Shown here: one piece after another, positions 1 through 64,000 of the stretch
Position numbering within the stretch: the first letter of the stretch is position 1
Layout of the letters: each line of letters opens with the position of its first letter
Source of the DNA: an uncultured bacterium
GTDB lineage: Bacteria > Patescibacteriota > Dojkabacteria > J137
DNA: 64,000 bases
Direction of reading: 5' to 3'
NCBI GenBank assembly: GCA_963700155.1
Contig: OY969472.1
Span: 517,059 to 581,058, forward strand
Notes under the pieces: model-generated
What the model was told of the DNA's origin: nothing
Seen by the model: only the letters and a program-made list of their open reading frames with translations
Database searches by the model: none
Program-made: the position numbers and the translations under genes

Positions 1-1
1 A

Positions 2-250
2 GTTTTTACTGAATTTAAAGAAATTCATGATAAATACGAAAAAGATAATAATAAATATCGAGAAGAATTTAATAGAATTGGCGAACCCGTTGTGGAATTA
101 ATTGATCAATATATTGATGATTTATGCAGAACTTCAGAAGGAGCAGGTTATGGGATGAATAGTACTAAACTTCCAGACTTATTCAGAACAGAAGTCAGAA
201 AAGAATTCCCTTCAATCGATGATGTTGGAATCGAAGTAGAGTATAATTAA
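2..250 (+). CDS. Partial CDS (3' end only), unknown function
   Basis: Open frame 2 runs from the window edge to the TAA at 248-250 (…LPDLFRTEVRKEFPSIDDVGIEVEYN*). No motif recognised. Confidence 0.35.
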   Translation, partial: VFTEFKEIHDKYEKDNNKYREEFNRIGEPVVELIDQYIDDLCRTSEGAGYGMNSTKLPDLFRTEVRKEFPSIDDVGIEVEYN

Positions 251-253
251 TTT

Positions 254-1963
254 GTGAAAAGGCTAAAGAAACTAAAATCACATTTAAATGAATTGTATGG
301 AGATTATGATTTTAGCGAACTATATGGAATATTAGAGCGACTTCCCGATGAAGATAAAAACAATACTGACTGGTATAAGCATTTCAATCTTTACGTTACA
401 TATCCCGACAGTTTTCAAAAAGATAGAAAAAGGAATTTTTCTACATTAAAAGATCAATTAAAAAGAATTAAGTCTTCAGGATTTACAGGTATACATGTTC
501 TCCCATTCCTAGATTCTCCTTTGGTAGACGCTGGATTTGATGTAAGAAATTATGAAAAAATAAGAAGTGACCTTGGTAGTGAAGAAGATTTTGATGAATT
601 TTTAAGAGAAGCGAAAAAACTGAAAATTAAAGTTTTTATGGATATGATTTTAAATCATGTTTCGTATCAGCATACCTGGTTTCAACAAGCAGTTAAAGGA
701 AATGAAGATTATCGGGAATTCTTCTATGCTTTCAAAGAAAAACCGACTTTATTAGGAAAGAGCCAAGACACAAGTGGTCATTTTGTAAAATATAAGTTAG
801 GAAAAAGAATTATAGACATTAGATTAATATTTCCTGAACTTTCAAGTTCACTGCCTAACTTTTATAAAGGAGATGATGGCTATTATTATTTTCATACATT
901 TTATCCTGAACAGATTGATTTAAATTGGAGTAATCCAAAAGTATTTATAGAGCTTTCAAAAATTTTAATTTATTGGGCAAAGAAAGGTGTAAGCTTTAGG
1001 TTGGATGCCATACCGTTTATTGGAAAGAACTTTAAACTTGAAATTTTTGAAAGCTCTCCAAGTGCTCATAAAATTATTCAAGCCCTAAATATTATTATTA
1101 CAGGAATTAATCCTGATGCAGTATTTTTATCTGAATCTTATCAGCCAATTGAAAAAGTAATGCATTATTTTGGGGATAATAAAAATTCAGAATCAAAACT
1201 TGCCTATGATTTTAAAATGATGAATGTTTTATGGGAAGTATTAATAACTAGGAATTTCGGTAAACTAAAAGAATACCTTCAGTTAAAAAAGACTTTTACT
1301 CTTCCAGAAGACGCACAATGGGTAACTCTTTTAAGAAATCATGATGAACTTAGTCTTGAATATGCAGATGAAAATGCTAGAAAAATAATCTTAAAAGAAT
1401 TAACACCTAAAGGAATGGATTTTAAAAAAGGGTATGGAATTTCTGGGAGAACAGCTTCATTCTTGGGTGATAAAAGATTAATCTCAGCTTATGCTTTACT
1501 TTGTTCACTCCCGGGATGTCCTGCCTTAATTTATGGTGACGAAATTGGGAAAAAGAATGATATTGAAAACTTGAAAAAGCTTCAGAAAAGGAAAGAAGAA
1601 ACTATTGGGAAAATTATTGTTGATTCAAGAGATATAAATCGAGGAGTAATTGAAAGTGGTGATTTGAACATGGAAAAAAATATTAAATTACAGAAAGCTA
1701 TTTCTGATATTTTTAACCTAAGATTAAAATTTCCTGAAATGTATACACTAGATCCTATAGTTGAAAACACATTGGATAATTCTATTCATTTGAAATATGA
1801 ATTACAGGATAAGAAAGAGCTACACTGCATTATGAATTTAAGCGATGAAATACTTGAATTAAATTTTGATTATTCCAAGGTACTTTTAAAGGTTAATGAT
1901 GTTAAAATTGACGGCAATAATATTTATTTATCGAAAGATTCTGTTATCTGGATTTTATGCTGA
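254..1963 (+). CDS. Glycoside hydrolase family 13 (alpha-amylase superfamily) enzyme, TreS/amylosucrase/oligo-glucosidase-like
   Basis: GTG start. GH13 conserved regions: DAGFDVRNY, KVFMDMILNHVS, GVSFRLDAIPFI (nucleophile region), LLRNHDELSL (NHD region) and YGDEIG near the C-terminus. Confidence 0.8.
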   Translation: MKRLKKLKSHLNELYGDYDFSELYGILERLPDEDKNNTDWYKHFNLYVTYPDSFQKDRKRNFSTLKDQLKRIKSSGFTGIHVLPFLDSPLVDAGFDVRNYEKIRSDLGSEEDFDEFLREAKKLKIKVFMDMILNHVSYQHTWFQQAVKGNEDYREFFYAFKEKPTLLGKSQDTSGHFVKYKLGKRIIDIRLIFPELSSSLPNFYKGDDGYYYFHTFYPEQIDLNWSNPKVFIELSKILIYWAKKGVSFRLDAIPFIGKNFKLEIFESSPSAHKIIQALNIIITGINPDAVFLSESYQPIEKVMHYFGDNKNSESKLAYDFKMMNVLWEVLITRNFGKLKEYLQLKKTFTLPEDAQWVTLLRNHDELSLEYADENARKIILKELTPKGMDFKKGYGISGRTASFLGDKRLISAYALLCSLPGCPALIYGDEIGKKNDIENLKKLQKRKEETIGKIIVDSRDINRGVIESGDLNMEKNIKLQKAISDIFNLRLKFPEMYTLDPIVENTLDNSIHLKYELQDKKELHCIMNLSDEILELNFDYSKVLLKVNDVKIDGNNIYLSKDSVIWILC

Positions 1964-2658
1964 CATTAATTGGAACACCTTTGGGCAATATTGAAGATAT
2001 TTCTATAAGACAGTTAAAAACTTTATTTTCATTTGAAATTATCTTAGCGGAAGATACAAGAAGCTACATTAAGTTAAGAAACATTCTTTCTGAAAGATTT
2101 TCAGAGATTATCAGCGGATTAGGTCTTGATACTAATCATCGACCTGAACTAATTTCATATAGAGAGCAGAATCATAATAAAGTTTTACCTCAAATATTAG
2201 AATTATTAAAAGAAGAAAAGAAATTAGGTTTAATCACAGATGCAGGGATGCCTACAATTTCAGATCCTGGATATAAATTGGTAGATGAAGTTTTGAAAGC
2301 GGGTTTTGAGGTTGATGTGATTCCTGGAGCTACTGCAATTGAAACAGCTCTTGCGATTTCAGGACTACCAACTGATAGATTCACATTCTTAGGGTTTTTA
2401 CCTAGAACCAAATCTAAAATCCAGAAACTTTTACCTCAAAACCCGCAAAACACAATAATAATTTATGAGTCTCCTTTTAGAGTTATAAAAACTCTTGAAA
2501 TAATTTCTGAAGTTTATCCAGATGCAGAGATTGCTGCTTGCAATGATCTGACAAAAAAATTTCAGAAAGTCTGGAGAGGAAATATTAAAGAGGTGATTAT
2601 TGAACTCAAAAAAATAAAAGTACAGGGGGAATGGGTTTTAGTACTAAAGTGTTACTGA
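1957..2658 (+). CDS. rsmI: 16S rRNA (cytidine1402-2'-O)-methyltransferase RsmI (tetrapyrrole-methylase fold)
   Basis: N-terminal LIGTPLGNIEDISIRQL…AEDTR matches the RsmI signature. Length 233 aa. Overlaps the upstream gene by 7 nt. Confidence 0.8.
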   Translation: MLTLIGTPLGNIEDISIRQLKTLFSFEIILAEDTRSYIKLRNILSERFSEIISGLGLDTNHRPELISYREQNHNKVLPQILELLKEEKKLGLITDAGMPTISDPGYKLVDEVLKAGFEVDVIPGATAIETALAISGLPTDRFTFLGFLPRTKSKIQKLLPQNPQNTIIIYESPFRVIKTLEIISEVYPDAEIAACNDLTKKFQKVWRGNIKEVIIELKKIKVQGEWVLVLKCY

Positions 2659-2669
2659 TTAATATCTGA

Positions 2670-3014
2670 TTAATGTTTATCTTCGGTATTATATCTACTT
2701 AAAACCATAGCAATAAATCGAGCATAATATATATTTCCGTCTTTTCTTTTAGCAAAATCATATTGTCCTATTTCTTTATCTGTCAGATTTACTGAACCAA
2801 CGGCTTTATAAATTGCATCAGTAAGTTCAGAAAAAGTCATTCCTAGTATTTTTTGATCTACAGATTGAATATTTAAAATATGCAATATTGTATCTTCAAG
2901 ATCATGTCCTTCTTCTGTTGTTGTAAACTTCAAGGTATTTGTAATTCCAGGAATTTCTAAATTAATTTCTAGTCCAACTGGTAAATTCTTATCCTTTTCT
3001 AGTTTTTCAATCAT
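2670..3014 (-). CDS. Hypothetical protein (114 aa)
   Basis: Clean ORF with no recognisable motif. Confidence 0.35.
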   Translation of the reverse strand: MIEKLEKDKNLPVGLEINLEIPGITNTLKFTTTEEGHDLEDTILHILNIQSVDQKILGMTFSELTDAIYKAVGSVNLTDKEIGQYDFAKRKDGNIYYARFIAMVLSRYNTEDKH

Positions 3015-3056
3015 ATTAGAAAAATAAAAAAGATATAATAATTTAGTTTCAAATAA

Positions 3057-4571
3057 TTAGTTGACGATGTCAACTCTATAGCTCAAAGCTTCAGCAATAT
3101 GTTTTTCTTCAACTTTTTTTAAACCTTCTAAGTCGGCAATTGTTCGGGCAACCCGAAGAATTCTAAAATATGATCTTGCTGATAAATTCATTTTCCTTAC
3201 AGCCATATCTAACAATTGCCGAGAAGATAAATCTAATTCTATATATTTGAAAATATCTTTTTGCTTAATTTCTGAATTAGAAAAGATATTTTCATTTTCA
3301 AACCTTCTTAATTGAATCTCTTTGGCTTTTTTAACTCTAACTTTAATTTTCTCAGAACATTCAGATTCCTTATTTTCAAATAACTTATTATTTTCAACTT
3401 TTGGTACATTTATTAAAAGATCTATTCTATCCAAAATTGGTCCTGAAATTCTTTTTTGATATTTGATAACTTCACCTTGAGTACAAGTACAATGCCTTAT
3501 TGGGTCACCTCTGTAACCACATTTGCATGGGTTCATTGCTGCAACTAAAGTAAAGCTTGCCGGAAAAGTTAAAGAAGCAGAGGCTCTAGAAATTGTTACA
3601 ACTTTATCTTCTAAAGGCTGTCTTAAAGCTTCTAAAGATTGAGAAGTAAACTCTGGAAATTCATCTAAAAATAAAATACCTCGATGAGCTAAAGATATTT
3701 CTCCAGGGCGGGGGATTGCTCCCCCGCCCACAAGAGCTACTTGAGAAGAAGTATGATGCGGCGACCTGAAAGGTCGCCGCAAAACCAATGGAGAATCTTT
3801 TAAAGTCATTCCCGCAACACTATATATTCTTGTAACTTCAAGTGATTCTTCCAATGTCATATCAGGTAGAATTGAAGGAAGACATTTAGAAAGTAAAGTT
3901 TTTCCAGAACCTGGAACTCCAGAAAGCAAAATATTATGACCACCTGCTGCAGCAATTTCCATGGCTCTTTTGGCATGTTCTTGACCTTTAACTTGTGCAA
4001 AGTCATATTCGTAATTTTCAATAACATTAGAATCAAGATCTTTTACTTTTGGTTTTATTCTAATAATTCCGCTGAAATGAGCAATTAATTCACTAAGAGT
4101 TTCGACTGGATAAATTTTTATTCCATCAACAAGACTTGCTTCATCAGCATTCTCAAATGGTATATACACTTCTTCGAAACCAAGATTTTTTATATGATCA
4201 ACAATAGGTAAAATTCCATGAACAGGCCTAAGCCTTCCATCCAAAGCTAATTCACCAATAAAAAGTTTCTTTTCTGTATCAATTTTTATCTGTTCCGAAG
4301 CAATTAAATATCCAATAGCTAATGGAAGGTCATAACTAGGACCTGTTTTTATTAATTCGGCGGGAGCTAAATTCATTATAATCTGCATAGGTATAAAGCT
4401 CCCGCCAGAATTTTTAATCGCCGAAGGGATTCTATCTTTAGCTTCTTGTATTGACTTATCTGCAAGGCCTACAATAGAGAAGAAGTTTGTACCTTTTCGA
4501 TAATCAACTTCAACTTCTACAATTTTACAGTCTAGACCTAAGAGAGTAGCGGTATATAATTTTGCCAACAT
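3057..4571 (-). CDS. comM: Mg-chelatase-like AAA+ ATPase YifB/ComM
   Basis: N-terminal Lon-like domain, Walker A (GVPGSGKT), conserved RRPFRSPHH…LVGGG…PRPGEISLAHRGILFLDEFPEF block. 504 aa. Confidence 0.85.
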   Translation of the reverse strand: MLAKLYTATLLGLDCKIVEVEVDYRKGTNFFSIVGLADKSIQEAKDRIPSAIKNSGGSFIPMQIIMNLAPAELIKTGPSYDLPLAIGYLIASEQIKIDTEKKLFIGELALDGRLRPVHGILPIVDHIKNLGFEEVYIPFENADEASLVDGIKIYPVETLSELIAHFSGIIRIKPKVKDLDSNVIENYEYDFAQVKGQEHAKRAMEIAAAGGHNILLSGVPGSGKTLLSKCLPSILPDMTLEESLEVTRIYSVAGMTLKDSPLVLRRPFRSPHHTSSQVALVGGGAIPRPGEISLAHRGILFLDEFPEFTSQSLEALRQPLEDKVVTISRASASLTFPASFTLVAAMNPCKCGYRGDPIRHCTCTQGEVIKYQKRISGPILDRIDLLINVPKVENNKLFENKESECSEKIKVRVKKAKEIQLRRFENENIFSNSEIKQKDIFKYIELDLSSRQLLDMAVRKMNLSARSYFRILRVARTIADLEGLKKVEEKHIAEALSYRVDIVN

Positions 4572-4705
4572 GAAGCAATTTTATGAAAGATTTCTTACAA
4601 AGTTCTGACAATTTTAACTCTCTATATTTAATAAATAGCACCTGATTTCCTCAATTAATGAGCTCAACTTATCCGAATTTAAATTGAAATCCCAATAATA
4701 ATCTA

Positions 4706-5347
4706 TTATTTTTTTATAAGTTCATCGCTTAAATAATTCTTGAATAAACAATAATCATAAAATGAATATCCATCTTCGTATAACTCTGGCATCGTAAATC
4801 TTTTTCCAGGATAATGTAAATAGCATCCTTCAAGACAGTACCATAACAAACTTAAGATTCCTCTGTAATCTTCATATAAATAATAACCAACGGCTTGATC
4901 AACAGAAATATTTAAATCTGTTATCTTTACAATCCATTGATTTAAAGGATGTGTTAAATTATGAACTAACACATTTTCTGGTTTTAAATCTCTATGTGCC
5001 ATGTGATTACTATGCAAATATCTAATTCCTTCAATTACCTGACTTAAAATAAAAAACATTCTTTCAGGGTCAATAACTATTTTTTGAAGGTTAGACTCCA
5101 TCAATGGATAAAATTCAACTGTCTTTACTTTATTTCTAAGCCTACCTTTTATTTTAGCTTGAAAAACATCTAGTACCGTAAGAATATTTGGGTGCTCTAG
5201 TGTATAAGCAAGATTATTTTCACCATTAGCACGATTAACAATTCTCATTGCAACTGTTCTACCATTTCTGGGAATAGTATATTCATAAACACTACTAAAA
5301 TAACCTGATCCGATTTTATTTGCCGTACTTAAGTTTATTTTCTCCAT
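4706..5347 (-). CDS. Minimal eukaryotic-like protein kinase domain protein (Bud32/RIO-sized, atypical catalytic residues)
   Basis: Gly-rich loop GSGYFSSVY, β3 VAMRIV (Arg in place of the usual Lys), HPNIL αC region, catalytic loop HRDLKPENVLV, and DLN where DFG is expected. No APE or activation segment. 213 aa. Its start lies 1 nt past the tsaD stop. Confidence 0.6.
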   Translation of the reverse strand: MEKINLSTANKIGSGYFSSVYEYTIPRNGRTVAMRIVNRANGENNLAYTLEHPNILTVLDVFQAKIKGRLRNKVKTVEFYPLMESNLQKIVIDPERMFFILSQVIEGIRYLHSNHMAHRDLKPENVLVHNLTHPLNQWIVKITDLNISVDQAVGYYLYEDYRGILSLLWYCLEGCYLHYPGKRFTMPELYEDGYSFYDYCLFKNYLSDELIKK

Positions 5348-5348
5348 T

Positions 5349-6563
5349 TTAAAAACTTAGCGTTGGGTCTCGATCGATTTGATCAAAATCTTTTAAATAA
5401 ATATTTTCTGAAGGATTATGTTTTATTTCTGAAATTTTTGAAAGCTTAACATTCGCAGCAACTGCAATCATAGCTGCATTATCTCCAGTCAATTTCTTTG
5501 AATATGGGAATCGCATTTTAATATTATTTTCTTTACAAATTACCCTAAATTCAGATCTCAATCTTGAACTAGCTATAACGCCGCCGCCAAGCCAAAGTTC
5601 TTTAGGTTGGTATTTCTGAATTGCTTTTCGAAGCTTGAACTTAAGCTGTTCAAGGGCGGCGGCTTCAAATACTACACACAAATCCATAATTTGTTCTTTT
5701 GTTAATCCGCCTTTTGATTTATCAGAATACAATCCTTCGATTTCTTCTTTGTGGCTTATAGTTTTGTTTAACAATTTCTCTACTAATTGCTTAAATGCTG
5801 TTTTTACTCCTGAATAACTGAAGTTTAAGTCACCAGATCTAATCATCGCTATCGGCAACATATATTCTGCTTTTGTATTTTTATTTGTACACTTTACTGA
5901 AGTACTTAGATTATCTTTAACAATTTCAATTTTCATATTTTTTCTTTGTCTTTTTGCAAATTCAGTAATAATCGGACCTGCAGGATATCCAAGTCCTAAA
6001 ATCCTTCCGCATTTATCATAAGCTTCTCCACATGAATCGTCTAAAGTTTCCCCTAGTTTTTCATATTCACCCCAGTTTTTTACAAGAATTAATTCAGTAT
6101 GGCTTCCAGAAACTAAAAAACCTAATGTTGGAAATTGCTGATCATTAACTTTGGTTTCAAAATCTAACTCTTTTAATTCTGATTTTCTCTCGGCGAAAGC
6201 TGAAAGAAGATGTCCTTCCATGTGATTTATTAAAATAAGTGGTTTATTATATTCAACACTCAAAGCTTTCGCCTTTTTAACTCCAATTTCTAAAGCTATT
6301 GCCAATCCTGGACCAATAGTTACTGCAACAGCATCAATATCCTTCATTTCTAAACCGGCTCTTTTCAAAGCTTCAATAACAACATTATCTATTCTTTCTG
6401 CATGTGCTAATCTTGCAAGATTAGGCACAACACCTCCATATTTTTTATGAAATTCCATTTGAGATGGCTGGACATTTGAAAGTACAGTAAAACCTCGGAC
6501 AACTGAAGCCGATGTTTCATCACAAGATGTATCTATTCCTAGTGTTAAAAAGTCTTTATGCAT
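5349..6563 (-). CDS. tsaD: tRNA N6-adenosine threonylcarbamoyltransferase TsaD/Kae1/Qri7 family
   Basis: LGIDTSCDETSASVV, GGVVPNLARLAHAERI, ASKH-fold metal-binding motifs, C-terminal GDNAAMIA. The likely start is the internal Met (MHKDFLTLGID) at 6563, whereas the ORF track extends to 6599. Confidence 0.85.
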   Translation of the reverse strand: MHKDFLTLGIDTSCDETSASVVRGFTVLSNVQPSQMEFHKKYGGVVPNLARLAHAERIDNVVIEALKRAGLEMKDIDAVAVTIGPGLAIALEIGVKKAKALSVEYNKPLILINHMEGHLLSAFAERKSELKELDFETKVNDQQFPTLGFLVSGSHTELILVKNWGEYEKLGETLDDSCGEAYDKCGRILGLGYPAGPIITEFAKRQRKNMKIEIVKDNLSTSVKCTNKNTKAEYMLPIAMIRSGDLNFSYSGVKTAFKQLVEKLLNKTISHKEEIEGLYSDKSKGGLTKEQIMDLCVVFEAAALEQLKFKLRKAIQKYQPKELWLGGGVIASSRLRSEFRVICKENNIKMRFPYSKKLTGDNAAMIAVAANVKLSKISEIKHNPSENIYLKDFDQIDRDPTLSF

Positions 6564-6579
6564 GGGTGTATTATAGCAT

Positions 6580-7074
6580 TTACTGCCCCAATAAATCATC
6601 TAAAGTAGCTGTAGGCTCTTCTTTGGAAGGTAAAAGATTCAAGTAATTTCCCGTATTACAAAATAAAGCAATCATCTGTTCAAATGCATCTATCATAAAC
6701 CTATTATCTATACCTAAAAAATTATAATCTATATTAAAAAGGCTTAATCTCTGGGAAATTCTGAATATCATCTCTTCGCAGCACTGTATTTCAAAATCAG
6801 TTGAAAAATAATAATCACCACCATGAATATTTAATTCCATTTCTATATTTTTAATTTTTTGTTTTCCTCTTTCAGTTAAATGAAAAGTTTTTAACTCCCC
6901 GTCTTCAGTCGGATTATCGTATTCTATATAGCCATCTCTAACAAAAATGTCTAATCTGGAAAAGAAATTTCTTATAGCTAAAGATTCTCTTTCGATTTGA
7001 ATTTCTGAAGGTTGAATTTTAGGAATCGTGGGAAGTCTTATTCCTTTATATTTTTTATAAAAAAGTTTATCCAT
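6580..7074 (-). CDS. Hypothetical protein (164 aa) immediately upstream of tsaD, same strand
   Basis: ORF with no Walker A or any TsaB/TsaE hallmark. Its 8-nt overlap with the downstream hydrolase gene and 16-nt gap to tsaD suggest one operon. Confidence 0.4.
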   Translation of the reverse strand: MDKLFYKKYKGIRLPTIPKIQPSEIQIERESLAIRNFFSRLDIFVRDGYIEYDNPTEDGELKTFHLTERGKQKIKNIEMELNIHGGDYYFSTDFEIQCCEEMIFRISQRLSLFNIDYNFLGIDNRFMIDAFEQMIALFCNTGNYLNLLPSKEEPTATLDDLLGQ

Positions 7075-7576
7075 TAATGAGTTCTAAAATATCATCTGGA
7101 TACTTATAGACATGATCACTCCTATCTTTTTCAATTAAAGTATAGCTAATATCTTTCAAAAATGATTTTAGAAGATCAATTGATCCATAAGGATCTTTGG
7201 AGTTTTGAATTACTGTAATTGGAGCTGATATAGACTTTAGATTCTGATAATATTCATTTTGCTCTTCTTTATTGAAACCATTTACAGGAATGCCAAGAAG
7301 AATTATCTTTTTTATTTTATCTTTATACTCAGAAATCAGCTTTACAACCACATAAGTCCCAATTGACTTACCTATCAAAATTAGCTCGTCATTTGAATCA
7401 ATATGTGATTTAACTTTTTCAGCTTCAGCATCCCAACCAATCGGTTCACTTTCATTTTTCCAATGATTCCATTGATGAAAATAGACATTACAGCCGGAGT
7501 TATAAAGTGAAGAAGTAATCATTTGACCTTCTTCTTTATTTTTAATTGAGCTACCTGGAAGATATATTATTTTCAC
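7067..7576 (-). CDS. Small alpha/beta-hydrolase-fold serine hydrolase (YdeN/RBBP9-like)
   Basis: GKSIG (GxSxG nucleophile elbow), a late Asp and SDH near the C-terminus. 169 aa. Confidence 0.5.
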   Translation of the reverse strand: MKIIYLPGSSIKNKEEGQMITSSLYNSGCNVYFHQWNHWKNESEPIGWDAEAEKVKSHIDSNDELILIGKSIGTYVVVKLISEYKDKIKKIILLGIPVNGFNKEEQNEYYQNLKSISAPITVIQNSKDPYGSIDLLKSFLKDISYTLIEKDRSDHVYKYPDDILELING

Positions 7577-7578
7577 TC

Positions 7579-8010
7579 TTAAAAAGTCAAATCAAATACG
7601 ACCTCTGGTTTTGACTTCAAATCAGAATACCTTATCCATTTTGGATCTATCACAAACCATCTTTCATCTGGTAAATCAGCATAAACTTTCGATCCTGGAT
7701 TTTTTGTAATATGAATATTTTTAATTCTTTCAACATCATCTCCTTGAACTACATGTGCTTCACCTTCAAATTGAATTGTTATAAATTCATTAAAATCCCA
7801 ACCTAAAACAAATGATACTTTTGGATTTTTCATAAGATAAGAATATTTTCGAGTCTTATCTGAAGTTCCAAATATTATCTTTAAATCATCAGTCTCAGAA
7901 AATGCTAAAACAGCAGAAGTCGGTTGGTCACCATTCACTGTTGAAACAACACAAAGATCATGTGATTTTAGAAAATCTTTTATTAACTGAATCTGATCAG
8001 CCCTATCCAT
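7579..8010 (-). CDS. Pyridoxamine 5'-phosphate oxidase-like FMN-binding split-barrel protein
   Basis: About 140 aa with a pattern typical of the general-stress-protein-26/PNPOx-like family (LCVVSTVNGDQPTSAVLAF…). Confidence 0.55.
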   Translation of the reverse strand: MDRADQIQLIKDFLKSHDLCVVSTVNGDQPTSAVLAFSETDDLKIIFGTSDKTRKYSYLMKNPKVSFVLGWDFNEFITIQFEGEAHVVQGDDVERIKNIHITKNPGSKVYADLPDERWFVIDPKWIRYSDLKSKPEVVFDLTF

Positions 8011-8034
8011 ATATTTAAATGTAATAAATGAACT

Positions 8035-8637
8035 TTATTTATTATATAGTTCTTCAACCATATCCCAGTTAATAACATTCCAGAAAGCATCAATATATTC
8101 CGGTCTTCTATTTTGATATTTCAAATAATAAGCATGTTCCCAAACATCAAGTCCCATAACAGATTTATGATCATGTAGCAAAGTACTATCCTGATTAGGA
8201 AGTTGGTGTAAATGAAAATTTCCTTCATTATCAGCACCTATCATTACCCATCCACTCCCAAAAAGAGTAGATGCTTGTTTTACAAATTCCTCTTTAAAAC
8301 TATTGAAGTCACCCCAAACTTTATTAATCTCTTCGGCAACTCTTCCAATCGGTTCTTTTGAACCATCTTTGCTTAAAATCTGCCAGAATAATGAATGATT
8401 GTAATGTCCGCCACCATTATTCCTAACAGCAGTTCTTATATCTTCGGGAACCGAATCTAAATCCACTAAAAGCTCTTCGATAGTTTTTGACTGCAATTCT
8501 TCATGTCCTTCCAATGCAGCATTGAGTTTTTTAACATATCCTCCATGGTGCAAATCATGATGAATCTCCATAGTTTTAGCATCAATATATGGCTCTAGCG
8601 CGTCAAATGAGTATGGTAATTGAGGTAACTCGAACAT
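8035..8637 (-). CDS. sodA: Fe/Mn superoxide dismutase
   Basis: LPYSFDALEPYID, HHDLHHGGYV, and DVWEHAYYL metal ligands. 200 aa. Confidence 0.9.
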   Translation of the reverse strand: MFELPQLPYSFDALEPYIDAKTMEIHHDLHHGGYVKKLNAALEGHEELQSKTIEELLVDLDSVPEDIRTAVRNNGGGHYNHSLFWQILSKDGSKEPIGRVAEEINKVWGDFNSFKEEFVKQASTLFGSGWVMIGADNEGNFHLHQLPNQDSTLLHDHKSVMGLDVWEHAYYLKYQNRRPEYIDAFWNVINWDMVEELYNK

Positions 8638-8765
8638 ATAGTATTTCCTTAAAAAGTAAACTATAAAAAGTATATCATAGTGAAGTTTTTGAGTCGTAAC
8701 TTCAGTTTGACCTAAATTTAAATTACCACTATAGTGTTAAAATTTTGTAAAGATTAAAAATTTTT

Positions 8766-9641
8766 ATGAACTTAATAACCAGAGATAAAAAATTCATGAA
8801 TACAACAATCACCTTTAAAGTTGTTAAAGGTGATGTAACAACTGTAAAAACCCTAGATTCAATTGAAGCGGCTTTTGGTGAATTTGACAGAATTGTAAAA
8901 CAATATACAAGGTTTGATGAAAACTCTGAACTTTCAAATTTAAATAGAAATAGTGGTAAATGGGTCAAAGTTTCAAGCGAGTTTTTTTGGCTCATAGAAT
9001 ATATGCTTAAACTTGCCAAAAAAACTCGCGGTGCATTCGACCCAACAGTAATAGATTTTCTTGAAGTCTATGGCTATGATAAAAACTATGACTTCTCAAA
9101 ACTTAATAATCCAGAACTTGATAAATTAGTTGAAAAAATCAGTAAAACAAGAAAGTCATGGAAAGATGTTGAATTGAAGAAAAAGAGTAGCGAAGTAAAA
9201 TTGGCAAAGGTCCAAAAAATTGACTTAGGTGGAGTAGGTAAAGGATATGCAATAGATTGTGCTTTTGAAAAATTAAAACAAGTTTCAGATAATTTTCTTA
9301 TTGATGCTGGTGGAGATGTTAGAGCATCTGGCACTAATGAGAAGGGTGAATTATGGAAGGTTGGAATGAAAGATAGAGCAGGAGAAATTGAAGAATTAAT
9401 CGGATATATCGAGCTTAATAATGAAGCCCTCGCATGCTCTGGATCATGGTCTAGAAGAGTGAAACAGTTCCACCATCTTATAAACCCAGCGACTGGAGTT
9501 CCTCAAAATTATTATCGGACAGTTTTTGTTCAAGCTCCTGATGGAATTACTTCAGATTCATGGGCAACTGCAGTTTTTGTTTCGGGAGAAAATGACTTAA
9601 AAATTCCTGAAAATATGAAGATATTCAAAATAACTAATTGA
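8766..9641 (+). CDS. apbE: FAD:protein FMN transferase ApbE family
   Basis: IDLGGVGKGYAIDCAF matches the ApbE signature, and the length fits. The real start may be the Met at 8793. Confidence 0.7.
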   Translation: MNLITRDKKFMNTTITFKVVKGDVTTVKTLDSIEAAFGEFDRIVKQYTRFDENSELSNLNRNSGKWVKVSSEFFWLIEYMLKLAKKTRGAFDPTVIDFLEVYGYDKNYDFSKLNNPELDKLVEKISKTRKSWKDVELKKKSSEVKLAKVQKIDLGGVGKGYAIDCAFEKLKQVSDNFLIDAGGDVRASGTNEKGELWKVGMKDRAGEIEELIGYIELNNEALACSGSWSRRVKQFHHLINPATGVPQNYYRTVFVQAPDGITSDSWATAVFVSGENDLKIPENMKIFKITN

Positions 9642-10338
9642 ATCCTTTTTGGAAGTACAAACTATTTAATCTATAACCGCTCTTAAAAACAGTTTCTATA
9701 AAATAACTCTCACTAGATTCACCTAATTTCTTTCTTAACCTGCTAATCAAAGTATCAACTGCACCATAAGAAACATCACTGTTGTTATAAAAAACTTTAC
9801 TTAAAATCTCATCCCTTGAATAAAGTCTTCCATTCGATTTTAAAAATAACAAAAGTAAATTGAATTCTAATTTCGTAAGATCTATCTGCAAGTCTTTTCT
9901 AAATACAACTTTTGAACACATATCAACTTTGAAATCTCCAACTTCAAATACTTCATTAAAGACTATATTTCTTGTTAGGGCTTTAATTTGAGCTTCGAGA
10001 AGTTTTAACTCAATTGGCTTTTTATGGAAAAGATTTGTTCCACACTCATAACTTTCAATTTCATATTCTAAACTATAATTTTCTGCTGTCATAATTGTTG
10101 GAGTTTCTATTCCTATATTTCTTATTCGTTGAAGTAAAGATAGGCCAGTTCCCTTATCAAGATCCATATCAATGATTATTAAGTCGAATTTTTCTCTATC
10201 AAGAATTCTTAGAGTATCAAGAGCTGAATATCTAACATCAACTTTGAAGTTTTTAAGATTTAAGAATTTCTTAAGCAGAAAAACTAATTTAATATCATCA
10301 TCTATTATTAAAATCTTTGCATTTTTTATTGATTTCAT
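9634..10338 (-). CDS. OmpR/PhoB-type two-component response regulator
   Basis: Receiver domain (ILIIDDD…DLIIIDMDL…K) followed by a C-terminal winged-helix trans_reg_C domain (…YGAVDTLISRLRKKL). No histidine kinase gene adjacent. Confidence 0.8.
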   Translation of the reverse strand: MKSIKNAKILIIDDDIKLVFLLKKFLNLKNFKVDVRYSALDTLRILDREKFDLIIIDMDLDKGTGLSLLQRIRNIGIETPTIMTAENYSLEYEIESYECGTNLFHKKPIELKLLEAQIKALTRNIVFNEVFEVGDFKVDMCSKVVFRKDLQIDLTKLEFNLLLLFLKSNGRLYSRDEILSKVFYNNSDVSYGAVDTLISRLRKKLGESSESYFIETVFKSGYRLNSLYFQKGFN

Positions 10339-10404
10339 GCTTTGGATATTATCAAAGCAAAAAACCTTAAAACAATGTACTGCAATACAAAAATTATGAA
10401 ATAT

Positions 10405-10983
10405 TTATCTGATTATATAATTTTTAATAAAATCCAGAAATTTACCGTAATTTGTATAGATAAGATAAAGATTTGAGAATAAGAGAAGAGGAAAAACAAA
10501 AGAAGTTTCAACTAGTTTTCCAGTAGTTATTCTTAAGCTTTTTAATGGGGGAATTCCGAACCTATATGGGATTGGAAACAGCCAAGGTACACCTTCTTTA
10601 GTAAAAGTATCTAAGACTAAATGCGAAATTAAACCAAACATAAAAGCATTCCAAACTATATTTATGTCCACCAATAAGAATGTTCGCATATATTCTAAAA
10701 TAAACTGTGCCAAGATGCCAAAAATTGCTAATCCTAAAATAGAATGCGAAATAGATCTATGAGCTCCAAAAAATGGATGGAGAATCTTCCCTATTAAAGT
10801 ACCTGCTGGTAACTTTCTCCATAGTTTTCCTGTCGGCTGATCCAAATCCGGAGCAATTCCACCAATCATAGAAGCACCAATTGCAGTAAAAACCGTAGCA
10901 ACACTTACTGTCGGTAAAGGTTGAGTTGCAATAACAAATGTTAGTGTTGTTAATGCTGCTAAATCGTGAGTTCTTCCTGTCAT
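10405..10983 (-). CDS. Membrane-bound metal-dependent hydrolase (DUF457/YdjM-like)
   Basis: Polytopic protein with HDL/His-rich motifs typical of COG1988. Confidence 0.45.
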   Translation of the reverse strand: MTGRTHDLAALTTLTFVIATQPLPTVSVATVFTAIGASMIGGIAPDLDQPTGKLWRKLPAGTLIGKILHPFFGAHRSISHSILGLAIFGILAQFILEYMRTFLLVDINIVWNAFMFGLISHLVLDTFTKEGVPWLFPIPYRFGIPPLKSLRITTGKLVETSFVFPLLLFSNLYLIYTNYGKFLDFIKNYIIR

Positions 10984-11513
10984 GAATTTATTTTATCATT
11001 TTCAACTTTTTCATTAATCTTTTTCATTCTATGTCTTATGAAAGGATTTATTGTTGATATGAATATTATTTCAATAATCAATGCCGAAACTGGTACAAGA
11101 ATGATTACAGAAGATTCAATTACTGATAATCTCATATAGATTACTAGGCCTATTACAGCTGTTATAAGCACGGCCCTTCTTATTGAATTATAAAGAGATG
11201 GTGCATCATAATAACTTTTAAAAAACAACTTATCTAAAAACAAATGAAGGGCCGTGCAAAAACTTAAGATTGCTGCAAGAAATACTCCAAATGCAAGGTA
11301 TGTAACGTTCGTTAAATACTGAAATATCAAACCTTTATCAACTATTCCTCTAATAACTTCATTTAGCTTATCCCAATCTCCGGGATTTATGGCATTAGAA
11401 GTAATAAGTTCGTTAATTTTATTCGCATCGAATGGCGAAAATTCTTTTAGAATATATATTAATATTAAGGTAAAGAATCCTCCTAAAATTGTAAAAATCA
11501 AAGCATTTTTCAT
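10980..11513 (-). CDS. Hypothetical polytopic membrane protein
   Basis: Several hydrophobic helices. Overlaps the downstream gene by 4 nt. Confidence 0.4.
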   Translation of the reverse strand: MKNALIFTILGGFFTLILIYILKEFSPFDANKINELITSNAINPGDWDKLNEVIRGIVDKGLIFQYLTNVTYLAFGVFLAAILSFCTALHLFLDKLFFKSYYDAPSLYNSIRRAVLITAVIGLVIYMRLSVIESSVIILVPVSALIIEIIFISTINPFIRHRMKKINEKVENDKINS

Positions 11514-11607
11514 TATCTGTTATATGAAATGATATACTTAATTGCGATAAAAGGTTTATTTAAAACTAGCAATATTATACATTTTAATAACGATTACATC
11601 TTAAAAT

Positions 11608-12234
11608 ATGGGAGAAAATCTTGGCTGTACATCAATTGGTATTAGAGGGTTAGGGTGTATTATTATGCTTCTTTTTTTAGGATGCTGTTTTTTAACTTTA
11701 TATGTAATTATTAATAAACCAGTCACGTTATGGAATCCAGCTGTTGATATTTTAAACAATGGTTTTGTATATCCAAATTATCAAAAACAACTTTCTACTA
11801 CAATAGAGAGTGAGATTATTTCACAAATTAAAACCGTAGGTGAAAATGATGTATATATTTCAAATGATCAATTAACTTATCTTTTACAAGAAAAGTTGCC
11901 TCAATTTAACGATTTGGTATTTAAATCAGAAGATGGAGTTTTGAAAGCCTATTGGAAATTAGATCAAGGAGAGAAGCCTATTTTCGGAGAAGCAGACATT
12001 CAAGTCTTTGATAAAAATAACTTAGTTATTACAAGATTAGGTACACCTGCAGTAAAATTTCCTAGCGTAATGTATCCTGCAATAAATAATTTATTAGCAA
12101 TTTTTCTAAATCAAGACTTGGTAAAAAAACAATTCGAAAATTTTAAATTGAATGATAATCTAAGAATTGATGAAGTTAGTTTTCTAAAAGATAGGGTATA
12201 TTTGAGTGTAAATGTAGATGTGAAAATATTTTAA
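11608..12234 (+). CDS. Hypothetical membrane-anchored protein
   Basis: N-terminal TM helix. No recognisable motif. Confidence 0.4.
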   Translation: MGENLGCTSIGIRGLGCIIMLLFLGCCFLTLYVIINKPVTLWNPAVDILNNGFVYPNYQKQLSTTIESEIISQIKTVGENDVYISNDQLTYLLQEKLPQFNDLVFKSEDGVLKAYWKLDQGEKPIFGEADIQVFDKNNLVITRLGTPAVKFPSVMYPAINNLLAIFLNQDLVKKQFENFKLNDNLRIDEVSFLKDRVYLSVNVDVKIF

Positions 12235-12235
12235 T

Positions 12236-13159
12236 ATGATAAAAGCATTTGTTGGAAACGATACTTACGATAGTTATATAAAAGCAAAGACAGAGGCTGA
12301 AAAACTTTCGAAATTAAAAAACTCTGAAGTTAAAACTATAGAAGTTGATGAAATAAATGAAGTCAATAATTTTCTAGAGCAGATAGAAGGAATAGACATG
12401 TTTAATCAAGGTTCAGTGATTTTTGCTAAAAGATTGTTGAATAATAAAAAAATTTCTGAGTATTTAACAGATAATTTCAAATCATTAGATAACTTCGATA
12501 TTGTTATCTGGCATGATAATAAACTAGACAGCAAATTAAGAATAGCAAAAGCACTAAAGAACAATGCTTCATTATTTATTTCCGATCTACCAAGAGAGAG
12601 AGAGTTTAACTATTGGATAAATGATCAATTTAAAATTGCAGGAATAAGATTATCAAGTAATCAATTAGAGTATATTTCTGAACACCTGGATAATGATAAA
12701 TGGATAATACTAAATGAATTGGAAAAGATAAAACTTTACTTAAAATCCAAAAAACAAACCATTTTATCTGGCGGTGATTTAAAAATGCTTTTAGGTTTTA
12801 ATATAAAAGGTGACATGTGGGGGTTTCTTGATGCTGTAGGGCAGAGAAATAAGAAAAAGTCTTTAGAAGAATTTGAAAAACTGGTTTTTTATGAAGATGT
12901 ATCTCAACTTATACTCGCTATGCTATTAAGAGAATTTAAACTTTTATCACAAGTTATTTATGCTAAAGAGATGAACTTACAAACTAGTATTTTAGGGATA
13001 AATCCATACGTTTTGAAAAAAACTTTAACAAAAAGCAGATACTTTACTTTCAATGAAATAAAAAATTTTATAAAAAAACTCTTCGATTTGGATCTTGCCA
13101 TTAAAAAGGGTGATATTGATGAAAAATTAGGTTTAACTTTATTTCTTTCAACACTATAA
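12236..13159 (+). CDS. holA: DNA polymerase III delta subunit-like
   Basis: N-terminal (AFVGNDTYDSYI) and C-terminal (LDLAIKKGDIDEKLGLTLFL) patterns resemble HolA. 307 aa. Weak. Confidence 0.45.
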   Translation: MIKAFVGNDTYDSYIKAKTEAEKLSKLKNSEVKTIEVDEINEVNNFLEQIEGIDMFNQGSVIFAKRLLNNKKISEYLTDNFKSLDNFDIVIWHDNKLDSKLRIAKALKNNASLFISDLPREREFNYWINDQFKIAGIRLSSNQLEYISEHLDNDKWIILNELEKIKLYLKSKKQTILSGGDLKMLLGFNIKGDMWGFLDAVGQRNKKKSLEEFEKLVFYEDVSQLILAMLLREFKLLSQVIYAKEMNLQTSILGINPYVLKKTLTKSRYFTFNEIKNFIKKLFDLDLAIKKGDIDEKLGLTLFLSTL

Positions 13160-13201
13160 ATTTTGATTTTTTAATCATCATCTTTAATGTAAAATGTCTT
13201 T

Positions 13202-14431
13202 ATGTACAAAATTAATATGCGAAAAAAAATATTAATAAGCTTTATCTTTTTACAAGTTATTTTAATATTAGGCTCAGGTTTTGTAAGTGCTGATGATATT
13301 CAAAGCTTATCCACTCTTAATATTGACACTTCTATCACAGTAAAAGATACTACTGGTTTTGGAGATCCCACACAGATTATTGTTACTCCTGTTTTTATTA
13401 ATAATGGAACAGAAGTAAACACAGATAAATGGGTTAGAGGTATTTATTATTACACTATCGATAAATTAGGATTTCAAAACATTCCTTTTCATTATTTAAT
13501 TACAGAAGATGGTGGAGTTTTTAAAGGTAACAGCTCAGGTGATGAGAAAAAAATTAACATAGAAGGAATTGGCGATAATGCAGTTGTAGTTGGATATTTA
13601 AGTACAGATGAGGCGGGCGCTATAGCGCCCGCCTCAGAACAACCATTATCAAATCTGCTGCTAAATATAGCTAATCAAGATTCTATAAATCCTGAAAATA
13701 TATCAGCAAGTGGAATAAATTTTATTAAAGATAGTTCAAGCAATACAATAACAATTCAAAAAGCTAAAGTTGGGAGTGAGTGGAGTATAGGTATTAATAA
13801 AATTGTAAATAATATTAAAAATAAGTATTCTCCAATTACAAAAAAATATAGCGTTGAAATAACTCAGGTTACATTACCAACAAACGAAATAACACCTGGT
13901 GATGAAGCTACAGTCTCGATTAAAATAAAAAATACTGGTAAGAATGGATTTTATAGTGGTGCTAATTCTGAAATACTTTTAACAAAAGATAATGGAATTT
14001 CCAGCAACTTCTATATAAATAATACATGGCTCAGCCAAACTCAAACTGGAATAATGTCAGATGGTATATCTCTTCTCCCAGGTGAAGAAAAAGGGTTTGA
14101 TTTTAAAGTCAAAGCTCCACTGGCAACCGGAGATTATTCAGAAAACTTTATTTTGAAAACTGCAGGTGGAACTACTATAAAAAGTAACAAAAATATTGAG
14201 TTAAAAATTAAGTTAAAAAAAACTAATAAACAAATTATTGAGATAAAAACAAGCTATGATTATGTAAATGTAAGAAGCAAACCTTATGATTCAGCCCCTG
14301 TTTTAAGAAAAGTTACTGCAGGAGAAAGATATTTCCTTCTAGATCTAAATGAAGATACCCTTTGGGCAAAAATTGACTTAGGGGGTGGAGTAGAAGGTTA
14401 CCTTCCCGCTTGGGATTTGAAATATATTTAA
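13202..14431 (+). CDS. Secreted cell-wall-associated protein: PGRP/amidase_2-like domain plus C-terminal bacterial SH3 domain
   Basis: Signal peptide. GFQNIPFHYLITEDGGVFKG resembles the amidase_2 core, but the Zn-ligand His is not evident. C-terminal SH3b-like segment (YVNVRSKPY…GYLPAWDL). Confidence 0.45.
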   Translation: MYKINMRKKILISFIFLQVILILGSGFVSADDIQSLSTLNIDTSITVKDTTGFGDPTQIIVTPVFINNGTEVNTDKWVRGIYYYTIDKLGFQNIPFHYLITEDGGVFKGNSSGDEKKINIEGIGDNAVVVGYLSTDEAGAIAPASEQPLSNLLLNIANQDSINPENISASGINFIKDSSSNTITIQKAKVGSEWSIGINKIVNNIKNKYSPITKKYSVEITQVTLPTNEITPGDEATVSIKIKNTGKNGFYSGANSEILLTKDNGISSNFYINNTWLSQTQTGIMSDGISLLPGEEKGFDFKVKAPLATGDYSENFILKTAGGTTIKSNKNIELKIKLKKTNKQIIEIKTSYDYVNVRSKPYDSAPVLRKVTAGERYFLLDLNEDTLWAKIDLGGGVEGYLPAWDLKYI

Positions 14432-14442
14432 TAAAATTCTAA

Positions 14443-15930
14443 ATGCCAAAGGTAAAAATAATACTAATTATTGTTTTTGTGCTTTCTTTTTTTGTTAGTT
14501 TATTGCTTTTTCTAAAGTTTAATACTGTTGGATTTGAACAATCATTTAGGGCATATTTGGCATGGTATAACCCGACTGATGATAATTTAAAAAATTTCTA
14601 TGATATTTCGACTAGTCAAAATTTTTTATCTTCATTAAATTTTGAAAATCAGACTTTTAAAAACGGGACTGAATTGTTTGATTTCTTAAGGAATGAACAA
14701 AAGACAAACAATTCAGTCCCCGCAGTAGCTAAAGATAATCGAGACAGCAAAGTTCCAATTCAATTTGATGAAGAGAATATTGACGATACAAACCTTCCTC
14801 AGAAAATTACTTATGTATCACCTGGAGTTCTTGGATACTATGTATATAATTATGATCTAGTAAGATTCTCTCCTGATAAAAATACTCTTGAAAGCAAATA
14901 TTTAAATTTAAAAGAGAGTACTATTGATCCTATTTCAAAAAAGAATGTTACTGGTACAAAAGATTTAAAAACAGCAAAGACAGAAGTTAATAGTTATTTT
15001 AATAAACTTATAACTGATGTTGGCAATACAAACACATATGATGGCTTAACAAAAGAGAGTTTTAAAAAACTTGAAAACCACGAGGTTCTTGAAAATATTT
15101 CAGTTAATTCAATAAATTTTGTTGAAAAGAACTTTAAAGAAACTGAATTAAAAGATAACAAATTAATTATTGGAACGATAAATATTCACTTAGAAAACTG
15201 TTTTAAAGATTTTTCAGAAGATTTGAGTTTTTCTATCAATACCGGTGACATTCAAATTAATGACTTAAATGATTTTGTAAGTAACTTATGTAAAAAGCAA
15301 TTCGTTAAAGTTAATGGGGTAATTACCGGAACTTGTACTGATTGTACTTATTATCCAGCTGATAAATGGCATGCTTTAAGATCTGACTATACTCCCAAAA
15401 CTCAATTGATTGATTTCGCTCCGGGAGGACAATATATTAATACACAAGCATATAACGACTTTAAAGATTTATACAACGCAGCAAAAGCAGATGGAATATA
15501 TATTTATGTAACTTCAGGCTATCGTTCTTACAATACTCAAGTTGCGACATATCAAGGCTGGGTAAACACTGAACTTGCTGCTGGTTATTCTTTGTCTGAG
15601 GCAGAAGCTATTGCTAATACTTATTCAGCTCTTCCTGGGTACTCAGAGCACCAGCTTGGAACAGCGTTAGATTTAAATGGAGCAGGATGTGAAATTTCTG
15701 ATGGATATTGTTCAACAAACGAAACAATCTGGAACTGGCTTGCGGAAAATGCTTATAAATATGGGTTTGCACAATCATACCCTGAAGGAAAAGAGTCAAT
15801 TACAGGATATACCACCGAAAGGTGGCATTACAGGTGGATTGGGAAAGACTTAGCTGAAGAATATAAAAAAGCTGGAGGAGGAACAAAAATTACTTTAAAT
15901 GTATTTTTATTGAATAAAGGATTATATTAA
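14443..15930 (+). CDS. Membrane-anchored D,D-carboxypeptidase/peptidase M15 (VanY-like)
   Basis: N-terminal TM. C-terminal YVTSGYRSY…GYSEHQLGTALDL…W motifs fit the M15B Zn-peptidase family. Confidence 0.7.
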   Translation: MPKVKIILIIVFVLSFFVSLLLFLKFNTVGFEQSFRAYLAWYNPTDDNLKNFYDISTSQNFLSSLNFENQTFKNGTELFDFLRNEQKTNNSVPAVAKDNRDSKVPIQFDEENIDDTNLPQKITYVSPGVLGYYVYNYDLVRFSPDKNTLESKYLNLKESTIDPISKKNVTGTKDLKTAKTEVNSYFNKLITDVGNTNTYDGLTKESFKKLENHEVLENISVNSINFVEKNFKETELKDNKLIIGTINIHLENCFKDFSEDLSFSINTGDIQINDLNDFVSNLCKKQFVKVNGVITGTCTDCTYYPADKWHALRSDYTPKTQLIDFAPGGQYINTQAYNDFKDLYNAAKADGIYIYVTSGYRSYNTQVATYQGWVNTELAAGYSLSEAEAIANTYSALPGYSEHQLGTALDLNGAGCEISDGYCSTNETIWNWLAENAYKYGFAQSYPEGKESITGYTTERWHYRWIGKDLAEEYKKAGGGTKITLNVFLLNKGLY

Positions 15931-16388
15931 ATTTCGGATTGAACTCTTTGTTTTGCAATTCCAATTATTGCTTTATATGCAAGATAATGTACTGTACCAT
16001 CGTCTAGTAAAACCCCAGCTTCAATTAATTCTTTTATTTCATCATCAGTTATTTGAATACTTTTTGGACTTAGAGCAATAGCTTCAAGTTTTGAATAGAG
16101 ATCTTTATTATTTGCATTCAACATTAATATATCAGCCTCAAGAGATATCTGTGTTTCATTTAAAGCCGCTTGTACTAAATTCCTTGCTTTAGTTGTAAGT
16201 ATAAAAATACCAAGCTTTTCTTGGAGAAAACCAAAAGAAACTAATTTCTCTCCTAATTCTTTTTCTATATGAACAGGTGATTCTGGTAGCCGTCTTGAAG
16301 CTCTTATTACCAACTTATAAACATCTGGAAATTCATCTTCTAAAGATTCAAAAATTGCCAATATACTTTTTTCACGATAATTATCCAT
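15927..16388 (-). CDS. Hypothetical protein with two copies of a ~70-aa repeat (paralog of the next gene)
   Basis: EFPDVYKLVIRA…GIFILTTKARNLVQAAL and a second similar module. Last gene of the femAB-like operon. Confidence 0.45.
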   Translation of the reverse strand: MDNYREKSILAIFESLEDEFPDVYKLVIRASRRLPESPVHIEKELGEKLVSFGFLQEKLGIFILTTKARNLVQAALNETQISLEADILMLNANNKDLYSKLEAIALSPKSIQITDDEIKELIEAGVLLDDGTVHYLAYKAIIGIAKQRVQSEI

Positions 16389-16398
16389 AAATTTTAAA

Positions 16399-16665
16399 CT
16401 AAGATTCCCTTTGATTAATTTTTATACTCTGTAAAGCACCTTCAGTTAATTCGTAAATGCCATTATTCAAAACTATTACTCCTAATCTTTCCAATCTAGA
16501 TTTTAGTTCTTCAGAAAAACTATTTATAATACGGGCTCTAACTTCCTCTGATTGATAGTAACATCGAACCAGTATTCTATAAACTTCAGGAGTTTCTTCG
16601 TAAATATTCTTTAAATGTGTTGAGGTTATAAAATTTCCGATAGCTTCAAAGTACATATCTATCAT
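16399..16665 (-). CDS. Hypothetical small protein (single copy of the same ~70-aa module)
   Basis: ETPEVYRILVRCY…GVIVLNNGIYELTEGALQSI parallels the N-terminal half of the 153-aa neighbour. Confidence 0.45.
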   Translation of the reverse strand: MIDMYFEAIGNFITSTHLKNIYEETPEVYRILVRCYYQSEEVRARIINSFSEELKSRLERLGVIVLNNGIYELTEGALQSIKINQRES

Positions 16666-16670
16666 CTTAA

Positions 16671-17582
16671 TTATCTAAAAATTAAGACTTGTCTAGCTCT
16701 AGCAGCAATTTGAAAGAGTTTATACCAAAAAGGTTCAATGATAAAATCGACTGTTTCTGCATAATTAATAACTCTCCCTCCAAAGCCAACTTTAAATCTT
16801 GAAAATCCATCATAAATTATCTCTCCACTTTCTGATTTACCAACTGATTTAATTCCCCATAAATCTAAACTTTTAAATCCATTTTGTTTTCCCCATTGGA
16901 TAATTTCCCAAACTAATGCATATGGAGCCATAACATTTTTAAATTCATCACTTGAACCTCCATATGGATAATAAATTACTTCTTCATATAAAAATAATAA
17001 CCAGGAGGCTAGTGGTTTTCCTTGAAAATATGCTGTAGCGATTGTTACAATTTTATCCGATTTTAAAGAATTCCATACTGTAGTTATATATTCTTTGCTT
17101 CGTCCATGGTAACCTTGACGAATAACAGTTGCTTCATAAAGTTTTAGGAATTCAGCAAAAGCATCTTCAGAGTCTGATATTTTAACTTCAACTCCTTTTT
17201 TGTGTGCTAAATTTAAGTTGTATCTATGCTTTTGCTTCATAGAGGCTAATAATTCTTCATCACTTATTGTTAAATTAATAGCTGTATTTTCTTGAAGATG
17301 AACTGGAATTCCTGATTTAAATTGATATTGAGAGGGAAGAGTTGCATTTTCAGAAATTAAATTTTCTGGGTCAATTGTTACATAAACACACTTAGCTTCT
17401 TTAGCTTTTCTATGCAGCTCTTCCCAATTTATCTTTGTTAAATCCGGACGTGGCATATATCCAACTGTTTTACCTATCAATGGTAGAGTAGTTGTTTGAA
17501 AAAAGTAACCTCCTACATCATAAACTTGATTTCCAAGACTCCTTTTACATTCCTTCCAGTATTTTGATTGTAAAAAATGCAT
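16671..17582 (-). CDS. FemAB-family peptidoglycan interpeptide-bridge aminoacyl transferase
   Basis: FemAB/GNAT-like pattern: …LDLWGIKS…FKVGFGG. 303 aa. Confidence 0.65.
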   Translation of the reverse strand: MHFLQSKYWKECKRSLGNQVYDVGGYFFQTTTLPLIGKTVGYMPRPDLTKINWEELHRKAKEAKCVYVTIDPENLISENATLPSQYQFKSGIPVHLQENTAINLTISDEELLASMKQKHRYNLNLAHKKGVEVKISDSEDAFAEFLKLYEATVIRQGYHGRSKEYITTVWNSLKSDKIVTIATAYFQGKPLASWLLFLYEEVIYYPYGGSSDEFKNVMAPYALVWEIIQWGKQNGFKSLDLWGIKSVGKSESGEIIYDGFSRFKVGFGGRVINYAETVDFIIEPFWYKLFQIAARARQVLIFR

Positions 17583-17583
17583 A

Positions 17584-18666
17584 TTAATATCTATCCTTTC
17601 TATAACTCCAGAAATCTATAGCTCTATGTAGTAAATATCTTAAATTATCATTATAAATTTCCATTGGACCAACATAATTAATTTCCTTTCCACCAAAACT
17701 TCTCTTGAATTCAGAAACCCCATTCATAGGATTTTTTGCCTTCTTGTTTTCAGGTAAAGATTTAGGCAGAATTCCCCACATATTATATTTTCTGAAACCT
17801 TTTTCTTTAGCATATTTCATTATCTCCCACTGTAAAAAATATGGAGAGCGGAGCTTTGACATAGTTCTATCAGATGTAGAAGCTCCATGAGTATAATAAG
17901 CTGTTTCATTATAGTAATTAATCAAAGCTCCGCTAATATATTTGGCTCTATATCTTGCTAAGAATATATCCGTCATTCCTTTAGGATTCAATGCATCAAA
18001 CTGCTTTTTGAAATATTCAAAATCATAGTTTCCAAAACCTTTTCTTTGAGTAGTTTCATTCATCAAATCTGAAAAGGCTTTAACTTCTTCAATTGTAGTA
18101 GCTTTTACTAATTCTAGTTCACTTCTTGATGACCGATTTATATTATATCTGGTCGAATCGCTCATTTTCGAGCGCAACTCATCCTCATTTTGATCTAAAT
18201 CTAACTCCCAGACATCTTTAGCTTGAGCAGGGGCGAGGGATGTTTTAAAGCCTAAATTCTTTAAATTTTCACTATATTTTTTAGGGAGCAGTGGATCAAA
18301 TCTGAAAAGAGTAAGGAAATTTTGGAATATATAATCCTGCATAAAGTTTTTTAACTGTGTAAAAAAATCTGCAAATTCTTGTTCATTCATAGGATCACCA
18401 ACTATAACTGGTCCATATGGAACATAAGCATATTTTATAAATTTCCTTCTGTAAATTTCTATATATAAAATTCCTATTTCATATTCTCTGTCGCCAACTT
18501 CAAGGATAATAAAATATTGATCAATTTCTTTTCCTAATGATTTTTGAAAATCGATCCAATTAATTGAAGAAAGAAATGAAGAATTTTCTGCTTCTAAATT
18601 TATTTTTTCCCATATTTGTTTTTTATCTTCACTATATTTTTCAAATTTTAGTAGCACAGAAATCAA
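17584..18666 (-). CDS. FemAB-family peptidoglycan interpeptide-bridge aminoacyl transferase (second paralog)
   Basis: YNMWGILP…EFKRSFGG. 360 aa. In tandem with the previous gene. Confidence 0.65.
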   Translation of the reverse strand: MISVLLKFEKYSEDKKQIWEKINLEAENSSFLSSINWIDFQKSLGKEIDQYFIILEVGDREYEIGILYIEIYRRKFIKYAYVPYGPVIVGDPMNEQEFADFFTQLKNFMQDYIFQNFLTLFRFDPLLPKKYSENLKNLGFKTSLAPAQAKDVWELDLDQNEDELRSKMSDSTRYNINRSSRSELELVKATTIEEVKAFSDLMNETTQRKGFGNYDFEYFKKQFDALNPKGMTDIFLARYRAKYISGALINYYNETAYYTHGASTSDRTMSKLRSPYFLQWEIMKYAKEKGFRKYNMWGILPKSLPENKKAKNPMNGVSEFKRSFGGKEINYVGPMEIYNDNLRYLLHRAIDFWSYRKDRY

Positions 18667-18722
18667 AATTTTAAAAATAAGTATAGAAAGATTTTACACC
18701 ATAGCAGAATTAATCAAAAATT

Positions 18723-19349
18723 TTATTCATCATCTAATAAATTTTTCAATTGTCTTGATTTTGCAAAATTTATAAATCCCCAAGATATACCTATCATAAA
18801 CAGAATTATTCCAGTATTTTTAATTAAATCATCAGATAAAGATTGACCTCTCACTTCTTCTGACATTTTTACCTTTGCAATTAAATACCAAATGTTATCA
18901 ACTAGTGTATCCATTTCCTCTTTTGTAAAACTGGGTCTATATTGTGAATTATATAATGGAGTGTTTTGAGCCTCACTAATATACGCATCAACAACTTTTT
19001 CCAAATCATCTTTTATTAATGCGTATTGTTCAAGAACTTTATTAATCTCAACCTCTAAATCATTAGATAAGTTATAAGTTTTAAGATCTTTCAAAGTTTC
19101 AATAATAGTTCTAATTTTCCCACTTGCTATATAAACTTGAGATTCCCTTAGTTCAGGATTATCTATATAGAAAACATTTTGCATATCACTATAAATCCAT
19201 TGGTTTAAATTATTTATACTACTATTAATCCCATAAATAGATATATCATTTGGATATTTTAGAAGTGAAAAAATTATAATAGCTGTGAAGTATAAATATT
19301 CAAATGGACGAAGGATTGATGATTCCGTTTTTTTGAATTTATCCATCAT
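18723..19349 (-). CDS. Hypothetical membrane protein
   Basis: TM helices near the N-terminus and another near the C-terminus. Confidence 0.4.
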   Translation of the reverse strand: MMDKFKKTESSILRPFEYLYFTAIIIFSLLKYPNDISIYGINSSINNLNQWIYSDMQNVFYIDNPELRESQVYIASGKIRTIIETLKDLKTYNLSNDLEVEINKVLEQYALIKDDLEKVVDAYISEAQNTPLYNSQYRPSFTKEEMDTLVDNIWYLIAKVKMSEEVRGQSLSDDLIKNTGIILFMIGISWGFINFAKSRQLKNLLDDE

Positions 19350-19396
19350 TTCTACTTAATATTTAATTATCGGATTATATCATCCAACATTTATTA

Positions 19397-20542
19397 TTAA
19401 GCATCTCTTCTTAGAGGCATTAGAAGGTGAACAAATTTTGAATCATCTTTATCTTTAAAAACTGAAGCTGCCAATGGACCTTTAGTTTCAAAGATTATGG
19501 TGTCTCCTTTTATATGACTGACAACATCAGATATATATCGTAAATTGTAAGAAGCATTCAAATCACTTTCTCCATTTACAGAAGTCACTGGAATTAAAGT
19601 TTGATTTTCACCAACTTCAGCTACTACAGATTGCAACATAACAGTTGCGTTTTCTAGGTTGAGGTCAAAAAGTGTTTTGTATCCTAAATTACTTCTAGCA
19701 AAAGTATTAATGATCCTAATCGCAGATTCCAAATCTGACTTTTTGACCTCAAATGAATAGCTGAAAGAATCAGGCATTATCCTTTTATAATCAGGATAAG
19801 GTCCCTCTAATAATCTTATGCTGAATTCTATCTCTTCAAATTTAAAAATAACTTGGGATTTACTTTGACCTAAATAAACTTCAATACTATCAACATCAAC
19901 ATAATCTTGAATAATTTTAACCAATTCGCTTAAATATCTTGCCGGAACAATAACTTGTTCTGTTGGATATTCATTAACATCTTTTACTTTTGCACTACGC
20001 TTTGAAAGTCTAAAACCATCTAAACCAATAAAATTGATCTCACTTTTTTCTTTATCATATTCAAATAAAATTCCACTTTGCTGTATTTTTCCAGCTGATA
20101 AATCTGTTGATGAAGCAAAAATTACTTTATCCATTGATGCTAAAAATTCCTTTGCTGAAATTACAAACAGTGGAGTTTCTGAAACTTCTGGTAAAACAGG
20201 GAATTCGGTTGCCGGGATAGTAGTAAAATTAGCTTTTGAGTTTTCTGTTACAACATCTACTACATTATCATTCAAACTTAGTTCAACGTTATCTCCTACT
20301 GCTGCTGCAACAAAATCTGCAATGTATTTTGCTGATACAGTAACGCTTCCTTCTTGTTCAACTACTCCAGGTATCCACACATTTATCCCCATATCTAAGT
20401 TTGTTGCTGATAGTTTTAAACCATTCTTATTAACATCTAAAAGAACGTTTGAAAGTACTGGTATATTTGGTTTTAAACTAACAGCTCTACTTGTATATTG
20501 TAATGACTTTGAAAGGTTATCTCTGTTTAGTTTGATTTTCAT
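19397..20542 (-). CDS. dnaN: DNA polymerase III beta sliding clamp
   Basis: N-terminus MKIKLNRDNLSKSLQYTSRAVS…PVLSNVLL is typical DnaN. Three-domain length of 381 aa. Confidence 0.85.
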   Translation of the reverse strand: MKIKLNRDNLSKSLQYTSRAVSLKPNIPVLSNVLLDVNKNGLKLSATNLDMGINVWIPGVVEQEGSVTVSAKYIADFVAAAVGDNVELSLNDNVVDVVTENSKANFTTIPATEFPVLPEVSETPLFVISAKEFLASMDKVIFASSTDLSAGKIQQSGILFEYDKEKSEINFIGLDGFRLSKRSAKVKDVNEYPTEQVIVPARYLSELVKIIQDYVDVDSIEVYLGQSKSQVIFKFEEIEFSIRLLEGPYPDYKRIMPDSFSYSFEVKKSDLESAIRIINTFARSNLGYKTLFDLNLENATVMLQSVVAEVGENQTLIPVTSVNGESDLNASYNLRYISDVVSHIKGDTIIFETKGPLAASVFKDKDDSKFVHLLMPLRRDA

Positions 20543-20856
20543 ATCTAAATATAATTTTTAATAAGTAGTTATTTTTAGTTATAGTGTCTGTTGATATGTG
20601 TATATGTTTTAATAATAGCTTATAGAACTTACATTTTCAATGATTTTGAGGTGTGAATAAGTGATGTGGATTAAAAATTAAGCATTTTCGTTGATCGTTA
20701 ATTAAGTATTTGATTATATCCAATTTTTATTGTGATGAGTTTTTGTAGAACTTTTGGGAAAGTTTTCTAGTATCCTATTTTGTTAAGATTTTTAGCGTGT
20801 GGAAAACTGAATAATATTACTGTACAAGAATTATATTAATATTCTATAATCCATAC
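20543..20856. promoter_or_regulatory. AT-rich non-coding region with DnaA-box-like 9-mers (candidate oriC/DUE or dnaN promoter region)
   Basis: tgtgaataa, tgtggatta and tgtggaaaa each lie within 1 mismatch of TGTGGATAA. The region is 314 bp, extremely AT-rich and non-coding. Confidence 0.35.
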
Positions 20857-21795
20857 ATGTTTAATCCTATAGACAATTTAAAATTAAAAGAAGTTGAAAA
20901 TTCAGAAAATAAAACTATTGGAGAAATTGCACAGAAACTTTCTAATTTAATGAGTAATAAATATTTTTTTTACTTTTTTTCTTCTCATTATCACTCTCCA
21001 CAATTAGATATTCATAGAGTTGATGACTTAAATTCTTTTTTATATAAATTTAAAGGTGTTTTTAGAGACATGAGTTCCTATCTTAAAAAGGATAAGGATT
21101 TTATAAATCTATTTCTTGAATTATTAAATTTTTTAGTTAAAGAAAAAGAATTTTATGAAGCTGTTAAATTACTAGATGAAACATTTGGATTTAATTTTCT
21201 ACACTATGAATGGATACAAGAAATTTATAAAAAAGCAATGGATTCTGAAGAGTATTTCCAAGCTTATTACATAATAAAATTAATTGAAAATAGAATTAAG
21301 TTGTTAATGATTACATTTCCAAATGATTCACCACAAGAACTTTTAGAAAAAGAGTATAGAGAATGTTTAGGAATTTTATTGAATAACTTTCTTGATGATA
21401 CTTCTGCAATAACTGAAAGTGAATTATTCGAAAAAACAAAAACATTACCGAAAATTTTAGCAATATTGAAGAATGATGAAATACTAGGTTTTAATATTTT
21501 GAAATCTCGAGACTATACTCCATATTTCATGGATATAATTTTATATGATTTTATTAAAAGAATTGTAGATTTAACTTGGACATTTAGAGGTGAAATATAT
21601 GATATACAATTTGATTCTGAAAATTTGCCTGACATATATTATCTTTATAATATTTCTACAAATACTAGTAAGTATCTTACATTACCAGAAAATAAAATGG
21701 TTCATATTTCACGAGTGGCTGAATATTTAGAACTAAAATTAAAAGATATTGAGTTCATTTTTATTGAAGATAAAAAGCAAGATGTGGAATCTTAA
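20857..21795 (+). CDS. Hypothetical protein (312 aa) inserted between dnaN and dnaA
   Basis: ORF only. No motif recognised. Confidence 0.4.
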   Translation: MFNPIDNLKLKEVENSENKTIGEIAQKLSNLMSNKYFFYFFSSHYHSPQLDIHRVDDLNSFLYKFKGVFRDMSSYLKKDKDFINLFLELLNFLVKEKEFYEAVKLLDETFGFNFLHYEWIQEIYKKAMDSEEYFQAYYIIKLIENRIKLLMITFPNDSPQELLEKEYRECLGILLNNFLDDTSAITESELFEKTKTLPKILAILKNDEILGFNILKSRDYTPYFMDIILYDFIKRIVDLTWTFRGEIYDIQFDSENLPDIYYLYNISTNTSKYLTLPENKMVHISRVAEYLELKLKDIEFIFIEDKKQDVES

Positions 21796-21800
21796 ACTTA

Positions 21801-22523
21801 TTAATTTTCTAAACTACTATAATATGGTGTTTTTTCTAGTAATTCTGGAGGTAGAATAGATAATAAAGATAAATCATTATTAATTCTATAATCATATAGA
21901 TAAATATTATAGGAATCTGTATTCAAACCGTCTTTTCTGTATCGAATATATATATCAATGTGTGCAAGTTTTAAAGTTCCATCAAGATCAAGTTCTTCTG
22001 TAAAAATAAACTTAACTTGCTCAATATTTTCTTCATTGACTCCTATTTTGTAGTTATCAACAAAAAATTTTTTTACAGCTGGAGTAAATCTGGCTGAATA
22101 TTCTACGACCTTAAAGCCATGTATATTAGTATTATTCTTATCTATAAGCTCATGAATTTGGTTTAAAGTAGTAACATTAATAATAGCTGGCTCGAAAAAA
22201 ACTCCTTCTGTATCTGTTTGTTCAATAATTAATGATCCATTTTCGTCAAATTTAAAAACAGCTAGATTATTTCCAAAATAATACTCAAAATGAATATCAG
22301 AAATTGTTAAATCTGAATTCATCTCGCTCCTAGATAAATTTATTTCTCTATAAAGTATATTAAAAAGGGTATATTGAGTTGTCGGCAGTTTAAAAGATTT
22401 TCGAAAATCTACGCCTGACGAAGCTATTCCAGATAAAATACTTAAAATTAAATAAAGAGATAATATCCTTTTTAGAATAAAAGGACGGTTAAAATTGTTT
22501 TGAATATCATCAATTTTATCCAT
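21801..22523 (-). CDS. Hypothetical membrane-anchored protein immediately downstream of dnaA
   Basis: N-terminal TM helix. Lies 5 nt after the dnaA stop. Confidence 0.4.
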   Translation of the reverse strand: MDKIDDIQNNFNRPFILKRILSLYLILSILSGIASSGVDFRKSFKLPTTQYTLFNILYREINLSRSEMNSDLTISDIHFEYYFGNNLAVFKFDENGSLIIEQTDTEGVFFEPAIINVTTLNQIHELIDKNNTNIHGFKVVEYSARFTPAVKKFFVDNYKIGVNEENIEQVKFIFTEELDLDGTLKLAHIDIYIRYRKDGLNTDSYNIYLYDYRINNDLSLLSILPPELLEKTPYYSSLEN

Positions 22524-22528
22524 TAAAT

Positions 22529-23938
22529 TTATTCTACATCCTCCGTTACAGCGGCATTATCTTGAATATTTGTTATTACTTGTGCAACTTGAGAATTAAA
22601 TCCATCCTGAATCATCATTTTGCTTTTAATCTTATCAAGTGCATGAAGCACAGTTGTATGATCAGTCCTTTTTAAATATTTTGCGACTTCTTCAAGTTTA
22701 TAACTAAATTCTTCTCTTAAGATATACATTGCAACTTGTCTTGCCAAAGCCAACTCCTTTGTTCTTCTCGGACCTTTTAAATCTTTTACAGTAACGCCAA
22801 ATGATTTAGCAACTTCTCTAATAACTTGAGGCACTTTAATCTGGGATCTTTTTGTTTGCGAATCTTTTCCAATTGTATGTGCAACTTCTTCTAATGTTAA
22901 ATCTCCATTCGGTTTCATTTGATTAAATAAAGCTACTTTTTGAAGTGCCCCTTCAAGCTCTCTTACATTATCCGAAATATTTCTAGCCAAGTACTCTAAA
23001 ATTGGCATTTTTAAATTATAGCCGGAGTTTTCAGATTTTCTGTATAAGATTGCAAGGCGAGTTTCATAATCCGGATTTGAAATATCAACTACCATCCCGC
23101 CTTGCATTCTAGTTCTTAATCTACTTTCCATATTTTGAATATCCTCAGGTCTTCTATCGGCAATTAAAATAATTTGTTTACCAGCATTATAAAGTTCATT
23201 GAAAGTATTGAAGAATTCTTCTTGAGTGTGAACCCATTTTGAAATAAGTTGCATATCATCAATAATAAGCATATCCGTTGGTCTATATTTAGCTCTAAAT
23301 TTCTCCATTTGCCCTGTTTTAATTCCTTTTACCATCTCATTCAAAAATCCTTCAGATGGTGTATAAATTATTTTTTTACTAGGATTCCTTTCTAAAATTG
23401 ATCTACCAATTGCTTGTGCCAAGTGTGTTTTCCCAACACCGGTTTTCCCATGAATAAATAAAGGATTGTATGATTGACCAGGTCTTTCAATAATTGCTAA
23501 AGCTGCAGCATGTGCAATTTTATTTGCATTTCCTACAATATAATTTGACATTGTATATTTAGGATTTAATCCGGATTTAGTAACAGCTTCAATTACATTA
23601 CCCATAAATCCATTCTCAACATCAAGTAAAGGTGAGGATGATATATTTTTTGGTTCATTTTCAGCTTCATCTTCTTTTTGTTCATGAGTAACTTCAAAAA
23701 CTGGATTTAAAACATCTCCATAAACATAACTAATTGTGTCTTTAATCATTTTTTCGTATCTATTTTTTATCCAATCAGAAATGAAGGGATTAGGTACTCC
23801 GATTATTGCTTTATTACCATCTATTTTAACTAATCTAGTTTCTTGAAAATATGTTTTAAATTGAGCAGGTGCGTCCAGTTTAATCTCTATTTGAGCTAGG
23901 GTCGTTTTCCAGAGCTGTTTTTCATCTCTAATTTTCAT
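22529..23938 (-). CDS. dnaA: Chromosomal replication initiator DnaA
   Basis: AAA+ Walker A/B (GKTGVGKTHL, DDMQ), C-terminal DnaA-box binding helix. The likely start is the internal Met (MKIRDEKQLWKTTLAQ), whereas the ORF track extends to 23992. Confidence 0.9.
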   Translation of the reverse strand: MKIRDEKQLWKTTLAQIEIKLDAPAQFKTYFQETRLVKIDGNKAIIGVPNPFISDWIKNRYEKMIKDTISYVYGDVLNPVFEVTHEQKEDEAENEPKNISSSPLLDVENGFMGNVIEAVTKSGLNPKYTMSNYIVGNANKIAHAAALAIIERPGQSYNPLFIHGKTGVGKTHLAQAIGRSILERNPSKKIIYTPSEGFLNEMVKGIKTGQMEKFRAKYRPTDMLIIDDMQLISKWVHTQEEFFNTFNELYNAGKQIILIADRRPEDIQNMESRLRTRMQGGMVVDISNPDYETRLAILYRKSENSGYNLKMPILEYLARNISDNVRELEGALQKVALFNQMKPNGDLTLEEVAHTIGKDSQTKRSQIKVPQVIREVAKSFGVTVKDLKGPRRTKELALARQVAMYILREEFSYKLEEVAKYLKRTDHTTVLHALDKIKSKMMIQDGFNSQVAQVITNIQDNAAVTEDVE

Positions 23939-24020
23939 AGGTTTAAAGTAATGGTTAAAGAATATATACTTAAATGAAATAAGTATTTGCAAAAGCTATT
24001 TTTTTAGTGCTGAATTTTTT

Positions 24021-24052
24021 TATTATACACAAAAAATTATCCACGTGGATAA
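24021..24052. promoter_or_regulatory. DnaA-box cluster upstream of dnaA: ttatacaca followed by the palindromic pair TTATCCACGTGGATAA
   Basis: The perfect 16-bp palindrome at 24037-24052 consists of two inverted consensus-like DnaA boxes (TTATCCACg). Confidence 0.55.
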
Positions 24053-24112
24053 CTTATAGTATTTTTTTGTATTAATCTTATTATTATAGACTGGTTTGTT
24101 ATATAATTATTT

Positions 24113-24349
24113 ATGTTTAAATCAATTGCAAAATTTTTAATAAAAACTTACCAGAAATTGTTTTCTTTCGATCACTCTTTTTGGGCGTCTTGGGTTGGAA
24201 TGCCTGTTTGCAGGTTTACACCAACATGCTCACAATATACTTATGAAGCTATTGATAAGTACGGGGTTTTTAAAGGAAGTTTTATTGGGTTTAAAAGAAT
24301 TTTAAGGTGTAATCCTTTTACAAAAGGCGGGTATGATCCGGTTCCTTAA
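24113..24349 (+). CDS. yidD: Membrane protein insertion efficiency factor YidD
   Basis: 78 aa with the conserved …[15 protein letters not shown]…G… pattern. Confidence 0.8.
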
Positions 24350-25131
24350 GAAATTCCTTTAAAAACCCCTACCTCATCATTATTTATAGAAACTATATCT
24401 ACTTTAAATCTTTTAGAAGCTTTTATTAACTCAGTTTTATAAGTTAGTTTTGAAACATAATCTTCTAAAGATTTCAAAATTCCTAAATCTTTACCAATTA
24501 TGATGTATTCTTTTCCATTTATTTTATTATCTGCTGCTCCAAATTTATTTCTTTTCTTATGATCAGGACTTCTTTTTATTAGTAAAGCATTCTTGTTTCT
24601 TAAATTAAATTTTTGATTAAAAAACGAATCACTATCTTTAAATCTAGATTCCCAAGATTGATCACCTTTGGAAACTATGATGTTGGGCAGATTAATTTCA
24701 TAATCCTTTATCTTTTCTTCTGATAAATAATTTTTTAATAATTCAAGAATATACACACTTCTTAAAAAACTTGTATCTAGCTTAAAATTTTTAAGTTTAA
24801 TTATATTTCCGTGTTTTATATCCCCTTTGTAATACTTCCTAATATTAATACCGGATTGGATATTTGTTGGGTTAAATATGTTAGAAAAATACTGGTAAAA
24901 ATCGATATTATATTCTAAAAAATCTATAAACTCCTTTTTAAGATAGATTGGTATATTTGTTTGTGCTGAGTTAAATTTTTCTGCAGATGAATTTTTAACA
25001 TTATGATTTAATTCTGATAAAAATTCATCCAAAATAAAATGAATATTCTTTAAATGTTTTTGCTTTACCTCTTTATTTGTTTTTAATTTTAAAACTCTTG
25101 GGCCAAAATCAATTAAATACTCGTAAATCAT
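24346..25131 (-). CDS. Hypothetical protein (261 aa)
   Basis: ORF only. Confidence 0.4.
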
Positions 25132-25190
25132 TTTGCACAGATTGATAAAATGATAGAATGAAAAAAGTCTAGTTTTATTATACTTGAAAA

Positions 25191-25778
25191 ATGGCCGATA
25201 AAAGGATTTTTAATTTGCTTAAACCTGTCACACCTCCACCAAGTGCATGGGATAAGATATATGAGTGGATTTTAGGAAAAGCTAGAATTGTGGTTTTAAT
25301 TACTGAGATAATAATTGCAGTTGCGTTTGTTTTTAAAGTTATAGAAGATACTACAGCAAAAAATAAAGATAAACAGATAGATCAATTAAATTCTGAGCTT
25401 ACTCTTTACTCTCAGCAATTAGAGCCAGAGTTTAGACAAATACAAAATAAAGCCGGTGATTATATTGTTTTGTGGGATAGCTCTTCTGAATATAATAATG
25501 TAATTAACGAAGTTTTTTCATATATAGAAAATCCTTCTTCAGATGTTTCAGTAAGGGCTGGAAAAGGAACAATATCTATTACAGGATTTGATGACTTATC
25601 TCAATTACAGAAGTTAGAAGATTCAATGAAGAATTCAAAAACTTTTAGTTCTGTCGATATTAGAGATCTAACACTAGAAGGTGAAGAGGTTACAGCAAAT
25701 AAAGGAAGATATTTATTACAAGCAACAATCAATAGTTATACAAGAAGTCCGATTGAGGATGTTCAACCAACTCAATAA
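25191..25778 (+). CDS. Hypothetical bitopic membrane protein (short cytoplasmic N-terminus, TM, coiled coil)
   Basis: Its topology resembles FtsB/DivIC or PilN-type proteins. This is speculative. Confidence 0.35.
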   Translation: MADKRIFNLLKPVTPPPSAWDKIYEWILGKARIVVLITEIIIAVAFVFKVIEDTTAKNKDKQIDQLNSELTLYSQQLEPEFRQIQNKAGDYIVLWDSSSEYNNVINEVFSYIENPSSDVSVRAGKGTISITGFDDLSQLQKLEDSMKNSKTFSSVDIRDLTLEGEEVTANKGRYLLQATINSYTRSPIEDVQPTQ

Positions 25779-25783
25779 TAAAT

Positions 25784-26422
25784 ATGTTACAAATTAATTA
25801 CCAAAAAAAAGTAGAGGAACTTCTTTCAACAGGAAAGAGGAAAAGTTATGCAGTCGCAGCTATTACGGTATTTTTCATTTTATTAATGGCTTTTGCAGGA
25901 ATCATTCCGGCTCTTAGTTCTTTAGGTTACCAGCATGAAGAAAATATAAAAAGAGATGCGATCATAACTAAGCTTCAAAATAAATTAGATATATTAAAAA
26001 GCTTTGTACAACAAAATAGTGACAAGAAAGATGTCATAAATTTTCTAAACGACATGTTCCCTGATAAATTTGCACAAAAAGATATAGTCGATAAAATCGT
26101 AGAATTGTCAGATAAAAATAGTGTAAACATTGTTTCGTTTGGTTTCCAAGATCCGCAACCTGGAGAACAGGATGAACTAGATGCACTAACAACAGGTAAC
26201 TCTAAAATATTAACAACTAGTATTACAGGTGATGGTACATTAGAAAATTTAGAATCATTTGTTAAAGATGTTGAAACTTCAAGAAGAATAATGAACATAA
26301 CTTCAGTTGTTATTTCAAAAAAAGCTGCAGATGAAGTTAATACGATTATAGACGGAAGAGATTTTAATTTAAGTTTAAGTATAGATTTTTATTATTATTC
26401 TACTACGCAAAGTAGTACTTAA
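25784..26422 (+). CDS. Hypothetical bitopic membrane protein
   Basis: One TM then an extracytoplasmic domain. Same operon as the neighbouring small membrane-protein genes. Confidence 0.35.
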   Translation: MLQINYQKKVEELLSTGKRKSYAVAAITVFFILLMAFAGIIPALSSLGYQHEENIKRDAIITKLQNKLDILKSFVQQNSDKKDVINFLNDMFPDKFAQKDIVDKIVELSDKNSVNIVSFGFQDPQPGEQDELDALTTGNSKILTTSITGDGTLENLESFVKDVETSRRIMNITSVVISKKAADEVNTIIDGRDFNLSLSIDFYYYSTTQSST

Positions 26423-26433
26423 AATTATTATAT

Positions 26434-26688
26434 ATGAATAAGTTATTTGTTTATTTAATTATTATTGGAGTATTAATATTATTACTTGTTTCTGGCTGGG
26501 AAGTTTATCAGATTTCATCTGGTGCGAGGTCAACTGGAGAAATTACTGTTATAGAGATAAGCAATGACACATTAATTCCTAGTGCTTTAGAGAATCATCT
26601 AAAGCAAGATCCGGATTATTCAAAATTTATTGTTAGTAACAATACTAATACAAATCAAAACGATCAAAATACACAAGTTACTCAATAA
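26434..26688 (+). CDS. Small membrane protein (84 aa)
   Basis: N-terminal TM helix. Confidence 0.3.
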   Translation: MNKLFVYLIIIGVLILLLVSGWEVYQISSGARSTGEITVIEISNDTLIPSALENHLKQDPDYSKFIVSNNTNTNQNDQNTQVTQ

Positions 26689-26809
26689 AAGCTCTACTGA
26701 TTTGCTAAATCCTGAAACCTTAAATATAATGTACTCAATCAGCGAATCATAAATTAACAAGTGTAAAGAGTTTGAGCTATATTTAATATGACAATTATAA
26801 TATTTAATA

Positions 26810-29023
26810 ATGGCAAGAAGAAAAAAACATATAACTTACGATAGTAAAGAAACACATACAATAGTCGGTTTAATCAGTTTTTTGCTTGGAATATTTTTTA
26901 TATTATCTCTAGTATCAGGGACAGAAAATACAAATAATTTATTTGCTCAGGCAAAAACTCTTTTTGGAGATTCTACAATAATAACTGCTCTATTTTTAAT
27001 TTCATTAGGATTGTCTTTTTTAGGGGTTGAATTACCATTCACAAAAAAAAGCAGTTTAATTTTTCAAGGTGGATTGATTTTTTTGATACCAGCTTTAATA
27101 ACATCACTCTCTTCAACACCAAGAGAATTAGTTAGAAGCGCTGATACTTTAGGTGGAATGGTAGGTTATTTTATTGTAAATACAGTACTTGGTGATACTA
27201 TACCTACTCAACCTGCGACTAAATTTATTCTACTTTCCTTAACTGTAATTTTTGTTCCACTAGCATTATCAATGTCAATAAGTGAATTGATTGACAAGAT
27301 AGCAATGTTTATAGGATGGCTTATTAATTTTATAAAATCAAACTCTGATGTTGAACAAGGAGAAGAAGAACCTAAAGCAACAAATTTTGGTGATTTCAAT
27401 AAATTGTTGAAAGAAAAGCAAATGTTGGAAGAGCAAAACAGGGAATTATTGAAAATGGATAAAAAACCTGAAGAAAAAATGCATCTTCCAGTAAGAGGAG
27501 AAGGCGCTAATATCTCTATCAAAGAAGGTGCAATTGGAGAAGATGGTTTAACACAGACAGCATTAAGATTTTCAAACTGGCAGCTTCCACCACTAAGCTT
27601 ATTGATTCCTTATAAAAAAAGTACAAATAAAGAGCCTGCAATTACTCAAAACGGACAAATTATAGAACAAATTTTATCTAGCTTTGGAATTGAAGCCAAA
27701 GTTGAAGATTCTTATGTAGGGCCATCTGTTATTCAATATGCGTTAAATATTCCACTAGGTGTAAAAGTTGAAAAAATTTCAAACTTAAGTGCAAATGTAG
27801 CACTAGCACTTGGAGTCGATTCGAAAGCAGTTCGAATCGACTCCATTCCAGGTACAACATATTTAGGTATTGAAGTTCCTAGAAGCAAAAGAGATATGGT
27901 AAGGATAAAAGAATTGATGGAATCACCACAGATGATGGATTCTAAAATGGAACTTCCTGCTCCTATAGGTAAAAATATTGATGGATCTGCAGTTATTACT
28001 GATATAAAAAAGATGCCTCATTTGCTTATTGCTGGAGCAACGGGCTCAGGAAAATCTGTTTTGACGAACTCTTTTATTGTTTCACTTTTACTTAAAAAAA
28101 CTCCTGATGAGGTAAGGCTTATTTTAGTTGATCCAAAGCAAGTTGAACTTTCAGACTATAATGGAATTCCACATTTATTAACTCCTGTTATTACAGACAT
28201 GGATCATGTTTTAAATGCTTTGAAATGGGCAGTAGGCGAAATGCAGAAAAGATATAATGTTCTTGCTAAAGAACAGGTAAGAAATATTGAAGGATACAAT
28301 CAAAAAAAAGGTTTTGCTTCAATGCCATATATTGTTATTGTAATTGATGAAATGGCTGATATGATGATGACTGCAAATAGAGTAGAGACTGAGACTGCAA
28401 TAGTAAGATTAGCTCAAAAAGCTAGAGCAGTAGGTATTCACTTAGTTCTCGCTACCCAAAGGCCTTCTGTAAATGTTATTACGGGTATTATTAAAGCTAA
28501 TATTCCAGGCAGAGTTGCTATGAGTGTAGCAAGTAGTACAGATTCAAGAGTTATTCTAGATAGAATTGGAGCAGAAAGCCTTCTTGGTTATGGAGATTTA
28601 TTGTACAAGGCTCCAGATAGTCCTAAGTCTATAAGGTTGCAAGGGTCTTTTGTTGACCAGCAGGAAGTTATCAGGGTTGTTGATTTCATTAAATCACAAG
28701 CTCCTGAGGTTGAATATGTAAATGAGATTATTGAGAAACAGGTGCAACCTGGAGAGGAAGCTATCGGCAATGGTGGTTTAAGTAGTATTTCTGAGGATAA
28801 TCTTCTTGAACAAGCGATTAGAATAGTTGTTCAAAATCAAAAAGGTTCCTCATCTTATTTGCAAAGAAGATTAAATATTGGATTTAATAGAGCAGCTAGA
28901 CTTCTTGAAGAACTTGAAGAGGCCGGGGTGGTTGGTCCTCCTAATGGTAGCAAGCCTAGAGAAGTTCTTGTTAGTGATGCTGATGCATTTATTGCAAGCT
29001 TAAAAAATACTTCACCTGAGTAA
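26810..29023 (+). CDS. ftsK: DNA translocase FtsK/SpoIIIE
   Basis: N-terminal TM segments, motor domain (GATGSGKSV, Walker B) and C-terminal gamma winged helix (…SYLQRRLNIGFNRAARLLEELE…). Confidence 0.9.
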   Translation: MARRKKHITYDSKETHTIVGLISFLLGIFFILSLVSGTENTNNLFAQAKTLFGDSTIITALFLISLGLSFLGVELPFTKKSSLIFQGGLIFLIPALITSLSSTPRELVRSADTLGGMVGYFIVNTVLGDTIPTQPATKFILLSLTVIFVPLALSMSISELIDKIAMFIGWLINFIKSNSDVEQGEEEPKATNFGDFNKLLKEKQMLEEQNRELLKMDKKPEEKMHLPVRGEGANISIKEGAIGEDGLTQTALRFSNWQLPPLSLLIPYKKSTNKEPAITQNGQIIEQILSSFGIEAKVEDSYVGPSVIQYALNIPLGVKVEKISNLSANVALALGVDSKAVRIDSIPGTTYLGIEVPRSKRDMVRIKELMESPQMMDSKMELPAPIGKNIDGSAVITDIKKMPHLLIAGATGSGKSVLTNSFIVSLLLKKTPDEVRLILVDPKQVELSDYNGIPHLLTPVITDMDHVLNALKWAVGEMQKRYNVLAKEQVRNIEGYNQKKGFASMPYIVIVIDEMADMMMTANRVETETAIVRLAQKARAVGIHLVLATQRPSVNVITGIIKANIPGRVAMSVASSTDSRVILDRIGAESLLGYGDLLYKAPDSPKSIRLQGSFVDQQEVIRVVDFIKSQAPEVEYVNEIIEKQVQPGEEAIGNGGLSSISEDNLLEQAIRIVVQNQKGSSSYLQRRLNIGFNRAARLLEELEEAGVVGPPNGSKPREVLVSDADAFIASLKNTSPE

Positions 29024-29031
29024 AAATTATT

Positions 29032-29451
29032 ATGAATACTTTAATTATTGAGACTAAATGCTTTAAAGTATTCTTGAATATTGAAAGCCAATATTACATT
29101 GGTAGATCTGTTGTTGTTCTAAAAAGAGAATGCGGAGAACTTTCTTTGTTAGAAGAAGAAGAGTGGAAAGATTTTGGTAACGTTGTTAAAAAATTTGAAA
29201 ATGCTCTTAAGAAAGCTTTTAATGCAACTATGTTTAATTGGACATGTTTGATGAATGGTGGATATCAAAATAAACCTTATAGTCCACAAATACATTGGCA
29301 TGTTAGACCAAGATACGATTCAGTAGTAAAGTTCGAAGGACTTGAGTGGAAAGATGATGCTTTTGGTGAACATTACGTTAGGGGCAATGATTTATCTTTT
29401 TCTAATAAGATAAATTTAAAAATAATTCATCAAATCCAAAAGTGTTTATGA
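29032..29451 (+). CDS. HIT (histidine triad)-like nucleotide hydrolase/transferase
   Basis: QIHWHVRPRY resembles the HxHxHxx triad. 139 aa. Confidence 0.5.
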   Translation: MNTLIIETKCFKVFLNIESQYYIGRSVVVLKRECGELSLLEEEEWKDFGNVVKKFENALKKAFNATMFNWTCLMNGGYQNKPYSPQIHWHVRPRYDSVVKFEGLEWKDDAFGEHYVRGNDLSFSNKINLKIIHQIQKCL

Positions 29452-30215
29452 AAGTTTTAGACCAAGAAACAAAATTTGCACATTTAGGAAAGCCTGGGAC
29501 AGCTTTTACTCCTGGGTTTCAACGTAGATTGGACATGATAACTAAACTTGTTGATTTTAAAGATAAAAAAATTCTTGATCTAGGTTGTGGTGAAGGGGTG
29601 TGGCTTTCAAAGTTTGCAGAATTTACAAGTCCGGAAAATATTTATGGAAGTGAATATGATGGGGAGCAGGTTCAGTCTTTGAAAGCCACACCTTTAAAAA
29701 CTTCAAAAGGAGAAATCCCTTCAGAAAATATTGTTCAATGTCCAGGAGAAGATTTAGCATTTGAAGATAATTTTTTTGATATAGTTTTTCAAAATGAAGT
29801 TCTTGAACATGTGCAGGATGATGTTCAAACTTTAAAAGAATCATTAAGAGTTTTAAAACCAGAAGGAAAGTTAATAATTTTTACTCCAAATCGGGGCTGG
29901 CCTTTTGAACAGCACGGAATGTTTCTTAATGGAAAATATTATTGGGGTAACATTCCACTACTGCCTTGGATGCCAGCCCCGATTTATAAAAAGTTCGCAC
30001 CTCATGTCCGAAATTATTCTAATGGTGTGTTAAAACAAAAAATAAAAGAAGCTGGCGGAAAGATTGTTTATCATACTCATATATTCCCAGGGTTTGATGG
30101 AGCAGTTAGAAGGTTTGGGATTTTAGGGAAAATTCTTCAGAAATTTTTCTTTGTCCTTGAAAAAACACCTCTAAATTTCTTCGGAATTAGCCATCTCGTT
30201 ATTATCACCAAATGA
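29442..30215 (+). CDS. Class I SAM-dependent methyltransferase
   Basis: Motif I ILDLGCGEGVW, motif post-II, and LKPEGKLIIFTPN. Confidence 0.7.
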   Translation: MFMKVLDQETKFAHLGKPGTAFTPGFQRRLDMITKLVDFKDKKILDLGCGEGVWLSKFAEFTSPENIYGSEYDGEQVQSLKATPLKTSKGEIPSENIVQCPGEDLAFEDNFFDIVFQNEVLEHVQDDVQTLKESLRVLKPEGKLIIFTPNRGWPFEQHGMFLNGKYYWGNIPLLPWMPAPIYKKFAPHVRNYSNGVLKQKIKEAGGKIVYHTHIFPGFDGAVRRFGILGKILQKFFFVLEKTPLNFFGISHLVIITK

Positions 30216-30617
30216 GCTTTCCATCTGTTTTCTTATTTTATACAATTTCATTATATCTTCCTGTATAAGAGTGTCTGTCATTATTTCGCGCAAAGTTCTA
30301 TCTTTCAATATCTCAGCATTTGCTTTTATATAATCCTCTATCACAAAAATAAAATCATTATCATATTGGAAGGGCAAACTTTCTGATGGATTAGAAATTA
30401 ATTGTACAAGAATAAGAATTCTGCTTAAAAGATTTGGGTTATAACCGTGATCATAATCAACGATTTCATTAAGTGGCTGGTCAATATTTGCTAAAACAGC
30501 TCTTTTCTCTGAAAGGAAAGTATCTTTATCATCAATCTTAGGATTAATGTTTTTCATTGCAACATAGAATGCTCCTAGTAAATCAGGTGAGAAAGATAAA
30601 TCTAAAGTATTGGGCAT
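30171..30617 (-). CDS. Hypothetical protein (148 aa)
   Basis: ORF. Convergent 45-nt overlap with the methyltransferase 3' end. Confidence 0.35.
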   Translation of the reverse strand: MPNTLDLSFSPDLLGAFYVAMKNINPKIDDKDTFLSEKRAVLANIDQPLNEIVDYDHGYNPNLLSRILILVQLISNPSESLPFQYDNDFIFVIEDYIKANAEILKDRTLREIMTDTLIQEDIMKLYKIRKQMESSFGDNNEMANSEEI

Positions 30618-30635
30618 TGATAAAATAGGTAATAA

Positions 30636-31016
30636 TTAACTTTCTTTATAAATATATTTTACAGCTTCGACAATAACATCTTTTAAAAGCTTGTCACTAC
30701 AGCTTTCAAGATTATTTTCTATATAATCTAATATTCTTACAGGAAGATTTGAATAAGTACTAAATGTTCTTGGGAAATTAATTTGAATAAGTGTTTCAAG
30801 AGTTGGGTATAGTGTAGATAGTGAATCACTGCTTAAAAGTTCAGAAATCTTTTTTTCAAGATTCTGCATTCGAATATTTGCAATAAGCATCCACTGGACT
30901 CTTCCATCTCGATATCTAATTCGGTCTTTTAATTCATTATAAATTTCATACCAACTCCTGTCTTCTTTGATAATTTTTCCTAAATCTGTTTCAATTTTAA
31001 TTGGTTCTTTGCTCAT
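30636..31016 (-). CDS. Hypothetical protein (126 aa)
   Basis: ORF only. Confidence 0.4.
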   Translation of the reverse strand: MSKEPIKIETDLGKIIKEDRSWYEIYNELKDRIRYRDGRVQWMLIANIRMQNLEKKISELLSSDSLSTLYPTLETLIQINFPRTFSTYSNLPVRILDYIENNLESCSDKLLKDVIVEAVKYIYKES

Positions 31017-31222
31017 ATAATTTTTATTAGATAATTCGGATTATATTTAAAACAATACTTTTAGTCAAAATTTATATGATAATAATATGTTAATATTCTT
31101 TTTATGAATGAACTATCAGTTAACAAGAAGGATATGGCTGATGAAAAATTAAGAGAATATCATTAGATTTAAAGTAAAGTGGGAATTAAGTATAATAAAA
31201 AGTTACATATATTAAAGAACTG

Positions 31223-32569
31223 ATGAAGATAGCAATAATTTCACAATTTAAAGCAGCTGATGAAGGTGGTGGTGAATCAAGAATTACTTTTGAGTTAGCT
31301 AAAGAGTTAAAAATACTAAACCATGAGGTAGTTATTATTAGCCCAGGAGTAAAGACAGAAAGATATTTTAATAAAGCCTCTGGAATCGAATTTATTTCTT
31401 TACAAAGTGCAGGATCAGTTAAAAATCCACTCATCAATTTAACAAAAAATAATCTAGATATTTTTTATAAATATATAAAAGATTTTTCTCCAGACATCAT
31501 TCACTCACATACAAATGGTTTTTTAGGATTAATAGTTCAAATATGGGCAACTTTAAATAAAGTTCCATTTTTATATACTGCACACGAAACTCCCTCAAAA
31601 TTTAATGAATTTGTAAATGGAAATGCAACAGTCACAATTCTATCAAGATATACTATTAATTTTGTTGCAAGTAATTTTATCAACAACTGTAATGGAATAA
31701 TTGCTTTAACGAATTCTATTAAAAGAGATCTCATTAAGATGAAATATAAAGGAAATATCTTCGTTGTTCCAAACGGCAGGTCTTTTATTAAATATTTTAA
31801 GTCAAAAATAAATAATATTAAGTCTAAGAAAAAAGTATTGGTAAATATTGGAGCTATTTGTAGAAGGAAAAATCAGCTTTTCTTGGTAAAAACAATGGCT
31901 AGTTTATCAAATGACTATAATTTAAAACTTATTGGAGAGGTAGCAGAGAAAGATTATTTTCAAAAAATTAAAGACTATATAAAAAAACATAAATTGACTA
32001 ATATCGAAATTGTTGGAAAAGTTGACTACGAGCATATTAAAGATGTACTAGAGGGTTCTTTATTATATGTACATTCTTCTAGGTCAGAAGTGTTTTCTCT
32101 AGCAGTACTTGAAGCGTTAGCATCAGGGACTCCTGTTATGTTATTAGAAGAAGAAAATACTTTAGATTGGATACCAGAAATAGTCCATGTTTTACCATCC
32201 GATACAAAACCTAAGTTATTTGCAAAAGAAATTGAACATTTTTTGAATACAACACAAGAAAAATATACCAAAATTGCTAAGGAGAGTCGAAAAGAAGTAG
32301 AAATTTATACATTAGAAAGTATGGCAAAATTAACTGTAGATGCATATAGTTCGGTAATTGATTACTACAATCATAATGAGGAAAATCACGAAACAAGATT
32401 TTTAAAAAAGCTAAGAACCTTAATATTTGAAGATGAAAATAAAAAAGGAAAAAAGAAAGTATATAATTTAAATAAGAAGACAATCTTAATTGCTTCAACA
32501 ATGATATTACTTTCAGCTTCACTATTCAGTCTATCGAAGTTAAGCTCAAAATTTAAAAACAAGGATTAA
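31223..32569 (+). CDS. Glycosyltransferase family 4 (GT-B fold) with C-terminal membrane anchor
   Basis: N-terminal MKIAIIS…GGGE and C-terminal EX7E-like region (…SRSEVFSLAVLEALASGTPV…). Confidence 0.7.
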   Translation: MKIAIISQFKAADEGGGESRITFELAKELKILNHEVVIISPGVKTERYFNKASGIEFISLQSAGSVKNPLINLTKNNLDIFYKYIKDFSPDIIHSHTNGFLGLIVQIWATLNKVPFLYTAHETPSKFNEFVNGNATVTILSRYTINFVASNFINNCNGIIALTNSIKRDLIKMKYKGNIFVVPNGRSFIKYFKSKINNIKSKKKVLVNIGAICRRKNQLFLVKTMASLSNDYNLKLIGEVAEKDYFQKIKDYIKKHKLTNIEIVGKVDYEHIKDVLEGSLLYVHSSRSEVFSLAVLEALASGTPVMLLEEENTLDWIPEIVHVLPSDTKPKLFAKEIEHFLNTTQEKYTKIAKESRKEVEIYTLESMAKLTVDAYSSVIDYYNHNEENHETRFLKKLRTLIFEDENKKGKKKVYNLNKKTILIASTMILLSASLFSLSKLSSKFKNKD

Positions 32570-32572
32570 GTT

Positions 32573-33685
32573 ATGAAAAAAAAGATATTAATAATAATTG
32601 CTGATATAGGAAATGGTCATAAATCTGCAGCTGAAGCTTTAACTTCAGTGTTTAATAATAAATATAAAGACGACTTCGAAGTAAAAGCTATAGATATTTT
32701 TAAAGAATCAGAGATAGAGCCTTTTGATAGTGCAGATATATCGTATAAATTTCTTTCTCAGAACAGAGCATATGAAAGCATTAGTAATTTAACTTGGAAA
32801 TTTACTAATACAGGACTAGGATTTGATATATATAAAAGTTATTTCTTAGGCAGGATTTTCGCATCAGCAGAAAAAATAATTAAGAGCGAAAATCCTGACC
32901 TTGTAATTTCAGCATATCCATTAACTTGTTCAATAGTTCAAAGAATGAAACTCCTTGGTGCTAATTTTAAATATGCAGTAGTTATTACAGACTTGATGAC
33001 AATTCATAGGTCTTGGGCTGATCCAACCGCAAATTTAATTACTTGCCCAACTTCTGATGCTGTAAGCACTTTAATAAAATATGGAGTAAATATTAATAAA
33101 ATAATATATCCATTATTTCCGCTAAAACCTGAACTAGAAAATTATAGGGCTAAAGAGATTGTAGTTGACGAACTGAAGTTGAAAGCTAGTAAACCAATTA
33201 TATTAATAACAGGTGGAGCATTAGGAACAAAAGCTATAAAAAAGGCAATAGATAAGCTTGCTGAGAATAAAAACTTACAATTGATTGTTGTTGCCGGAAG
33301 ATTAGATAGCTTTAAAACTGAATTAGAAAATAAATATAAGGGTCAGAAAAATATAAAAATCTTAGGTTTTGTAAATAACATGTATGATTATTTGAATGCT
33401 TGTGATATCTTGATCGGAAAGCCAGGTGCAACAACAGTAATGGAAGTTCAGTTGTTTGATAAAAGGGCTATTTTTACTAGATATATTGGAGAACATGATT
33501 CTGGCAATGTTAAATACGCATTAAGAGATCCTAAGATTAGATATATTGAAGATGATTGGGATAAGATTCAGAAATATGTAGATGAGCTTTTGGATTTTAA
33601 TCCTAGAGAAACTGAATTCATCCCTAAAAGAAGTTATGATGAGAGCGAAAAGATTGTAGAGGAGATAGTAAAATTAATAAACTAA
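32573..33685 (+). CDS. GT28 MGDG-synthase/UgtP-like diacylglycerol glycosyltransferase (glycolipid synthase)
   Basis: N-terminal IIADIGNGHKSAAEAL is typical of the UgtP/MGDG synthase family. Its C-terminal domain is MurG-like. Confidence 0.6.
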   Translation: MKKKILIIIADIGNGHKSAAEALTSVFNNKYKDDFEVKAIDIFKESEIEPFDSADISYKFLSQNRAYESISNLTWKFTNTGLGFDIYKSYFLGRIFASAEKIIKSENPDLVISAYPLTCSIVQRMKLLGANFKYAVVITDLMTIHRSWADPTANLITCPTSDAVSTLIKYGVNINKIIYPLFPLKPELENYRAKEIVVDELKLKASKPIILITGGALGTKAIKKAIDKLAENKNLQLIVVAGRLDSFKTELENKYKGQKNIKILGFVNNMYDYLNACDILIGKPGATTVMEVQLFDKRAIFTRYIGEHDSGNVKYALRDPKIRYIEDDWDKIQKYVDELLDFNPRETEFIPKRSYDESEKIVEEIVKLIN

Positions 33686-33720
33686 GATGGTATAGTGATT
33701 ATCTATATAATTTCGGATAT

Positions 33721-34428
33721 TTAATGGTTGCCGTAGCTAAAACGAAATTGAATGTTTGTTTTACCCCAAGACCCATGTGCTATTTCAGGCACATAGAATT
33801 TAAAAAACTCTTTCATTCTTGGATTTAATATTTGTTTAGTTTCTGTTTCAGTCGGAGAAGTATTAATAGTTACAAAATCTTGACCTACGATATAAATTAG
33901 AGAATATCCCTGTATAGGTTTCTCAAGCGCTTCGCCTAGGAGGAAAATTCTTTCTGGATCAGTGATTCTAATAAATAATTTGGCTTGAGAGTAATCATCT
34001 ATTGTTAGAAAGAAATCATCACTTCTTAGCTCAACTCCTTTAAAAAATTTCCTACTTAATTCATTAAGTATAAATTCAGGGGTTTCAATACCTTCTTCTA
34101 AGAGTGTTCCCAATATTGTTTGAAAATATGTTTCAGTTTGAGAGTAAATGTTAACAAAATTAATATTATTTCTAGAAGTCATTCTTACAAATCCAGGCAT
34201 AGAAAGAAAATAGTGTAAAGTTATTATATTCCCAGATTGATCCTCTCCTCTTATTTCTAATGCTGTTAAAGGAAATGTATTGTGTTCAATTGGAACTTTT
34301 ACTAAATTTGGCTCTTCAATATATCCATTCTCTTTCCCGAAAAACTCACGTCCTATATGATCGAGCATCTTGTCTAAAGAATGCTTTGAAAATTCAAATA
34401 AATTTGATCCATCTGGAGTACTATTCAT
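33721..34428 (-). CDS. Hypothetical protein (235 aa)
   Basis: ORF only. Confidence 0.4.
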   Translation of the reverse strand: MNSTPDGSNLFEFSKHSLDKMLDHIGREFFGKENGYIEEPNLVKVPIEHNTFPLTALEIRGEDQSGNIITLHYFLSMPGFVRMTSRNNINFVNIYSQTETYFQTILGTLLEEGIETPEFILNELSRKFFKGVELRSDDFFLTIDDYSQAKLFIRITDPERIFLLGEALEKPIQGYSLIYIVGQDFVTINTSPTETETKQILNPRMKEFFKFYVPEIAHGSWGKTNIQFRFSYGNH

Positions 34429-34485
34429 AGTTTTTAAGGCTAATTATTATATTTGACGATAACATTGAGCCCTGAAACTTGCAAT

Positions 34486-34887
34486 CTATGCCTCTGGAGA
34501 ATCATTTGGCACACTAAAAGCACATGCAATAGTCCCGATTTCTCCTTCTTGGGGTTCATGAATAAGATATTGGCCATCTTGAGGTTCAACTAAAAGATAT
34601 TCCGCATCAGAATCAAGTATGCCGTCATTCTGTACCCAGATTTGTTGACCTGACGGTTTGAATGCTCCATATTCAATAGCTATGGCAAGTTGAACTAACG
34701 AGGGAATTGTTCCATGTATGCCATTTTTAACTCGATTTGAGCAGAATTGGATAGCTTCATCAATCGTTGCTTTTGCTGGTTCTTCTTGGTCGAGTGTTGG
34801 AGTTGGTTGTGGAGCTTTATCTCCTATACATCCTGATAGAATAGTCAAAGTTAATATTGTAGATGTCATTAATTTCATTATTTCCAT
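34486..34887 (-). CDS. Putative lipoprotein
   Basis: Signal peptide with lipobox LSGC. Confidence 0.45.
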   Translation of the reverse strand: MEIMKLMTSTILTLTILSGCIGDKAPQPTPTLDQEEPAKATIDEAIQFCSNRVKNGIHGTIPSLVQLAIAIEYGAFKPSGQQIWVQNDGILDSDAEYLLVEPQDGQYLIHEPQEGEIGTIACAFSVPNDSPEA

Positions 34888-34991
34888 ACTTTATTTATAA
34901 CATAAAAAAGTCAGAATTCTAATTATCACTTTCTAAACCACCCTGCTAAGTGGTAAAATACCAGAGTATTTTTATAAATAGATTTAGATTA

Positions 34992-36116
34992 ATGGCTGAA
35001 AAAAGAGATTACTATGAAGTCTTAGGAGTTACAAAAAGCTCTTCTAAAGATGAAATTAAAAAAGCATACCGAAAACTTGCAAAAGAATATCACCCTGACA
35101 GGAATAAAGCTGCAGATGCGGAAGCAAAGTTTAAAGAAGTTCAGGAAGCTTATGATATTCTTTCCGACCAGCAAAAAAGATCAGCTTATGATCAATATGG
35201 ATTTGCAGGGACTCAAGCTTTTGGAGGCGGAACTCCTGGAGGTTTCGGAAATTTTGGTAACATGCAAGGTTTTTCTTCAGGTGATTTGAATGGTTTCGAG
35301 GATATTTTAGGAAATTTATTTGGTAGTAGCTTTGGTGGATTTGACTTTGGAGGCCTTGGCGGCAGGAGTTCCGCAAGAACTAGAACAGAAAACAATCGAG
35401 GCTCAGATTTAGAATTTGTTCTCCAGATTGATTTTATGGATGCTATATTTGGAGCAGAGAAGACTTTTACTTATGATAGATTTGTAAAATGTGATGTCTG
35501 CAATGGTACAGGTTCTAAAGATGGAAAGAAAAAGACATGTCCTACATGTAATGGAAGAGGTCAGGTAACTCAAGTTCAAAACACTTTCTTCGGAAGAATG
35601 CAGGTGGTAACAACATGTCCTACATGTCATGGGCAAGGTGAAATCATTTCAGAAAAATGTCCGAAATGTAAAGGATCTGGAATAATTCAAACTAAAGAAA
35701 CATTTAAGATGAAAGTTCCGGCTGGAATCCCAGATGGAGTAACATTAAGATTTAAAGAAAAAGGAAATGCCGGAGAACGTGGCGGGAATTATGGAGATTT
35801 GTTTGTAACTATTGAGGTAAGGTCTCATGCAAAACTTGAAAGACGTGGTGACGATATTTATATAGATCAAGAAATTGATGTTGTAACCGCGGTCTTAGGT
35901 AGTGAAATTAAGGTCCCTACAGTCCATGGTGATGTTTTGATGAAGGTTCCAGCCGGAACTCAATCTGAAAAAGTTTTAAGACTTAAAGGTAAAGGTGGAC
36001 CAAAATTCAGAGGTTCTGGAAATGGGGATCAATATGTAAAATTAATAATCAATATTCCAACAAAACTTTCTAAAGAAGAAAAAGATCTCTGGGAAAAATT
36101 AAAAAATTCTAAATAG
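34992..36116 (+). CDS. dnaJ: Molecular chaperone DnaJ (type I, with Zn-finger CxxCxGxG repeats)
   Basis: J domain (YYEVLGV…HPD), G/F-rich linker and four CxxCxGxG repeats. Start taken at [13 protein letters not shown]. No dnaK or grpE nearby. Confidence 0.9.
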
Positions 36117-36239
36117 TCAAATATTAATAACTACTGTGTGATAAGGTATTTGTTGTCAAGCTCTTCTAAGATTTGACAAATCAAAAATTTTGCTCTTATA
36201 ATGAAATCGAAAGCCCCTTTTAAATGCACTTAAAAGTTT

Positions 36240-37046
36240 GTGCTAATAAAAATTAAGACAATCTTTATGATAGACATTGCAGAAATTAATGGATTACCTC
36301 TAAGGTTCGATCTCGAAAATGAGAGATTTGTTCCTAATGAAGACATAGTTTATGACAATGAATCTTATATCCAACTTTCAGACCTCGAACCGATACTTTT
36401 AAATAAATATTTAAGATACCCAGAAAAAGTTTATTGGTATTATAAAAATATTCATGATACTAATGTTCCCCAAGAAAACGATGTTTCTTATGACATTATA
36501 TATTTACCATTCGGACTTTTAGGAATTGAATTTATAAAAACTCATATTTTTTCAAGTAGCTACTGTGAAAATAAATGTGATGCTGTAATTGAGGTTTTGT
36601 ATGGTAATCTAACAGTTGTAATTCAAAAAAATAAAGAAAAAGAAGATCCCTATGAATTTGAAACTTATGTAGAAGCTATAAATATTATAACTTTACGAAA
36701 AGGCGAGAAACTAGTTATTCCTACTGGTGTTTATTATACATTTGTTAATACAGGAGTTGTTCCTGTAATATTTTCTAAAATTGGATCTAAAACCCATATA
36801 CAAACCGATTATTCTATAATGAAAAGAGAGAGAGGTTTAGCATATTTCCTGATTTCTAAGAATGCTAAAATTGAGATTGTAGCAAATCCAAGGTATAAGA
36901 TAGATTGTAAATTAAAATGTGCGTCCCTGAGGAGATTGATGAGTGAAGAAGATTCACCTTATATCATGAAAGAGACACATTCTTCTAGAAACTCGCTATA
37001 TAAACTTTTTGCAGAAAATATACTCTCAGAAGTACTTGCGGTATAA
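36240..37046 (+). CDS. Cupin-domain protein
   Basis: β-barrel-like motif …ITLRKGEKLVIPTGVYYTFVNTG…. Confidence 0.4.
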   Translation: MLIKIKTIFMIDIAEINGLPLRFDLENERFVPNEDIVYDNESYIQLSDLEPILLNKYLRYPEKVYWYYKNIHDTNVPQENDVSYDIIYLPFGLLGIEFIKTHIFSSSYCENKCDAVIEVLYGNLTVVIQKNKEKEDPYEFETYVEAINIITLRKGEKLVIPTGVYYTFVNTGVVPVIFSKIGSKTHIQTDYSIMKRERGLAYFLISKNAKIEIVANPRYKIDCKLKCASLRRLMSEEDSPYIMKETHSSRNSLYKLFAENILSEVLAV

Positions 37047-37114
37047 ATACATTTGTAAATCCCTGTTTTATAAATTAATATTATCTATTATAATTCGCTG
37101 GATTTCTTTTTTAT

Positions 37115-37837
37115 ATGAAAATTGAATTTAGAGTAAAACTAAGTCTTTTTACATTACTTTTGGGAGTAAACTTAATAGTATTTTTATTGGCACTTGTAGC
37201 TCAAAGTACGGTTGGTTTTGATGGAAATCTTTTTTATATCTTCGGAGGACTGGATGCTACAAAAGTCTATTCTGGGAGTCTTTGGCTTTTAATAACCTCA
37301 GCATTTTTCCATATTGAGATCCTTCATTTTGGATTTAATTTTTATGTATTATATAAAGTTGGTCAGGTTGTGGAGAATTTATATGATAATAAAGTATTAT
37401 TTCTGACATATATTTTAGGGGCATTAGGAGGTTCTATCCTTTCTTATGCTACATCATATTTCTGGGGGCAAAATTTATATTCATTAGGTGCTTCTGGTGC
37501 AATTTTTGCACTAATAGGTCTTTTGGTTGGAGGTTCATTAAAAAGGAACAGGTACAGTATTGATTTACCAATTTCAACTAGAGATCTTCTGCCCATAATA
37601 ATAATTGCTTTGGGAGTAGGTCTAATTCCAGGGTCAAATATAAACAACTGGGCTCATATTGGAGGCCTTCTAACAGGTATTGTTTTAGGATTATTAATAA
37701 AACATTCTTTGGGAGGATACAGATTTAAAACTGAAGAGTTAGTAAGAAACATACTTTACTATATTTCGTTAATTATATTTATTGGCTCATATATTGCTTT
37801 GTTATACAATGCATTTAATATAATCTTTATACAATGA
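37115..37837 (+). CDS. Rhomboid-family intramembrane serine protease
   Basis: GASGAIFALIG (catalytic Ser in GxSG), …AHIGGLLTG (catalytic His), and 6-7 TM segments. Confidence 0.75.
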   Translation: MKIEFRVKLSLFTLLLGVNLIVFLLALVAQSTVGFDGNLFYIFGGLDATKVYSGSLWLLITSAFFHIEILHFGFNFYVLYKVGQVVENLYDNKVLFLTYILGALGGSILSYATSYFWGQNLYSLGASGAIFALIGLLVGGSLKRNRYSIDLPISTRDLLPIIIIALGVGLIPGSNINNWAHIGGLLTGIVLGLLIKHSLGGYRFKTEELVRNILYYISLIIFIGSYIALLYNAFNIIFIQ

Positions 37838-37995
37838 AAGGTTTAATAATTTTTGTAGCTTTATTTTTTCTTTGTTTTTTATGTCTTTGTTGTTGTTTAA
37901 TTTCTATTTTTATTCCAGGGAATGGTACTAGTTTGCCAATAAATACTCAACCAGTTGATACAATTCAATATCAAGGAGAGAGTTTAACAACATAA
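37834..37995 (+). CDS. Small Cys-rich single-TM peptide (53 aa) overlapping the rhomboid stop (ATGA)
   Basis: MKGLIIFVALFFLCFLCLCCCLISIF…. Translationally coupled to the rhomboid gene. Absent from the ORF track because it is shorter than 60 aa. Confidence 0.3.
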   Translation: MKGLIIFVALFFLCFLCLCCCLISIFIPGNGTSLPINTQPVDTIQYQGESLTT

Positions 37996-38015
37996 TAAAT
38001 TTTATTATTAATCTT

Positions 38016-38660
38016 ATGATTTTATTATTCATTGGACCATCAGGAAGCGGAAAAGACACTCAAGCAGAATTTCTTGTAAAAGAGAATGCTTTTGAAAGAA
38101 TCTCAACTGGAGATTTAATTCGAGATATTTCAGAAGGAGACCATCCTGCACAAAAAGTTATCAGGCAATCAATGAACGAAGGCTTTTTAGCAGATAATTT
38201 TGTCTTTGGCTTACTTCAAGTTTACTTATCTCATAATGAAAAAGAAAATATTATTCTTTCTGGAGCTGTAAGAAGGGAATCTCAGGTAGAACTTTTAGAT
38301 AGTACTTTATTAAATGTAAAAAGGTCTCTAGATAAAGTAGTTTATTTTGAACTTTCAGATGAAGAAGCTATAAAAAGAATGTCAGGTAGACTTTATTGTC
38401 CAAAAGACGGCTCGAATTATCATTTAATCTTCAATCCGCCAAAACAAGTTGATACTTGCGATATTTGTGGAGGACCTTTAAAGCGAAGAGAAGATGATAA
38501 TCCAGATGCAATTAAAGCTAGACTGTATGATTTTCATAAAGATAACGATAAAATAATAGAGATGTATGAAAAAAGAGGAATATTATTAAAAATAGATGCT
38601 TCAAAAAGTATCGAAGAAGTACATCATGAAGTTGTAACTAGCTTAAATCTTAAAAAGTAA
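38016..38660 (+). CDS. adk: Adenylate kinase (long lid with Zn-binding Cys4)
   Basis: P-loop GPSGSGKDTQ. Lid domain CPKDGSNYH…CDICGG. 214 aa. Confidence 0.9.
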   Translation: MILLFIGPSGSGKDTQAEFLVKENAFERISTGDLIRDISEGDHPAQKVIRQSMNEGFLADNFVFGLLQVYLSHNEKENIILSGAVRRESQVELLDSTLLNVKRSLDKVVYFELSDEEAIKRMSGRLYCPKDGSNYHLIFNPPKQVDTCDICGGPLKRREDDNPDAIKARLYDFHKDNDKIIEMYEKRGILLKIDASKSIEEVHHEVVTSLNLKK

Positions 38661-38662
38661 AA

Positions 38663-40027
38663 TTGAGAGTTTTAAAATATTATTATCGAGTGCTTAGATC
38701 CCTTATAGCTTCACTGCTTTATAGAAATCCATCTTCAAGTTTGATGATAATTGGAGTTACTGGAACTTCTGGAAAGTCTACTACATCAGCAATGGTTTAT
38801 CATATTTTAAAAGAGCAAGGTTTTCGGGTCGGATTAATTTCGACAGTTGGCGTTATAGCAGGAGAAAAGAATATTGATTCAGGATTCCATGTGACGACTC
38901 CGGATCCGATTGCCCTACAAAAATATTTAAAAATGATGGTTGATCAAGGTGTAGAGTATGTAGTTTTAGAAGTTTCATCGCATGCATTGGACCAAGGTAG
39001 GCTGGGTTTACTGAAGTTTGACTTCTCTGTATTTACAAATATTAAAGATGATCATTTAGACTGGCACAAGACATGGGAAAATTATGCAGGAGCAAAATTT
39101 AAATTAGTAGAAAAGCTTAGAGATACAGGAACATTAATAATAAACAAAGATGATAGAAGATCGTATGAGTTTATAAAAAATAAGATAGAAGCAACTGGAA
39201 ATAGAGGTGATGGATTTTCACTTGTTGAATATTCAATTGAGGGAACAATTTCTGATATAAAAGAAAGTTTTAGCGGAATTGATTTCAGCTTTTTTAGCGA
39301 GAATTCTCATTTAAATTTGATTGGGAAATACAATCTTTCGAATTTCTTAGCAGCAGCAGCTGTGGCGCAGGTTTTAGGTATTTCTAATAAAGAAATTTCA
39401 AACTCAATAAAAAACTTTGAAGGTCTTGAAGGAAGAATGCAAGTAATGCAAAACGATCCATTTACTGTGATTGTAGATTTTGCACATAATGCTGATTCGT
39501 TAGAAAAATCTTTAGAATCAATAAGAAGGATTAAAGATGAAGAGTCAAGGGTTATTTGTGTATTTGGATCGGCGGGTCTTCGGGATCGACAAAAACGTTT
39601 TGATATGGGAAAAGTTTCAGGGAATATGGCAGATATAACTATTGTAACTGCCGAAGACCCGCGAACAGAAAGCTTATATGAAATTAACTCTAAAATTATT
39701 GAGGGGGCGGAAGAGTCTGGTGGAACTTTAGTAAAAAGATTTGCAACTCATGAAGAATATCTAGATTATCTTAAAGAAAATGGAATAGACTCTTCCGCCC
39801 AAGTAGATTCTTCTTCGGTTCAAGTTATCGCAATAAGTTCTAAATCAATTTTTGCTTTTGATTATCCTGAAGTTCAAAATAGAATGGATGCGATAGCATT
39901 TGCAATAAAACTCGTAAAACCCAACGATATTGTTATTACTGAAGGGAAAGGTCATGAAAAGTCTTTAGCTTTTGGTACAACTGAATATCCATACACTGAT
40001 CAAGCCGCAGTCCAATCTGCATTATAA
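38663..40027 (+). CDS. Mur-ligase family protein, MurE-like central and C-terminal domains without the usual N-terminal UDP-binding domain
   Basis: P-loop GVTGTSGKSTT at residue ~33, GRMQ, DFAHN, and FGSAGLRDRQKRFDMG…TAEDPRTE (compare MurE GGDRDKGKR…TSDNPRSE). C-terminal GKGHE. The gene starts 3 nt after adk. Confidence 0.6.
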   Translation: MRVLKYYYRVLRSLIASLLYRNPSSSLMIIGVTGTSGKSTTSAMVYHILKEQGFRVGLISTVGVIAGEKNIDSGFHVTTPDPIALQKYLKMMVDQGVEYVVLEVSSHALDQGRLGLLKFDFSVFTNIKDDHLDWHKTWENYAGAKFKLVEKLRDTGTLIINKDDRRSYEFIKNKIEATGNRGDGFSLVEYSIEGTISDIKESFSGIDFSFFSENSHLNLIGKYNLSNFLAAAAVAQVLGISNKEISNSIKNFEGLEGRMQVMQNDPFTVIVDFAHNADSLEKSLESIRRIKDEESRVICVFGSAGLRDRQKRFDMGKVSGNMADITIVTAEDPRTESLYEINSKIIEGAEESGGTLVKRFATHEEYLDYLKENGIDSSAQVDSSSVQVIAISSKSIFAFDYPEVQNRMDAIAFAIKLVKPNDIVITEGKGHEKSLAFGTTEYPYTDQAAVQSAL

Positions 40028-40042
40028 AAACATAAAAAGTTT

Positions 40043-40540
40043 ATGAAATATAATTTAGAAGATCTTCCATATAGAGAATCCACACATGCTGTAATCTTTG
40101 ATTCTGAAAATAATTTATTAATAGTTCATAAAATTAATTATGAACCTGAAGATTGGGCGTTCCCTGGTGGTGGAATTGAACTTGGAGAAGACTCAAAACA
40201 GGCTGTTGAACGTGAGCTTAAAGAAGAGATTGGTTTAGATCAATCAGAATACGAGATCCTTTATAAAAGCAATTATGACTATAAATATGACTGGGATGTA
40301 GATGCAATAGAGCAAAGATTTAAGAAAGATCATAAATATTATCGTGGTCAAATACTTTTTCAATATATAGTAAAAATTAGCAAAGTAAAACCAGAAATTA
40401 ATATTCAGAAATCAGAGCTGAATGAATTTAAATGGATTCCCAGGAATAGTATATCTGACTATATAAGAAATTCTGAAGCCCAAGATATGCTGAAGAAATT
40501 ATTTAATGAGTATGATCAGAAATATTCAGATAGAACTTAA
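40043..40540 (+). CDS. NUDIX hydrolase
   Basis: Nudix box GGGIELGEDSKQAVERELKEEIGL. Confidence 0.75.
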   Translation: MKYNLEDLPYRESTHAVIFDSENNLLIVHKINYEPEDWAFPGGGIELGEDSKQAVERELKEEIGLDQSEYEILYKSNYDYKYDWDVDAIEQRFKKDHKYYRGQILFQYIVKISKVKPEINIQKSELNEFKWIPRNSISDYIRNSEAQDMLKKLFNEYDQKYSDRT

Positions 40541-40695
40541 AAATATATTAACTCCTCGATGGCAACTTTCAACTGGTGTAAGAGATGAATACAAGACGGC
40601 ATTAGAATGTGGAATCAAAATACACAAATATGGATAGTCTTTTTAAATTGACGCACGACTCCCCCAGGTCTAGTATATAGATATAGATAAATTTT

Positions 40696-41625
40696 ATGAA
40701 AATTTTTATGGCTTCATTAAAACATCAACTTAGTAGGTTTAAAACTATAATTATAATTTTAGTCATCGTCGTAATATTACTAGTCATAATACTAGTTAGA
40801 AGATCAAACACACCAATACTAGACCCGTCATTAAATATTGAGACTGTTCAGGTTAGAAACGTACAAAATGTTGTAACAGCGGAAGGTAATTTACATGCGA
40901 ATGATGAAAGATTTGTTTATCTTCCATCTCTTTCTAAGGTAACATCTATAAAAGTTTCAGTAAATGACAAGGTTTCAAAAGATGATGTTTTGGCAGAAGT
41001 TGAAAGTACAAATCAATTAGGAAGTACAACGACTACTGAAATTAAATCTCCAATAAAAGGAACTGTTGTCCAAATTGGATATAAAGAAAATGATATTGCC
41101 AATGCTTCATCAGTCGGCTTTGAAATTGCAGATTTATCTTCATATAAGGTAATCGTATATATCAATGAAACTGATATTCCGAATATTAAAAATAAGCAAA
41201 GTGCTAAGATTAATTTTCCTGCTATTTCATTAGATGACTTATACGATGCAAAAATAACTTTTGTCTCACCCTCACCTATTGATTCAAGTGGTGTTGTAAA
41301 TTATGAAGTTGATCTCTCACCTTCAAAACTTCCTAGTGGAATAAAGCTTGGAATGTCTGTTGATGTAGATATAACAACAGCGGAGGTCGATAATGTTCTC
41401 GCAATTCCAGAAACATATTTAATTGAAAAAGATAATAAAAATTATGTAAAACTTTTAACTTGGACAAATGATCAAAAAACCCAATACGATATATCTGAAG
41501 TTGAAATAACAGTTGGATTAAAAACAAATGAATACGTTGAAGTAAAATCTGGTTTGAAACAAGGAGATGAAATTGTTGAACCATCGTATGTAGCTAAATC
41601 TGGGCTAGGTATTTTCGGTAATTAA
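40696..41625 (+). CDS. Efflux periplasmic adaptor (HlyD/MacA-like membrane fusion protein)
   Basis: N-terminal TM, then lipoyl/β-barrel-like repeats. Immediately upstream of the MacB-like ABC pair. Confidence 0.6.
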   Translation: MKIFMASLKHQLSRFKTIIIILVIVVILLVIILVRRSNTPILDPSLNIETVQVRNVQNVVTAEGNLHANDERFVYLPSLSKVTSIKVSVNDKVSKDDVLAEVESTNQLGSTTTTEIKSPIKGTVVQIGYKENDIANASSVGFEIADLSSYKVIVYINETDIPNIKNKQSAKINFPAISLDDLYDAKITFVSPSPIDSSGVVNYEVDLSPSKLPSGIKLGMSVDVDITTAEVDNVLAIPETYLIEKDNKNYVKLLTWTNDQKTQYDISEVEITVGLKTNEYVEVKSGLKQGDEIVEPSYVAKSGLGIFGN

Positions 41626-41638
41626 TATATATAGAATT

Positions 41639-42343
41639 ATGGAACTTCCGGGAAAAATCGAAAAAAGAATAGATGAAAAGGAGTTGATTGAATTAAGAAA
41701 TATTACTAAAAGCTATAATATTGACAAAGAAAATGAATTCAAGGCACTTAAAGGCATTGATTTAAGAATAAATAAAGGTGAATTTGTAGCAATAATGGGG
41801 CCTTCAGGTTCTGGAAAAACTACCTTAATGAATATTTTAGGTGCATTGGATGTACCAACTTCGGGACATTATCTAATCTACGGAAAAGATATAAGTAAGT
41901 ATACGCAAAATCAACTTGCAGATTTTAGAAATAAAGATGTTGGATTTGTATTTCAACAATTTAATCTTCTTCCAAGAAGAAATGTTCGTGATAATGTTAT
42001 TCTTCCAACTTTATATGGATTTATTCCAGATAAAGAGAAAAAATTATTAGAAGTTATTGAAAAAGTAGGTTTAAGAGATAAGCTGTTAAATAAACCAAAC
42101 GAGCTTTCCGGTGGACAAATACAAAGAGTTGCAATAGCTAGGGCTTTGATGATGTCACCTTCAATTATTATGGCTGATGAGCCTACTGGGAATTTAGATA
42201 CTAAGACCTCAATGGAGATTATGGAGATATTCAAAAGCATTAACGATGAAGGAAATACGATTATTTTAATTACTCATGAAGATGATATTGCTGCATATGC
42301 AAAACGTATAATACATATTAAAGATGGAGAAATAGTTAAATAA
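41639..42343 (+). CDS. ABC transporter ATP-binding protein (MacB/LolD-type)
   Basis: Walker A GPSGSGKTT, Q-loop, signature LSGGQIQRVAIARAL, Walker B IIMADEPTGNLD. Confidence 0.85.
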   Translation: MELPGKIEKRIDEKELIELRNITKSYNIDKENEFKALKGIDLRINKGEFVAIMGPSGSGKTTLMNILGALDVPTSGHYLIYGKDISKYTQNQLADFRNKDVGFVFQQFNLLPRRNVRDNVILPTLYGFIPDKEKKLLEVIEKVGLRDKLLNKPNELSGGQIQRVAIARALMMSPSIIMADEPTGNLDTKTSMEIMEIFKSINDEGNTIILITHEDDIAAYAKRIIHIKDGEIVK

Positions 42344-42348
42344 TAATC

Positions 42349-43566
42349 ATGTCATTAAATGAAATTCTTAAAATATCAATAAATTCAATACTTTCAAATA
42401 AAGTAAGAGCATTTTTAACAATGCTTGGAATTATTATTGGAATAGCAGCTGTGATTGCACTTTTATCACTAGGACAAGGTGCTCAAAGTTCAATTTTACA
42501 ACAGGTAGAAGGTTTAGGGTCTAACACTTTAACGATAGTTCCTGTGGCAAATTTCAGTGGTTTTACTAGCAGATCTAGTTTCGAAGGATTTGTAAATAAT
42601 AAAATAGATTATAAAGTATTGAAGGTGTTAGAAAATCCAGTAACTTTTAGTGAAATTGAAGCAATTTCACCTGAGGCAGGGAAATCAATGAGTGTTAGTT
42701 ATCGATCAAAAGGTGGATCCTATACAGTTGAAGGTGTTGAAGAAACTTTTTTTGATGTGAGAGGAGTAAATATTAATTCGGGGAGGCAAATTACAAAAAA
42801 TGATAATCAAACCTTAGCAAAAGTTGCAATTTTAGGACCTAGTGTATATCAAAAATTGTTTGGTGAAAGTGATCCTATAGATAAAGATATCAAAATTGAT
42901 GGGAAAGTATTTAGGGTAATTGGAGTTGCAGAATCAAAAGGAGCGCAGTTAGATAATAATATCGAAGTCCCATTGAATACAGCGACGAGTTTGCTTTTAG
43001 GAAATAAAAATCTTTCACAGATTGTAGTTAAAGTTAAAGATGAGAACCAGATTGATCAAGTTTCAGGAAAAATAGATACAGAATTTAGAAAATTTTTTAA
43101 ATTACACCAAAATGATGAGGCTAACTATTCAATATTTAGTTCAAAGGACGTTGCGACATTAGCCGAAACTGTAACAGGCATTTTTACGACCTTGCTTTCA
43201 AGCATTGCAAGTATTTCATTAATAGTTGGTGGTATTGGGATTATGAATATTATGCTGGTTTCAGTTACTGAAAGGACAAAAGAGATTGGTTTAAGAAAAG
43301 CTGTTGGAGCGAAACAAAGGGTTATTCTTTGGCAATTCGTTATTGAAGCTGTTGTTCTAACAGTTATTGGAGGGCTGATTGGCATTATATTTGGCTTGAG
43401 TTTAGCATTTATTGTCGGGCACTTTGGGAATATCCCAATTGTTATATCGTTAGGTTCAATAGCATTAGCAACTTCAGTCTCAGCAACAATAGGTATAGTA
43501 TTCGGCTTTTATCCAGCGTACAGGGCTTCAAGATTAAATCCGATTGATGCTTTACGATATGAATAA
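42349..43566 (+). CDS. ABC transporter permease, FtsX/MacB-type
   Basis: MacB_PCD-like periplasmic domain between TM1 and TM2, followed by a C-terminal FtsX 3-TM bundle. Confidence 0.8.
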   Translation: MSLNEILKISINSILSNKVRAFLTMLGIIIGIAAVIALLSLGQGAQSSILQQVEGLGSNTLTIVPVANFSGFTSRSSFEGFVNNKIDYKVLKVLENPVTFSEIEAISPEAGKSMSVSYRSKGGSYTVEGVEETFFDVRGVNINSGRQITKNDNQTLAKVAILGPSVYQKLFGESDPIDKDIKIDGKVFRVIGVAESKGAQLDNNIEVPLNTATSLLLGNKNLSQIVVKVKDENQIDQVSGKIDTEFRKFFKLHQNDEANYSIFSSKDVATLAETVTGIFTTLLSSIASISLIVGGIGIMNIMLVSVTERTKEIGLRKAVGAKQRVILWQFVIEAVVLTVIGGLIGIIFGLSLAFIVGHFGNIPIVISLGSIALATSVSATIGIVFGFYPAYRASRLNPIDALRYE

Positions 43567-43599
43567 ATTTGTTATCATCTGAAAGCAACTTTTATTCGT

Positions 43600-44655
43600 A
43601 TGATTAAGTTAAATAAATTAACAAATTTTGAACTACCAAAAGTAGATACAGTTAAGATTATTCTTAAGGAGCAATCAAGACCATTCAGCTACATTGAAGT
43701 TAATTTTGATATCTCCCAAAAGGGCAGTGTAATGTCATCTAGTTTGTTAAATAATTACTTAAGAAAGGGAGAAGCAGATTTATCTTTAATAGATGTACTG
43801 GATGAAATTGAGAACAAAGTACTGGGTAACGAGAATGATTTATTTTTTGGGAATTTCATATTTCAAATAATAGTTAATAACACTATTGTTGAATTTTCAT
43901 TGTCATCAAATTCTGTTGGTGATCCGATATATTATATTAAAGATATTGACGGATCAAATAATCCTGGGGAGATTCCTCCTAAAATAAAAGCTAAGATAGA
44001 CTGGTACATCACCTTGATTGCAGGTTATGTTTCAGAGCAAAGTGATGATTTTTTTATGAATACTGATACTGATTTAATTTCAGCCGATGGTGATGAATTA
44101 GTTTTGGAAAAAGTTGGAGAAAAATCATTTTTATTAGACTGGATAGAAAAGAAAACAGAAAAGAAGTTTATAAGAGAAGATTATGATGAAGATGAATTAA
44201 CTGAAATGTTATCTGTATATGTATTTAACAATATAGATATATGGGTAGATCAGATGAGGGAGGATATAAAAGAAGATGGTGCAAATGAAGAAATCATTGA
44301 TGATTTGGATGATGATTTTTTGAGTGTTTTCATTCCTGAGCTAATAAGAAGAATTATATCTGGGACAGGGAATACTTTTGGTACTGATAAAATTTCAACA
44401 TTAGCACATGATTATTTAATATATTTTGATATGAATACTACTAATAATGACGGGAAAAAAGTAATTTTTGATAAGTTTTGGAGTGAGGATGATAATCCCG
44501 AGAAAGAAGTATTAAAACACTTATCGAATAATGCAAGATTATATGAAATATTTTTTGGCACAATGATCGATATTTGGAATTTTATGATCTATTTATCAGA
44601 AAGCAATGACAACTATGGTGATGATATGAATCCATCTTTCCCAATTGAAATGTAA
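43600..44655 (+). CDS. Hypothetical acidic protein (351 aa)
   Basis: ORF. Asp/Glu-rich with no motif recognised. Confidence 0.4.
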   Translation: MIKLNKLTNFELPKVDTVKIILKEQSRPFSYIEVNFDISQKGSVMSSSLLNNYLRKGEADLSLIDVLDEIENKVLGNENDLFFGNFIFQIIVNNTIVEFSLSSNSVGDPIYYIKDIDGSNNPGEIPPKIKAKIDWYITLIAGYVSEQSDDFFMNTDTDLISADGDELVLEKVGEKSFLLDWIEKKTEKKFIREDYDEDELTEMLSVYVFNNIDIWVDQMREDIKEDGANEEIIDDLDDDFLSVFIPELIRRIISGTGNTFGTDKISTLAHDYLIYFDMNTTNNDGKKVIFDKFWSEDDNPEKEVLKHLSNNARLYEIFFGTMIDIWNFMIYLSESNDNYGDDMNPSFPIEM

Positions 44656-44696
44656 TATTAGAGACTCTTCGTTTTGCCTGTAGTATAATTCTTCTT

Positions 44697-46424
44697 ATGA
44701 ATGACATTAAATCTGATTTACAAAATAACTTAACAGAAGCTTTAAAAAGTCTAGGTATTAAAGATGTTGAAATTGAAATAGAAAGACCAAAAGATGAATC
44801 ACATGGGGATTTTTCTTCTAATGTATCTATGAAATTATCAGCAGTTCTAAAGAAAAATCCCTTACAAATTGCACAAGAATTAGTAACTGAACTTGATAAA
44901 AACAAATTGGAATCTATAGAAAAAATTGAAGCTGTAAATCCAGGATTTATTAATTTCTATATCAAAAAATCTGCTTATTTAAATATCCTTGAAAATGTAA
45001 TATCACTTTCAGATAAATTCGGAGCAAACAATATTGGAGAAGGAAAAAATGTTATTGTTGAATTTAGTTCCCCAAATATTGCGAAACCGTTTACTATTGG
45101 ACATTTGCGATCAACTATTATTGGTGATTCAATTGCAAAAATTTTAGAGTTCTCAGGATATAAAGTTTTTAGAGATAATCATTTAGGTGATTGGGGAGCT
45201 TCATTCGGTAAGTATCTGGCTGCATTTGAACATTACAATATAGATATTGAAGAGATCAAAAAATCCGATCGTCCAATAAAGCAGCTTGTAGATTTATATA
45301 TAAAATTTACTCAAGACTCCGAAGAAAATCCTGATCTTAAAGAATTAGGACGAGAGTGGTTTAAAAAACTAGAAGATGGAGATGAAAAAGCTAGAAAACT
45401 TTGGCAGGAATGTATAAATATATCATTTATTGAATTTGATAAAGTTTATAAAAAACTTAATGTTTCTTTTACAGAAAATGAAGGTAAAGGTTATGGTGAA
45501 TCTTTTTTTGAAGACAAAATGCCTGCAGTTATAAAAGAGTTAGAAGAAGCAAATGAACAAAAGAGAGTAGATTATCATAAAAGTGAAGGTGCAATGCTGG
45601 TGTTCTTTCCTAAAGAAGAACTCCCCCCAATGATGGTTTTAAAAAGCAATGGGACAACACTTTACTCAACTCGAGATTTGGCAACAGATAAGTATAGAAA
45701 AGAAAATTCGAGATACGGATACCCAAATTTGACTGTAATAAATGAAACTGGAATAGAGCAGAGTCTTTATTGGAAACAAATTTTTAAAACTGAAGAGATG
45801 CTAGGTTGGTACAAAAAAGGAGAACGTATTGCAATAATGCATGGATTGTACAGATTTAAAGAAGGAAAAATGTCTACTAGAAAAGGAAATGTTATTTGGC
45901 TTGAAGATGTGCTAAATGAATCAATCAATAGAGCTGAAAAACTATCCAAAGAAGAAGAGGCTGAATTGCCAGTTAAAATAGGGGTAGGTGCAATAAAATG
46001 GAATGATTTAAAAAGGGATCCTAAACAAGATATTGTTTTTGATTGGGAAGAGATTCTAAATTTAAAAGGTAATTCAAGTCCTTATATTCAATATACTTAT
46101 GTTCGAGCAAATAAAATTGGAAAAACTAATAATTTTGATTTTAATGATATAACTCCAAACGAAGAAGAAGGAAAAGTTCTAGATTTAATATCTCAGTTTG
46201 GTCAAATTATTGAGTATTCAGCACAAAATTATCAATCCAGTACTATTTGTACCTATTTATTTAATCTTTCTCAATCTTATAGCACCTTCTATGAAAAACA
46301 TAGAATTTTAAATGCTGAAGATGAAAAAACAAAAAATTTTCGAATAGCTTTATCTCAGGCAACAGCTCAGGTAATCAAGAATGGTTTAAATCTGCTGGGA
46401 ATTGAAACTGTAGAAAGAATGTAA
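44697..46424 (+). CDS. argS: Arginine--tRNA ligase
   Basis: Class I HIGH-type motif (PFTIGHLRSTIIGD), anticodon-binding C-terminal DALR domain. 575 aa. Confidence 0.9.
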   Translation: MNDIKSDLQNNLTEALKSLGIKDVEIEIERPKDESHGDFSSNVSMKLSAVLKKNPLQIAQELVTELDKNKLESIEKIEAVNPGFINFYIKKSAYLNILENVISLSDKFGANNIGEGKNVIVEFSSPNIAKPFTIGHLRSTIIGDSIAKILEFSGYKVFRDNHLGDWGASFGKYLAAFEHYNIDIEEIKKSDRPIKQLVDLYIKFTQDSEENPDLKELGREWFKKLEDGDEKARKLWQECINISFIEFDKVYKKLNVSFTENEGKGYGESFFEDKMPAVIKELEEANEQKRVDYHKSEGAMLVFFPKEELPPMMVLKSNGTTLYSTRDLATDKYRKENSRYGYPNLTVINETGIEQSLYWKQIFKTEEMLGWYKKGERIAIMHGLYRFKEGKMSTRKGNVIWLEDVLNESINRAEKLSKEEEAELPVKIGVGAIKWNDLKRDPKQDIVFDWEEILNLKGNSSPYIQYTYVRANKIGKTNNFDFNDITPNEEEGKVLDLISQFGQIIEYSAQNYQSSTICTYLFNLSQSYSTFYEKHRILNAEDEKTKNFRIALSQATAQVIKNGLNLLGIETVERM

Positions 46425-46425
46425 C

Positions 46426-47757
46426 TTACATTGCCGGCTCTTCTGAAGGAGTCTCGGTGATTTCTTCTTTTGGAATCTCTAATTTACTAACATCAATATT
46501 TAATTCAACCTCTGCTTCAACTTTTGTATATTTGCAAAGAGCTAAAGTTCCTGCAAGAATAATTAGAAAATCAGCCAAATTAACGATTCCACTTTCATGA
46601 ACAAAACTTCTCAAAACCCAGAAGAACATTGCAAAAAAGAAAAACATAAATTTTCTATCTTTAATTTTAGCTCGTAAAACAACAACAGGTTTTAATAAAA
46701 TCCCTAAAGTAATTCCCAGTCCTAAAACCCCTGTTTGAAAAAGTATATCGAAGAAAAAGTTATGAGCTCGATCAATTAATAATCCCGAGAAAAATTTATT
46801 ATCTTTAAAAACTTCTCCTAATGTATCGAATCCATATCCAAACAAAGTATTCAGATTAAACTTTGAGAACATAATCGTGAGAATATGTTTCCAGATATCT
46901 GTTCGGATATTATAAATTGTGGATGTATACAAATATACTCCTCCAAAGAGTGAGGCTAAAATTACTAAAATGTAAAAGAGATAACTAAAAAACTTCTGTG
47001 GAATAACTTCGTAAATTACAATAGTAATGAATGCTACAGCAGCAACAACGATAGCCCAAATTGATAATGAAAGAAGTAAACTTCCTGTAATAATTAAAGC
47101 ACAAAGGATAAAAACTAATTTTGTAAGTGAGGCAAATTTTATTTTTAGACTTTTCGCTATGTAATATGCAAGAAAGATAAGTGCCATCAGTAATCGACCC
47201 GAGAAAAAATTTGCCTGCCCAAAAGTACCATTAACCCAAAGTCCATCAAGCAACGCTTGTGGATCAGTCTGGGCCAAATTTAAAGCTTGTGAATAACCAA
47301 GAACTGCCTGGATTGTTGCTGATGAAATAAAAGATAAAGCAATAATATGGAAATTCTTATGGTTTACAGATTTATAAACTGAATAAGCCATTCCAATAAG
47401 CAATAGATGGGCAATTAGTCCCTGATCTCGAAAGCTGTTCCCAAATATTGCTGTTTGAAAGTGAGGAGATACTAATGCTGCTAAAATGAATATTATTACA
47501 ACAGCAAGAAATACTATAAAATCTTTACTGAATATAAATTTCCCTTTTTTATAAACTACTGAAATATATTTTACTAATGTGACAATAATTATTAACGCTG
47601 CAAGTGCAATTAAGAAATGTACTTTAGGAAGTTCATATCCTTTAGGAAGATCATTATAATCAACAACAAAAGGTGAAAAGAATATCGCAAGTGAGGCAAT
47701 TATAACAACAATATTTTCTTCTAAATAATTATAAACTTTTATTAATCTGGGTTTCAT
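46426..47757 (-). CDS. O-antigen ligase/polymerase-like polytopic membrane protein (Wzy_C)
   Basis: About 10 TM helices. RAHNFFFDILFQTGVLGL resembles the WaaL/Wzy motif. Confidence 0.5.
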   Translation of the reverse strand: MKPRLIKVYNYLEENIVVIIASLAIFFSPFVVDYNDLPKGYELPKVHFLIALAALIIIVTLVKYISVVYKKGKFIFSKDFIVFLAVVIIFILAALVSPHFQTAIFGNSFRDQGLIAHLLLIGMAYSVYKSVNHKNFHIIALSFISSATIQAVLGYSQALNLAQTDPQALLDGLWVNGTFGQANFFSGRLLMALIFLAYYIAKSLKIKFASLTKLVFILCALIITGSLLLSLSIWAIVVAAVAFITIVIYEVIPQKFFSYLFYILVILASLFGGVYLYTSTIYNIRTDIWKHILTIMFSKFNLNTLFGYGFDTLGEVFKDNKFFSGLLIDRAHNFFFDILFQTGVLGLGITLGILLKPVVVLRAKIKDRKFMFFFFAMFFWVLRSFVHESGIVNLADFLIILAGTLALCKYTKVEAEVELNIDVSKLEIPKEEITETPSEEPAM

Positions 47758-47810
47758 ATTCTTTTATCACTACCATTCAATTGTAAAACAAATAGAAGAT
47801 AATTACACTT

Positions 47811-48800
47811 TTACTGATTTAGGTTTAAGTTAACCCAAGTATTAAAGACATCTAAGGAATTATTTTTTGGATCAATTAACCCAGTGGTTTTAAAGGGTTT
47901 AGGATAATTATTTGAGTCATACAAAAATGGCCAGATAATGAATTTCATATGTAATGATTTTGATAAATTCGGGATCATCTCTACATACTTGATTTGTTCT
48001 TCTGCAGAACTTTCCCATCCAGAAATTCCTTCATCTTTAAACCATGCAGTTTCTGTAATTGCAATTGGCTTATCTGTTTTTGCAGAAATAACGCTCCAAT
48101 AATCTGAAGGAATTTCTGACGGATCTTTATAAATTAATCCTGGATAAGTTGTAAATGCTAAAAAATCAGCATTATCAAATTTTGATAATATTTCCCATTG
48201 TGTTTTTGTTTCATCATTTACTCCACCAAATAATCCGCCGTTTAAGCCTTTAAGATTTTCATATTGAAACACTGTGAATATCTGAGTCTCAGGACTTGTT
48301 GTTTTTACTAATTCATAAAGCTGGTTAAACCATGTGCTGAATCTATCTAAGTCACCTGATAACTCTTTATTAATTTCATTTCCGAATCCAAGATATTTAG
48401 GATTATATGTTTTCACAAATTGAACAATTGCTTTGTTATATTCATTTTCTTGTATAAGTGAAGGGATCTCTTTAACACCGATAATAATTACCGGGGTTAA
48501 GTTGTATGAAGGAGCGGCTTTCATTAAGAAAGCCGCTCCTGAGTTCTCATCTAAAATGTCAGAAATATTTCCTGCCCAAGATACTACTTTGCAGCATTCT
48601 TTTGTTTTTGTAAAGAAATCGTCAATTCCAGATTGACTATAATCATTAGGTGATAAACTAAGTCCTTTTTGAGTTGATTCTGAAGTATTTTGAACTAAAT
48701 TTGAATTTCTGCTATTTAAGAATAATCCAATTATTAAAACAATAATTAGACTAACAACAAGGATTCCAATAAAGATTGAGATTAATAATTTCTTATTCAT
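47811..48800 (-). CDS. Membrane-anchored TIM-barrel glycoside hydrolase-like protein (GH5-like NE…/…TE motifs)
   Basis: GFGNEINKE (candidate acid/base) and ITETAW (candidate nucleophile). Start placed at the internal Met (MNKKLLISIF…) so the gene does not overlap the tRNA. Confidence 0.4.
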   Translation of the reverse strand: MNKKLLISIFIGILVVSLIIVLIIGLFLNSRNSNLVQNTSESTQKGLSLSPNDYSQSGIDDFFTKTKECCKVVSWAGNISDILDENSGAAFLMKAAPSYNLTPVIIIGVKEIPSLIQENEYNKAIVQFVKTYNPKYLGFGNEINKELSGDLDRFSTWFNQLYELVKTTSPETQIFTVFQYENLKGLNGGLFGGVNDETKTQWEILSKFDNADFLAFTTYPGLIYKDPSEIPSDYWSVISAKTDKPIAITETAWFKDEGISGWESSAEEQIKYVEMIPNLSKSLHMKFIIWPFLYDSNNYPKPFKTTGLIDPKNNSLDVFNTWVNLNLNQ

Positions 48801-48887
48801 TTTAGAAAATATGATACTACTAACTATACTCAGTGTGATCTTTAAGATCAAACTTTCACAATGGTATAATCTTTTTGCAGTATTTAT

Positions 48888-48961
48888 GTACCCATAGCTC
48901 AACTGGATAGAGCACTACTTTGCGGAAGTAGCGGTTGGAGGTTCGACCCCTCTTGGGTACA
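48888..48961 (+). tRNA. tRNA-Arg (anticodon GCG by hand-folding)
   Basis: 7-bp acceptor stem gtaccca/tgggtac, D-loop with A20, anticodon stem ctact/agtag with loop ttGCGga, T-loop ttcgacc, discriminator A73. No encoded CCA. Confidence 0.75.
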
Positions 48962-49049
48962 GTTAAGCTTCTGTATCTCCTTAAATATTAAAAATTCCAA
49001 CATATCATATTATAAATGTTAAAATTTTTTAAATATTACACATCTGAAA

Positions 49050-49475
49050 ATGAGAATTGCAGTAATTGATGATAAACCTGATGATAATACAAAATGTATT
49101 TTAAAATTATTATTCAATCGAATAGGAGAAGATGTGGAATTTGTTGAAGCTGTCACTATTACTGAGGCGGAAGAATTGACAAGACAGATTTTGGATGGAC
49201 AAGTTGGAGTTGATTTTATAATTTGCGATAGAGAAATGGATAAGTCTAACTCTAAATTAACAGCAACAAAATTTGCGCGACAATTAAAGGAAAGAAATTT
49301 CCCAGTCATAACCTGGAGCTATGGTATTAATCCGATGCATCAAGATGCTGGTCATTATTTTGTAAATAAATTAAACTTTACAGATTGGTGTGAGTTTTTA
49401 ATTACTCAAGAGTTCTTAGATAAACTATCTGAATTAAAAAGTTTGAGAGAAAATAATGAAGTTAAATTTAATTAA
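49050..49475 (+). CDS. Stand-alone receiver (CheY-like) domain protein
   Basis: IAVIDD…DFIICD… pattern. 141 aa. Confidence 0.45.
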   Translation: MRIAVIDDKPDDNTKCILKLLFNRIGEDVEFVEAVTITEAEELTRQILDGQVGVDFIICDREMDKSNSKLTATKFARQLKERNFPVITWSYGINPMHQDAGHYFVNKLNFTDWCEFLITQEFLDKLSELKSLRENNEVKFN

Positions 49476-49521
49476 TGTCAAAACCACTAACAAACACAAA
49501 AATAAAAGCACTAAATAAAGA
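49474..49521 (+). repeat. 48-bp direct repeat, copy 1 (a duplicated 5' end of the spoU/trmH gene, encoding MSKPLTNTKIKALNK…)
   Basis: Identical over all 48 nt to 51243-51290 (aatgtcaaaaccactaacaaacacaaaaataaaagcactaaataaaga). Read as an ORF it gives 17 codons and then a stop. Confidence 0.85.
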
Positions 49522-50252
49522 TGAATAATCAAGAATTTCTAGAAAAAGATTTTGATTTAAAATATCTTAACATCGCACAATCTAATATCTTAGTGCGTAG
49601 AACACTTGATTTGATAAAATTACATAGAAATTCTCAAGTTTTTATTCTACTTGCTTACAGTGCTTCGCCATTCGAAATCTTAATAAGAAATTTGTGGAAG
49701 AAAGCATATCCTTATATTCAAATTCCCCAATTTATTCATCTTAATATAGGACATAAAACATCAATTGCAATGAGATTAAATGATAAAAGCTCTATAACTG
49801 ATATTGTAGATTATCAATCAAGATATTACTTAGAAGATGAGCTAAAAGATGTAAAGAATGTAACATTTGTTGATGATGTCTCTTATACTGGAGAAACAGA
49901 AGAACTGGTAAGAAACCTTATCAATTTTATCGATTCAAAGATAAATTCTAGTTATTTCCCTTTTATTCATGGTTCCTTATCTGGGTCACCAAGTACTGAA
50001 GAAATAGCTTTCTGGAATGATGATGAAGACTTTTCATCTAGAATTTTTATGCCTTGGAAGAAAAAAACACAGTTTGGTAGTACTAATTATGTTAATTGGT
50101 CCCCAATGGAAGATAGGAAGTATATTTTAAGTCATCAACCTGACTCGACTGATACTGAAAAATACGGGGTTGCTTCGGAAATAGAAGTAGAGTTAGAGAA
50201 AATTTCAAACTTATTAGATACAAATTTGGTTAAAAAATATTTATCTAGTTAA
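49521..50252 (+). CDS. Phosphoribosyltransferase (type I PRTase)-like protein
   Basis: VTFVDDVSYTGETEELV matches the PRPP-binding motif (hydrophobic-DD-x-x-TG-xT). 243 aa. Confidence 0.45.
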   Translation: MNNQEFLEKDFDLKYLNIAQSNILVRRTLDLIKLHRNSQVFILLAYSASPFEILIRNLWKKAYPYIQIPQFIHLNIGHKTSIAMRLNDKSSITDIVDYQSRYYLEDELKDVKNVTFVDDVSYTGETEELVRNLINFIDSKINSSYFPFIHGSLSGSPSTEEIAFWNDDEDFSSRIFMPWKKKTQFGSTNYVNWSPMEDRKYILSHQPDSTDTEKYGVASEIEVELEKISNLLDTNLVKKYLSS

Positions 50253-51241
50253 TGCCATTTATTATGATAAAAGCAGAAAGCTCCTCACCTGGAAAGTTAA
50301 TATTAGCCGGAGAGCATGTTGTTTTGTATGGTTATAAAGCATTAGCATTTCCTATTAATAAAAATACAAAAGTATTAGTTCAAGATTCTAACCATGAAAA
50401 TACAATAAAAATATATCTAAAAAATTTTAATAAAATTCTTCAAGTTACAAAAAGTAGAGTCCATAGAATCAATCTTAAAGATAAGAATACTTTAATAACT
50501 CTAAGGACCCTAAAGTTTTTCTTTGAAAGATTTCATGTAGATATTAATAACGGATTGGATTTATTTGTAAATTCTCAGATCCCTATTGGGGGATTTGGAT
50601 CTTCAACTTCTGTAAGTGCTTCAATTCTTAAAGCGTTTTTCAAAATGTTTAATATTGAAGTTAAAGATAAAGATCTTATAGATTATGTAATAGAGATTGA
50701 ATCTATTAATGGAATAAAGGTTAGCGGATTAGATCAGACAGTTATAGTTGAAAATTCTCCAATCTCTTTCATAAAAAAAGGAGAAATAAATTCATACAAA
50801 AAGATTTATCCCAAAAATAAATATATTAAAAATTGCGTAATAATAGATACGGGAAGACCAAATGAAGTTACAGGAGAAGTCGTAAAATTTATTAAGGAAC
50901 AGTATAATTCTGATTATAGAAATATCAAAATTGTATTTGATAATATTGGTAAGTATTGTTCAATTCTTGAAAGATTCGTTCAAGAGAGTGATACTTTGCA
51001 AATTCTAGATATTATTAGTTCCATTGGAGAAGAGCTAGTGAAATTAAAAATAGTTACTCCTTATTGTCAAGATATAATATCGGATTTAAAAAAACTTGGT
51101 GCAAGTTCAAAAATTTCCGGTGCTGGTGCTATCACTGGTAATGGATGCGGAGCTTTAATATGTTTTACAAATAATACTAGTCCAGTTATTAAATATTTAG
51201 ATTCAAGAAACATTAAATATTTTATTACTAACCTATTTTAA
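50252..51241 (+). CDS. GHMP kinase, mevalonate-kinase-like
   Basis: N-terminal SPGKLILAGEHVVLYGYKALAFPIN (compare MVK APGKVILFGEHAVV) and ATP motif PIGGFGSSTSVSA. 329 aa. TAATG overlap with the upstream gene. Confidence 0.6.
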   Translation: MPFIMIKAESSSPGKLILAGEHVVLYGYKALAFPINKNTKVLVQDSNHENTIKIYLKNFNKILQVTKSRVHRINLKDKNTLITLRTLKFFFERFHVDINNGLDLFVNSQIPIGGFGSSTSVSASILKAFFKMFNIEVKDKDLIDYVIEIESINGIKVSGLDQTVIVENSPISFIKKGEINSYKKIYPKNKYIKNCVIIDTGRPNEVTGEVVKFIKEQYNSDYRNIKIVFDNIGKYCSILERFVQESDTLQILDIISSIGEELVKLKIVTPYCQDIISDLKKLGASSKISGAGAITGNGCGALICFTNNTSPVIKYLDSRNIKYFITNLF

Positions 51242-51242
51242 G

Positions 51243-51290
51243 AATGTCAAAACCACTAACAAACACAAAAATAAAAGCACTAAATAAAGA
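51243..51290 (+). repeat. 48-bp direct repeat, copy 2 (authentic 5' end of the spoU/trmH gene)
   Basis: Identical to 49474-49521. Confidence 0.85.
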
Positions 51291-51774
51291 ATTTTCAAAA
51301 AATATTCCACAAGATTTGGAACTAATTTTTATACTTCAAGATGTAGAAGATCCATATAATGTCGGAAGCATATTTAGAACTGCTGATGCTTGTGGAGCTG
51401 GAATAATATTAACTGGAAATACACCAACTCCAGGAAAAACTCCTGAAATTTCAAAAAATTCTATGGGAATGGAGCGGAAAGTAGATTGGCAGTATTATGA
51501 AAATATTGAAGAAGTAATCGGGAGTTTAAAACAAAATGGTTTTGATATTGTAGGAATAGAAGTTACAGAAGATGCTGTGTCATACGATGAATATGCTTAC
51601 AAACGCAGAACTGCATTAGTACTGGGGAATGAAGCCATTGGGATTTATAAGAAAAATCTGGGCCTTTGCAATAAAATTGTATACATTCCAATGCTGGGCA
51701 AAGGCCCCTCTCTCAACGTAAATATAGCCGGAGCTATTGTAGGGTATGAGATAATTAGTAAGAATAAATCTTAA
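51244..51774 (+). CDS. SpoU/TrmH-family RNA 2'-O-methyltransferase (SPOUT)
   Basis: DPYNVGSIFRTADACGAGIIL…N…IPM…SLNV motifs. 176 aa. Confidence 0.75.
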   Translation: MSKPLTNTKIKALNKEFSKNIPQDLELIFILQDVEDPYNVGSIFRTADACGAGIILTGNTPTPGKTPEISKNSMGMERKVDWQYYENIEEVIGSLKQNGFDIVGIEVTEDAVSYDEYAYKRRTALVLGNEAIGIYKKNLGLCNKIVYIPMLGKGPSLNVNIAGAIVGYEIISKNKS

Positions 51775-51784
51775 TCAATTAATA

Positions 51785-52252
51785 ATGGCTTTAATCGATA
51801 ATCCGCCTGGGAGTTATGAAGCATATAGAAGTGATCTATTAGTCCAAAGATATGAGTTGATTCGAAGGCTTAAAGAACTTAGAGATAAAAGCTATGCTCC
51901 TTCAAAGATTTTAAATTTATTAATAACTAGTCTTTCAGTATTTGTAAAAGATGAGGAACTAATGTCTCGAGATGAGCTAGTAAATTTTCATAAATCATAT
52001 TCGAACGAAGGTTGGGTTGCAGCTTATGTAGAATTATATGTAAAGTTAAGAGTATTGCGTATGAATCTACAGGCTAGGGGATTTCCTTTTAACGTAGAAT
52101 CTGATCTAAGAAAAACTATTGCAGAGTTGATAAAAAGCTCGACTAATACTCCAACACCTAGAACTCGTAACTTTTTCAGGGAGTATAAGCAAAGTTTAGA
52201 TAGTTTATATAAATTAGTGATAATGATCCCAAGAAATTATGATGAGATTTAA
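51785..52252 (+). CDS. Hypothetical protein (155 aa)
   Basis: ORF only. Confidence 0.4.
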   Translation: MALIDNPPGSYEAYRSDLLVQRYELIRRLKELRDKSYAPSKILNLLITSLSVFVKDEELMSRDELVNFHKSYSNEGWVAAYVELYVKLRVLRMNLQARGFPFNVESDLRKTIAELIKSSTNTPTPRTRNFFREYKQSLDSLYKLVIMIPRNYDEI

Positions 52253-52277
52253 TAATCAGGTATAATTCATAGCACAT

Positions 52278-52363
52278 GGAGGGTTGCTGGAGTGGTCTAA
52301 CAGGCCCGTCTCGAAAACGGGAATCCAGAAATGGATACACAGGTTCAAATCCTGTACCCTCCG
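52278..52363 (+). tRNA. tRNA-Ser (anticodon CGA), type II with long variable arm
   Basis: Acceptor ggagggt/accctcc, 3-bp D-stem, anticodon stem cccgt/acggg with loop ctCGAaa, variable-arm hairpin tcca/tgga, T-loop ttcaaat, discriminator G73. Confidence 0.8.
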
Positions 52364-52394
52364 AATAAATCTTACCTGAATAAATATTCTTTAT

Positions 52395-54164
52395 TTGATG
52401 AAATCTAAGTTCAACTTAATTACTAACTTTCTTTATAATCATAAAAAAGGTATTTTATTCATACTTGTAGTATTAACCGTTCTATTTATTTTCTTTAGAC
52501 TTCCAAACAATATTCTTCTAGGAACTTCTGGTGATAGTGGGATTATAAATTACACAATAATTGATAATATCCAGAAAATTAAGAATGGGCAATTTAGCGA
52601 GTTAATTAACAGGTACATTTTTTATCCGGAAAGTAATACTCTTGCTTTCACTGACTCATTTTTGCTGCATAGTTTGATTGGATTACCTTACTACTTATTA
52701 ACAAATAATGTTTTTGGGACATACAATTTCATTTTTATTGTGCAGATTCTAATAGCAGCTAGTGGTTTTTACTTTTTAGCAAAAAAGTTTACAAAAAATA
52801 TATTTTTAATAACTTTTGCAGGTTTGTTTTATCTTTTCCTCCCAGCATTTATAGGAACTCATCCGCAAATTAATTTTTATGGATTTATTCCATGGATGGT
52901 TTTTTTTGTCATTGAGTTTATAGAGCGTAAACAAATTCGCTTTTTATATTTATCTTCTCTGGCATTCTTTTTACAAGCGTTGGTAGGCATTTATTTGCAG
53001 GTATTTATGTTTATTTTTACTCCCGTGTTTTTATTTGGAGCAATTTATTATTTATACCGTAAGAGAATCCTTAAGAAATTTATAAATAAGAAAATACTAA
53101 TAAATATTGGACTTATCATAATAATTTTAGGAATATTGTTTTTCATAATTAATAAACCATACTTAGATTTCAAGTCTGAATACGACACTGTAAGAACTCC
53201 AGAAGAGATTTTGTTTTATGCTCCTCATGCATTATTAAGTTATTTTTTACCAAATAGAACTTCAGCTTTTGGAGATGTTATAAAAAATATATTTCAGATT
53301 CCACAGCCACAAAGCTCAGAAGGCAATTTATTTTTAGGTTTTACTGGAGTTCTTTTGTGGATTGGATCTTTAGTTGTTGTATTAATATCTTTGATAAAAC
53401 CTAAATTGAAAAAAACTTTACCTAACAAAACGATATTGTTTGCTTTAATAGGCTTTATTACTCTTGTTTGGGTTTTGAGTTTAGGAACCTATTTAAAATT
53501 TCCTTTGCCTGGTAATGTGATGATCCCTCTTCCTTATTTGCTTTTATATAATTTAAGTTCTGTCTTTGGAGCTATTCGAGCAACTGGACGAATGGTAGTA
53601 CTTATGGCTTTACCTTTATCTTTACTTATTTTAGTTTGGGGTGAATTTTTGCTTAAGAAAAAATCTAGGCTGGCACATATTATATTAATATTTATATTTG
53701 GTTTAATAATTCTCGATATTTTTAAGATTCATAGTTTACAAACTTTACCTGAACTACCTATTTCTTTATATCAACAAGTTGAAAATCTTCCAGGAAAGAC
53801 TTTTTTAGAGCTTCCAAGTGGATACCAATGTGAAAAGCTGAAAGTTTATAAAAATTGTGATTCAATAGAGGATGATTTTTATATGTTTATGCACATTTAT
53901 CATAATAAATGGCTAATTGGAGGGTATAGCGGATATACTCCGGAAAATACTATTAATATTATGAATAATATTGATCAGTTTTCTGTTGATTCTAAAAAGT
54001 TAGATAAATACTTGGAAAGTATTCCTGTTGATGTAATTTTGATTGATTACTCTAAGATTCCAGATTCTGTAAGAGGTAATTTTAAGAATTTTAATAACTT
54101 GAAAGACTATTCTGTAGTAGAAGCGGGTGATGAAAATTATTTATTATTAACACGAGTTTTATAG
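52395..54164 (+). CDS. Large polytopic membrane protein (possible membrane glycosyltransferase/YfhO-like)
   Basis: More than 10 TM helices. 589 aa. Function unassigned. Confidence 0.4.
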   Translation: MMKSKFNLITNFLYNHKKGILFILVVLTVLFIFFRLPNNILLGTSGDSGIINYTIIDNIQKIKNGQFSELINRYIFYPESNTLAFTDSFLLHSLIGLPYYLLTNNVFGTYNFIFIVQILIAASGFYFLAKKFTKNIFLITFAGLFYLFLPAFIGTHPQINFYGFIPWMVFFVIEFIERKQIRFLYLSSLAFFLQALVGIYLQVFMFIFTPVFLFGAIYYLYRKRILKKFINKKILINIGLIIIILGILFFIINKPYLDFKSEYDTVRTPEEILFYAPHALLSYFLPNRTSAFGDVIKNIFQIPQPQSSEGNLFLGFTGVLLWIGSLVVVLISLIKPKLKKTLPNKTILFALIGFITLVWVLSLGTYLKFPLPGNVMIPLPYLLLYNLSSVFGAIRATGRMVVLMALPLSLLILVWGEFLLKKKSRLAHIILIFIFGLIILDIFKIHSLQTLPELPISLYQQVENLPGKTFLELPSGYQCEKLKVYKNCDSIEDDFYMFMHIYHNKWLIGGYSGYTPENTINIMNNIDQFSVDSKKLDKYLESIPVDVILIDYSKIPDSVRGNFKNFNNLKDYSVVEAGDENYLLLTRVL

Positions 54165-54189
54165 TAATAAATCTGGAGTATAATTATTT

Positions 54190-54393
54190 ATGGCTAGTAA
54201 TTTTAATCTAAACAAAATAGCTCGAATCATTTTGATATTAGGGAACTTAACGTTTCTTCTTTGGATTATTTGGAATGGGATTGATGAAGGTGCACAAGGT
54301 GTAACAATTATTCAATTAGCATCGTACTTAAGTTTAATGACTCTTCTTATTTTGAATATAATTTTTTTAATTTTAGGGAATAAAAATAGTTAG
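54190..54393 (+). CDS. Small 2-TM membrane protein
   Basis: Hydrophobic 67-aa ORF. Confidence 0.3.
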   Translation: MASNFNLNKIARIILILGNLTFLLWIIWNGIDEGAQGVTIIQLASYLSLMTLLILNIIFLILGNKNS

Positions 54394-54488
54394 GCTGCTA
54401 CAATTATTTCTCAATAACCTCTTATAGATGTATTCCTATTTCTTTATTGCTATAATCCCAATATACTAATCTCTAAATTAAATTTTAT

Positions 54489-54911
54489 ATGAGGAATAAA
54501 TTATTAGGTGCATCTCTATCTTTTTTATTTGGTCTTGTTGCAGCAATTCCATGGGTAATTTTAAATTATTTTGGTTGGATAGCATCAATAGCTGCATATC
54601 TAATAGGACTAGCATCTTATAAGGGATATGTTAAAGGAAACGGAAGTTTTGATAGTTTTGGAAAAATTTGTATTATTTTGATCATATTGTTTACAGTCCC
54701 AGGTGCTATTTTAGTCTCTATTTTTATATCTGCATTGCAATATGGCTTTAATTTTACAGAGTCACTAGCAGCTACTTTCTTTGTATTTTTTGAATATTTT
54801 GTAGATTATCTTCCTAGTATTTTAATTGGATATTTTATGGCTGGACTTGGAACTTATGAATTTTTCTTGCCGAATCGAAAACAAAAAGCAAAGACATTAG
54901 AAATAAACTAG
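54489..54911 (+). CDS. Hypothetical membrane protein (140 aa)
   Basis: 4 TM helices. Confidence 0.35.
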   Translation: MRNKLLGASLSFLFGLVAAIPWVILNYFGWIASIAAYLIGLASYKGYVKGNGSFDSFGKICIILIILFTVPGAILVSIFISALQYGFNFTESLAATFFVFFEYFVDYLPSILIGYFMAGLGTYEFFLPNRKQKAKTLEIN

Positions 54912-54920
54912 TTTTATCAA

Positions 54921-55442
54921 GTGAAAATTATGAATGATACCAAGTATATTTTAAAGCAAAAACTGACAGTAAAAAATTTATTCATAGTTAATAACTTATA
55001 TCCTTTTTATAAAACTAGAGTATTTTTAATGATCATCTTATTCTATTTCATTATTATTTCGATAATAATATTTACTGAAATTGATATTAATATTTTTTCA
55101 ACATTAGGGTTAATAGTTGCAGTACTAACACTATTATTACTAAGTATTATATTAACAATCTTTATTGTAGAGGTTAATTTTATAATTGGCTTGATTGCTA
55201 GATTTAAAAATTTGAATACTGAAGATGAAACAATACTGACAGGAAGTGAGGTAATATCAAGAAATGCTTATGGAGAAATGAAGTATAATTATAATTCAGT
55301 TAACAGATTTCAAAGTATAGGTAAGTTTTTCTTTTTAATCCCGAAATCAACATATACTAATTTCCTATACTTTACTGTAGAAGATCGTAGGCTTAGGAAA
55401 GAGGTTAGAAGTTTTTTACAAGATAAGACATCTAATACTTAA
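54921..55442 (+). CDS. Hypothetical membrane protein (173 aa)
   Basis: TM helices followed by a soluble C-terminal domain. Confidence 0.35.
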   Translation: MKIMNDTKYILKQKLTVKNLFIVNNLYPFYKTRVFLMIILFYFIIISIIIFTEIDINIFSTLGLIVAVLTLLLLSIILTIFIVEVNFIIGLIARFKNLNTEDETILTGSEVISRNAYGEMKYNYNSVNRFQSIGKFFFLIPKSTYTNFLYFTVEDRRLRKEVRSFLQDKTSNT

Positions 55443-56014
55443 GGATACTTTATATATTCATCCTCTTTACTTTTTGGAAGATATTCAGAAACCTCAACAT
55501 GCCTACCATGAATCAATCTCATCAATGGATTAAATCCTATTTCCTCTCTTTCACCATAATCCAAATACTGAATCAAAATTTTAAAAATCTCCTTATCATC
55601 ACCATCATTAACAATTAGTGACACCCTCTTTACATAATTTGGATTTTCATCCTCTGCAACCTCAAGATTCAAAAATTTAGTATTTTCTTTCTCAGAAAAC
55701 CAAAAATGCTTTATATTTCTCCATCTAAAAAGCTTATTAAAACTTCGGATTCCAAGAGTAGTAATAGTATGCTCAACAATCTGTGGAGGGATTGCACCTT
55801 GAATAAACCATAAAAACACAAACGCAACAACAGCAACAATCAACACATATTCACTAACTAAAGCTAAAAGTCCGATTATGACAACAAAAAAGAAAGAATA
55901 TGAAACATACCACTGCTTTGTTTTTGGTGACCACATTCTTTCCGGAGACTCCCAAGTAAACAACTTAGTAAAAGGATTCTCAGGATCTATTTCTGTGAAT
56001 AATTTAGGTTTCAT
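55439..56014 (-). CDS. Hypothetical membrane protein (bPH/YdbT-like topology)
   Basis: Two adjacent TM helices then a soluble domain. Confidence 0.35.
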   Translation of the reverse strand: MKPKLFTEIDPENPFTKLFTWESPERMWSPKTKQWYVSYSFFFVVIIGLLALVSEYVLIVAVVAFVFLWFIQGAIPPQIVEHTITTLGIRSFNKLFRWRNIKHFWFSEKENTKFLNLEVAEDENPNYVKRVSLIVNDGDDKEIFKILIQYLDYGEREEIGFNPLMRLIHGRHVEVSEYLPKSKEDEYIKYP

Positions 56015-56070
56015 ACTTTTACAGTATACAGCAAGTAGAAAGTAGTTTACAGAATTAAACTCTTCAATTT

Positions 56071-57948
56071 TTATCCAAATGGAGATTTTAGTTTTATATT
56101 ATCTTCCTCTTTTTCCTTAGTCTTAGTTTTAACATCTTTAACTTCATTCTTTTTATGCTTTCTTTTCCTGACTCGTAAAATAATGAAGATCAAGATTATA
56201 GCGATAGGAACTGCTTCTATTATAGTTTTAACAACACTTCTTAAAGAATTATCAGGAACAATATTAAAGAGAAGAGAATCAATCCTTTGATCAATTGAAT
56301 AAGTAAAGAGGTTTATTGAACTAGTTGCATCTGAAAGAACCTGCCAGATAGAGGTATTTTTTGGATATTTTTGGATTAGGTCATCTTCAGTCATCGCATT
56401 CTTTGTCTTTGTTACAGCACTATCGGCAGGTTCTATATCATCTTCTCTTTGCGGAACATCCAAGCTCCCATAAAATGAAACTTCTGTTGAACTCGGAGTA
56501 TTTGGATCAACCGAAGCTACATGTGTATAAAAATGGTTTAAATCTCCTCCAATAACTGCAGGACCATTTTCACCCCAAGTTGTATCAACCGGAATCCATG
56601 AATTGATTCCAGGAACATAAACTTCTGCCCATTGGTGGTTTATTGTATTGTCCTGAGTTGAGAGATAATCAATTGCTGAATATGCGTGCCCAAAAGCTCC
56701 TCGGGCAGGAACTCCCATTGCACGCATCAATGCAATAAATAAATCCGAATATTCCATACAGACGCCTGAACCGTTTTGCAAAGTTGCTAATGCTCCTTGT
56801 CTTTGATTTAATCCGAACCTTTTAACATTGTCGTAGTCAATTTTATCTACAACAAATTTGTATGTTTTATCCACTAAATTATATACATTAGTCTCTGAAC
56901 CTTTGATAGTGTTTGCAGCTTGTTGGATCTGAATAGCTGCGCTTTCCCAGTATTTAGCATTTGCCAGATCTGTTTGAAATTCAGATTTATTAACATCAGA
57001 TAAATTTCCTGAGTCATTTGGATTTAACTTTAGATTCTGATCTAAAATTCCATATCCTTTAACTTCAATTGTTCCAGATGCATTTGAAGGGACTCTGAAT
57101 TCTGCAATTAAATTCCCATCAGAGTCTTCATAAACAGTTGTTGGTTCTGGATCTAACTTTGTGAAGTACACTTTTTGATTTATATGCCCCGATTTTATAT
57201 TTCTTGGCAGTATTATTTTATATGTATTATATGGGAATGGGATTGTTGTACTTGGTGTGTATGGCTGTTTTAAATCAAAAGAGTAGTATTGAGTTTTTCC
57301 GATTTGGATCCATCCAGTTTCTCCAACAAGCTGCTCCTGATTATAGTCTACGACCCAGAAATTATTTGATTTTTTTATTCCTACTTCCGGTGCAGTAAAG
57401 TTAATCTCGCCAAAATTCGTAGGAATTTTGGCTTCGGTAGTAACAGTTTCTTTAGAATTCCCACTTTCAAAGACATAATCTTTTGAAAAAGCTGGAATAT
57501 AAAAGTCTCGAATTGCTCCGCTTTTTATCAAAAGCCCATAAGAAATATAGCTTAGAGTAACTTTATATGAATTCCCATAGTTAATATTAGAAGGGAATCT
57601 TATAATAATTTGTAAGTTGTCACCTGAGGTTTTCTGTGATTCATAACTAAGCTTTATGCCATAGCTATCAATAATGCTAATAGAGTTCAATGTCTTTTGT
57701 AGTTTATTAGATTGCTTTGGGTCTCCTTTAAAAGGATTGAAAATTATGAATGATTCTTCGGTTCCTGCTGGTATGTACCATGAAGATTGAGTGATATTAA
57801 TCGTTTTGGTTTCAGTAACCTTAACTGAATCATCTTGAGCTTCATAAACTCTATCATATTGCTTATTAATTATCGCAGCTTTTACCTTTATAGAAAAAAA
57901 GGTAAGCATTACTGGAACAGCTAGAATTATGAAAAGATATTTTTTCAT
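56071..57948 (-). CDS. Secreted transglutaminase-like cysteine protease domain protein with C-terminal TM anchor
   Basis: Signal peptide. Core motif GSGVCMEYSDLFIALMRAMGVPAR…HQWAEVYVPG…PVDTTWG gives a Cys-His-Asp triad. C-terminal TM plus a Lys-rich tail. Confidence 0.7.
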   Translation of the reverse strand: MKKYLFIILAVPVMLTFFSIKVKAAIINKQYDRVYEAQDDSVKVTETKTINITQSSWYIPAGTEESFIIFNPFKGDPKQSNKLQKTLNSISIIDSYGIKLSYESQKTSGDNLQIIIRFPSNINYGNSYKVTLSYISYGLLIKSGAIRDFYIPAFSKDYVFESGNSKETVTTEAKIPTNFGEINFTAPEVGIKKSNNFWVVDYNQEQLVGETGWIQIGKTQYYSFDLKQPYTPSTTIPFPYNTYKIILPRNIKSGHINQKVYFTKLDPEPTTVYEDSDGNLIAEFRVPSNASGTIEVKGYGILDQNLKLNPNDSGNLSDVNKSEFQTDLANAKYWESAAIQIQQAANTIKGSETNVYNLVDKTYKFVVDKIDYDNVKRFGLNQRQGALATLQNGSGVCMEYSDLFIALMRAMGVPARGAFGHAYSAIDYLSTQDNTINHQWAEVYVPGINSWIPVDTTWGENGPAVIGGDLNHFYTHVASVDPNTPSSTEVSFYGSLDVPQREDDIEPADSAVTKTKNAMTEDDLIQKYPKNTSIWQVLSDATSSINLFTYSIDQRIDSLLFNIVPDNSLRSVVKTIIEAVPIAIILIFIILRVRKRKHKKNEVKDVKTKTKEKEEDNIKLKSPFG

Positions 57949-58034
57949 CTGTTTATTATCTCATTAAATTATCCTGATAGACAATTATAAAGATAATTTG
58001 TTAACATCCATAGCAAAATAAGATTGATTTTATT

Positions 58035-58445
58035 ATGGAAGGAACAAAACTAACAAATCTTAAATCCGGATTGGTTCAAATAGAAAGATTTAATGATAGA
58101 CAAAGGATAATGTTTATAGAAAACCCAGATCTGTATAGATTTTTAATTAATGTTTGCCAAGATCAATATAAAAGAAAAGACACTATACGATATAAAGATG
58201 AAATAATTTATAGACATTACATTAAAGAAGCTGAGGTTAAATTATGGAGAGTATTGCGATTAATAGAAAATATTCCGAATATTGTAAATTTGAGAGATGA
58301 AGGAATAAAGCAAAGGGATCTTCTTGGAATGTACTTTTCTGAAGCAATTTTACCAATTTTATCTGAAATTAATCCTCTTGTTTTAGCATTTATATGTAGT
58401 AATAGAGAAGAACAAATGGAAAATGTTTTGCAAAAAGAAGCGTAA
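58035..58445 (+). CDS. Small hypothetical protein, tandem paralog family member 1 (136 aa)
   Basis: Shares a C-terminal block with the next two genes: …YFSEAILPILSEINPLVLAFI. Confidence 0.45.
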   Translation: MEGTKLTNLKSGLVQIERFNDRQRIMFIENPDLYRFLINVCQDQYKRKDTIRYKDEIIYRHYIKEAEVKLWRVLRLIENIPNIVNLRDEGIKQRDLLGMYFSEAILPILSEINPLVLAFICSNREEQMENVLQKEA

Positions 58446-58507
58446 AAAGCAGGGAAGAAATTTTGCTTGAGGTGTTAATATTTAAATAGATTTATTAAGA
58501 AAATTTT

Positions 58508-58945
58508 ATGTCAGATACAAGAATGGATGAACAATGTCATGAGAATAGATTGAATTTAGGTCTAACGAATTTTAATGAGTTAAACTCAAATCAAAAGTCA
58601 TACTTAATTAAACATCCAGTTATTTACCAGCAGTTATCTACAATTTGTATCGATGCAGCTATGGGTAATATTGATGAGATTTTATCTATTGAATTCAGAA
58701 AAGCTGCACAAGTATTCGACAGGATTATTGATGCTATAGCTTTTCAATTTACATATATATACTCAAAATACAACCCTGGAGAAGAAAGCTTTGCAGATTT
58801 CTTTGATATAACAATAAGAGATATTCTTGTTAAAGGAAATATATCTCCAGAAGTAATAGAACTATTAAATAGTGACTCTGTATTGGAAAGAATAATTAAA
58901 GCTCTCGAAGATGAGAATCCTGGAACTCAAATTCCTGAGTGTTGA
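58508..58945 (+). CDS. Small hypothetical protein, tandem paralog family member 2 (145 aa)
   Basis: …FFDITIRDILVKGNISPEVIELL. Confidence 0.45.
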   Translation: MSDTRMDEQCHENRLNLGLTNFNELNSNQKSYLIKHPVIYQQLSTICIDAAMGNIDEILSIEFRKAAQVFDRIIDAIAFQFTYIYSKYNPGEESFADFFDITIRDILVKGNISPEVIELLNSDSVLERIIKALEDENPGTQIPEC

Positions 58946-58999
58946 ATATAGCTAAGTATAAATGCTAATATCCCAGTATATTTGTAAAACAATTAAATT

Positions 59000-59440
59000 A
59001 TGGATAATTTTGATCTTGATTGGTTAAAAACAATAACTTTGGAATGGTTCTCATATACTTTGGAACAAAAAGCTTCATTTGTTAAAAATTTTAATTTATT
59101 TCAAGAGCTTTGTATTGACTGTATGCTTATGCATCAGAATCAGGTTAAGCAGTTCAGTGTAAATGAAGGTGAATCTTCAAGTTATTCAAGAGCAGCTGAT
59201 AAATTTAAAGATATTTATCTAAAGTGTAAGGATTTTATGTCTGAAAATAAAGTGTCCGATTATTCTTCACAAGATGAGTTCTATAGAAAGATTTCAAACT
59301 TTTTTGATGAATCGATACTTCCAATAATTCAAGACATTAATAATTTATATCCTGAAGTAGTGAGATTCTTACGTGATAATAATGTTGAAGAATCTATTGG
59401 TGTGAAATTTAATAAACAAAAAGTAAATCAGGAATCTTAA
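59000..59440 (+). CDS. Small hypothetical protein, tandem paralog family member 3 (146 aa)
   Basis: …FFDESILPIIQDINNLYPEVVRFL. Confidence 0.45.
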   Translation: MDNFDLDWLKTITLEWFSYTLEQKASFVKNFNLFQELCIDCMLMHQNQVKQFSVNEGESSSYSRAADKFKDIYLKCKDFMSENKVSDYSSQDEFYRKISNFFDESILPIIQDINNLYPEVVRFLRDNNVEESIGVKFNKQKVNQES

Positions 59441-59559
59441 TACTCTCTATCTTTGTCAGAACTTTGTAAAAACTCTATGGTAAGATGTTACAGCCGGATT
59501 TTAAAAATGAGTATACTTGCTATAGAATAATCTCCGACATATAAATCTTAAACTAAGAG

Positions 59560-61710
59560 TTGATGCTTGATCTAAAAATTCTCAATTCACCACAAAAAGA
59601 TGCGGTAGAAGCTACTGACGGTCCAGTATTAGTTTTGGCCGGCGCGGGAAGCGGTAAAACTAGAGTTTTGACTTATAGAATTGCCTATATTTTAGATTCA
59701 GGACTCGCCGGCCCTGATAATATATTGGCTATGACTTTCACAAATAAAGCAGCCGCAGAAATGAAAGAGAGAATAAAAGCTCTTTTAGAATCAACAGATA
59801 TGCAGTCGCCAATCTCAAATTTGTTCTGGATGGGAACTTTTCATTCAATCTGCGTAAAGATTTTAAAGATGAACGGTCAACTAGTAGGAATTGGACGAAA
59901 TTTTACAATTTATGATTCTGCAGATCAGGTTGTTGCAGTAAAAGAAGCAATGAAGCGATTAGATATATCAATCAAGGATTTTAATCCAAATGCTGTTCAT
60001 TCATATATTTCATCTGCGAAAAATGAGCTTGTTGATGCTGAAATGTACAATTCTTATGCACAAGGATATTTTCAACAGGTAGTTGCAAAGATATATCCTG
60101 TCTATCAAAAGGTTTTGAGGGAAAATAATGCGGTTGATTTTGATGATCTACTTTTTTATACAGTTCAGCTGTTTAGAGAAAATAAGAATATTTTAGAGTT
60201 TTACCAAGATAAGTTTAAATATATTTTAGTTGATGAATATCAGGATACTAATCACGCACAATATATTTTGATTAATATGTTAGCCGAAAAGTATAGAAAT
60301 ATCTGTTGTGTAGGGGACGATGATCAGAGTATCTATGCTTTCAGGGGTGCAACAATAAAAAATATTTTAAATTTTGAAAAAGATTATCCGGAATCAAAAG
60401 TAATAAAGTTAGAGCAGAACTATAGGTCTACTAAAAAGATTTTAGAAGCTTCGCATCAAGTCATTAGCAAGAATAAAGGTAGAAAAGAGAAAAAGCTTTG
60501 GACTGAAAATGATGATGGCGAACAAATAACTTTGTATACAGCATCAAATGAAATTAATGAGGCAAACTGGATTGTTAAAAAGATTATAGAATTGAGCAAA
60601 GATATGGATTTAAGTAATTTTGCAGTTTTATATAGAACAAATGCTCAGTCAAGAAGTTTAGAAGAAGCATTTATTCAAGAAGCTTTACCCTATAGAATTG
60701 TCGGAGGCCTTCGCTTTTATGACAGAAAAGAAATTAAAGACACTCTCTCTTATTTAAAAATTATTTATAACCCAAAAGATAATAAAAGCCTGGAACGTAT
60801 TATCAATGTTCCAAAGAGAGGGGTTGGTGATAAAACTGTTCAAGGTTTCGAAGCGAAGGCCTCCGAACAAAATAAAAGTGCAGTTGAATATCTTTTAGAA
60901 AACTCTGAAGAAATAACGAATACTGGACTCTTAAATTTTTCATTTATAATTCGAGATCTTTTTGAAAAATCCAAAGAATTAAATATTGTTGAACTTATTA
61001 ATTATATTCTTGAAAAAACAGGTTATATAAAAATGCTTGAAGATGGAACTTTAGAGAATGAATCCAGAATTGAAAATTTGAAGGAGCTTATCTCTGTAGC
61101 TTCGGCTTTTGAAGATGAAACACCGGAAGAAGGTTTAGAAAAATTCCTTGATGATGTAAGTCTTCTTGAAGGTGCAGGGGAAGAAGATGTTAATGCAAAA
61201 TCTAGTGTTACTTTGATGACAATTCATGCAGCAAAAGGTTTGGAATTTGAGTATGTTTTTGTAGTTGGAATGGAAGAAAACCTTTTCCCGCATTCGAATT
61301 CACTCATGGATAATAATGAGATGGAAGAAGAGCGAAGGTTAGCTTATGTTGCAATAACAAGAGCTAAAAAAAGATTGTTTTTGACCCATGCAGTAAAACG
61401 AAAATATTTTGGTATTAATCAAAATAATCCTATTTCCAGATTTATTGGTGATATTGATGATGAACTTTTAGAAAAAGATGCAGACTATATGTATGTTGGT
61501 CCAACTGAGGAATATACTTCAAAATCTTATGATGAATCTTATGAATGGATGGATGATCTTCATTTACAAACTGGTGATAAAGTAAAACATGAGTATTTTG
61601 GCAAGGGAACTGTAAAAAGAATTGATGGAACTAATGTTGTTATTGATTTTGGACCTGTTTATGGTGAAAAAGAATTAATGCTTGAATACGCCAAGCTTGA
61701 GAAAATATAA
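59560..61710 (+). CDS. pcrA: ATP-dependent DNA helicase PcrA/UvrD (SF1)
   Basis: Motif I AGAGSGKTRVL, Ia, II (DEYQDTN), III, IV (VGGLRFYDRKEIKD), V and VI (VAITRAK). 716 aa. Confidence 0.9.
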   Translation: MMLDLKILNSPQKDAVEATDGPVLVLAGAGSGKTRVLTYRIAYILDSGLAGPDNILAMTFTNKAAAEMKERIKALLESTDMQSPISNLFWMGTFHSICVKILKMNGQLVGIGRNFTIYDSADQVVAVKEAMKRLDISIKDFNPNAVHSYISSAKNELVDAEMYNSYAQGYFQQVVAKIYPVYQKVLRENNAVDFDDLLFYTVQLFRENKNILEFYQDKFKYILVDEYQDTNHAQYILINMLAEKYRNICCVGDDDQSIYAFRGATIKNILNFEKDYPESKVIKLEQNYRSTKKILEASHQVISKNKGRKEKKLWTENDDGEQITLYTASNEINEANWIVKKIIELSKDMDLSNFAVLYRTNAQSRSLEEAFIQEALPYRIVGGLRFYDRKEIKDTLSYLKIIYNPKDNKSLERIINVPKRGVGDKTVQGFEAKASEQNKSAVEYLLENSEEITNTGLLNFSFIIRDLFEKSKELNIVELINYILEKTGYIKMLEDGTLENESRIENLKELISVASAFEDETPEEGLEKFLDDVSLLEGAGEEDVNAKSSVTLMTIHAAKGLEFEYVFVVGMEENLFPHSNSLMDNNEMEEERRLAYVAITRAKKRLFLTHAVKRKYFGINQNNPISRFIGDIDDELLEKDADYMYVGPTEEYTSKSYDESYEWMDDLHLQTGDKVKHEYFGKGTVKRIDGTNVVIDFGPVYGEKELMLEYAKLEKI

Positions 61711-61755
61711 TAACTTCAAATTGATATAATTATCCATAGATAAAGGAGAAAAATA

Positions 61756-61971
61756 ATGACTGCAAAGCAGTTGACAACAATCTCTGGCTTAATTATAGCT
61801 GGTAGTGGTCTATATATGTTGATTTTGTGGGGCTCAATCCCATACTCAGCCTCAGCATTAATTGCAGGATTAGGATTACTTATAGGTGGGCTGATTATTA
61901 CATTTTTAGATCAGATCATTTGGATTCTAGTCAAAATCGGATTAATCGAGGATGATGAAGATTCTGAATGA
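61756..61971 (+). CDS. Small 2-TM membrane protein (71 aa) with acidic tail
   Basis: Strong RBS aaaggag about 9 nt upstream. A hairpin terminator follows. Confidence 0.4.
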   Translation: MTAKQLTTISGLIIAGSGLYMLILWGSIPYSASALIAGLGLLIGGLIITFLDQIIWILVKIGLIEDDEDSE

Positions 61972-61986
61972 TATTTTGTTCCTTTA

Positions 61987-62010
61987 GGCGCTCCGATTTA
62001 TCGGAGCGCC
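61987..62010 (+). terminator. GC-rich perfect hairpin (10-bp stem ggcgctccga/tcggagcgcc, loop ttta)
   Basis: Lies 16 nt after the ORF stop. The T-tract downstream is weak (…tgttgttagatttt). Confidence 0.45.
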
Positions 62011-62046
62011 AGAACCCTATTGTTGTTAGATTTTGGCAGCAATTAA

Positions 62047-62055
62047 TGATATAAT
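62047..62055 (+). promoter_or_regulatory. Extended -10 promoter element TGaTATAAT
   Basis: tgatataat, with a weak -35-like ttggca at 62033-62038 (short spacing). RBS gaggtg at 62086-62091 lies ahead of the ATG at 62096. Confidence 0.3.
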
Positions 62056-62095
62056 GATTATAGACATTTTTTATTCATGTTCTTTGAGGTGTGTA

Positions 62096-62380
62096 ATGAT
62101 TCGACAGAGTATTGGGAAAGCTTTGGGTATGTTTGGGGCAGCAATGCTGCTGCTTCATTTACTCATAACAGCGATCCTGTTCAATGGTCAAGATGACCCA
62201 TTAGGACATCTTGACTTGTCAGGATGGGTAGGATTAATTCTGCCTGTCATTTTGTCGGTTGGTTTGATGATCTACTCAATCTATCTGGTTGAGTTTCATC
62301 AAACTCGAGTTCTAAATCATGATCATGTAACAAAAATCGACTTCGTGGTCAGGCATCGAACTCATCTGCACGTCAGATGA
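62096..62380 (+). CDS. Small 2-TM membrane protein with His-rich C-terminus, atypical composition (~42% GC)
   Basis: MIRQSIGKALGMFGAAMLLL… ends …HQTRVLNHDHVTKIDFVVRHRTHLHVR. Codon usage (ctg, ggc, gtc) differs from the rest of the window. The ORF track begins it at a TTG (62033). Confidence 0.4.
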   Translation: MIRQSIGKALGMFGAAMLLLHLLITAILFNGQDDPLGHLDLSGWVGLILPVILSVGLMIYSIYLVEFHQTRVLNHDHVTKIDFVVRHRTHLHVR

Positions 62381-62396
62381 GACATTGCTTGATCGA

Positions 62397-62458
62397 GGGC
62401 GCTCGCGAAAGAGCTTGGTGACCAAAAGTCCCAGGTGCGAGCGCCCGAAAGGCTTTTT
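62397..62458 (+). terminator. Long-loop hairpin plus T-tract (stem gggcgctcgc/gcgagcgccc, 30-nt loop, then gaaaggcttttt)
   Basis: Perfect 10-bp GC-rich inverted repeat followed by T5. Confidence 0.5.
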
Positions 62459-62774
62459 GTATTTAACACTCTTTGGACTTAAACCCCCTCATACCCACAA
62501 TATATTGAATAACCTATATAATGATGATATAATTAATTATACTTTTATTACCAGGAATGATTATATGTCGCCACTGGTAATTTGAGGATAGCGTAGTATT
62601 AAAAAATACTACAATTAAGATGTTGTGAGAATATCTGAAGATCTAAAGTCTAAAGATAAACATCTTAAAATTCTTTAAAGATAGCTGCAAATGCCTTGCT
62701 GTGGGATAAGATAATATATAAATGTTGTTTTATTCCATAGCAAGGTTAACCAGCTAAAATGCTAAAATAAAACT

Positions 62775-63437
62775 ATGCAATTTGATATATTAACTACATT
62801 CCCAAATTCGTTTTCATACTTCTCTGAAAGTATTATCAAGCGTGCTCAAGATAAAGATTTAATAAAATTAAAAATTCATGATTTAAGAAATTGGGCTACT
62901 GATAAACATAAAACAACAGACGATCATCCATTTGGAGGAAATCCTGGAATGTTGATGAAAATAGAACCAATCTATAAAGCATTAAAAGATTTAGGTGTTT
63001 ATCCTAAACATGATGAAAAAACTAAGGTTGTTTTAACAAGTGCTAAAGGTAATTTATGGAATCAGAAGGTGGCCGTAGATTATTCTAAAAAATTTGATCG
63101 ATTAGTTATAATCTGCGGCCACTATGAAGGCATTGACCATAGAGTAGAGCAATTTTTGATTGATGAAGAAATTTCGGTTGGTAATTATGTTCTTTCTGGA
63201 GGGGAAGTTCCTTCAATGATTATTGTTGATTCGATAACTAGATTAATTGATGGTGTTGTTGGTAATGAAGAGTCGATTGTTGATGAATCTCATTCTTCTG
63301 AACTTGGTGATACTGAATATCCTCAATATACAAGGCCTGCTTCTTTTACTACTGAAGAAGGTAAAACATGGTCAGTTCCAGATGTGCTTCTTTCTGGAAA
63401 TCACAAAGAAATAGAGAAGTGGAAAAAATCCCACTAA
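62775..63437 (+). CDS. trmD: tRNA (guanine37-N1)-methyltransferase TrmD
   Basis: MQFDILTTFP…, SPOUT trefoil knot motifs (…LICGHYEGIDHRV…), 220 aa. Confidence 0.9.
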   Translation: MQFDILTTFPNSFSYFSESIIKRAQDKDLIKLKIHDLRNWATDKHKTTDDHPFGGNPGMLMKIEPIYKALKDLGVYPKHDEKTKVVLTSAKGNLWNQKVAVDYSKKFDRLVIICGHYEGIDHRVEQFLIDEEISVGNYVLSGGEVPSMIIVDSITRLIDGVVGNEESIVDESHSSELGDTEYPQYTRPASFTTEEGKTWSVPDVLLSGNHKEIEKWKKSH

Positions 63438-63502
63438 TTTAGATATCTATTTAAAATATACCTACGGCTTCATTTATATAATATCCACCTAGCGCCTATT
63501 AC

Positions 63503-63522
63503 GTTACGTAAATTTACGTAAC
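63503..63522. promoter_or_regulatory. Perfect 20-bp palindrome gttacgtaaatttacgtaac (candidate operator)
   Basis: Self-complementary 20-mer in the trmD/ere-like intergenic region, about 165 nt upstream of the next ATG. Confidence 0.3.
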
Positions 63523-63686
63523 ATACTGGTGATTAAGTTGAAAAGTATTGATATTGACTTTTATAGATATTCGTTCTGAATATCATTATCATTGTTAACT
63601 TCTTTAATCCTTTCCTAAATCGGATTTGCTTTATCTTACTTCAATATTCAAATGATATAATAAAAAATAAATTTTTGAGAAAAACA

Positions 63687-64000
63687 TGAATATTTTTAAT
63701 CAAAATCTATATGAAGAATACTTTAGGCATTTAAGAATTTTGGTTCTTAAAATCTTTCCGAATATAACTTTAAATACTCATAAATATGCTTCAAAGGAAT
63801 TTAATGATTATTCAAATTTTAGGCTAGTCTCCTTAGGTGAGTCTTCGCATGGAGTTTCTGAATTTTTCAAAAATAAATCAAAGATCTCACTAAAACTATT
63901 ATCTCTGGGATACAATAAGATATATTTTGAGGACTCTGAAATAGTTATAAGAAAAGTTAATAAGATAATACAAAACGGTACAAATTCGTCTTTAAAAGAA
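63687..64000 (+). CDS. Partial CDS (5' end): erythromycin-esterase (Ere) family-like protein
   Basis: LVSLGESSHGVSEFF resembles the Ere-family ALGEATHGTHEF motif. Runs to the window edge. Confidence 0.45.

Follow-up and report, generated by a model that had tools for sequence, protein, structure and literature searches.

The question raised by this locus is how a GC-rich, perfectly symmetric sequence came to lie in frame within a gene of a 30%-GC CPR bacterium. The window, i.e., the whole 64-kb stretch of DNA analysed here out of a 1.14-Mb genome, has a GC content of about 30% throughout, and the ORF carrying the palindrome (nt 13202–14431, + strand) has 31%, in keeping with the value of about 30% given by the first-pass annotation. 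The latter had placed a perfect palindrome at nt 13610–13635, with two 11-nt arms around a TATA centre, and this sequence was found as claimed. Since the centre is itself self-complementary and the T and the A on either side pair as well, the element in fact extends to a perfect 28-nt palindrome (nt 13609–13636, no strand assigned; TGAGGCGGGCGCTA|TAGCGCCCGCCTCA), with 14-nt arms and no spacer. Drawn as a hairpin it consists of a stem of 12 bp closed by a TATA loop, with G+C accounting for 10/11 positions of the 11-bp arm, or 10/12 once the T:A pair is counted. The predicted fold is very stable both as RNA (−28.8 kcal/mol, z = −6.3) and as DNA (−17.7 kcal/mol, z = −6.7).

The reading frame reported earlier agrees with the codons, which translate D136–E146 as DEAGAIAPASE, the palindrome itself covering D136–S145. 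In this register codon position 1 pairs with position 2 and position 3 with position 3, so that the peptide E-A-G-A-I-A-P-A-S is self-complementary at positions 1 and 2 (GA/TC, GC/GC, GG/CC, GC/GC, AT), the complementary codon partners being E-S, A-A, G-P, A-A and I. The palindrome is then completed by five third-position pairs, supplied by rare G/C-ending codons: GCG, GGC, GCG, CCC and GCC have a usage of 6–9% each. Given the peptide, a perfect palindrome has a probability of 4.7e-3, reached chiefly via A/T third positions, while for this peptide, and with codon frequencies taken from the window itself, the joint probability of the actual codons is 1.9e-8. As these codons are so improbable and the Ala-rich peptide is foreign to the protein family, the data suggest that the DNA drove the peptide, and not the peptide the DNA.

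The host gene codes for a protein of 409 aa with a signal peptide, a PGRP-like domain, an Ig-like middle region and a C-terminal SH3_3 domain. The PGRP-like domain is supported by PDB profile matches (E = 4e-5) that span the palindrome site. In the AlphaFold (AF2) model (pLDDT 81), a strand (residues 127–134) is followed by a loop (135–142) and a helix (143–160), and residues 136–145 would correspond to this loop and to the first turn (N-cap) of the helix. Based on this predicted placement and on the profile matches across the site, the palindrome appears to lie inside the PGRP-like domain, and not between it and the downstream domains as originally proposed. The gene is located near the minimum of the cumulative GC skew, dnaA (nt 22529–23992) being about 10 kb and dnaN about 6 kb away.

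Thirteen homologs of the host protein were retrieved from the protein database, the nearest being 53% identical and no closer relative being present in that database; metagenome and genome scans were also made. The DNA of the site was obtained from 23 species-representative genomes, three Logan contigs and the ortholog L029. The related loci come from MAGs whose annotation is Candidatus Dojkabacteria or Saccharibacteria, i.e., Patescibacteria/CPR. One locus, L001, was identical over 13,425/13,425 nt, hence from the same organism, and was dropped as an independent second sample.

An inserted structured element had been suggested by the first-pass annotation, together with an ortholog alignment as a check for an indel. 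In the codon alignment of 25 orthologous loci plus L029 the site is of equal length, with zero gaps, and neither the palindrome nor a DEAGAIAPASE-type peptide occurs in any of them, AT-rich codons being used there in all; orthologs keeping these residues with unrelated codons were likewise not found. Compared with either L002 or L003, 18/28 nt differ, again with no gap. On the alignment, the palindrome is a length-neutral replacement in a variable stretch, and the reading as an inserted element was rejected. The left arm (nt 13609–13622, + strand; D-E-A-G-A-I), running from the third base of GAT through GAG, GCG, GGC and GCT to the first base of ATA, looks more ancestral and may have been the template, since its A-G-x-I is common to L029 (NAGSI), a weak similarity giving a weak polarity. 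The right arm (nt 13623–13636, + strand; I-A-P-A-S), comprising the last two bases of ATA followed by GCG, CCC, GCC and TCA, would then be the derived reverse-complement copy, having replaced an ancestral stretch of equal length.

The palindrome does not stand alone: perfect inverted repeats are over-abundant in the coding sequence of this lineage, and it is one of them. With arms of at least 12 nt and spacers of up to 160 nt, 24 repeats were counted in the window versus 2.5 expected from synonymous-codon shuffles, in which codons were permuted within each of the 67 genes, leaving proteins and codon usage unchanged; the maximum in any of 40 such shuffles was five. For arms of at least 14 nt, 14 repeats were observed versus 0.33. 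When spacers were limited to 40 nt and dinucleotide shuffles were used, the corresponding figures were 9 versus 0.5 (arms of at least 12 nt) and 5 versus 0.03 (arms of at least 14 nt). Perfect direct repeats in the window showed no excess (4 versus 3.3 expected), and this control, together with the synonymous shuffles, rules out an artefact of codon structure or low complexity. The excess was also present in L002, L003 and L013, most other Dojkabacteria loci being near background.

Thirty of the 33 window repeats are intragenic and fall in unrelated housekeeping genes, including those for ComM, TsaD, ApbE, DnaN, FemAB, FtsK, Mur ligase, DnaJ, ArgRS and PcrA. Each repeat has its own sequence, the codon-phase classes are used equally (10:10:10), the GC3 of the arms is mostly 0.4–0.86 versus 0.195 overall, and pairing falls to chance in the outer 6 nt just beyond the arms. 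Near-perfect repeats, with mismatches between the arms, are scarce and rich in A+T, and G.T is not over-represented in them (2 G.T versus 3 A.C among 29 mismatches, from too few repeats for a strong test). ComM alone carries six repeats. The first of these to be mentioned, GGGCGGGGG/CCCCCGCCC (nt 3706–3729, − strand), lies over the conserved VGGGAIPRP motif, its third positions complementing fixed second positions, and is present in the window only; a second, GCGGCGACC/GGTCGCCGC (nt 3757–3781, − strand), lies over RRPFRSP and is identical in L002, 12 other orthologs using AT-rich aga/cca codons; in a third, GGCGGGAGCT/AGCTCCCGCC (nt 4359–4406, − strand; spacer 28 nt), the arm is one base off the core of the 28-nt palindrome. 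Short-loop hairpins were also found in the FtsK gene (nt 27811–27845, + strand; 15-bp stem, 5-nt loop) and in the ORF at nt 47811–48902 (nt 48510–48540, − strand; 13-bp stem, 5-nt loop). A GGCGC core had been said to be shared with two hairpins at 61987 and 62397; the 5-mer is indeed common to them, but the likeness ends with these five nucleotides and both hairpins are intergenic.

The way in which such repeats arise can be read in L013 and in L002 and L003, the last two being closely related to each other; there, new repeats correspond to length-neutral clusters of substitutions which, in the clearest cases, fall mainly in one arm. In the YdjM gene of L002 (nt 7255–7290) a perfect hairpin with a 16-bp stem and a 4-nt loop occurs with no indel, one arm carrying seven changes with respect to both L003 and the window (including the double-nucleotide changes F>I, V>I and L>A) and the other arm two. 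At nt 12378–12437 of L002 the variable arm (GHSRA changed to GRTQA) is now the reverse complement of the arm that codes for the conserved motif PGFSEH and, similarly, in L013 (nt 12158–12216, compared with L012 and L020) the variable arm is the reverse complement of the conserved-motif arm. Comparable cases are found in the window. In the VanY-like gene (nt 14665–14720, + strand; 16-nt arms, spacer 24) the 3' arm, coding for KTNNSVP, with TNNSVP in place of the relatives' EFYDLD and no indel, is the reverse complement of the conserved ELFD arm. The dnaN repeat (nt 19659–19752, − strand; 15-nt arms on the conserved FEVKK and LFDLN motifs, spacer 64) is perfect in the window and has 7/15 pairs in both L002 and L003, while the ApbE repeat (nt 8977–9029, + strand; 15-nt arms, spacer 23) is imperfect and precursor-like in L002 (12/15 pairs) and was perfected and extended in the window by changes in both arms. 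About five cases could be polarised relative to the replication strand, and the directions of the derived arm were mixed. As judged from these alignments, the one-arm substitution clusters bear the signature of template-switch (quasi-palindrome) mutation.

Once formed, some repeats persist between lineages: 6/14 L002 repeats with an L003 ortholog are retained, as are 3/10 of the window repeats in L002. In the retained repeats the arms are 3–5% diverged versus 19–29% in spacers and flanks; taken pair by pair, the figures were 5% versus 19% for L002/L003 and 1% versus 28% for window/L002. In the FemAB gene repeat (nt 17847–17934, − strand; 13-nt arms, spacer 62), the window and L002 differ at 0/26 arm positions and at 16/62 spacer positions, and in L003, where one arm base differs, 12/13 positions pair. 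A compensated G:C/A:T pair change was also seen between L002 (11995) and L003 (7221). Recurrent templated correction and selection for pairing would both, and equally well, lead to conserved arms and compensatory change. The scarcity and AT-richness of imperfect repeats, the lack of a G.T excess and the high lineage turnover favour a process at the DNA level, as the authors of the Nematomorpha study argued for their own coding palindromes (PMC6649704).

Taken together, we consider it probable that the palindrome at nt 13609–13636 is a template-switch (quasi-palindrome) product that the protein tolerates in a variable surface loop. While DNA is being synthesised, the extending 3' end would leave its template and pair with a complementary sequence nearby, either on the nascent strand folded back or on the opposite strand at the fork, copy about a dozen bases there and then go back to the original template. 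An equal length of the gene would in this way be overwritten by the reverse complement of the adjoining arm, probably from left to right. The event would be tolerated because the part of the PGRP-like domain that it affected, a surface loop and a helix cap, is variable and because the new IAPAS peptide leaves the frame open. As G+C-rich seeds pair best, such events would concentrate on strings of rare GC-rich codons, which copying would double, and perfect repeats may be re-corrected by further template switching faster than point mutation erodes them. From the sister cases we infer the same origin for the palindrome, which would have been copied in this direction and would have no function of its own. 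Template switching is an established mechanism, such mutation being documented at E. coli quasi-palindrome hotspots (PMC7202029), perfect inverted repeats being enriched and conserved in Proteobacteria, where a template-switch model was put forward (PMC5941160), coding multi-nucleotide changes being produced by template switching in yeast (PMC8604942), and hairpins being both created and maintained by it (PMC8794818). Two features go beyond template switching alone, namely the rare codons gaG gcG ggC of the source arm (for this peptide, their joint probability is about 5e-4) and the GC3 enrichment of the arms in general; the GC enrichment of source arms is partly explained. Moreover, several repeats changed on both arms, so that several events, or selection, are needed there.

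Selection is indeed the core of the strongest competing explanation, which we regard as unlikely but worth serious attention. The palindrome would be a selected hairpin acting either in single-stranded DNA or in the mRNA, where it would affect stability, RNase processing or ribosome pausing, with codons and variable residues recruited by selection. The first-pass annotation had likewise offered a selected hairpin made of Ala codons and their complements, and the anatomy part of this claim holds, the element being built from Ala, Gly, Pro, Glu and Ser codons whose first two bases are mutually complementary. The stability of the fold, the rare G/C-ending codons placed exactly at pairing positions, the arms of the sister cases conserved well above the synonymous background, with one compensatory change, the ComM RRPFRSP hairpin common to the window and L002 and an EAEAIASA palindrome common to L012 and L020 all agree with selection. 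On the contrary, the palindrome is absent from all orthologs and belongs to a genome-wide excess whose evolution looks templated, and most repeats are lineage-specific, as the few window repeats kept in L002 indicate. In addition, the stems are all-or-none Watson-Crick, with no G.U tolerance and no bulged extensions; the repeats lie at scattered positions in unrelated genes and in all codon phases; and loops of 60–140 nt have no obvious RNA logic. Nor does the palindrome resemble a conserved cis-regulatory RNA structure of a coding region, as no ortholog has it, no Rfam family matches it and there is no G.T bias. At gathering thresholds Rfam retrieved only two tRNAs in the window, and a permissive search of nt 61650–62800 gave only sub-threshold noise.

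A GC-rich perfect stem with a 4-nt loop also recalls an intrinsic (Rho-independent) terminator, and the same 22-mer is terminator-like in two GC-rich metagenome contigs. However, the palindrome lies in an ORF, 795 nt ahead of the host gene stop, and is followed by gaacaaccatta, with no U-tract; the terminator scan made no call, and this reading was rejected.

Far less probable than a selected hairpin is an inserted or horizontally acquired element, either an in-frame palindromic mobile element similar to the Rickettsia palindromic elements (RPEs) or to the GC clusters of yeast mitochondria, or a foreign GC-rich patch. Those elements are insertions of a repeated mobile family, and the likeness lies in a GC-rich or palindromic sequence sitting in frame in genes of an AT-rich genome, whereas here there is neither an indel nor a family. 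The RPEs are also mentioned in the Nematomorpha study (PMC6649704). A foreign origin could be argued from the GC-rich island in an AT-rich gene and from an identical 26-mer in L028, a 62%-GC metagenome contig. Against it stand the equal length of the site in more than 25 orthologs, the differing sequences of the other window repeats and the lack of a second copy in the 64-kb window, where the 9-mer core (one mismatch at most) matches only ComM repeat arms and one unrelated site. The exact 22-mer core was found elsewhere only in two unrelated 62%-GC metagenome contigs, as an intergenic terminator-like hairpin, and in no viral contig; transfer was discarded as the source of these matches in favour of convergence, with which their number is compatible.

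Equally improbable is a palindromic site for a protein or enzyme, such as a dif-like recombinase site (11-6-11), a parS-like site near the origin, an operator or a restriction-modification target. A perfectly symmetric 28-bp sequence at this distance from dnaA would suit such a role, but the sequence is unique, is conserved in no ortholog and is one of dozens of repeats of different sequence. As far as we know, its sequence is unlike the consensus of either parS or dif. A restriction-modification link with GCGC/GGCGCC specificity, suggested earlier, was not borne out, as GCGC occurs 18 times versus about 23.1 expected and is thus neither avoided nor enriched, and no restriction-modification family was detected by Pfam among the 28 scanned of the 67 window ORFs. 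Finally, a palindrome arising by chance from an Ala/Gly/Pro-rich peptide, whose positions 1 and 2 are automatically self-complementary and for which the probability of a perfect palindrome was given above, is the least credible reading of all, given the actual rare-codon set, the novelty of the peptide with respect to the orthologs and the excess of long-armed repeats, by which the shuffles effectively refute it.

Returning to template switching, the spacers of the repeats fall into preferred classes that differ between lineages. In the window, 13/33 repeats have spacers of 62–79 nt (binomial P versus uniform 3e-5); in L002 and L003 taken together, 15/36 have spacers of 55–68 nt (P = 1e-7), and in L013 12/15 have spacers of 29–42 nt (P = 7e-11). 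The window class includes the methyltransferase gene repeat (nt 29597–29692, + strand; 16-nt arms, spacer 64), the other 12 members starting at nt 949, 3133, 6192, 11168, 17847, 19659, 24263, 29888, 39572, 39705, 48020 and 56336. Further window classes are found at 0–5 nt, to which the 28-nt palindrome belongs, 19–32 nt and 115–141 nt. To our knowledge, such a spacer ruler has not been described, and discrete classes are no described property of template switching. SSB tetramers have footprints of 35, 56 and 65 nt on single-stranded DNA, and it may be speculated that the spacer classes are close to these values and to twice 65. A broader proposal, that some Dojkabacteria lineages (the window's own, L002/L003 and L013) have an unusually active, genome-wide inverted-copy rewriting of coding sequence with a physical ruler, is advanced here tentatively, as a possibility that we hold to be less likely to be correct than not, and with clearly less confidence than the origin of the palindrome itself.

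Comparison with known systems shows what is shared and what is particular to this lineage. As in quasi-palindrome template switching (the Ripley model, described at the E. coli thyA and lacZ hotspots, PMC7202029, and in Proteobacteria, PMC5941160), an imperfect inverted repeat is perfected by templated copying, changes are multi-nucleotide and length-neutral, and perfect repeats exceed expectation in number and diverge less than the sequence around them. Unlike in those systems, the repeats lie here overwhelmingly within coding genes, the arms are strongly GC-enriched, the spacing falls in discrete lineage-specific classes and the process is inferred from sequences. With the coding changes described in yeast (PMC8604942) and the RNA hairpins (PMC8794818) our cases share the homogenisation of arms leading to several adjacent amino-acid replacements, and perfect stems made in one step, with compensatory changes arising without selection. 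Those events were polarised on dense phylogenies, whereas our nearest relative is the distant protein homolog mentioned above; the repeat density of the window appears, as an unquantified comparison, unusually high with respect to them. A further parallel is provided by the Nematomorpha mitochondrial palindromes (PMC6649704), which are also perfect inverted repeats in conserved coding sequence, either perfect or absent, with dynamic gain and loss between species, and for which active maintenance, for instance by template switching, is likewise preferred to a function by the authors. Nematomorpha arms reach 284 bp, are mitochondrial and show a codon-phase preference, while here the arms measure 10–20 nt, are bacterial, occupy the three phases equally and have preferred spacer lengths.

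Taken alone, the palindrome would be a scar of mutation that a surface loop can tolerate. As a member of the wider excess, it points to a templated process, and not point mutation, that appears to write perfect GC-rich inverted repeats over housekeeping genes in this CPR lineage, swapping up to five or six adjacent residues at once and then keeping the arms matched. In a comparative analysis, events of this type would look like positive selection, like compensatory evolution and like "conserved RNA structure", and in AT-rich genomes they would make structure signals seem stronger than they are. If the proposal of an active inverted-copy process is true, bacteria would have their own equivalent of the coding palindromes of Nematomorpha mitochondria, and a CPR genome would contain a mutational engine that generates GC-rich hairpins and changes several neighbouring amino acids in a burst. 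Should SSB be the cause of the spacer classes, the spacing would report the geometry of the SSB-coated lagging-strand template, or of the replisome, at strand switching and, if the discrete spacing were confirmed genome-wide, it would offer a natural read-out of replication-fork geometry in unculturable organisms.

The 22-mer core of the palindrome within the PGRP-like/SH3 gene was also found in two unrelated metagenome contigs, L027 (nt 1030-1051) and L028 (nt 11010-11031; about 62% GC), the match in the latter reaching 26 nucleotides. Both copies are intergenic and have the form of a terminator-like hairpin, thus showing that the core is a generic stable hairpin, arrived at by convergence. 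Three intergenic hairpins are located downstream of pcrA/uvrD in the window: one with an 11-bp GC stem (nt 61987-62010), one in which a 10-12-bp GC stem encloses a 30-nt loop, with a T-run following (nt 62397-62446), and a long one (nt 62681-62757) showing miRNA-like Rfam matches, at sub-threshold level only. These may represent terminators or an undescribed small RNA. Apart from their GC-richness, all three are unrelated to the palindrome; the GGCGC core that the first-pass annotation gave for the first two is no more than a 5-mer.

A conserved GC-rich palindrome, AGCGGAGGCTAT(A/C)GCCTCCGCT, encoding EAEAIASA, was detected in an abhydrolase-like gene of two related loci, L012 (nt 5098-5121) and L020 (nt 5212-5233); its centre, gct-ata-gc (A-I-A), is identical to that of the palindrome in the window. 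The counterpart in the related locus L013 codes for a near-identical peptide (EAESIASA), but with A/T at third positions and a stem of only 6 bp. A perfect 28-bp GC-rich palindrome, GTAGGGGCAAGTCGCGACTTGCCCCTAC, was also observed immediately upstream of the tsaD start in L008 (nt 3896-3923), a locus from a different Dojkabacteria MAG.

Six perfect inverted repeats, starting at nt 3133, 3244, 3248, 3706, 3757 and 4359, were found within the single ComM gene (nt 3057-4571, minus strand). Two of them fall on the most conserved motifs of the gene, RRPFRSPHH and VGGGAIPRPGE, and are formed by codons that are rare elsewhere (cgg, cga, cgc, ccc, ggc and ggg).

Upstream of dnaA, an intergenic inverted repeat (nt 24263-24369), whose 16-nt arms (GGGGTTTTTAAAGGAA) are separated by a 75-nt spacer, extends into the next ORF; being close to the cumulative GC-skew minimum, it may belong to the oriC neighbourhood. 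Two ORFs without Pfam match (nt 20857-21795, plus strand; nt 21801-22523, minus strand) are interposed between dnaN and dnaA in the window (nt 20857-22523); in the related locus L002, dnaN adjoins dnaA. Between the FemAB genes, L002 (nt 14629-16038) and its close relative L003 (nt 9418-9849) carry a DCD/dUTPase gene, followed in L002 by a gene for a protein with an HMUDK_hel domain, a family linked to thymidine hypermodification, and in L003 by an ORF without Pfam match. Neither gene was present at the corresponding FemAB place of the window.

Perfect inverted repeats recur throughout the window, as exemplified by those at nt 949-1057, 3133-3222, 6192-6273, 11168-11257, 17847-17934, 19659-19752, 24263-24369, 29597-29692, 29888-29985, 39572-39662, 39705-39800, 48020-48118 and 56336-56434. 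Among the coding ones, arm spacers fall into discrete classes that differ from lineage to lineage. The window shows a class of 62-79 nt, with further ones at 0-5, 19-32 and 115-141 nt; for L002/L003 the class is 55-68 nt, and for L013 it is 29-42 nt, with binomial P values for the preferred classes, against a uniform distribution, ranging from 3e-5 to 7e-11. An SSB footprint or the geometry of the replisome as the source of these classes is pure speculation.

Follow-up and report, generated by a model that had tools for sequence, protein, structure and literature searches.

A 64,000-nucleotide stretch of DNA (the window) carries two small genes directly behind a tandem pair of FemAB-family transferase genes, an arrangement that raises the question of whether the small proteins serve the transferases or merely neighbor them. 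A preliminary description made from the sequence had proposed four tandem open reading frames. All four were found on the minus strand at 15927-18666 (window coordinates), in the same direction and with intergenic gaps of 1, 5 and 10 nt. They encode Fem1 (17584..18666, 360 residues, TTG start, pI 8.7), Fem2 (16671..17582, 303 residues, pI 8.7), a protein of 88 residues designated wH88 (16399..16665) and a protein of 153 residues designated wH153 (15927..16388).

The assignment of the two larger proteins to the FemAB family was borne out. Fem1 and Fem2 matched Pfam FemAB (PF02388) with E-values of 6.4e-30 and 3.8e-30 (105.5 and 104.7 bits versus a cut-off of 24) and the GNAT-type acyltransferase domain Acetyltransf_6 with E-values of 2e-9 and 3e-13, and the two are paralogues with 27% identity (E 2e-26). 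Solved Fem structures matched by phmmer were 1ne9, 4ii9, 6snr and 1lrz, the nearest being S. aureus FemX 6snr for Fem1 (E 1.7e-12) and Weissella viridescens FemX 1ne9 for Fem2 (E 1.2e-10). The kinship with Firmicutes FemX/FemA/FemB and MurM/MurN is distant, as judged from phmmer E-values of 1e-10 to 1e-12, and the host is a candidate-phyla-radiation bacterium rather than a member of the Firmicutes; the pair also fell far under the NCBIfam equivalog cut-off (60 bits versus 500). A C-terminal F-K...F-G-G motif, in W. viridescens FemX the site of the catalytic residue Lys305, is legible as GVSEFKRSFGG in Fem1 and GFSRFKVGFGG in Fem2, whose lysines may be equivalent to it. The antiparallel coiled-coil insertion of S. 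aureus FemX comprises residues 235-297 (PMC8280954). The alignment of Fem1 with 6snr jumps this coiled coil (chain residues about 238-301) with no matching insertion in the query, and both Fem1 and Fem2 are shorter than the 420 residues of S. aureus FemX. Sequence comparison thus indicates that the helical arm of the staphylococcal type (FemA/FemB/FemX, MurM) is absent from both proteins. They are as short and armless as W. viridescens FemX, a UDP-MurNAc-pentapeptide:L-Ala transferase (1ne9, 4ii9), except that the N-terminal domain of Fem2 is approximately 50 residues shorter, with residue 117 aligned to residue 167 of FemX. By family, Fem1 and Fem2 are predicted FemX-type aminoacyl-tRNA-dependent transferases of the ordinary short type. 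The proteins may use aminoacyl-tRNAs to build a two-step side branch on the stem peptide of peptidoglycan; to this extent the multi-residue bridge suggested earlier from the two paralogues is a reasonable inference.

The tandem arrangement of Fem1 and Fem2 resembles that of femA-femB and murM-murN in Firmicutes. Fem1 is 63% identical to the orthologue in the related locus L002, and Fem2 is 59% identical to that in L002 and 42% identical to that in Ca. Dojkabacteria L006, Fem2 being the form kept as the sole Fem gene in more distant relatives. The idea that such tandem genes are unusual gained no support, Fem1 and Fem2 pairs recurring in most of the related loci sampled (L008-L011, L014, L016) and in the distant loci L020, L023 and L024.

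The stop codon of wH153 shares 4 nt with the stop codon of a convergent plus-strand gene (14443..15930) encoding a VanY/LdcB-type M15 peptidase of 495 residues (Pfam VanY, E 6.6e-33) that was also matched by the NCBIfam VanY-B/G and LdcB models. Next to it is the plus-strand gene for AmiSH3 (13202..14431), a secreted protein of 409 residues with a C-terminal SH3 domain (Pfam SH3_3, E 8e-8) that, from a reading of its sequence, may be amidase-like. The conserved block is anchored upstream by dnaN (19397..20542, minus strand), 87% identical to dnaN of L002 and recognized from the DNA_pol3_beta domains of its counterpart in L001, a locus identical to this one. Between dnaN and Fem1 is an orphan gene (18723..19349, minus strand) for a protein of 208 residues, probably a membrane protein, that gave no family match in profile searches; its positional orthologue in L002, also of 208 residues, is 19% identical (E 5e-5). 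VanY is kept downstream of Fem2 in L002, L008, L009 and L011, and orthologues of AmiSH3 flank the block in L002, L006, L008, L012 and L015. A Mur ligase is also encoded near the Fem genes, besides the peptidase and the amidase-like/SH3 protein, and dnaA, dnaN and holA adjoin the locus. Promoter and terminator scans were at chance level, with the single terminator-like site falling inside the wH153 coding sequence, and Rfam and tRNA scans returned no match near the locus. A Shine-Dalgarno-like motif was present in none of the 14 genes examined and is thus uninformative on translation of the small open reading frames.

The two small proteins had been described as built from one module, present once in the 88-residue protein and twice in the 153-residue protein. 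The common module was confirmed for the N-terminal half of wH153. wH88 is homologous to residues of about 14-82 (26-28% identity, BLASTP E 2e-6), with a Smith-Waterman z of 9.7 (0 of 500 shuffles), and a profile of the three orthologues of 153-155 residues matched wH88 at E 7e-4, the only other match in the six-frame translation of the window. The second copy is less clear. In pairwise comparisons the C-terminal half was not significantly similar to wH88 (z 1.9) or to the N-terminal half (z 0.5); profile-profile comparison of the halves with hhalign aligned 52 columns in register at a local P of 0.0018, and the order H-H-loop-H-hairpin-H occurs twice in the AlphaFold model of wH153. These last results lean weakly toward repetition, and an ancient internal duplication is plausible. 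wH88 is much nearer to wH153 than to P0003 or P0004, and would be a recent local copy of the N-terminal half of wH153.

The fold of the small proteins was predicted confidently from only three to four sequences (AF2, pLDDT 89.5 and 79.4). The N-terminal unit of wH153 (16155..16388, minus strand; residues 1-78, the module common to wH88; pLDDT 89.5) was modeled with helices at 9-19, 21-32 and 43-51, strands at 55-58 and 61-64, and a helix at 66-75. The C-terminal unit (15927..16154, minus strand; residues 79-153 plus the stop codon; net charge -5) was modeled with helices at 80-93, 95-106 and 115-123, a strand at 127-129 and a helix at 135-152. In the models both proteins have a three-helix bundle followed by a beta-hairpin wing, the winged helix that the preliminary description had raised for the 88-residue module. 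An EF-hand reading of the C-terminal half (troponin C, E 0.15) was rejected since the model is a winged helix and not an EF-hand. Foldseek searches of the PDB returned no match under E 0.01 for the small-protein model; JetA, MukF, Cdc6 and TFIIH p52/Tfb2 were among the best structural matches. Sequence searches of Pfam, NCBIfam, PHROGs, PADLOC and the PDB gave no significant match, the best in Pfam/NCBIfam being the Mnd1 HTH (E 0.035, 14.8 bits versus a cut-off of 23.5) and none having E < 0.01. The family is acidic, with pI values of 4.5-5.1 (5.1 for wH88) and net charges of -3 to -10. The confident predicted fold, the protein-level paralogy and the orthologues at the same position in two other lineages establish the small open reading frames as real genes.

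When 1.84 billion representative proteins were searched exhaustively, the family was recovered as four clusters carried by three lineages only, the window included, with two members outside the window. Word-indexed searches found no protein other than the small-protein queries, a four-sequence profile added nothing to the two members from the exhaustive search, a related-locus search with the small-protein alignment gave no confirmed locus in genome or metagenome contigs, and tblastn of wH153 gave no match in phage genomes. Nor was the family found in any of 18 related loci from metagenomes or in 2 from genomes. In each of the three carrier lineages a family gene follows Fem2, or an ogt gene lying between the two, at a distance of 5-50 nt, co-directional and with no predicted terminator. 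In two of the three the 155-residue orthologue has ogt as its direct neighbor, on opposite sides and at distances of 5 nt and 40 nt, and the neighboring Ogt proteins of L002 and L003 contain the PCHR active-site motif. The Fem and VanY genes keep 56-63% identity between the window and L002, and DnaA and DnaN keep 83-87%; the small protein keeps only 34%, which marks the family as fast-evolving. Strain-level selection had no variation to be measured on: L001 matches the window at 100% identity, and no differences separate L003, L004 and L005. The Fem2 identity matrix was compatible with the three carrier lineages being a clade or not.

About seven related lineages keep the dnaN-Fem1-Fem2-VanY-amidase block without the small-protein family, and their variable slots are filled by genes for NUDIX, MazG, dUTPase, Ogt, Tag, MFS and 5-hmdU-kinase-like proteins. 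Two of the slot NUDIX proteins in sister lineages bear an N-terminal winged helix. The slot between dnaN and Fem1 varies too, containing a DnaJ-domain protein or a Tag glycosylase in other lineages. Descent of the small proteins from Ogt or from the N-terminal domain of the NUDIX proteins in the same slot was rejected for want of significant similarity.

The evidence tips somewhat in favor of a reading, taken as a whole, in which the locus is a conserved cell-wall block (dnaN...Fem1-Fem2...convergent VanY plus SH3-domain protein) of a small AT-rich candidate-phyla-radiation genome that is probably related to Dojkabacteria, wH153 is a tandem and wH88 a single winged helix, the two genes represent a new, lineage-restricted, fast-evolving family of acidic winged-helix proteins, and Fem catalysis does not depend on these proteins as a general cofactor. 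wH88 and wH153 would occupy a variable slot that in sister lineages is taken by small genes of unrelated kinds, chiefly ones serving DNA repair and the hygiene of the nucleotide pool. The small proteins are probably not dedicated Fem helpers because only three lineages carry them and unrelated genes fill the slot elsewhere. They would most likely act as protein-binding winged-helix adaptors or regulators, with wH88 perhaps pairing with its homologue, the N-terminal unit of wH153; a classical basic mode of binding DNA or tRNA is less likely for either protein. The folds are likened to protein-binding winged-helix modules of the SMC-kleisin proteins JetA, MukF, ScpB and MukE, of TFIIH p52 and of Orc/Cdc6. 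ScpB and MukE are small acidic tandem winged-helix proteins that act through protein contacts, the mode proposed here for wH153 and wH88. Identity as an SMC accessory of the ScpB/MukE type was rejected, with no SMC_ScpB match at E up to 1 and with Fem, VanY and dnaN as neighbors. Against the favored reading stand the constant location of a family gene near Fem2 described above, the expected electrostatic complementarity of the basic Fem proteins to the acidic winged-helix proteins, and the small number of known carrier lineages.

It also counts against the favored reading that small winged-helix proteins of bacteria mostly act as DNA-binding regulators and that overall acidity does not preclude contact with DNA. 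It is possible, although doubtful, that wH153 is a transcription regulator controlling the fem operon or its neighbors by binding an operator, with wH88 a truncated paralogue that modulates it through heterodimers. All members are acidic, and helix 3, at the recognition position, has a net charge of 0 in the N-terminal unit of wH153 and -4 in the C-terminal unit (helix 115-123, DDEIKELIE). The wings have net charges of 0 and -2 with almost no basic residues. Among the three orthologues the N-terminal unit contains an invariant A-S-R-x-L-x-x-x-P motif; R32 is the only invariant basic residue of the unit, and the would-be HTH helices are set apart by a 10-residue loop in place of a tight turn. 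No HTH family in Pfam/NCBIfam was matched at E < 0.01. The proteins are also outside the sequence families of the MarR, ArsR/SmtB and PadR regulators, and differ from them in acidity, in having no conserved basic recognition helix or wing and, for wH153, in having two units per chain instead of one unit and a dimerization helix.

The role first suggested, handling of tRNA or substrate for the Fem enzymes, fared poorly. The small proteins would, for example, dock on Fem1 or Fem2 to present, select or exclude aminoacyl-tRNAs or precursors, substituting for the coiled-coil arm that both enzymes lack. Adjacency to Fem2 in all three lineages (the window's gaps measure 5-10 nt) is consistent with this role, as are complementary charges (pI about 4.5-5 versus 8.7) and a 102-residue open reading frame between Fem1 and Fem2 in L008 with marginal similarity to the small proteins (z = 4.2). 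Against it, Fem pairs of similar divergence (L008, L009, L010/L011, L014, L016) and lone Fem2 genes (L006, L012/L015) occur without the family. Moreover, acidity makes a protein a poor binder of tRNA, ogt, NUDIX and MFS genes unrelated to Fem chemistry are housed in the slot as well, the small proteins evolve much faster than the Fem enzymes, and the likewise armless W. viridescens FemX was fully active when purified, with no partner protein, on acylated RNA helices of 22 nt (PMC2655667). A dedicated accessory is therefore unlikely. The result comes close to what the preliminary description had named as telling against its proposal, a common domain unconnected with Fem genes, save for the Fem2 adjacency in the three carrier lineages. 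Quite unlikely is a variant in which the acidic proteins are lineage-specific partners of FemX-type transferases, serving as tRNA-mimicking or scaffold subunits that gate the choice of aminoacyl-tRNA or couple Fem1 to Fem2; the open reading frame of L008 would then belong, in diverged form, to this fast-evolving class of accessories. A tie to DNA repair or nucleotide hygiene instead of the cell wall, in which the family might for example partner or modulate the Ogt alkyltransferase encoded next door, is very unlikely. The proximity of ogt in two of three lineages, the gene content of the sister slots, the winged helices of two slot NUDIX proteins and the location beside dnaA, dnaN and holA all favor it, but ogt is absent from the window, where two copies of the module are nevertheless kept. 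Further, the acidic small proteins have no similarity to the Ogt DNA-binding domain (Pfam DNA_binding_1) and no significant similarity to the NUDIX N-terminal domains, and wH153 contains no cysteine.

If the favored reading is correct, the outcome is mostly one of tidying up: the Fem pair is ordinary and widespread in this candidate-phyla group, and the already very large winged-helix superfamily gains a further orphan family from the two small genes. Two points are of modest wider value. Across the clade the cell-wall block by dnaN is conserved, but small genes for nucleotide hygiene and DNA repair, together with orphans, gather in its insertion slots; it can serve as a useful marker for studying how reduced genomes gain and lose genes. 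That an alignment of three sequences led to a confident orphan fold indicates that structure can place even very small families for which sequence searches give nothing. Should the small proteins instead bind the Fem enzymes, the view of Fem transferases as acting alone would change, and a partner of FemX-type transferases would give the Fem family its first described protein cofactor.

The window is AT-rich (G+C ∼30%) and belongs to a contig of 1.14 Mb. The four genes lie on the minus strand with exactly the coordinates assigned in the preliminary description. Fem1 (17584-18666, 360 aa, TTG start) and Fem2 (16671-17582, 303 aa), the tandem FemAB-family transferase genes, are followed by ORFs encoding the small winged-helix proteins wH88 (16399-16665, 88 aa) and wH153 (15927-16388, 153 aa), the co-directional genes being separated by spacers of 1, 5 and 10 nt. 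Upstream of Fem1 on the same strand are a 208-aa orphan, dnaN and, farther away, dnaA, while downstream of wH153 are convergent genes encoding a VanY/LdcB-type M15 peptidase and a secreted SH3-domain protein, then holA. The stop codons of wH153 and VanY overlap by 4 nt at their convergent 3' ends (15927-15930). The same 4-nt overlap is kept in the related locus L002 (10465-10468), with no intergenic terminator. Since a Mur ligase is encoded elsewhere in the window in addition to these cell-wall genes, the organism plausibly makes peptidoglycan.

The 208-aa orphan between dnaN and Fem1 (18723-19349, minus strand) has hydrophobic segments at the N- and C-terminus and is only 19% identical (E 5e-5) to its 208-aa positional counterpart in L002; in other lineages this slot contains a DnaJ-domain protein or a Tag glycosylase. 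The dnaA-dnaN interval (20857-22523) contains two orphan genes, of 312 aa (plus strand) and 240 aa (minus strand), both missing from L002. The cumulative GC skew reached its minimum at ∼22-24 kb, consistent with a replication origin beside dnaA. A Shine-Dalgarno-like motif was found in none of the 25-nt regions upstream of 14 window genes, including those starting at 16665, 16388, 17582 and 18666; these regions were simply A+T-rich, and translation initiation in this genome may be independent of such motifs.

Fem1 and Fem2 each matched Pfam FemAB with an E value of about 1e-30, and Acetyltransf_6 was also matched, bearing out the assignment of the two large genes to the FemAB family. The proteins are paralogues (27% identity, E 2e-26), are basic (pI 8.7) and share an F-K...F-G-G motif near the C-terminus. 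The nearest solved relatives are FemX of W. viridescens and FemX and FemA of S. aureus. The coiled-coil domain of S. aureus FemX comprises residues 235-297 (PMC8280954), and residues ∼238-301 of that chain were skipped in the Fem1 alignment. Since the alignment jumps over the coiled coil, Fem1 and Fem2 are of the short type, like FemX of W. viridescens, in which the helical arm is likewise absent, and unlike S. aureus FemX. Family membership and the neighbouring cell-wall genes suggest that Fem1 and Fem2 may perform a two-step branch addition to the stem peptide.

The preliminary description had proposed that a module is present once in wH88 and twice in wH153. The first part was upheld, as wH88 is homologous to residues ∼14-82 of wH153 (BLASTP E 2e-6) with a Smith-Waterman z of 9.7, a score reached by none of 500 shuffles. 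Furthermore, a profile restricted to the three orthologues of 153-155 aa retrieved wH88 at E 7e-4 as the sole other match when all six frames of the window were searched. A second copy within wH153 was unsupported by pairwise comparison of its C-terminal half with wH88 and with the N-terminal half (z 1.9 and 0.5), although profile-profile comparison of the halves gave a local P of 0.0018 with 52 columns in register and the same order of elements occurs twice in the predicted structure. An ancient internal duplication within wH153 is plausible but unproven.

The AlphaFold model of wH153, for which the input comprised only three sequences, was confident (pLDDT 89.5, pTM 0.80) and predicts a tandem pair of winged-helix-like units, the first composed of helices 9-19, 21-32 and 43-51, a hairpin at 55-64 and helix 66-75, and the second of helices 80-93, 95-106 and 115-123, a hairpin at ∼127-133 and helix 135-152. 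The wH88 model (pLDDT 79.4) showed a canonical winged helix between N-terminal and C-terminal flanking helices. Acidity is common to all four members of the family, with pI values of 4.5-5.1 and net charges from -3 to -10. The helix in the recognition-helix position has a net charge of 0 in the N-terminal unit and -4 in the C-terminal unit, the wings are neutral or acidic, and R32 is the only conserved basic residue.

Neither wH88 nor wH153 matched a Pfam, NCBIfam, PHROG, PADLOC or PDB sequence family, and phage homologues were not found. When 1.84 billion representative proteins were searched exhaustively with HMMER, the family gained no members beyond P0003 and P0004 (155 aa each). The small proteins form a new sequence family that is confined to a few lineages and has a very common fold. 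The papers searched yielded neither a winged-helix protein linked to FemX nor a detailed account of Fem genes in this bacterial group. P0004 is encoded in L002, a contig of 28.7 kb that shares synteny with the window and has the order dnaN, the 208-aa gene, Fem1, 5-hmdU-kinase-like protein, dUTPase, Fem2, Ogt, P0004 and convergent VanY. Identities to the window were 83% for DnaA, 87% for DnaN, 63% for Fem1, 59% for Fem2 and 56% for VanY; the lowest among these pairs was the 34% between P0004 and wH153, indicating fast divergence of the small protein. P0003 is encoded on short contigs in the order Fem2, P0003, Ogt. Thus, the 153/155-aa gene is shortly downstream of Fem2 in all three lineages and directly adjoins ogt, on either side, in two of them. 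The shorter protein wH88 was found in the window only. Its similarity to P0003 and P0004 (z 2.7 and 0.9) is far below that to wH153, which points to an origin by recent local duplication.

A search with Fem2 recovered 20 further loci from genomes and metagenomes, none of which encoded a family member even with the HMMER filters off and E values up to 10. The closest named genome recovered with Fem2 was a Candidatus Dojkabacteria MAG (42% identity for Fem2 and 65% for DnaN), so the organism is probably a Dojkabacteria-like member of the candidate phyla radiation. Of the conserved block, this MAG has just dnaN and Fem2 together with the convergent SH3 protein. Gene maps and Pfam scans showed a conserved frame of dnaN, Fem1, Fem2 and convergent VanY and SH3 protein in lineages about as distant from the window as L002 (Fem2 47-64% identity), while the positions upstream of Fem1, between the two Fem genes and downstream of Fem2 are slots whose contents differ lineage by lineage. 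These include NUDIX hydrolases in L008 (6021-6758, minus strand), L011 (2396-3106, minus strand), L012 (2254-2769), L014 (192-626), L015 (657-1172) and L016 (3616-4221), with a winged helix fused N-terminally to the NUDIX domain in L008 and L011. Also present are MazG and a GNAT (L016), dUTPase and the 5-hmdU-kinase-like protein (L002), Ogt (L002, L003), Tag glycosylase (L012, L013), an MFS transporter (L009) and small orphans (L008, L009, L011).

Nucleotide-hygiene and DNA-repair genes are thus repeatedly interleaved with the cell-wall block beside dnaN. The L002 protein of 323 aa gives a Pfam match to HMUDK_hel (5-hmdU DNA kinase, helical domain) at E 5e-105; it and a dUTPase/dCTP-deaminase-like gene are inserted between Fem1 and Fem2 (L002, 7153-8562) on a candidate-phyla chromosome, and both are missing from the window. 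Elsewhere, such genes are known from thymidine hypermodification in phages. Between the Fem genes of L008 is a 102-aa orphan ORF (4690-4998) that shares the motif E-x-P-D-[VI]-Y-x-x-V-I, its ELPDIYYDVI resembling EFPDVYKLVI of wH153 and ETPEVYRILV of wH88. The similarity to wH153 was marginal (z = 4.2, 4/1000 shuffles) and not significant with other members; the ORF may encode a very diverged relative.

The acidity, the neutral or acidic wings and the scarcity of conserved basic residues fit a protein-binding winged helix better than the typical DNA- or RNA-binding type, the charge pattern of which is different. We infer that wH88 and wH153 would work through protein contacts and that wH88 may pair with its homologous unit in wH153. 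A conventional operator-binding regulator is disfavoured by the charge and is unlikely. The position next to Fem2 in all three lineages could reflect a lineage-specific Fem accessory, which is rendered quite improbable by related Fem operons that lack the family. A protein cofactor for the Fem transferases is slightly more doubtful still. Purified FemX of W. viridescens alone works on 22-nt acylated RNA helices (PMC2655667), and the activity of this armless enzyme by itself reinforces the view that the small proteins would not be general cofactors of Fem catalysis. Least probable is a partner of Ogt or of the nucleotide-hygiene genes, a role suggested by the adjoining ogt in two lineages. The preliminary description was largely correct in its observations and correct in its reading of the enzymes, and its proposal that the small proteins are Fem accessories was unsupported.

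Tandem FemAB-family pairs also occur in the distant metagenomic loci L020 (4543-6692), L023 (3-1995) and L024 (999-3105), with 26-31% identity to Fem2, indicating that paired Fem genes, considered unusual outside Firmicutes in the preliminary description, are widespread in uncultured bacteria. Overall, the absence of the winged-helix family from the 20 loci and the variable filling of the slots indicate that the family of wH88 and wH153 is one among many occupants of a variable slot beside a common Fem pair.

Follow-up and report, generated by a model that had tools for sequence, protein, structure and literature searches.

The replication origin of this uncultured member of the Dojkabacteria very probably lies within the 3.5-kb dnaA-dnaN stretch, and the region immediately upstream of dnaN (20543-20856) is the probable oriC. 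With reasonable, though not strong, confidence we read this 314-bp region as oriC, a palindromic DnaA-box site upstream of dnaA as a separate dnaA operator, and the two genes between dnaA and dnaN, orf240 and orf312, as orphans without a demonstrated link to initiation. The analysis covered a stretch of 64 kb (the window, meaning the whole of the DNA analysed) in comparison with 11 Dojkabacteria relatives; dnaN was visible in 10 genomes.

Organization of the dnaA-dnaN locus

An earlier note on this DNA had described dnaA and dnaN as split by a membrane-anchored open reading frame of 240 aa and a divergent one of 312 aa, and both the coordinates and the Pfam assignments agree with that description:

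19397..20542, minus strand: dnaN (DNA polymerase III beta clamp), 381 aa, with the Pfam DNA_pol3_beta N-terminal, central and C-terminal domains
20543..20856: dnaN-orf312 intergenic region, 314 bp, 23% G+C, the best oriC candidate
20857..21795, plus strand: orf312, cytoplasmic and mostly helical, divergent from dnaN across the 314 bp
21801..22523, minus strand: orf240, with a predicted N-terminal membrane anchor, starting 5 nt past the dnaA stop codon
22529..23938, minus strand: dnaA, 469 aa from the ATG at 23938, with Pfam DnaA_N, Bac_DnaA and Bac_DnaA_C (E 5e-59)
23939..24112: dnaA-yidD intergenic region, 174 bp, 19.5% G+C
24113..24349, plus strand: yidD, divergent from dnaA (Pfam YidD, E 4e-27)

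The dnaN protein is 57-65% identical to that of 9 relatives, and DnaA shares 66-73% identity with its counterparts in 11 Dojkabacteria, all of which begin with MKIK or MKVR. As in these relatives, the start of dnaA is almost certainly the ATG at 23938 (MKIR...) rather than the TTG at 23992, which sets the dnaA-yidD gap at 174 bp. DnaA of the window carries the base-contacting motif DHTTV, and this intact motif presumably means that a canonical DnaA box is to be expected. Searches for non-coding RNAs yielded no Rfam family within 18.5-25.5 kb and no tRNA near the dnaA-dnaN locus.

Two DnaA-box sites in the window

The window was scanned for 9-mers one mismatch away from TTATCCACA, the perfect form of which is absent throughout the 64 kb. 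The total of 30 such boxes, with 21 expected, is unremarkable; groups of at least three within 314 bp were found only in the dnaN-upstream gap and the dnaA-yidD gap, a clustering with Poisson P ~3e-4 and ~5e-5 per site. A box-rich stretch at 56-57 kb, considered as a further site, proved to be coding sequence. The AT-rich gap beside dnaN, reported earlier with three box-like 9-mers, measures exactly 314 bp and holds three one-mismatch boxes, and the dnaA-yidD gap contains both the TTATACACA (24023-24031) and the perfect palindromic double box (24037-24052) ascribed to it. Judged from their sequences, the two gaps are real, conserved DnaA-box sites. The suggestion that either gap could be oriC holds in part: both are conserved box sites and the origin very probably lies here, with the dnaN-upstream region favoured.

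A conserved module upstream of dnaN

The elements of the dnaN-upstream region all lie on the minus strand, in the orientation of dnaN:

20543..20584, minus strand: AT-rich stretch from an invariant CTA (20582-20584, as TAG) to the dnaN ATG, a putative unwinding element
20589..20605, minus strand: "box C", ATATACACA at 20597-20605 (2 mismatches) and, directly adjoining it, a box-like 8-mer, TATCAACA, at 20589-20596
20612..20640, minus strand: promoter-like site TTGAAA-17-TATTAT for dnaN (promoter scan, 10/12 matches)
20652..20673, minus strand: tandem, co-oriented DnaA-box pair TAATCCACA-tcac-TTATTCACA, 4 nt apart, one mismatch each (TTATTCACA at 20652-20660, TAATCCACA at 20665-20673)
20798..20806, minus strand: distal DnaA box TTTTCCACA, one mismatch from TTATCCACA

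This module, in the order tandem box pair, -10-like element, third box, CTA and AT-rich stretch, is kept in all 10 genomes with a visible dnaN, between which DnaA is only ~70% identical. Box C, at -63 from the dnaN ATG in the window, aligns in 10/10 genomes at -58 to -68 and reads TTATACACA in most of them (1 mismatch in five relatives, 2 in four), and in every one of the 10 the CTA follows exactly 12 nt past it. The tandem pair is readable in 9/9 relatives with the same 4-nt spacing and orientation, some first boxes being degenerate and the spacing deviating in L001. Distal boxes also exist in the relatives, at varying positions and in varying orientations. Within 200 bp upstream of dnaN, box density over the 10 genomes is 9.5 per kb, 20-fold above the background (0.47 per kb), and 18 of the 19 boxes there share the orientation of dnaN.

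A generic promoter scan found 34 sites compared with 38.8 in shuffled sequence; as this is no excess, promoters were assigned on conservation and not on the scan. The dnaN -10 element appears in the relatives as CCTGTTATAAT in the same alignment columns. The module also resembles a dnaN promoter and leader, and its conservation could be partly purely transcriptional.

An oriC is recognised in silico by a conserved box cluster in non-coding DNA with an adjoining AT-rich predicted unwinding element, and both are present here. By nearest-neighbour free energy, positions 20543-20582 form the least stable 40-bp duplex in the gap (among the least stable 0.06% in the window). The dnaA-yidD gap likewise has a very unstable segment, from ~24049 beside the palindrome (among the least stable 0.1%), and the two gaps are indistinguishable by this measure.

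A close known counterpart is incC of the Bacillus subtilis oriC, in which DnaA-boxes 6/7, DnaA-trios and an AT-rich element lie immediately upstream of dnaN and form a basal unwinding system (BUS). Co-oriented boxes, a weaker box adjoining them, a short spacer richer in G+C, a tract rich in CTA/TTA/CTT, an AT-rich stretch and then the dnaN start follow one another in the same order and orientation in both, and the relatives' tract CTATTACTAnATACTTCTA resembles the B. subtilis trio-complement strand, 5'-CTACTATTACTTCTACTA-3' (PMC10201434). In Dojkabacteria, however, the trinucleotide periodicity is interrupted, the tract within 20543..20584 of the window being a degenerate trio-like one, and a conserved -10-like element sits inside the module. 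A BUS has been defined as a box with at most 2 mismatches, a spacer of 0-16 nt (peak 10-13) and at least three consecutive DnaA-trios (NAN on the trio strand; PMC8287927). Box C, with 2 mismatches, falls within the first of these terms, and the 12-nt spacer between box and CTA, seen in 10/10 genomes, lies inside the 10-13-nt peak. The run of trios at the CTA is at least three in 5/9 relatives and only 1 in the window; by chance, 125 of the 287 window boxes with at most 2 mismatches (44%) are followed by such a run, so in this AT-rich genome the trio rule is too permissive to argue for or against.

The module accompanies dnaN irrespective of the position of dnaA, whether 5.3 kb off (L001), across dnaN (L003) or inverted (L006 and L009); in L002, dnaA is more than 8 kb away and dnaN is not visible. 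The interval between dnaA and dnaN holds different genes, or none, in every relative, and the open reading frames found there are unrelated to orf240 and orf312. A second reading is possible but less likely than not: the origin would be anchored to dnaN and not to dnaA, the interval would be a lineage-wide hotspot of gene turnover, and the dnaA cassette would invert repeatedly. The orphans would then have been inserted or born beside the origin, downstream of the dnaA promoter, and orf240, sharing its transcript with dnaA, might be a factor peculiar to this strain, with expression tied to initiation.

A palindromic site at the probable dnaA promoter

The favoured reading assigns the second box site to control of dnaA itself:

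24022..24052, minus strand: putative dnaA promoter/operator, comprising the palindromic double box TTATCCACGTGGATAA at 24037-24052 and a -10-like TATAAT at 24027-24022

TTATCCACGTGGATAA consists of two boxes in inverted orientation that share 2 bp and together form a perfect 16-bp palindrome. Its 15-mer TTATCCACGTGGATA is exact in 10/12 genomes, carries one substitution in L002 and is reduced to a half-site in L009, and the palindrome moves with dnaA across the relatives. Read from the sequences, the palindrome in 9 relatives occupies the 17-18 nt that separate TTTACA from a -10-like hexamer, which is TATATT in eight of them and TATCCT in L003. The geometry differs in the window and in L002, where the palindrome is followed by the -10 after 9-10 nt; in the window this TATAAT, 9 nt downstream, overlaps the TTATACACA box. 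DnaA boxes thus overlap core elements of a putatively autoregulated dnaA promoter, as they do in E. coli dnaAp and the B. subtilis dnaA promoter; the difference here is that the operator is a perfect 16-bp palindrome, which in most of the relatives fills the -35/-10 spacer. Because it stands between the -35 and -10 hexamers in most relatives, the palindrome TTATCCACGTGGATA is probably an operator for dnaA autoregulation. A scan of metagenomes for the palindrome returned mostly unrelated contigs, with dnaA on 6/120; two Dojkabacteria contigs with the palindrome end inside dnaA, and no synteny was gained from them.

The presence of two box clusters flanking dnaA, both conserved in the lineage, is what a true bipartite origin would provide, in which both regions are required and palindrome-bound DnaA loops to the dnaN-upstream unwinding site. 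Known bipartite origins (B. subtilis incAB+incC, H. pylori oriC1/oriC2, Mycoplasma) likewise have box sites on both sides of dnaA; the upstream site overlaps the dnaA promoter, as is true of oriC1 in H. pylori (PMC3479198), and an upstream box of B. subtilis can act by looping from several distances and in either orientation (PMC6669920). In those origins, however, the parts are split by dnaA alone, whereas here two unrelated genes intervene as well, the separation and orientation of the parts vary freely, and the upstream "cluster" is essentially one palindrome, whose promoter-spacer position in 9 relatives is explained by autoregulation alone. The distance from palindrome to module is ~0.25 kb in L009, 2-4 kb in the window and L003-L007, 6.7 kb in L001 and more than 9 kb in L002. 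In L003, L006 and L009 the two also have the opposite relative orientation, so that they are not kept together as a unit. Spacing this variable, together with the changes of orientation, makes an obligatory bipartite origin unlikely, and the two sites that the earlier note took for a candidate bipartite origin behave in the relatives as independent modules, not as equivalent halves.

GC skew and gene orientation

The cumulative GC-skew minimum of the window lies at 24852, nearer the dnaA-yidD gap, with a second local minimum at ~20500, and the minus strand carries 61% of coding bases left of the locus, the plus strand 79% right of it. Both the skew minimum and the switch in gene orientation thus fall in the 20.5-25 kb zone; skew over 4 kb mostly mirrors gene orientation and so cannot decide between the two gaps.

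The global minimum at 24852 is nonetheless among the observations that speak for an origin in the dnaA-yidD gap, the dnaN-upstream boxes then being just a DnaA-controlled dnaN promoter. That gap has 19.5% G+C and includes the very unstable segment next to the palindrome, an origin there would have dnaA and orf240 transcribed in the direction of replication, and the conserved -10-like element in the dnaN-upstream module would suit a promoter. We consider this location improbable: conservation in the dnaA-yidD gap is limited to the palindrome and the promoter hexamers, and it is upstream of dnaN that several boxes in one orientation form the kind of array typical of origins. The relatives point the same way. 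In L001, L003, L004 and L006 the local cumulative skew minimum lies within ~270 bp of the dnaN-upstream module, where gene orientation also diverges, and 2-7 kb from the palindrome; in L001, L003 and L006, every intervening gene is directed away from the module.

An origin elsewhere on the 1.14-Mb chromosome, with both box sites serving as transcriptional operators only, is very improbable. The data are limited to 64 kb, the skew left of the locus is noisy, and dnaA of L002 is away from the local skew minimum; against this, orientation and skew switch inside the window, the window has no other box cluster, and a conserved multi-box module adjoins dnaN. No setting is commoner for bacterial origins than a multi-box module beside dnaN. 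Counting against an origin upstream of dnaN, replication from there would run head-on into the transcription of dnaA and orf240.

Orphan genes between dnaA and dnaN

Both orf240 and orf312 are much longer than chance would leave open in DNA of this composition (with a stop frequency of ~0.08 per random codon, 240 stop-free codons are estimated as a ~1e-9 event), and both show the coding pattern GC1>GC2>GC3. The former, which begins with a hydrophobic helix, is probably co-transcribed with dnaA; the latter has a promoter-like site of its own at 20821-20850 and the lowest G+C (22.9%) of the 52 genes in the window. Single-sequence AlphaFold2 models were poor, with pLDDT 48 for orf240 (helix at residues 13-32) and 52 for orf312. 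Neither protein has a match in Pfam, PHROGs, NCBIfam or PADLOC. A word-indexed search of 5.8 billion proteins returned no homologue of orf240 and only the self match of orf312, and a full HMMER search of orf312 against 1.84e9 representatives found one distant homologue, P0003 (E 4e-6, 25-26% identity), itself without relatives. The divergent neighbour of P0003 on its contig is a 216-aa protein without a Pfam hit on record, and not a recognisable dnaN. No direct or inverted repeats suggesting a mobile element flank the two genes. A third orphan, orf208, lies on the other side of dnaN, so the insertion of orphans is not specific to the origin.

The earlier note had proposed the inserted genes as lineage-specific origin factors and a comparison of their synteny in relatives. 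By tblastn, neither gene was found at any locus of the 11 relatives, and the cargo of the interval differs from genome to genome. That either or both are lineage-specific initiation regulators or origin-associated factors is scarcely credible: the case is one of position only (orf240 starts 5 nt past dnaA; orf312 borders the box cluster and has a promoter-like site to itself), and against it stand the lack of homologues in 11 relatives although these have the conserved origin elements in common, the predicted membrane anchor of orf240, a sole orf312 homologue not beside a recognisable dnaN, and an interval whose content differs in every relative, with the orphan orf208 also beyond dnaN.

A model for initiation and dnaA control

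Under the favoured reading, DnaA would bind the co-oriented boxes upstream of dnaN, namely the distal box, the 4-nt-spaced tandem pair, and the dnaN-proximal box with its abutting degenerate box, and would then oligomerise toward the AT-rich stretch that reaches the dnaN start codon and open it. The dnaN promoter would be embedded within this origin. The palindrome upstream of dnaA would be a separate element, serving DnaA as an operator for repressing the dnaA promoter, and in initiation it would be at most a dispensable helper that raises the local DnaA concentration. The genes orf240 and orf312 would be fast-evolving orphans, and the interval that contains them a hypervariable one throughout the lineage.

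Implications

A dnaN-linked origin and a self-regulated dnaA fit established origin biology, and in this respect the locus is largely ordinary. A search of the literature found no replication origin of Dojkabacteria or of any other CPR genome. The present analysis offers a concrete and testable oriC model for Dojkabacteria, conserved among the genomes compared, with canonical TTATnCACA boxes, a 4-nt-spaced tandem pair and, by dnaN, a B. subtilis-like box, 12-nt spacer and CTA tract. It also indicates that adjacency of dnaA and dnaN is an unsafe assumption in this lineage. Such a model would aid the choice of genome start points, coverage-based estimates of growth and the annotation of dnaA autoregulation in uncultured bacteria.

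Gene order and probable position of the origin

The window has a G+C content of about 30% and encodes a DnaA with 66-73% identity to that of 11 genomes, MAGs that bear the label Candidatus Dojkabacteria or "uncultured Saccharibacteria". On this basis it belongs to a Dojkabacteria (CPR/Patescibacteria) chromosome; the source contig measures 1,140,724 bp. Coordinates and Pfam assignments agree with the earlier note that dnaA and dnaN are separated by two unknown genes, here called orf240 and orf312.

Genes and intergenic features of the dnaA-dnaN locus in the window
16671-18666, minus strand: two tandem FemAB-family paralogues (peptidoglycan interpeptide-bridge transferase-like), downstream of dnaN
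18723-19349, minus strand: orf208, an orphan flanked by dnaN and femA, the first FemAB-family gene; hydrophobic stretch close to the C-terminus
19397-20542, minus strand: dnaN (Pfam)
20543-20856: dnaN-orf312 gap, 314 bp, G+C 23%
20652, 20665 and 20798, all minus strand: one-mismatch DnaA boxes, with two more matches just inside dnaN
20857-21795, plus strand: orf312, between dnaA and dnaN, without a Pfam match, convergent with orf240 and divergent from dnaN
21801-22523, minus strand: orf240, between dnaA and dnaN, starting 5 nt past dnaA, without a Pfam match
22529-23938, minus strand: dnaA (Pfam)
24023, 24037 and 24044: one-mismatch DnaA boxes, the latter two forming the palindrome TTATCCACGTGGATAA
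24346-25131, minus strand: orf261, G+C 23.3% (second-lowest in the window), overlapping the yidD stop by 4 nt

The dnaA reading frame runs upstream as far as a TTG at 23992, and the equivalent of the ATG at 23938 is the start in all relatives (MKI[KR]...); with this start, the dnaA-yidD gap is 174 bp long (G+C 19.5%).

The cumulative G-C curve of the window is lowest at 24852 and dips to a second, local minimum near 20500, and coding bases lie 79% on the plus strand to the right of 24112 and 61% on the minus strand to the left of 20543. From these skew minima and the switch in coding strand, the origin very probably lies within 20.5-25 kb. Over these 4 kb the skew tracks gene orientation and does not discriminate the two gaps in the window, and duplex stability is equally equivocal, both gaps holding segments among the least stable 0.1-0.7% of windows.

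The perfect box TTATCCACA occurs nowhere in the 64-kb window, and the total of one-mismatch boxes is unremarkable (30 against 21 expected). At just two places do at least three of them fall within 314 bp, bearing out the DnaA-box clusters reported on both sides of dnaA. The DHTTV motif of the window DnaA, in domain IV, is intact, and canonical box recognition is presumably to be expected. The two boxes inside dnaN (20371-20391; GTATCCACA and TTATCCCCA, 3 nt apart, about 150 nt into the gene) are kept in most relatives. As the peptide they encode, G-I-N-V-W-I-P, is conserved, they may be a coding by-product maintained by codon constraint; alternatively, they may be extra DnaA sites flanking the origin.

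A conserved module upstream of dnaN

Alignment of the 160 bp before dnaN from the window and nine relatives revealed an architecture conserved across all ten genomes.

Elements of the dnaN-upstream module, in order toward dnaN
Element 1: two co-oriented boxes, 4 nt apart (window, TAATCCACAtcacTTATTCACA)
Element 2: -10-like CCTGTTATAAT, about 25 nt after the box pair (window, TTGAAA-17-TATTAT)
Element 3: third box, TTATACACA, about 17 nt after the -10-like element (window, ATATACACA), abutting a box-like 8-mer
Element 4: G+C-richer spacer of 4 nt
Element 5: invariant CTA, opening a CTA/TTA/CTT-rich tract
Element 6: AT-rich DNA as far as the dnaN ATG

Relative to the dnaN ATG, the third box is at -58 to -68, and in every one of the ten genomes exactly 12 nt separate it from the CTA. 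Over the same genomes, 19 one-mismatch boxes fall in the 200 bp upstream of dnaN, or 9.5/kb compared to a background of 0.47/kb (P ~1e-18), all but one of the 19 in the orientation of dnaN. The module is kept whatever the position or orientation of dnaA, as in the relatives L001, where dnaA is 5.3 kb off, and L003, where it lies on the other side. The final nucleotides before the dnaN ATG (20543-20556 in the window, and equivalents) are conserved as ATTAATAG(A/T)T, without a Shine-Dalgarno-like purine run, which may reflect unusual translation initiation in the lineage or an origin constraint.

This layout parallels the basal unwinding system (BUS) in the incC region of B. subtilis, in which a box is followed by DnaA-trios across a spacer whose length peaks at 10-13 nt (PMC8287927), and the CTA tract of the relatives is similar to the trio-complement strand of B. 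subtilis, 5'-CTACTATTACTTCTACTA-3' (PMC10201434). We do not assign the window module to the BUS: its tract, CTATAACTAAAAATAACTAC, falls short of the three consecutive NAN trios that the rule asks for at least, only 5/9 relatives pass at the CTA, and the rule is permissive in the AT-rich window, where 44% of all boxes with up to two mismatches pass by chance.

The palindrome upstream of dnaA

In the dnaA-yidD gap, conservation across the 12 genomes is limited to the palindrome and promoter element. Ten of the 12 carry the 15-mer TTATCCACGTGGATA without a change, L002 has one substitution and L009 a half-site; the element always moves with dnaA. Nine relatives have it between TTTACA and a -10-like hexamer, where it fills a spacer of 17-18 nt; the hexamer is TATATT in eight of them and TATCCT in L003. 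Judged from the motifs, this placement is the arrangement of a putative operator inside a sigma-70-type promoter. The window and L002 are without a -35-like hexamer and have TATAAT 9-10 nt downstream of the palindrome; in the window this TATAAT overlaps the TTATACACA box of the gap.

The same 15-mer adjoins dnaA in three non-CPR metagenome contigs with G+C of 36-50%, lying between dnaA and dnaN in two (L089, 2647; L164, 4430) and upstream of dnaA in the third (L134, 3108). The overlapping inverted double box may thus be a recurrent design. The 120 palindrome occurrences in the metagenome scan were mostly unrelated.

Choice between the two gaps

The earlier note had held that either gap could be oriC, and the locus very likely does hold the origin, but the relatives favour the dnaN-upstream gap. 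Four relatives (L001, L003, L004 and L006) have their two sites 2-7 kb apart, and in each the local skew minimum lies close to the dnaN-upstream module, at about 270 bp or less, and a long way from the palindrome; in L001, L003 and L006 every intervening gene points away from the module. From these skew minima and gene directions, we consider it reasonably likely that the dnaN-upstream gap is oriC and the palindrome an autoregulatory operator of dnaA.

The palindrome could possibly act as a helper through looping, given that an upstream box in B. subtilis works at variable positions (PMC6669920) and that H. pylori oriC1 overlaps the dnaA promoter (PMC3479198). In L009, module and palindrome share one 370-bp divergent intergenic region. 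The bipartite origin proposed earlier is disfavoured in any obligatory form, as the distance and orientation between palindrome and module vary freely among relatives.

Gene turnover between dnaA and dnaN

The loci of 11 relatives were oriented on dnaA, and window genes were placed in each by tblastn. Nearly every locus keeps syntenic flanks: ftsK, orf212, orf195, orf261 and yidD form one, and dnaN, femA and femB form the other. Unlike the flanks, the dnaA-dnaN relationship varies, and the content of the interval differs in every relative.

Arrangement of dnaA and dnaN, and interval content, in relatives' loci
L007: gap of 908 bp; one or two small acidic ORFs, opposite strand
L011: gap of 931 bp; no ORF of at least 60 aa
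L005: gap of 1010 bp; one or two small acidic ORFs, opposite strand
L010: gap of 1119 bp; one or two small acidic ORFs, opposite strand
L004: gap of 1737 bp; HAD-like gene
L001: gap of 5270 bp; HAD-like gene, enolase
L006: only dnaA inverted, dnaA and dnaN divergent; HAD-like gene
L009: only dnaA inverted, dnaA and dnaN divergent
L003: yidD-dnaA block inverted; enolase, and a putative pyruvate kinase gene called from N-terminal sequence alone
L002: complete chromosome, no dnaN within 8 kb of dnaA; 2017-aa protein

The HAD-like gene (L001 12603-13145, L004 2994-3548, L006 6072-6623), so labelled provisionally from a DFDDTL motif, encodes about 180 aa with 38-44% identity between loci. It adjoins the dnaN-upstream box cluster in all three and is absent there in the window; enolase is its neighbour in L001 and lies close to dnaN in L003. 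The HAD-like gene, with enolase nearby, may be an ancestral oriC neighbour. In L003, L006 and L009, dnaA occupies 8001-9400 in a cassette inverted independently within otherwise conserved flanks, which points to repeated small inversions beside the origin. A second variable spot is the orf261-yidD interval: the genes overlap in the window, are adjacent in L002, and lie 1.4-2.5 kb apart in other relatives (L001 5237-7707; L005 4603-7583; L007 3512-6785; L011 4206-7438; window counterpart 24113-25131). The orf261 product, with a sub-threshold ApbE-like Pfam match only, is kept in relatives at 22-34% identity. Both FemAB-family paralogues are syntenic with dnaN in 5/9 relatives, and at least one in 9/9.

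Both orf240 and orf312 are real ORFs: their length goes far beyond what chance would leave open at this base composition, and both show GC1>GC2>GC3. Each matches itself alone among 5.8e9 proteins, with no match in family libraries (Pfam, PHROGs, NCBIfam, PADLOC), no tblastn match in the 11 relatives, and no resemblance to any gene in the relatives' intervals. A full HMMER search with orf312 added a single protein, P0003 (E 4e-6; 25% identity across 197 residues), itself an orphan on a 5.9-kb contig, whose divergent neighbour is a 216-aa protein without a recorded Pfam hit. AF2 models of both products were unreliable. Among the 52 window genes, orf312 ranks lowest in G+C, orf240 third and orf208 fourth lowest. 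As orf208 is absent from all relatives, where a FemAB-family gene directly follows dnaN, orphan insertion at this locus extends beyond the dnaA-dnaN interval. Neither repeats nor mobile-element genes were found flanking the orf240/orf312 pair.

These genes do not fit the suggested role of conserved, lineage-specific origin factors, since they are orphans without homologues in relatives and the interval content is variable. The earlier note had looked to synteny for both genes at an unrelated locus in relatives; the outcome is stronger, in that they are missing from the relatives altogether. They fit cargo that evolves fast or was acquired recently, in a hypervariable interval near the origin, and are incidental to the origin.

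Biological meaning

DnaA boxes and an AT-rich element beside dnaN, together with an autoregulated dnaA, would make up a familiar initiation scheme, and the mechanism at this locus is in that sense already familiar. Of mild interest are the precise conservation in a CPR lineage of a B. subtilis-like module of box, 12-nt spacer and CTA, the perfectly palindromic operator assigned to dnaA, and the finding that dnaA is uncoupled from oriC-dnaN, with genes turning over rapidly in between.

What the first reader, a model, noticed from the sequence alone, without database searches (positions are those of the whole stretch)
38663..40027. MurE-like ligase lacking the N-terminal UDP-binding domain
The P-loop sits at residue ~33, and the gene starts 3 nt after adk, so no N-terminal domain can be encoded. 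The central and C-terminal domains are MurE-like (GRMQ, DFAHN, TAEDPRTE, GKGHE). Mur ligases without domain 1 (MurT, CapB, FolC) act on non-UDP substrates. This enzyme may add an amino acid to lipid-linked or other precursors, or it may work with a separate UDP-binding partner.
Basis: partly seen in the sequence, partly recalled or inferred. Interest (0 to 1): 0.5.

Follow-up and report, generated by a model that had tools for sequence, protein, structure and literature searches.

The report
MurE cell-wall ligase without uridine-binding domain
This gene encodes a real, conserved version of the cell-wall enzyme MurE that has lost its whole first domain, and the same short form turns out to be the standard MurE in large parts of the ultra-small "CPR" bacteria, apparently without having been described.

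Summary
ORF 38663-40027 (+) encodes a 454-aa Mur ligase that matches MurE models only from the domain 1/2 boundary onward. An in-frame TAA lies 3 codons upstream, and adk fills the space before it. It is not an artefact. More than 100 Dojkabacteria homologues share the build. About half of the nearest 150 database representatives are also short, including Microgenomates and Saccharibacteria. Related Chloroflexota enzymes keep domain 1.

The idea of a non-UDP substrate is only weakly supported. In relatives, the short gene sits in the MurE slot of cell-wall gene clusters: murL-murD-murC-murE-mraY, murD-murC-murE-mraY-ddl/murF, or rsmH-ftsI-murE-murC. The neighbouring MurC, MurD and MurF keep their N-terminal domains. 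The domain-2 residues that hold MurNAc-dipeptide are invariant.

[quoted passage not shown] It probably adds L-Lys or L-Orn, because it carries EDPR instead of DNPR and FemX-like genes are nearby.

Open point: I could not find the rest of the pathway in core Dojkabacteria, and reviews say this lineage lacks peptidoglycan synthesis. An orphan or salvage role is therefore not excluded.

Verdict: a new variant of a known kind, of moderate interest.

The parts
38663..40027 (+). murE-like gene, 454 aa, two-domain Mur ligase (stop codon included)
   Evidence: ORF list and sequence. Pfam Mur_ligase_M plus Mur_ligase_C only. TIGR01085 scores 378.9 bits, above the 257.3 cutoff. AlphaFold model has pLDDT 89.6, and its best PDB folds are MurE with TM 0.75-0.79.
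38651..38653 (+). in-frame TAA, 3 codons upstream of the start; rules out an N-terminal extension
   Evidence: Read directly from the sequence and from the frame translations.
38016..38660 (+). adk (adenylate kinase); its stop ends 2 nt before the murE start, so the two are probably translationally coupled
   Evidence: Pfam ADK plus ADK_lid. The adk-murE junction is conserved in L002, L003, L089 and L090, and the two genes overlap by 4 nt in L090.
38663..38752 (+). residues 1-30: N-terminal helix and linker. This is the remnant of the domain 1/2 connecting helix and carries the short-form motif [LI]-K-x-x-[YFW]-[HR] (L4-K5-Y6-Y7-Y8-R9, 38672-38689)
   Evidence: The AF2 model shows a helix at residues 2-19. 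Position-specific comparison of 161 short and 61 long forms. Alignment to residues 85 onward of 4bub.
38753..38779 (+). ATP-binding P-loop GVTGTSGKS (residues 31-39)
   Evidence: Read from the sequence. T33, G34, S36, G37 and K38 are invariant in 32 homologues.
38894..39001 (+). domain-2 acceptor-binding residues: T78/T79 (38894-38899), S105 (38975-38977), R113 (38999-39001)
   Evidence: They align to M. tuberculosis MurE T195, T196, S222 and R230, which are named as substrate-site residues in PMC6736417. T78, S105 and R113 are invariant in alignment A1 and T79 is at least 90% conserved.
39095..39097 (+). K145, the equivalent of the carbamylated catalytic lysine of Mur ligases
   Evidence: Invariant in A1. 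It aligns with the conserved A-K of T. maritima, M. tuberculosis and E. coli MurE. The carbamylated Lys-219 of S. aureus MurE is described in PMC3829189.
39653..39664 (+). EDPR motif (residues 331-334) in place of the mDAP-specific DNPR
   Evidence: Read from the sequence. E331, D332 and R334 are invariant in A1 and P333 is at least 90% conserved. EDPR occurs in nearly all of the 150 nearest representatives. The roles of the DNPR residues are given in PMC3829189.
39725..39868 (+). insertion of about 45 aa in domain 3 (residues ~355-402), specific to the Dojkabacteria group
   Evidence: This stretch is unaligned against all PDB MurE sequences. R359, F399 and D400 are invariant. The AF2 model shows a strand, a helix and a low-confidence loop here.

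Best explanation
[quoted passage not shown] It is a natural two-domain form that has lost the N-terminal uridine-binding domain.

Catalysis should be the ordinary Mur-ligase chemistry. The P-loop and the carbamylated lysine K145 activate the gamma-carboxyl of D-Glu as an acyl phosphate. The amino acid held by domain 3 then attacks it. The acceptor is held by the conserved domain-2 residues (T78, T79, S105, R113) that contact the MurNAc-dipeptide in solved MurE structures. Only the contacts to uridine and part of the diphosphate are lost.

A short, basic and aromatic N-terminal extension of the linker helix (K5, Y8, R9) is specific to the short forms. It may partly replace those lost contacts; this is inferred, not shown.

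The added amino acid is probably L-lysine or L-ornithine, not meso-diaminopimelate. The motif is EDPR instead of DNPR, so an acidic residue replaces the Asn that binds the distal carboxylate of mDAP.

The same architecture is the normal MurE of Dojkabacteria, many Microgenomates and Saccharibacteria, so the domain was lost in ancestors of these lineages rather than in this genome.

Shown: the anatomy, its conservation, its distribution and the gene context in relatives. Inferred: the substrate, the amino-acid specificity and the role of the N-terminal helix.
For: - Family assignment. The murE model scores above its curated cutoff, with the next-best families far lower: cyanophycin synthetase 150 bits, murC 113, murD 112. 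The best sequence and fold matches in the PDB are all MurE.
- Conservation. More than 100 homologues of 435-468 aa have the same two-domain build; the 559-562 aa ones only add a C-terminal ASCH domain. Seventy-four columns are invariant in 32 sequences, including the catalytic and acceptor-binding residues.
- Distribution. 69 of the nearest 150 representatives at 50% clustering are short. Of 80 genome loci, 36 are short: Daviesbacteria, Gottesmanbacteria, Woykebacteria, Beckwithbacteria, Levyibacteriota, Collierbacteria, Roizmanbacteria, a Woesebacteria MAG (L043) and Saccharibacteria. The other 44 are full-length, mostly Chloroflexota.
- Gene context. L004 carries murD, murC, short murE, mraY and ddl, followed by murF on the opposite strand. 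L087/L088 carries murL-like, murD, murC, short murE and mraY. The P0173 locus carries mraZ, rsmH, a PBP, short murE, a full-length Mur ligase, murA, mraY, ftsW and murG. Among 43 short-form loci, murC lies just downstream in 33 and a class-B PBP just upstream in 28.
- Neighbouring ligases. MurC and MurD match their models from position 1-2, and MurF has about 138 residues before its P-loop. The intermediates before and after the MurE step are therefore handled as UDP compounds.
- Fusions. Some short MurEs are fused to an NTP-transferase, which again links them to nucleotide-sugar metabolism.
- Structural precedent. [quoted passage not shown]
- Amino-acid specificity. The best PDB sequence match is the T. 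maritima L/D-lysine ligase, which has DDPR. The window also has two FemAB-family genes whose best match is a lysine-N6-alanyltransferase (FemX), plus a VanY D-Ala-D-Ala carboxypeptidase.
Against: - No enzyme assay exists for any short form.
- In this genome the gene is not in a mur cluster. It lies after adk. The 64-kb window holds no murC, murD, murF, murL, mraY or ddl.
- Two MraY searches seeded from the closest cluster-bearing relatives returned no protein labelled Dojkabacteria, and none on the long contigs that carry the adk-murE arrangement.
- Two reviews, both citing earlier work I could not read, state that WS6/Dojkabacteria lack peptidoglycan synthesis.
- I could not examine the remaining 1.08 Mb of the source genome. 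A second, full-length murE or a missing pathway are both untested.
- Loss of the uridine site should weaken substrate binding unless something compensates for it.
Confidence: 0.6

Rival explanations
1. Orphan or repurposed ligase. Core Dojkabacteria have lost most of the peptidoglycan precursor pathway. The domain-1-less MurE then works on an acceptor without a UDP handle, for example MurNAc- or anhydroMurNAc-L-Ala-D-Glu or free L-Ala-D-Glu scavenged from a host cell. Alternatively, it builds another gamma-glutamyl-linked product.
For: The uridine-binding domain is gone. In core Dojkabacteria the gene has left the mur cluster and is coupled to adk. No MraY attributable to these genomes appeared in two searches. 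Reviews say WS6 cannot make peptidoglycan. Other Mur-family ligases without domain 1, such as MurT and FolC, use non-UDP substrates (established knowledge; MurT in PMC6113224).
Against: The same short architecture sits in complete mur/dcw clusters in relatives. Acceptor-binding and catalytic residues are identical between cluster-borne and adk-linked versions, which argues for one shared substrate. The MraY searches list only 120 hits each and cannot prove absence. FemX-like and VanY genes in the window suggest that stem peptides are handled.
Confidence: 0.22
2. Split or assisted enzyme. UDP binding is supplied in trans, either by a separately encoded domain-1 protein or by the N-terminal domain of a partner ligase (MurC, MurD or MurF) in a Mur multi-enzyme complex that hands the precursor on.
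For: Mur ligases have been proposed to form complexes, and natural MurE-MurF fusions exist (PMC10214165). murC or murD lies directly next to the short murE in most loci.
Against: The domain-1 HMM finds no stand-alone copy in the window or in 42 other short-form loci, while it detects all 44 long forms. No conserved small neighbouring ORF accompanies the short forms. In this genome the neighbour is adk, not a Mur ligase.
Confidence: 0.1
3. Artefact or decaying gene: a truncated pseudogene, an assembly error or a mis-called frame.
For: The start is a TTG, and the public gene call differs from mine (ATG at M28).
Against: An identical sequence occurs in an independent assembly (L001). More than 100 homologues have the same length and N-terminus. 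In 31 of the 36 short-form genome loci, an upstream in-frame stop leaves fewer than 60 codons before the P-loop. The structure prediction is confident.
Confidence: 0.02

Closest known systems
[quoted passage not shown] T. maritima 4BUB, S. aureus 4C12, E. coli 1E8C, M. tuberculosis 2WTZ)
   Same: The central ATPase domain and the C-terminal domain. The P-loop, the carbamylated-Lys position, the TTP, SSH and QxR acceptor-binding motifs, and the DHLD-H and GKGHE motifs. The fold (TM 0.75-0.79). The position in mur/dcw clusters in relatives.
   Different: The whole N-terminal domain is missing (about 85-95 residues, the uridine nucleoside site). EDPR replaces DNPR; T. maritima has DDPR and S. aureus has DNPA. 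A 45-aa insertion sits in domain 3. In this genome the gene follows adk.
Full-length EDPR-type MurE of Chloroflexota and a few CPR (loci L012, L017, L024-L086)
   Same: The same subfamily, 33-40% identical to the Microgenomates short-form query over domains 2 and 3, with GVTGTDGKT and TAEDPRTE motifs.
   Different: They keep a recognisable domain 1 of 105-140 residues before the P-loop.
MurT (lipid II isoglutaminyl synthase subunit, works with GatD)
   Same: A Mur-ligase-family protein that lacks the UDP-binding N-terminal domain.
   Different: MurT has a DUF1727 C-terminal domain and a GatD partner, and it acts on lipid II. Here the MurT models score 44.8 bits against an 800-bit cutoff, the C-terminal domain is the ordinary Mur_ligase_C, and no GatD gene was seen next to it.
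FolC/FPGS, PgsB/CapB and the cyanophycin synthetase M domain
   Same: A two-domain Mur-ligase core without a UDP-binding domain.
   Different: All score far below their family cutoffs: folC 71.5 against 162.65, and cyanophycin synthetase 150.6 against 850. The sequence is specifically MurE-like.

Membership tests
MurE (TIGR01085 / EC 6.3.2.7, 6.3.2.13) | Scores above the curated family cutoff of the murE model | tested here: met
   TIGR01085 scores 378.9 bits against a cutoff of 257.3. The equivalog-level models are not reached (NF001126: 360.9 against 373), as expected when about 90 residues are missing.
MurE (TIGR01085 / EC 6.3.2.7, 6.3.2.13) | Three-domain architecture with an N-terminal uridine-binding domain 1 | tested here: not met
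   The model match starts at profile position 70. An in-frame stop lies 3 codons upstream. The domain-1 HMM is negative in the window.
MurE (TIGR01085 / EC 6.3.2.7, 6.3.2.13) | ATP-binding P-loop TGTxGKT and the carbamylated lysine | tested here: met
   TGTSGKS at residues 33-39. K145 is invariant and aligns with the conserved A-K of solved MurEs.
MurE (TIGR01085 / EC 6.3.2.7, 6.3.2.13) | Domain-2 residues that bind the MurNAc-dipeptide (M. tuberculosis T195, T196, S222, R230) | tested here: met
   They correspond to T78, T79, S105 and R113 here. T78, S105 and R113 are invariant and T79 is at least 90% conserved across 32 homologues.
MurE (TIGR01085 / EC 6.3.2.7, 6.3.2.13) | DNPR motif (defines the meso-DAP-adding enzymes only) | tested here: not met
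   EDPR at residues 331-334. This argues against mDAP specificity, not against MurE membership.
MurE (TIGR01085 / EC 6.3.2.7, 6.3.2.13) | Gene lies in a mur/dcw cluster in the MurE position | tested here: inconclusive
   Met in relatives. Not met in this window, where the gene follows adk and no other mur gene is present.
MurE (TIGR01085 / EC 6.3.2.7, 6.3.2.13) | [quoted passage not shown] | not testable with these tools
   Needs an enzyme assay.
MurT/GatD | MurT model match, DUF1727 C-terminal domain and an adjacent gatD gene | tested here: not met
   The MurT models score 44.8 bits against a cutoff of 800. Pfam shows Mur_ligase_C, not DUF1727. The neighbours are adk and a NUDIX gene.
FolC/FPGS, cyanophycin synthetase, Mpl, MurC/D/F | Scores above the respective curated cutoffs | tested here: not met
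   Scores against cutoffs: folC 71.5 / 162.65, cyanophycin synthetase 150.6 / 850, mpl 48.2 / 388.7, murC 112.8 / 335.1, murD 111.6 / 211.95, murF 93.7 / 288.6.

The most novel reading that the evidence does not exclude
In core Dojkabacteria the precursor pathway is largely gone. In that case this uridine-domain-less MurE, kept under strong constraint and coupled to adk, would be an orphan ligase. It would extend host-derived MurNAc-peptide or dipeptide fragments that lack UDP, as part of a salvage route by which an epibiotic cell builds or repairs its wall from its host's material.
Probability: 0.18. Interest if true: 0.8.

Novelty: new variant of a known kind. Interest (0 to 1): 0.5.

Why it matters
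MurC, MurD, MurE and MurF are textbook three-domain enzymes, and the N-terminal domain is described as the UDP-substrate-binding module. Here a whole radiation of bacteria (Dojkabacteria, many Microgenomates, Saccharibacteria) appears to run the MurE step without it.

If confirmed, three things follow:
- It would define the minimal functional MurE and show how much the uridine contacts contribute.
- Inhibitors aimed at the uracil pocket of MurE would be expected to miss these organisms.
- It would give a simple sequence marker, and a testable case for substrate hand-over between Mur ligases or for precursor salvage in host-dependent bacteria.

There is also a practical point. Public gene calls for this protein start too late, and databases name it a DAP ligase although its motif argues against DAP.

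Tried and rejected
- **Upstream extension or frameshift.** Rejected. There is an in-frame TAA at 38651-38653, stops in all frames across adk, and adk itself is complete.
- **Second Mur ligase or other wall genes in the window.** tblastn with the protein itself and with MurC, MurD, MurF, MurL, MraY and Ddl from relatives found only this gene.
- **Stand-alone domain 1.** HMM search of all six-frame ORFs of the window and 86 loci: negative in every short-form locus and positive in 44 long-form controls. Neighbour clustering found no conserved small partner ORF.
- **Rest of the pathway in the source genome.** The 1.14-Mb contig could not be read. Two MraY protein searches returned only relatives. 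Cluster look-ups gave no organism names. This question stays open.
- **One loss or several.** The neighbour-joining tree puts the short forms in two groups separated by long forms, but it is too weakly resolved to decide.
- **Prior description.** Full-text searches found no account of a MurE without domain 1. The primary source for "WS6 lacks peptidoglycan synthesis" was not available.
- **The 370-aa GT28-like protein at 32573-33685.** Checked as a possible MurG. It matches diglucosyl-diacylglycerol synthases instead.

Full report
**1. What is in the sequence**

The ORF at 38663-40027 (+) is real. It is 454 aa with a TTG start, and it begins 3 nt after the last base of the adk stop codon at 38660. 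In its own frame a TAA lies at 38651-38653, three codons upstream. The two other frames across adk are interrupted by many stops. adk itself is a complete adenylate kinase with its lid domain. An N-terminal domain of about 90 residues therefore cannot be encoded upstream, whether by a non-canonical start or by a single frameshift.

**2. What is missing**

- Pfam detects only the Mur ligase middle domain (32-235) and C-terminal domain (257-370).
- The NCBIfam murE model TIGR01085 scores 378.9 bits against a curated cutoff of 257.3, but it aligns only from profile position 70 of 472.
- Against solved structures, residue 9 pairs with residue 85 of T. maritima MurE and residue 13 with residue 94 of E. 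coli MurE. The protein thus starts a few residues before the domain 1/2 boundary. That boundary is given as residue 88-90 for E. coli (my recollection of Gordon et al. 2001) and as residue 98/99 for S. aureus (PMC3829189).
- An AlphaFold model built on 32 homologues is confident (pLDDT 89.6). Residues 2-19 form a helix that leads into the P-loop strand. Foldseek places the model on MurE structures, with TM 0.75-0.79 normalised to the query and lower values normalised to the longer targets.

**3. Not an artefact, and not confined to this genome**

The identical sequence occurs in an independent assembly (L001). A protein search returned more than 100 homologues at 46-66% identity. Nearly all are 435-468 aa, and all carry only the two domains. 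Those with names are labelled Candidatus Dojkabacteria. The three longer ones (559-562 aa) carry a C-terminal ASCH domain, not an N-terminal one.

An exhaustive search of representatives clustered at 50% identity showed that about half of the nearest 150 are short, with the P-loop at residue 27-56. The other half are full-length.

A scan of species-representative genomes with a Microgenomates-type short-form profile gave 80 loci. I tested these with an HMM built from 52 domain-1 sequences.

- 44 loci are full-length. These are all the Chloroflexota loci plus three others: a Woesebacteria MAG (L012), a "Patescibacteria group" MAG (L017), and a MAG titled Gammaproteobacteria that is probably mislabelled (L019).
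- 36 loci lack domain 1. Named ones are Daviesbacteria (including a complete chromosome, CP066688.1), Gottesmanbacteria, Woykebacteria, Beckwithbacteria, Levyibacteriota, Collierbacteria, Roizmanbacteria, a Woesebacteria MAG (L043) and Saccharibacteria, including an oral MAG. In 31 of them an in-frame stop leaves fewer than 60 codons before the P-loop.

The window's gene is therefore one member of a large class of domain-1-less MurE proteins in the Candidate Phyla Radiation. I have not seen this class described.

**4. What the short form does: evidence from context**

Gene context in relatives is the strongest evidence.

| Locus | Relation to the window protein | Gene order around the short murE |
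|---|---|---|
| L004 | 48% identical | murD, murC, short murE, mraY, ddl, then murF on the opposite strand |
| L087/L088 | 52% identical | RimK-like ATP-grasp, murL-like epimerase, murD, murC, short murE, mraY |
| P0173 locus | Microgenomates-type | mraZ, rsmH, small ORF, class-B PBP, ydjM, short murE, full-length Mur ligase, murA, NTP-transferase, mraY, ftsW, murG |

Across 43 short-form loci, a full-length murC lies just downstream in 33, a class-B PBP just upstream in 28, and rsmH nearby in 21. The murC genes score 406-423 bits, above the equivalog cutoff.

In these clusters MurC and MurD match their models from position 1-2, and MurF has about 138 residues before its P-loop. Only MurE has lost its first domain. 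The enzymes before and after the MurE step keep their nucleotide-binding domains, so the intermediate passing through the short MurE should be the ordinary UDP-linked one.

Two short MurEs are fused at the C-terminus to an NTP-transferase. This again links the protein to nucleotide-sugar metabolism.

**5. What the short form does: evidence from the protein**

- The domain-2 residues named as substrate-site residues of M. tuberculosis MurE are T195, T196, S222 and R230 (PMC6736417). They align with T78, T79, S105 and R113 here. T78, S105 and R113 are invariant in 32 homologues and T79 is at least 90% conserved.
- What is lost is the uracil pocket and the Gly83-Ser84 diphosphate loop of domain 1.
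- The S. aureus structure paper states that domain 1 holds the uridine nucleoside site, while the product is predominantly bound by domain 2. A two-domain enzyme is therefore plausible, at the cost of affinity for the nucleotide end.
- I compared the 30 residues before the P-loop in 161 short and 61 long forms. The short forms share a motif, [LI]-K-x-x-[YFW]-[HR], at positions -27 to -22. Here it is L4-K5-Y6-Y7-Y8-R9. The long forms have V-x-[DN]-S-R instead. These basic and aromatic residues might partly replace the lost contacts. That is an inference only.
- The same motif shows that the TTG at 38663 is the true start. The public gene call from ATG M28 (P0001, 427 aa) removes the helix.

**6. 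Amino-acid specificity**

The meso-DAP-adding enzymes carry DNPR, in which the Asn and Arg bind the distal carboxylate. Here, and in almost all of the 150 nearest representatives, the motif is EDPR. The best PDB sequence match is the T. maritima L/D-lysine ligase, which has DDPR.

The window also holds two tandem FemAB-family genes whose best, though weak, match is the lysine-N6-alanyltransferase FemX. It also holds a VanY D-Ala-D-Ala carboxypeptidase. I therefore expect L-Lys, or L-Orn as reported for some Chloroflexota (my recollection), rather than the DAP named in database annotations.

**7. What remains open**

In the window, and in all core Dojkabacteria contexts I could read (L002, L003, L089, L090), murE is not in a mur cluster. 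It lies in a conserved block: dnaJ, cupin-type GPI, rhomboid, adk, murE. The 64-kb window has no other mur gene.

Two MraY searches seeded from the cluster-bearing relatives returned those relatives and then Microgenomates at about 40% identity. They returned nothing labelled Dojkabacteria, and nothing on the long contigs that carry adk-murE. Two reviews state that WS6/Dojkabacteria lack peptidoglycan synthesis. I could not read the primary source.

The lists are cut at 120 hits, so this is not proof of absence. I could not read the rest of the 1.14-Mb genome, and a metagenome scan was uninformative. The catalytic and acceptor residues are identical in cluster-borne and adk-linked versions, which argues for one shared function. 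An orphan or salvage role in core Dojkabacteria still cannot be excluded, and I give it about 0.2.

**8. Rivals and verdict**

- A split enzyme with domain 1 supplied in trans is unlikely. The domain-1 HMM and the neighbour clustering are both negative.
- Hand-over within a Mur ligase complex is possible but untested.
- MurT, FolC, PgsB, cyanophycin synthetase and Mpl are excluded as family assignments by their model scores.
- Full-text searches found no description of a MurE without domain 1.

I rate this a new variant of a known kind. The enzyme family and its probable job are ordinary. The systematic absence of the substrate-nucleotide domain across major CPR lineages is unexpected and easy to test. 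Interest: 0.5.

Noticed in passing
window 16671-17582 (-) and 17584-18666 (-): Two tandem FemAB-family (aminoacyl-tRNA-dependent peptidyl transferase) genes. Their best, weak, NCBIfam match is FemX, the UDP-MurNAc-pentapeptide-lysine N6-alanyltransferase. This suggests branched stem peptides on a Lys-type residue.
   Followed up: partly
window 13202-14431 (+) and 14443-15930 (+): A protein with a C-terminal SH3_3 domain lies next to a 495-aa VanY-type D-Ala-D-Ala carboxypeptidase. These could act on the cell's own wall or on a host's wall.
   Followed up: no
window 19397-23992 (-): dnaN and dnaA lie close together, with a 240-aa ORF without family matches between them. The window probably spans the chromosomal replication origin.
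   Followed up: no
L087 4419-5813 (with L087 2294-4418): A MurL-like UDP-MurNAc-L-Ala-L-Glu epimerase (NF041275, 252.6 bits, below the 700 cutoff, nearly full-length match) sits directly upstream of murD in a Dojkabacteria-group relative. A RimK-like ATP-grasp gene and a 7TM transglutaminase-like gene precede it. This hints that these bacteria make the D-Glu residue by the MurD2/MurL route known from Xanthomonas.
   Followed up: partly
proteins P0052, P0078, P0117 (ASCH) and P0148, P0238 (NTP_transferase): Some short MurEs carry C-terminal fusions, either to an ASCH domain (a fold known to bind pyrimidine nucleosides) or to a nucleotidyl transferase. The ASCH fusion could conceivably replace the lost uridine-binding module.
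   Followed up: partly
window 39725-39868 (residues ~355-402): An insertion of about 45 aa in domain 3, found only in the Dojkabacteria-group enzymes, with invariant R359, F399 and D400. It is predicted as an extra strand and helix plus a disordered Ser/Asp-rich loop. Its function is unknown.
   Followed up: partly
window 38663-38743; public protein P0001: The public gene call starts at ATG M28 (427 aa). It cuts off the conserved N-terminal helix. The TTG at 38663 fits the homologues.
   Followed up: yes
loci L007, L019, L020, L023, L025, L034, L036, L038, L047, L057, L058, L061: MAGs titled "uncultured Gammaproteobacteria" carry Microgenomates-type murE genes, all short-form except L019, several with a second Mur ligase close downstream. 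The organism labels are probably wrong.
   Followed up: no
protein searches seeded with L004 11352-12326 and P0282: No MraY attributable to core (adk-murE type) Dojkabacteria appeared in two searches, although more than 90 MurE clusters of that type exist. Either mraY is absent or it is unusually divergent in this lineage.
   Followed up: partly
window 36240-37046 (+): A cupin-type glucose-6-phosphate isomerase-like gene (Pfam GPI, weak match) is part of the conserved dnaJ, GPI, rhomboid, adk, murE block of Dojkabacteria.
   Followed up: no
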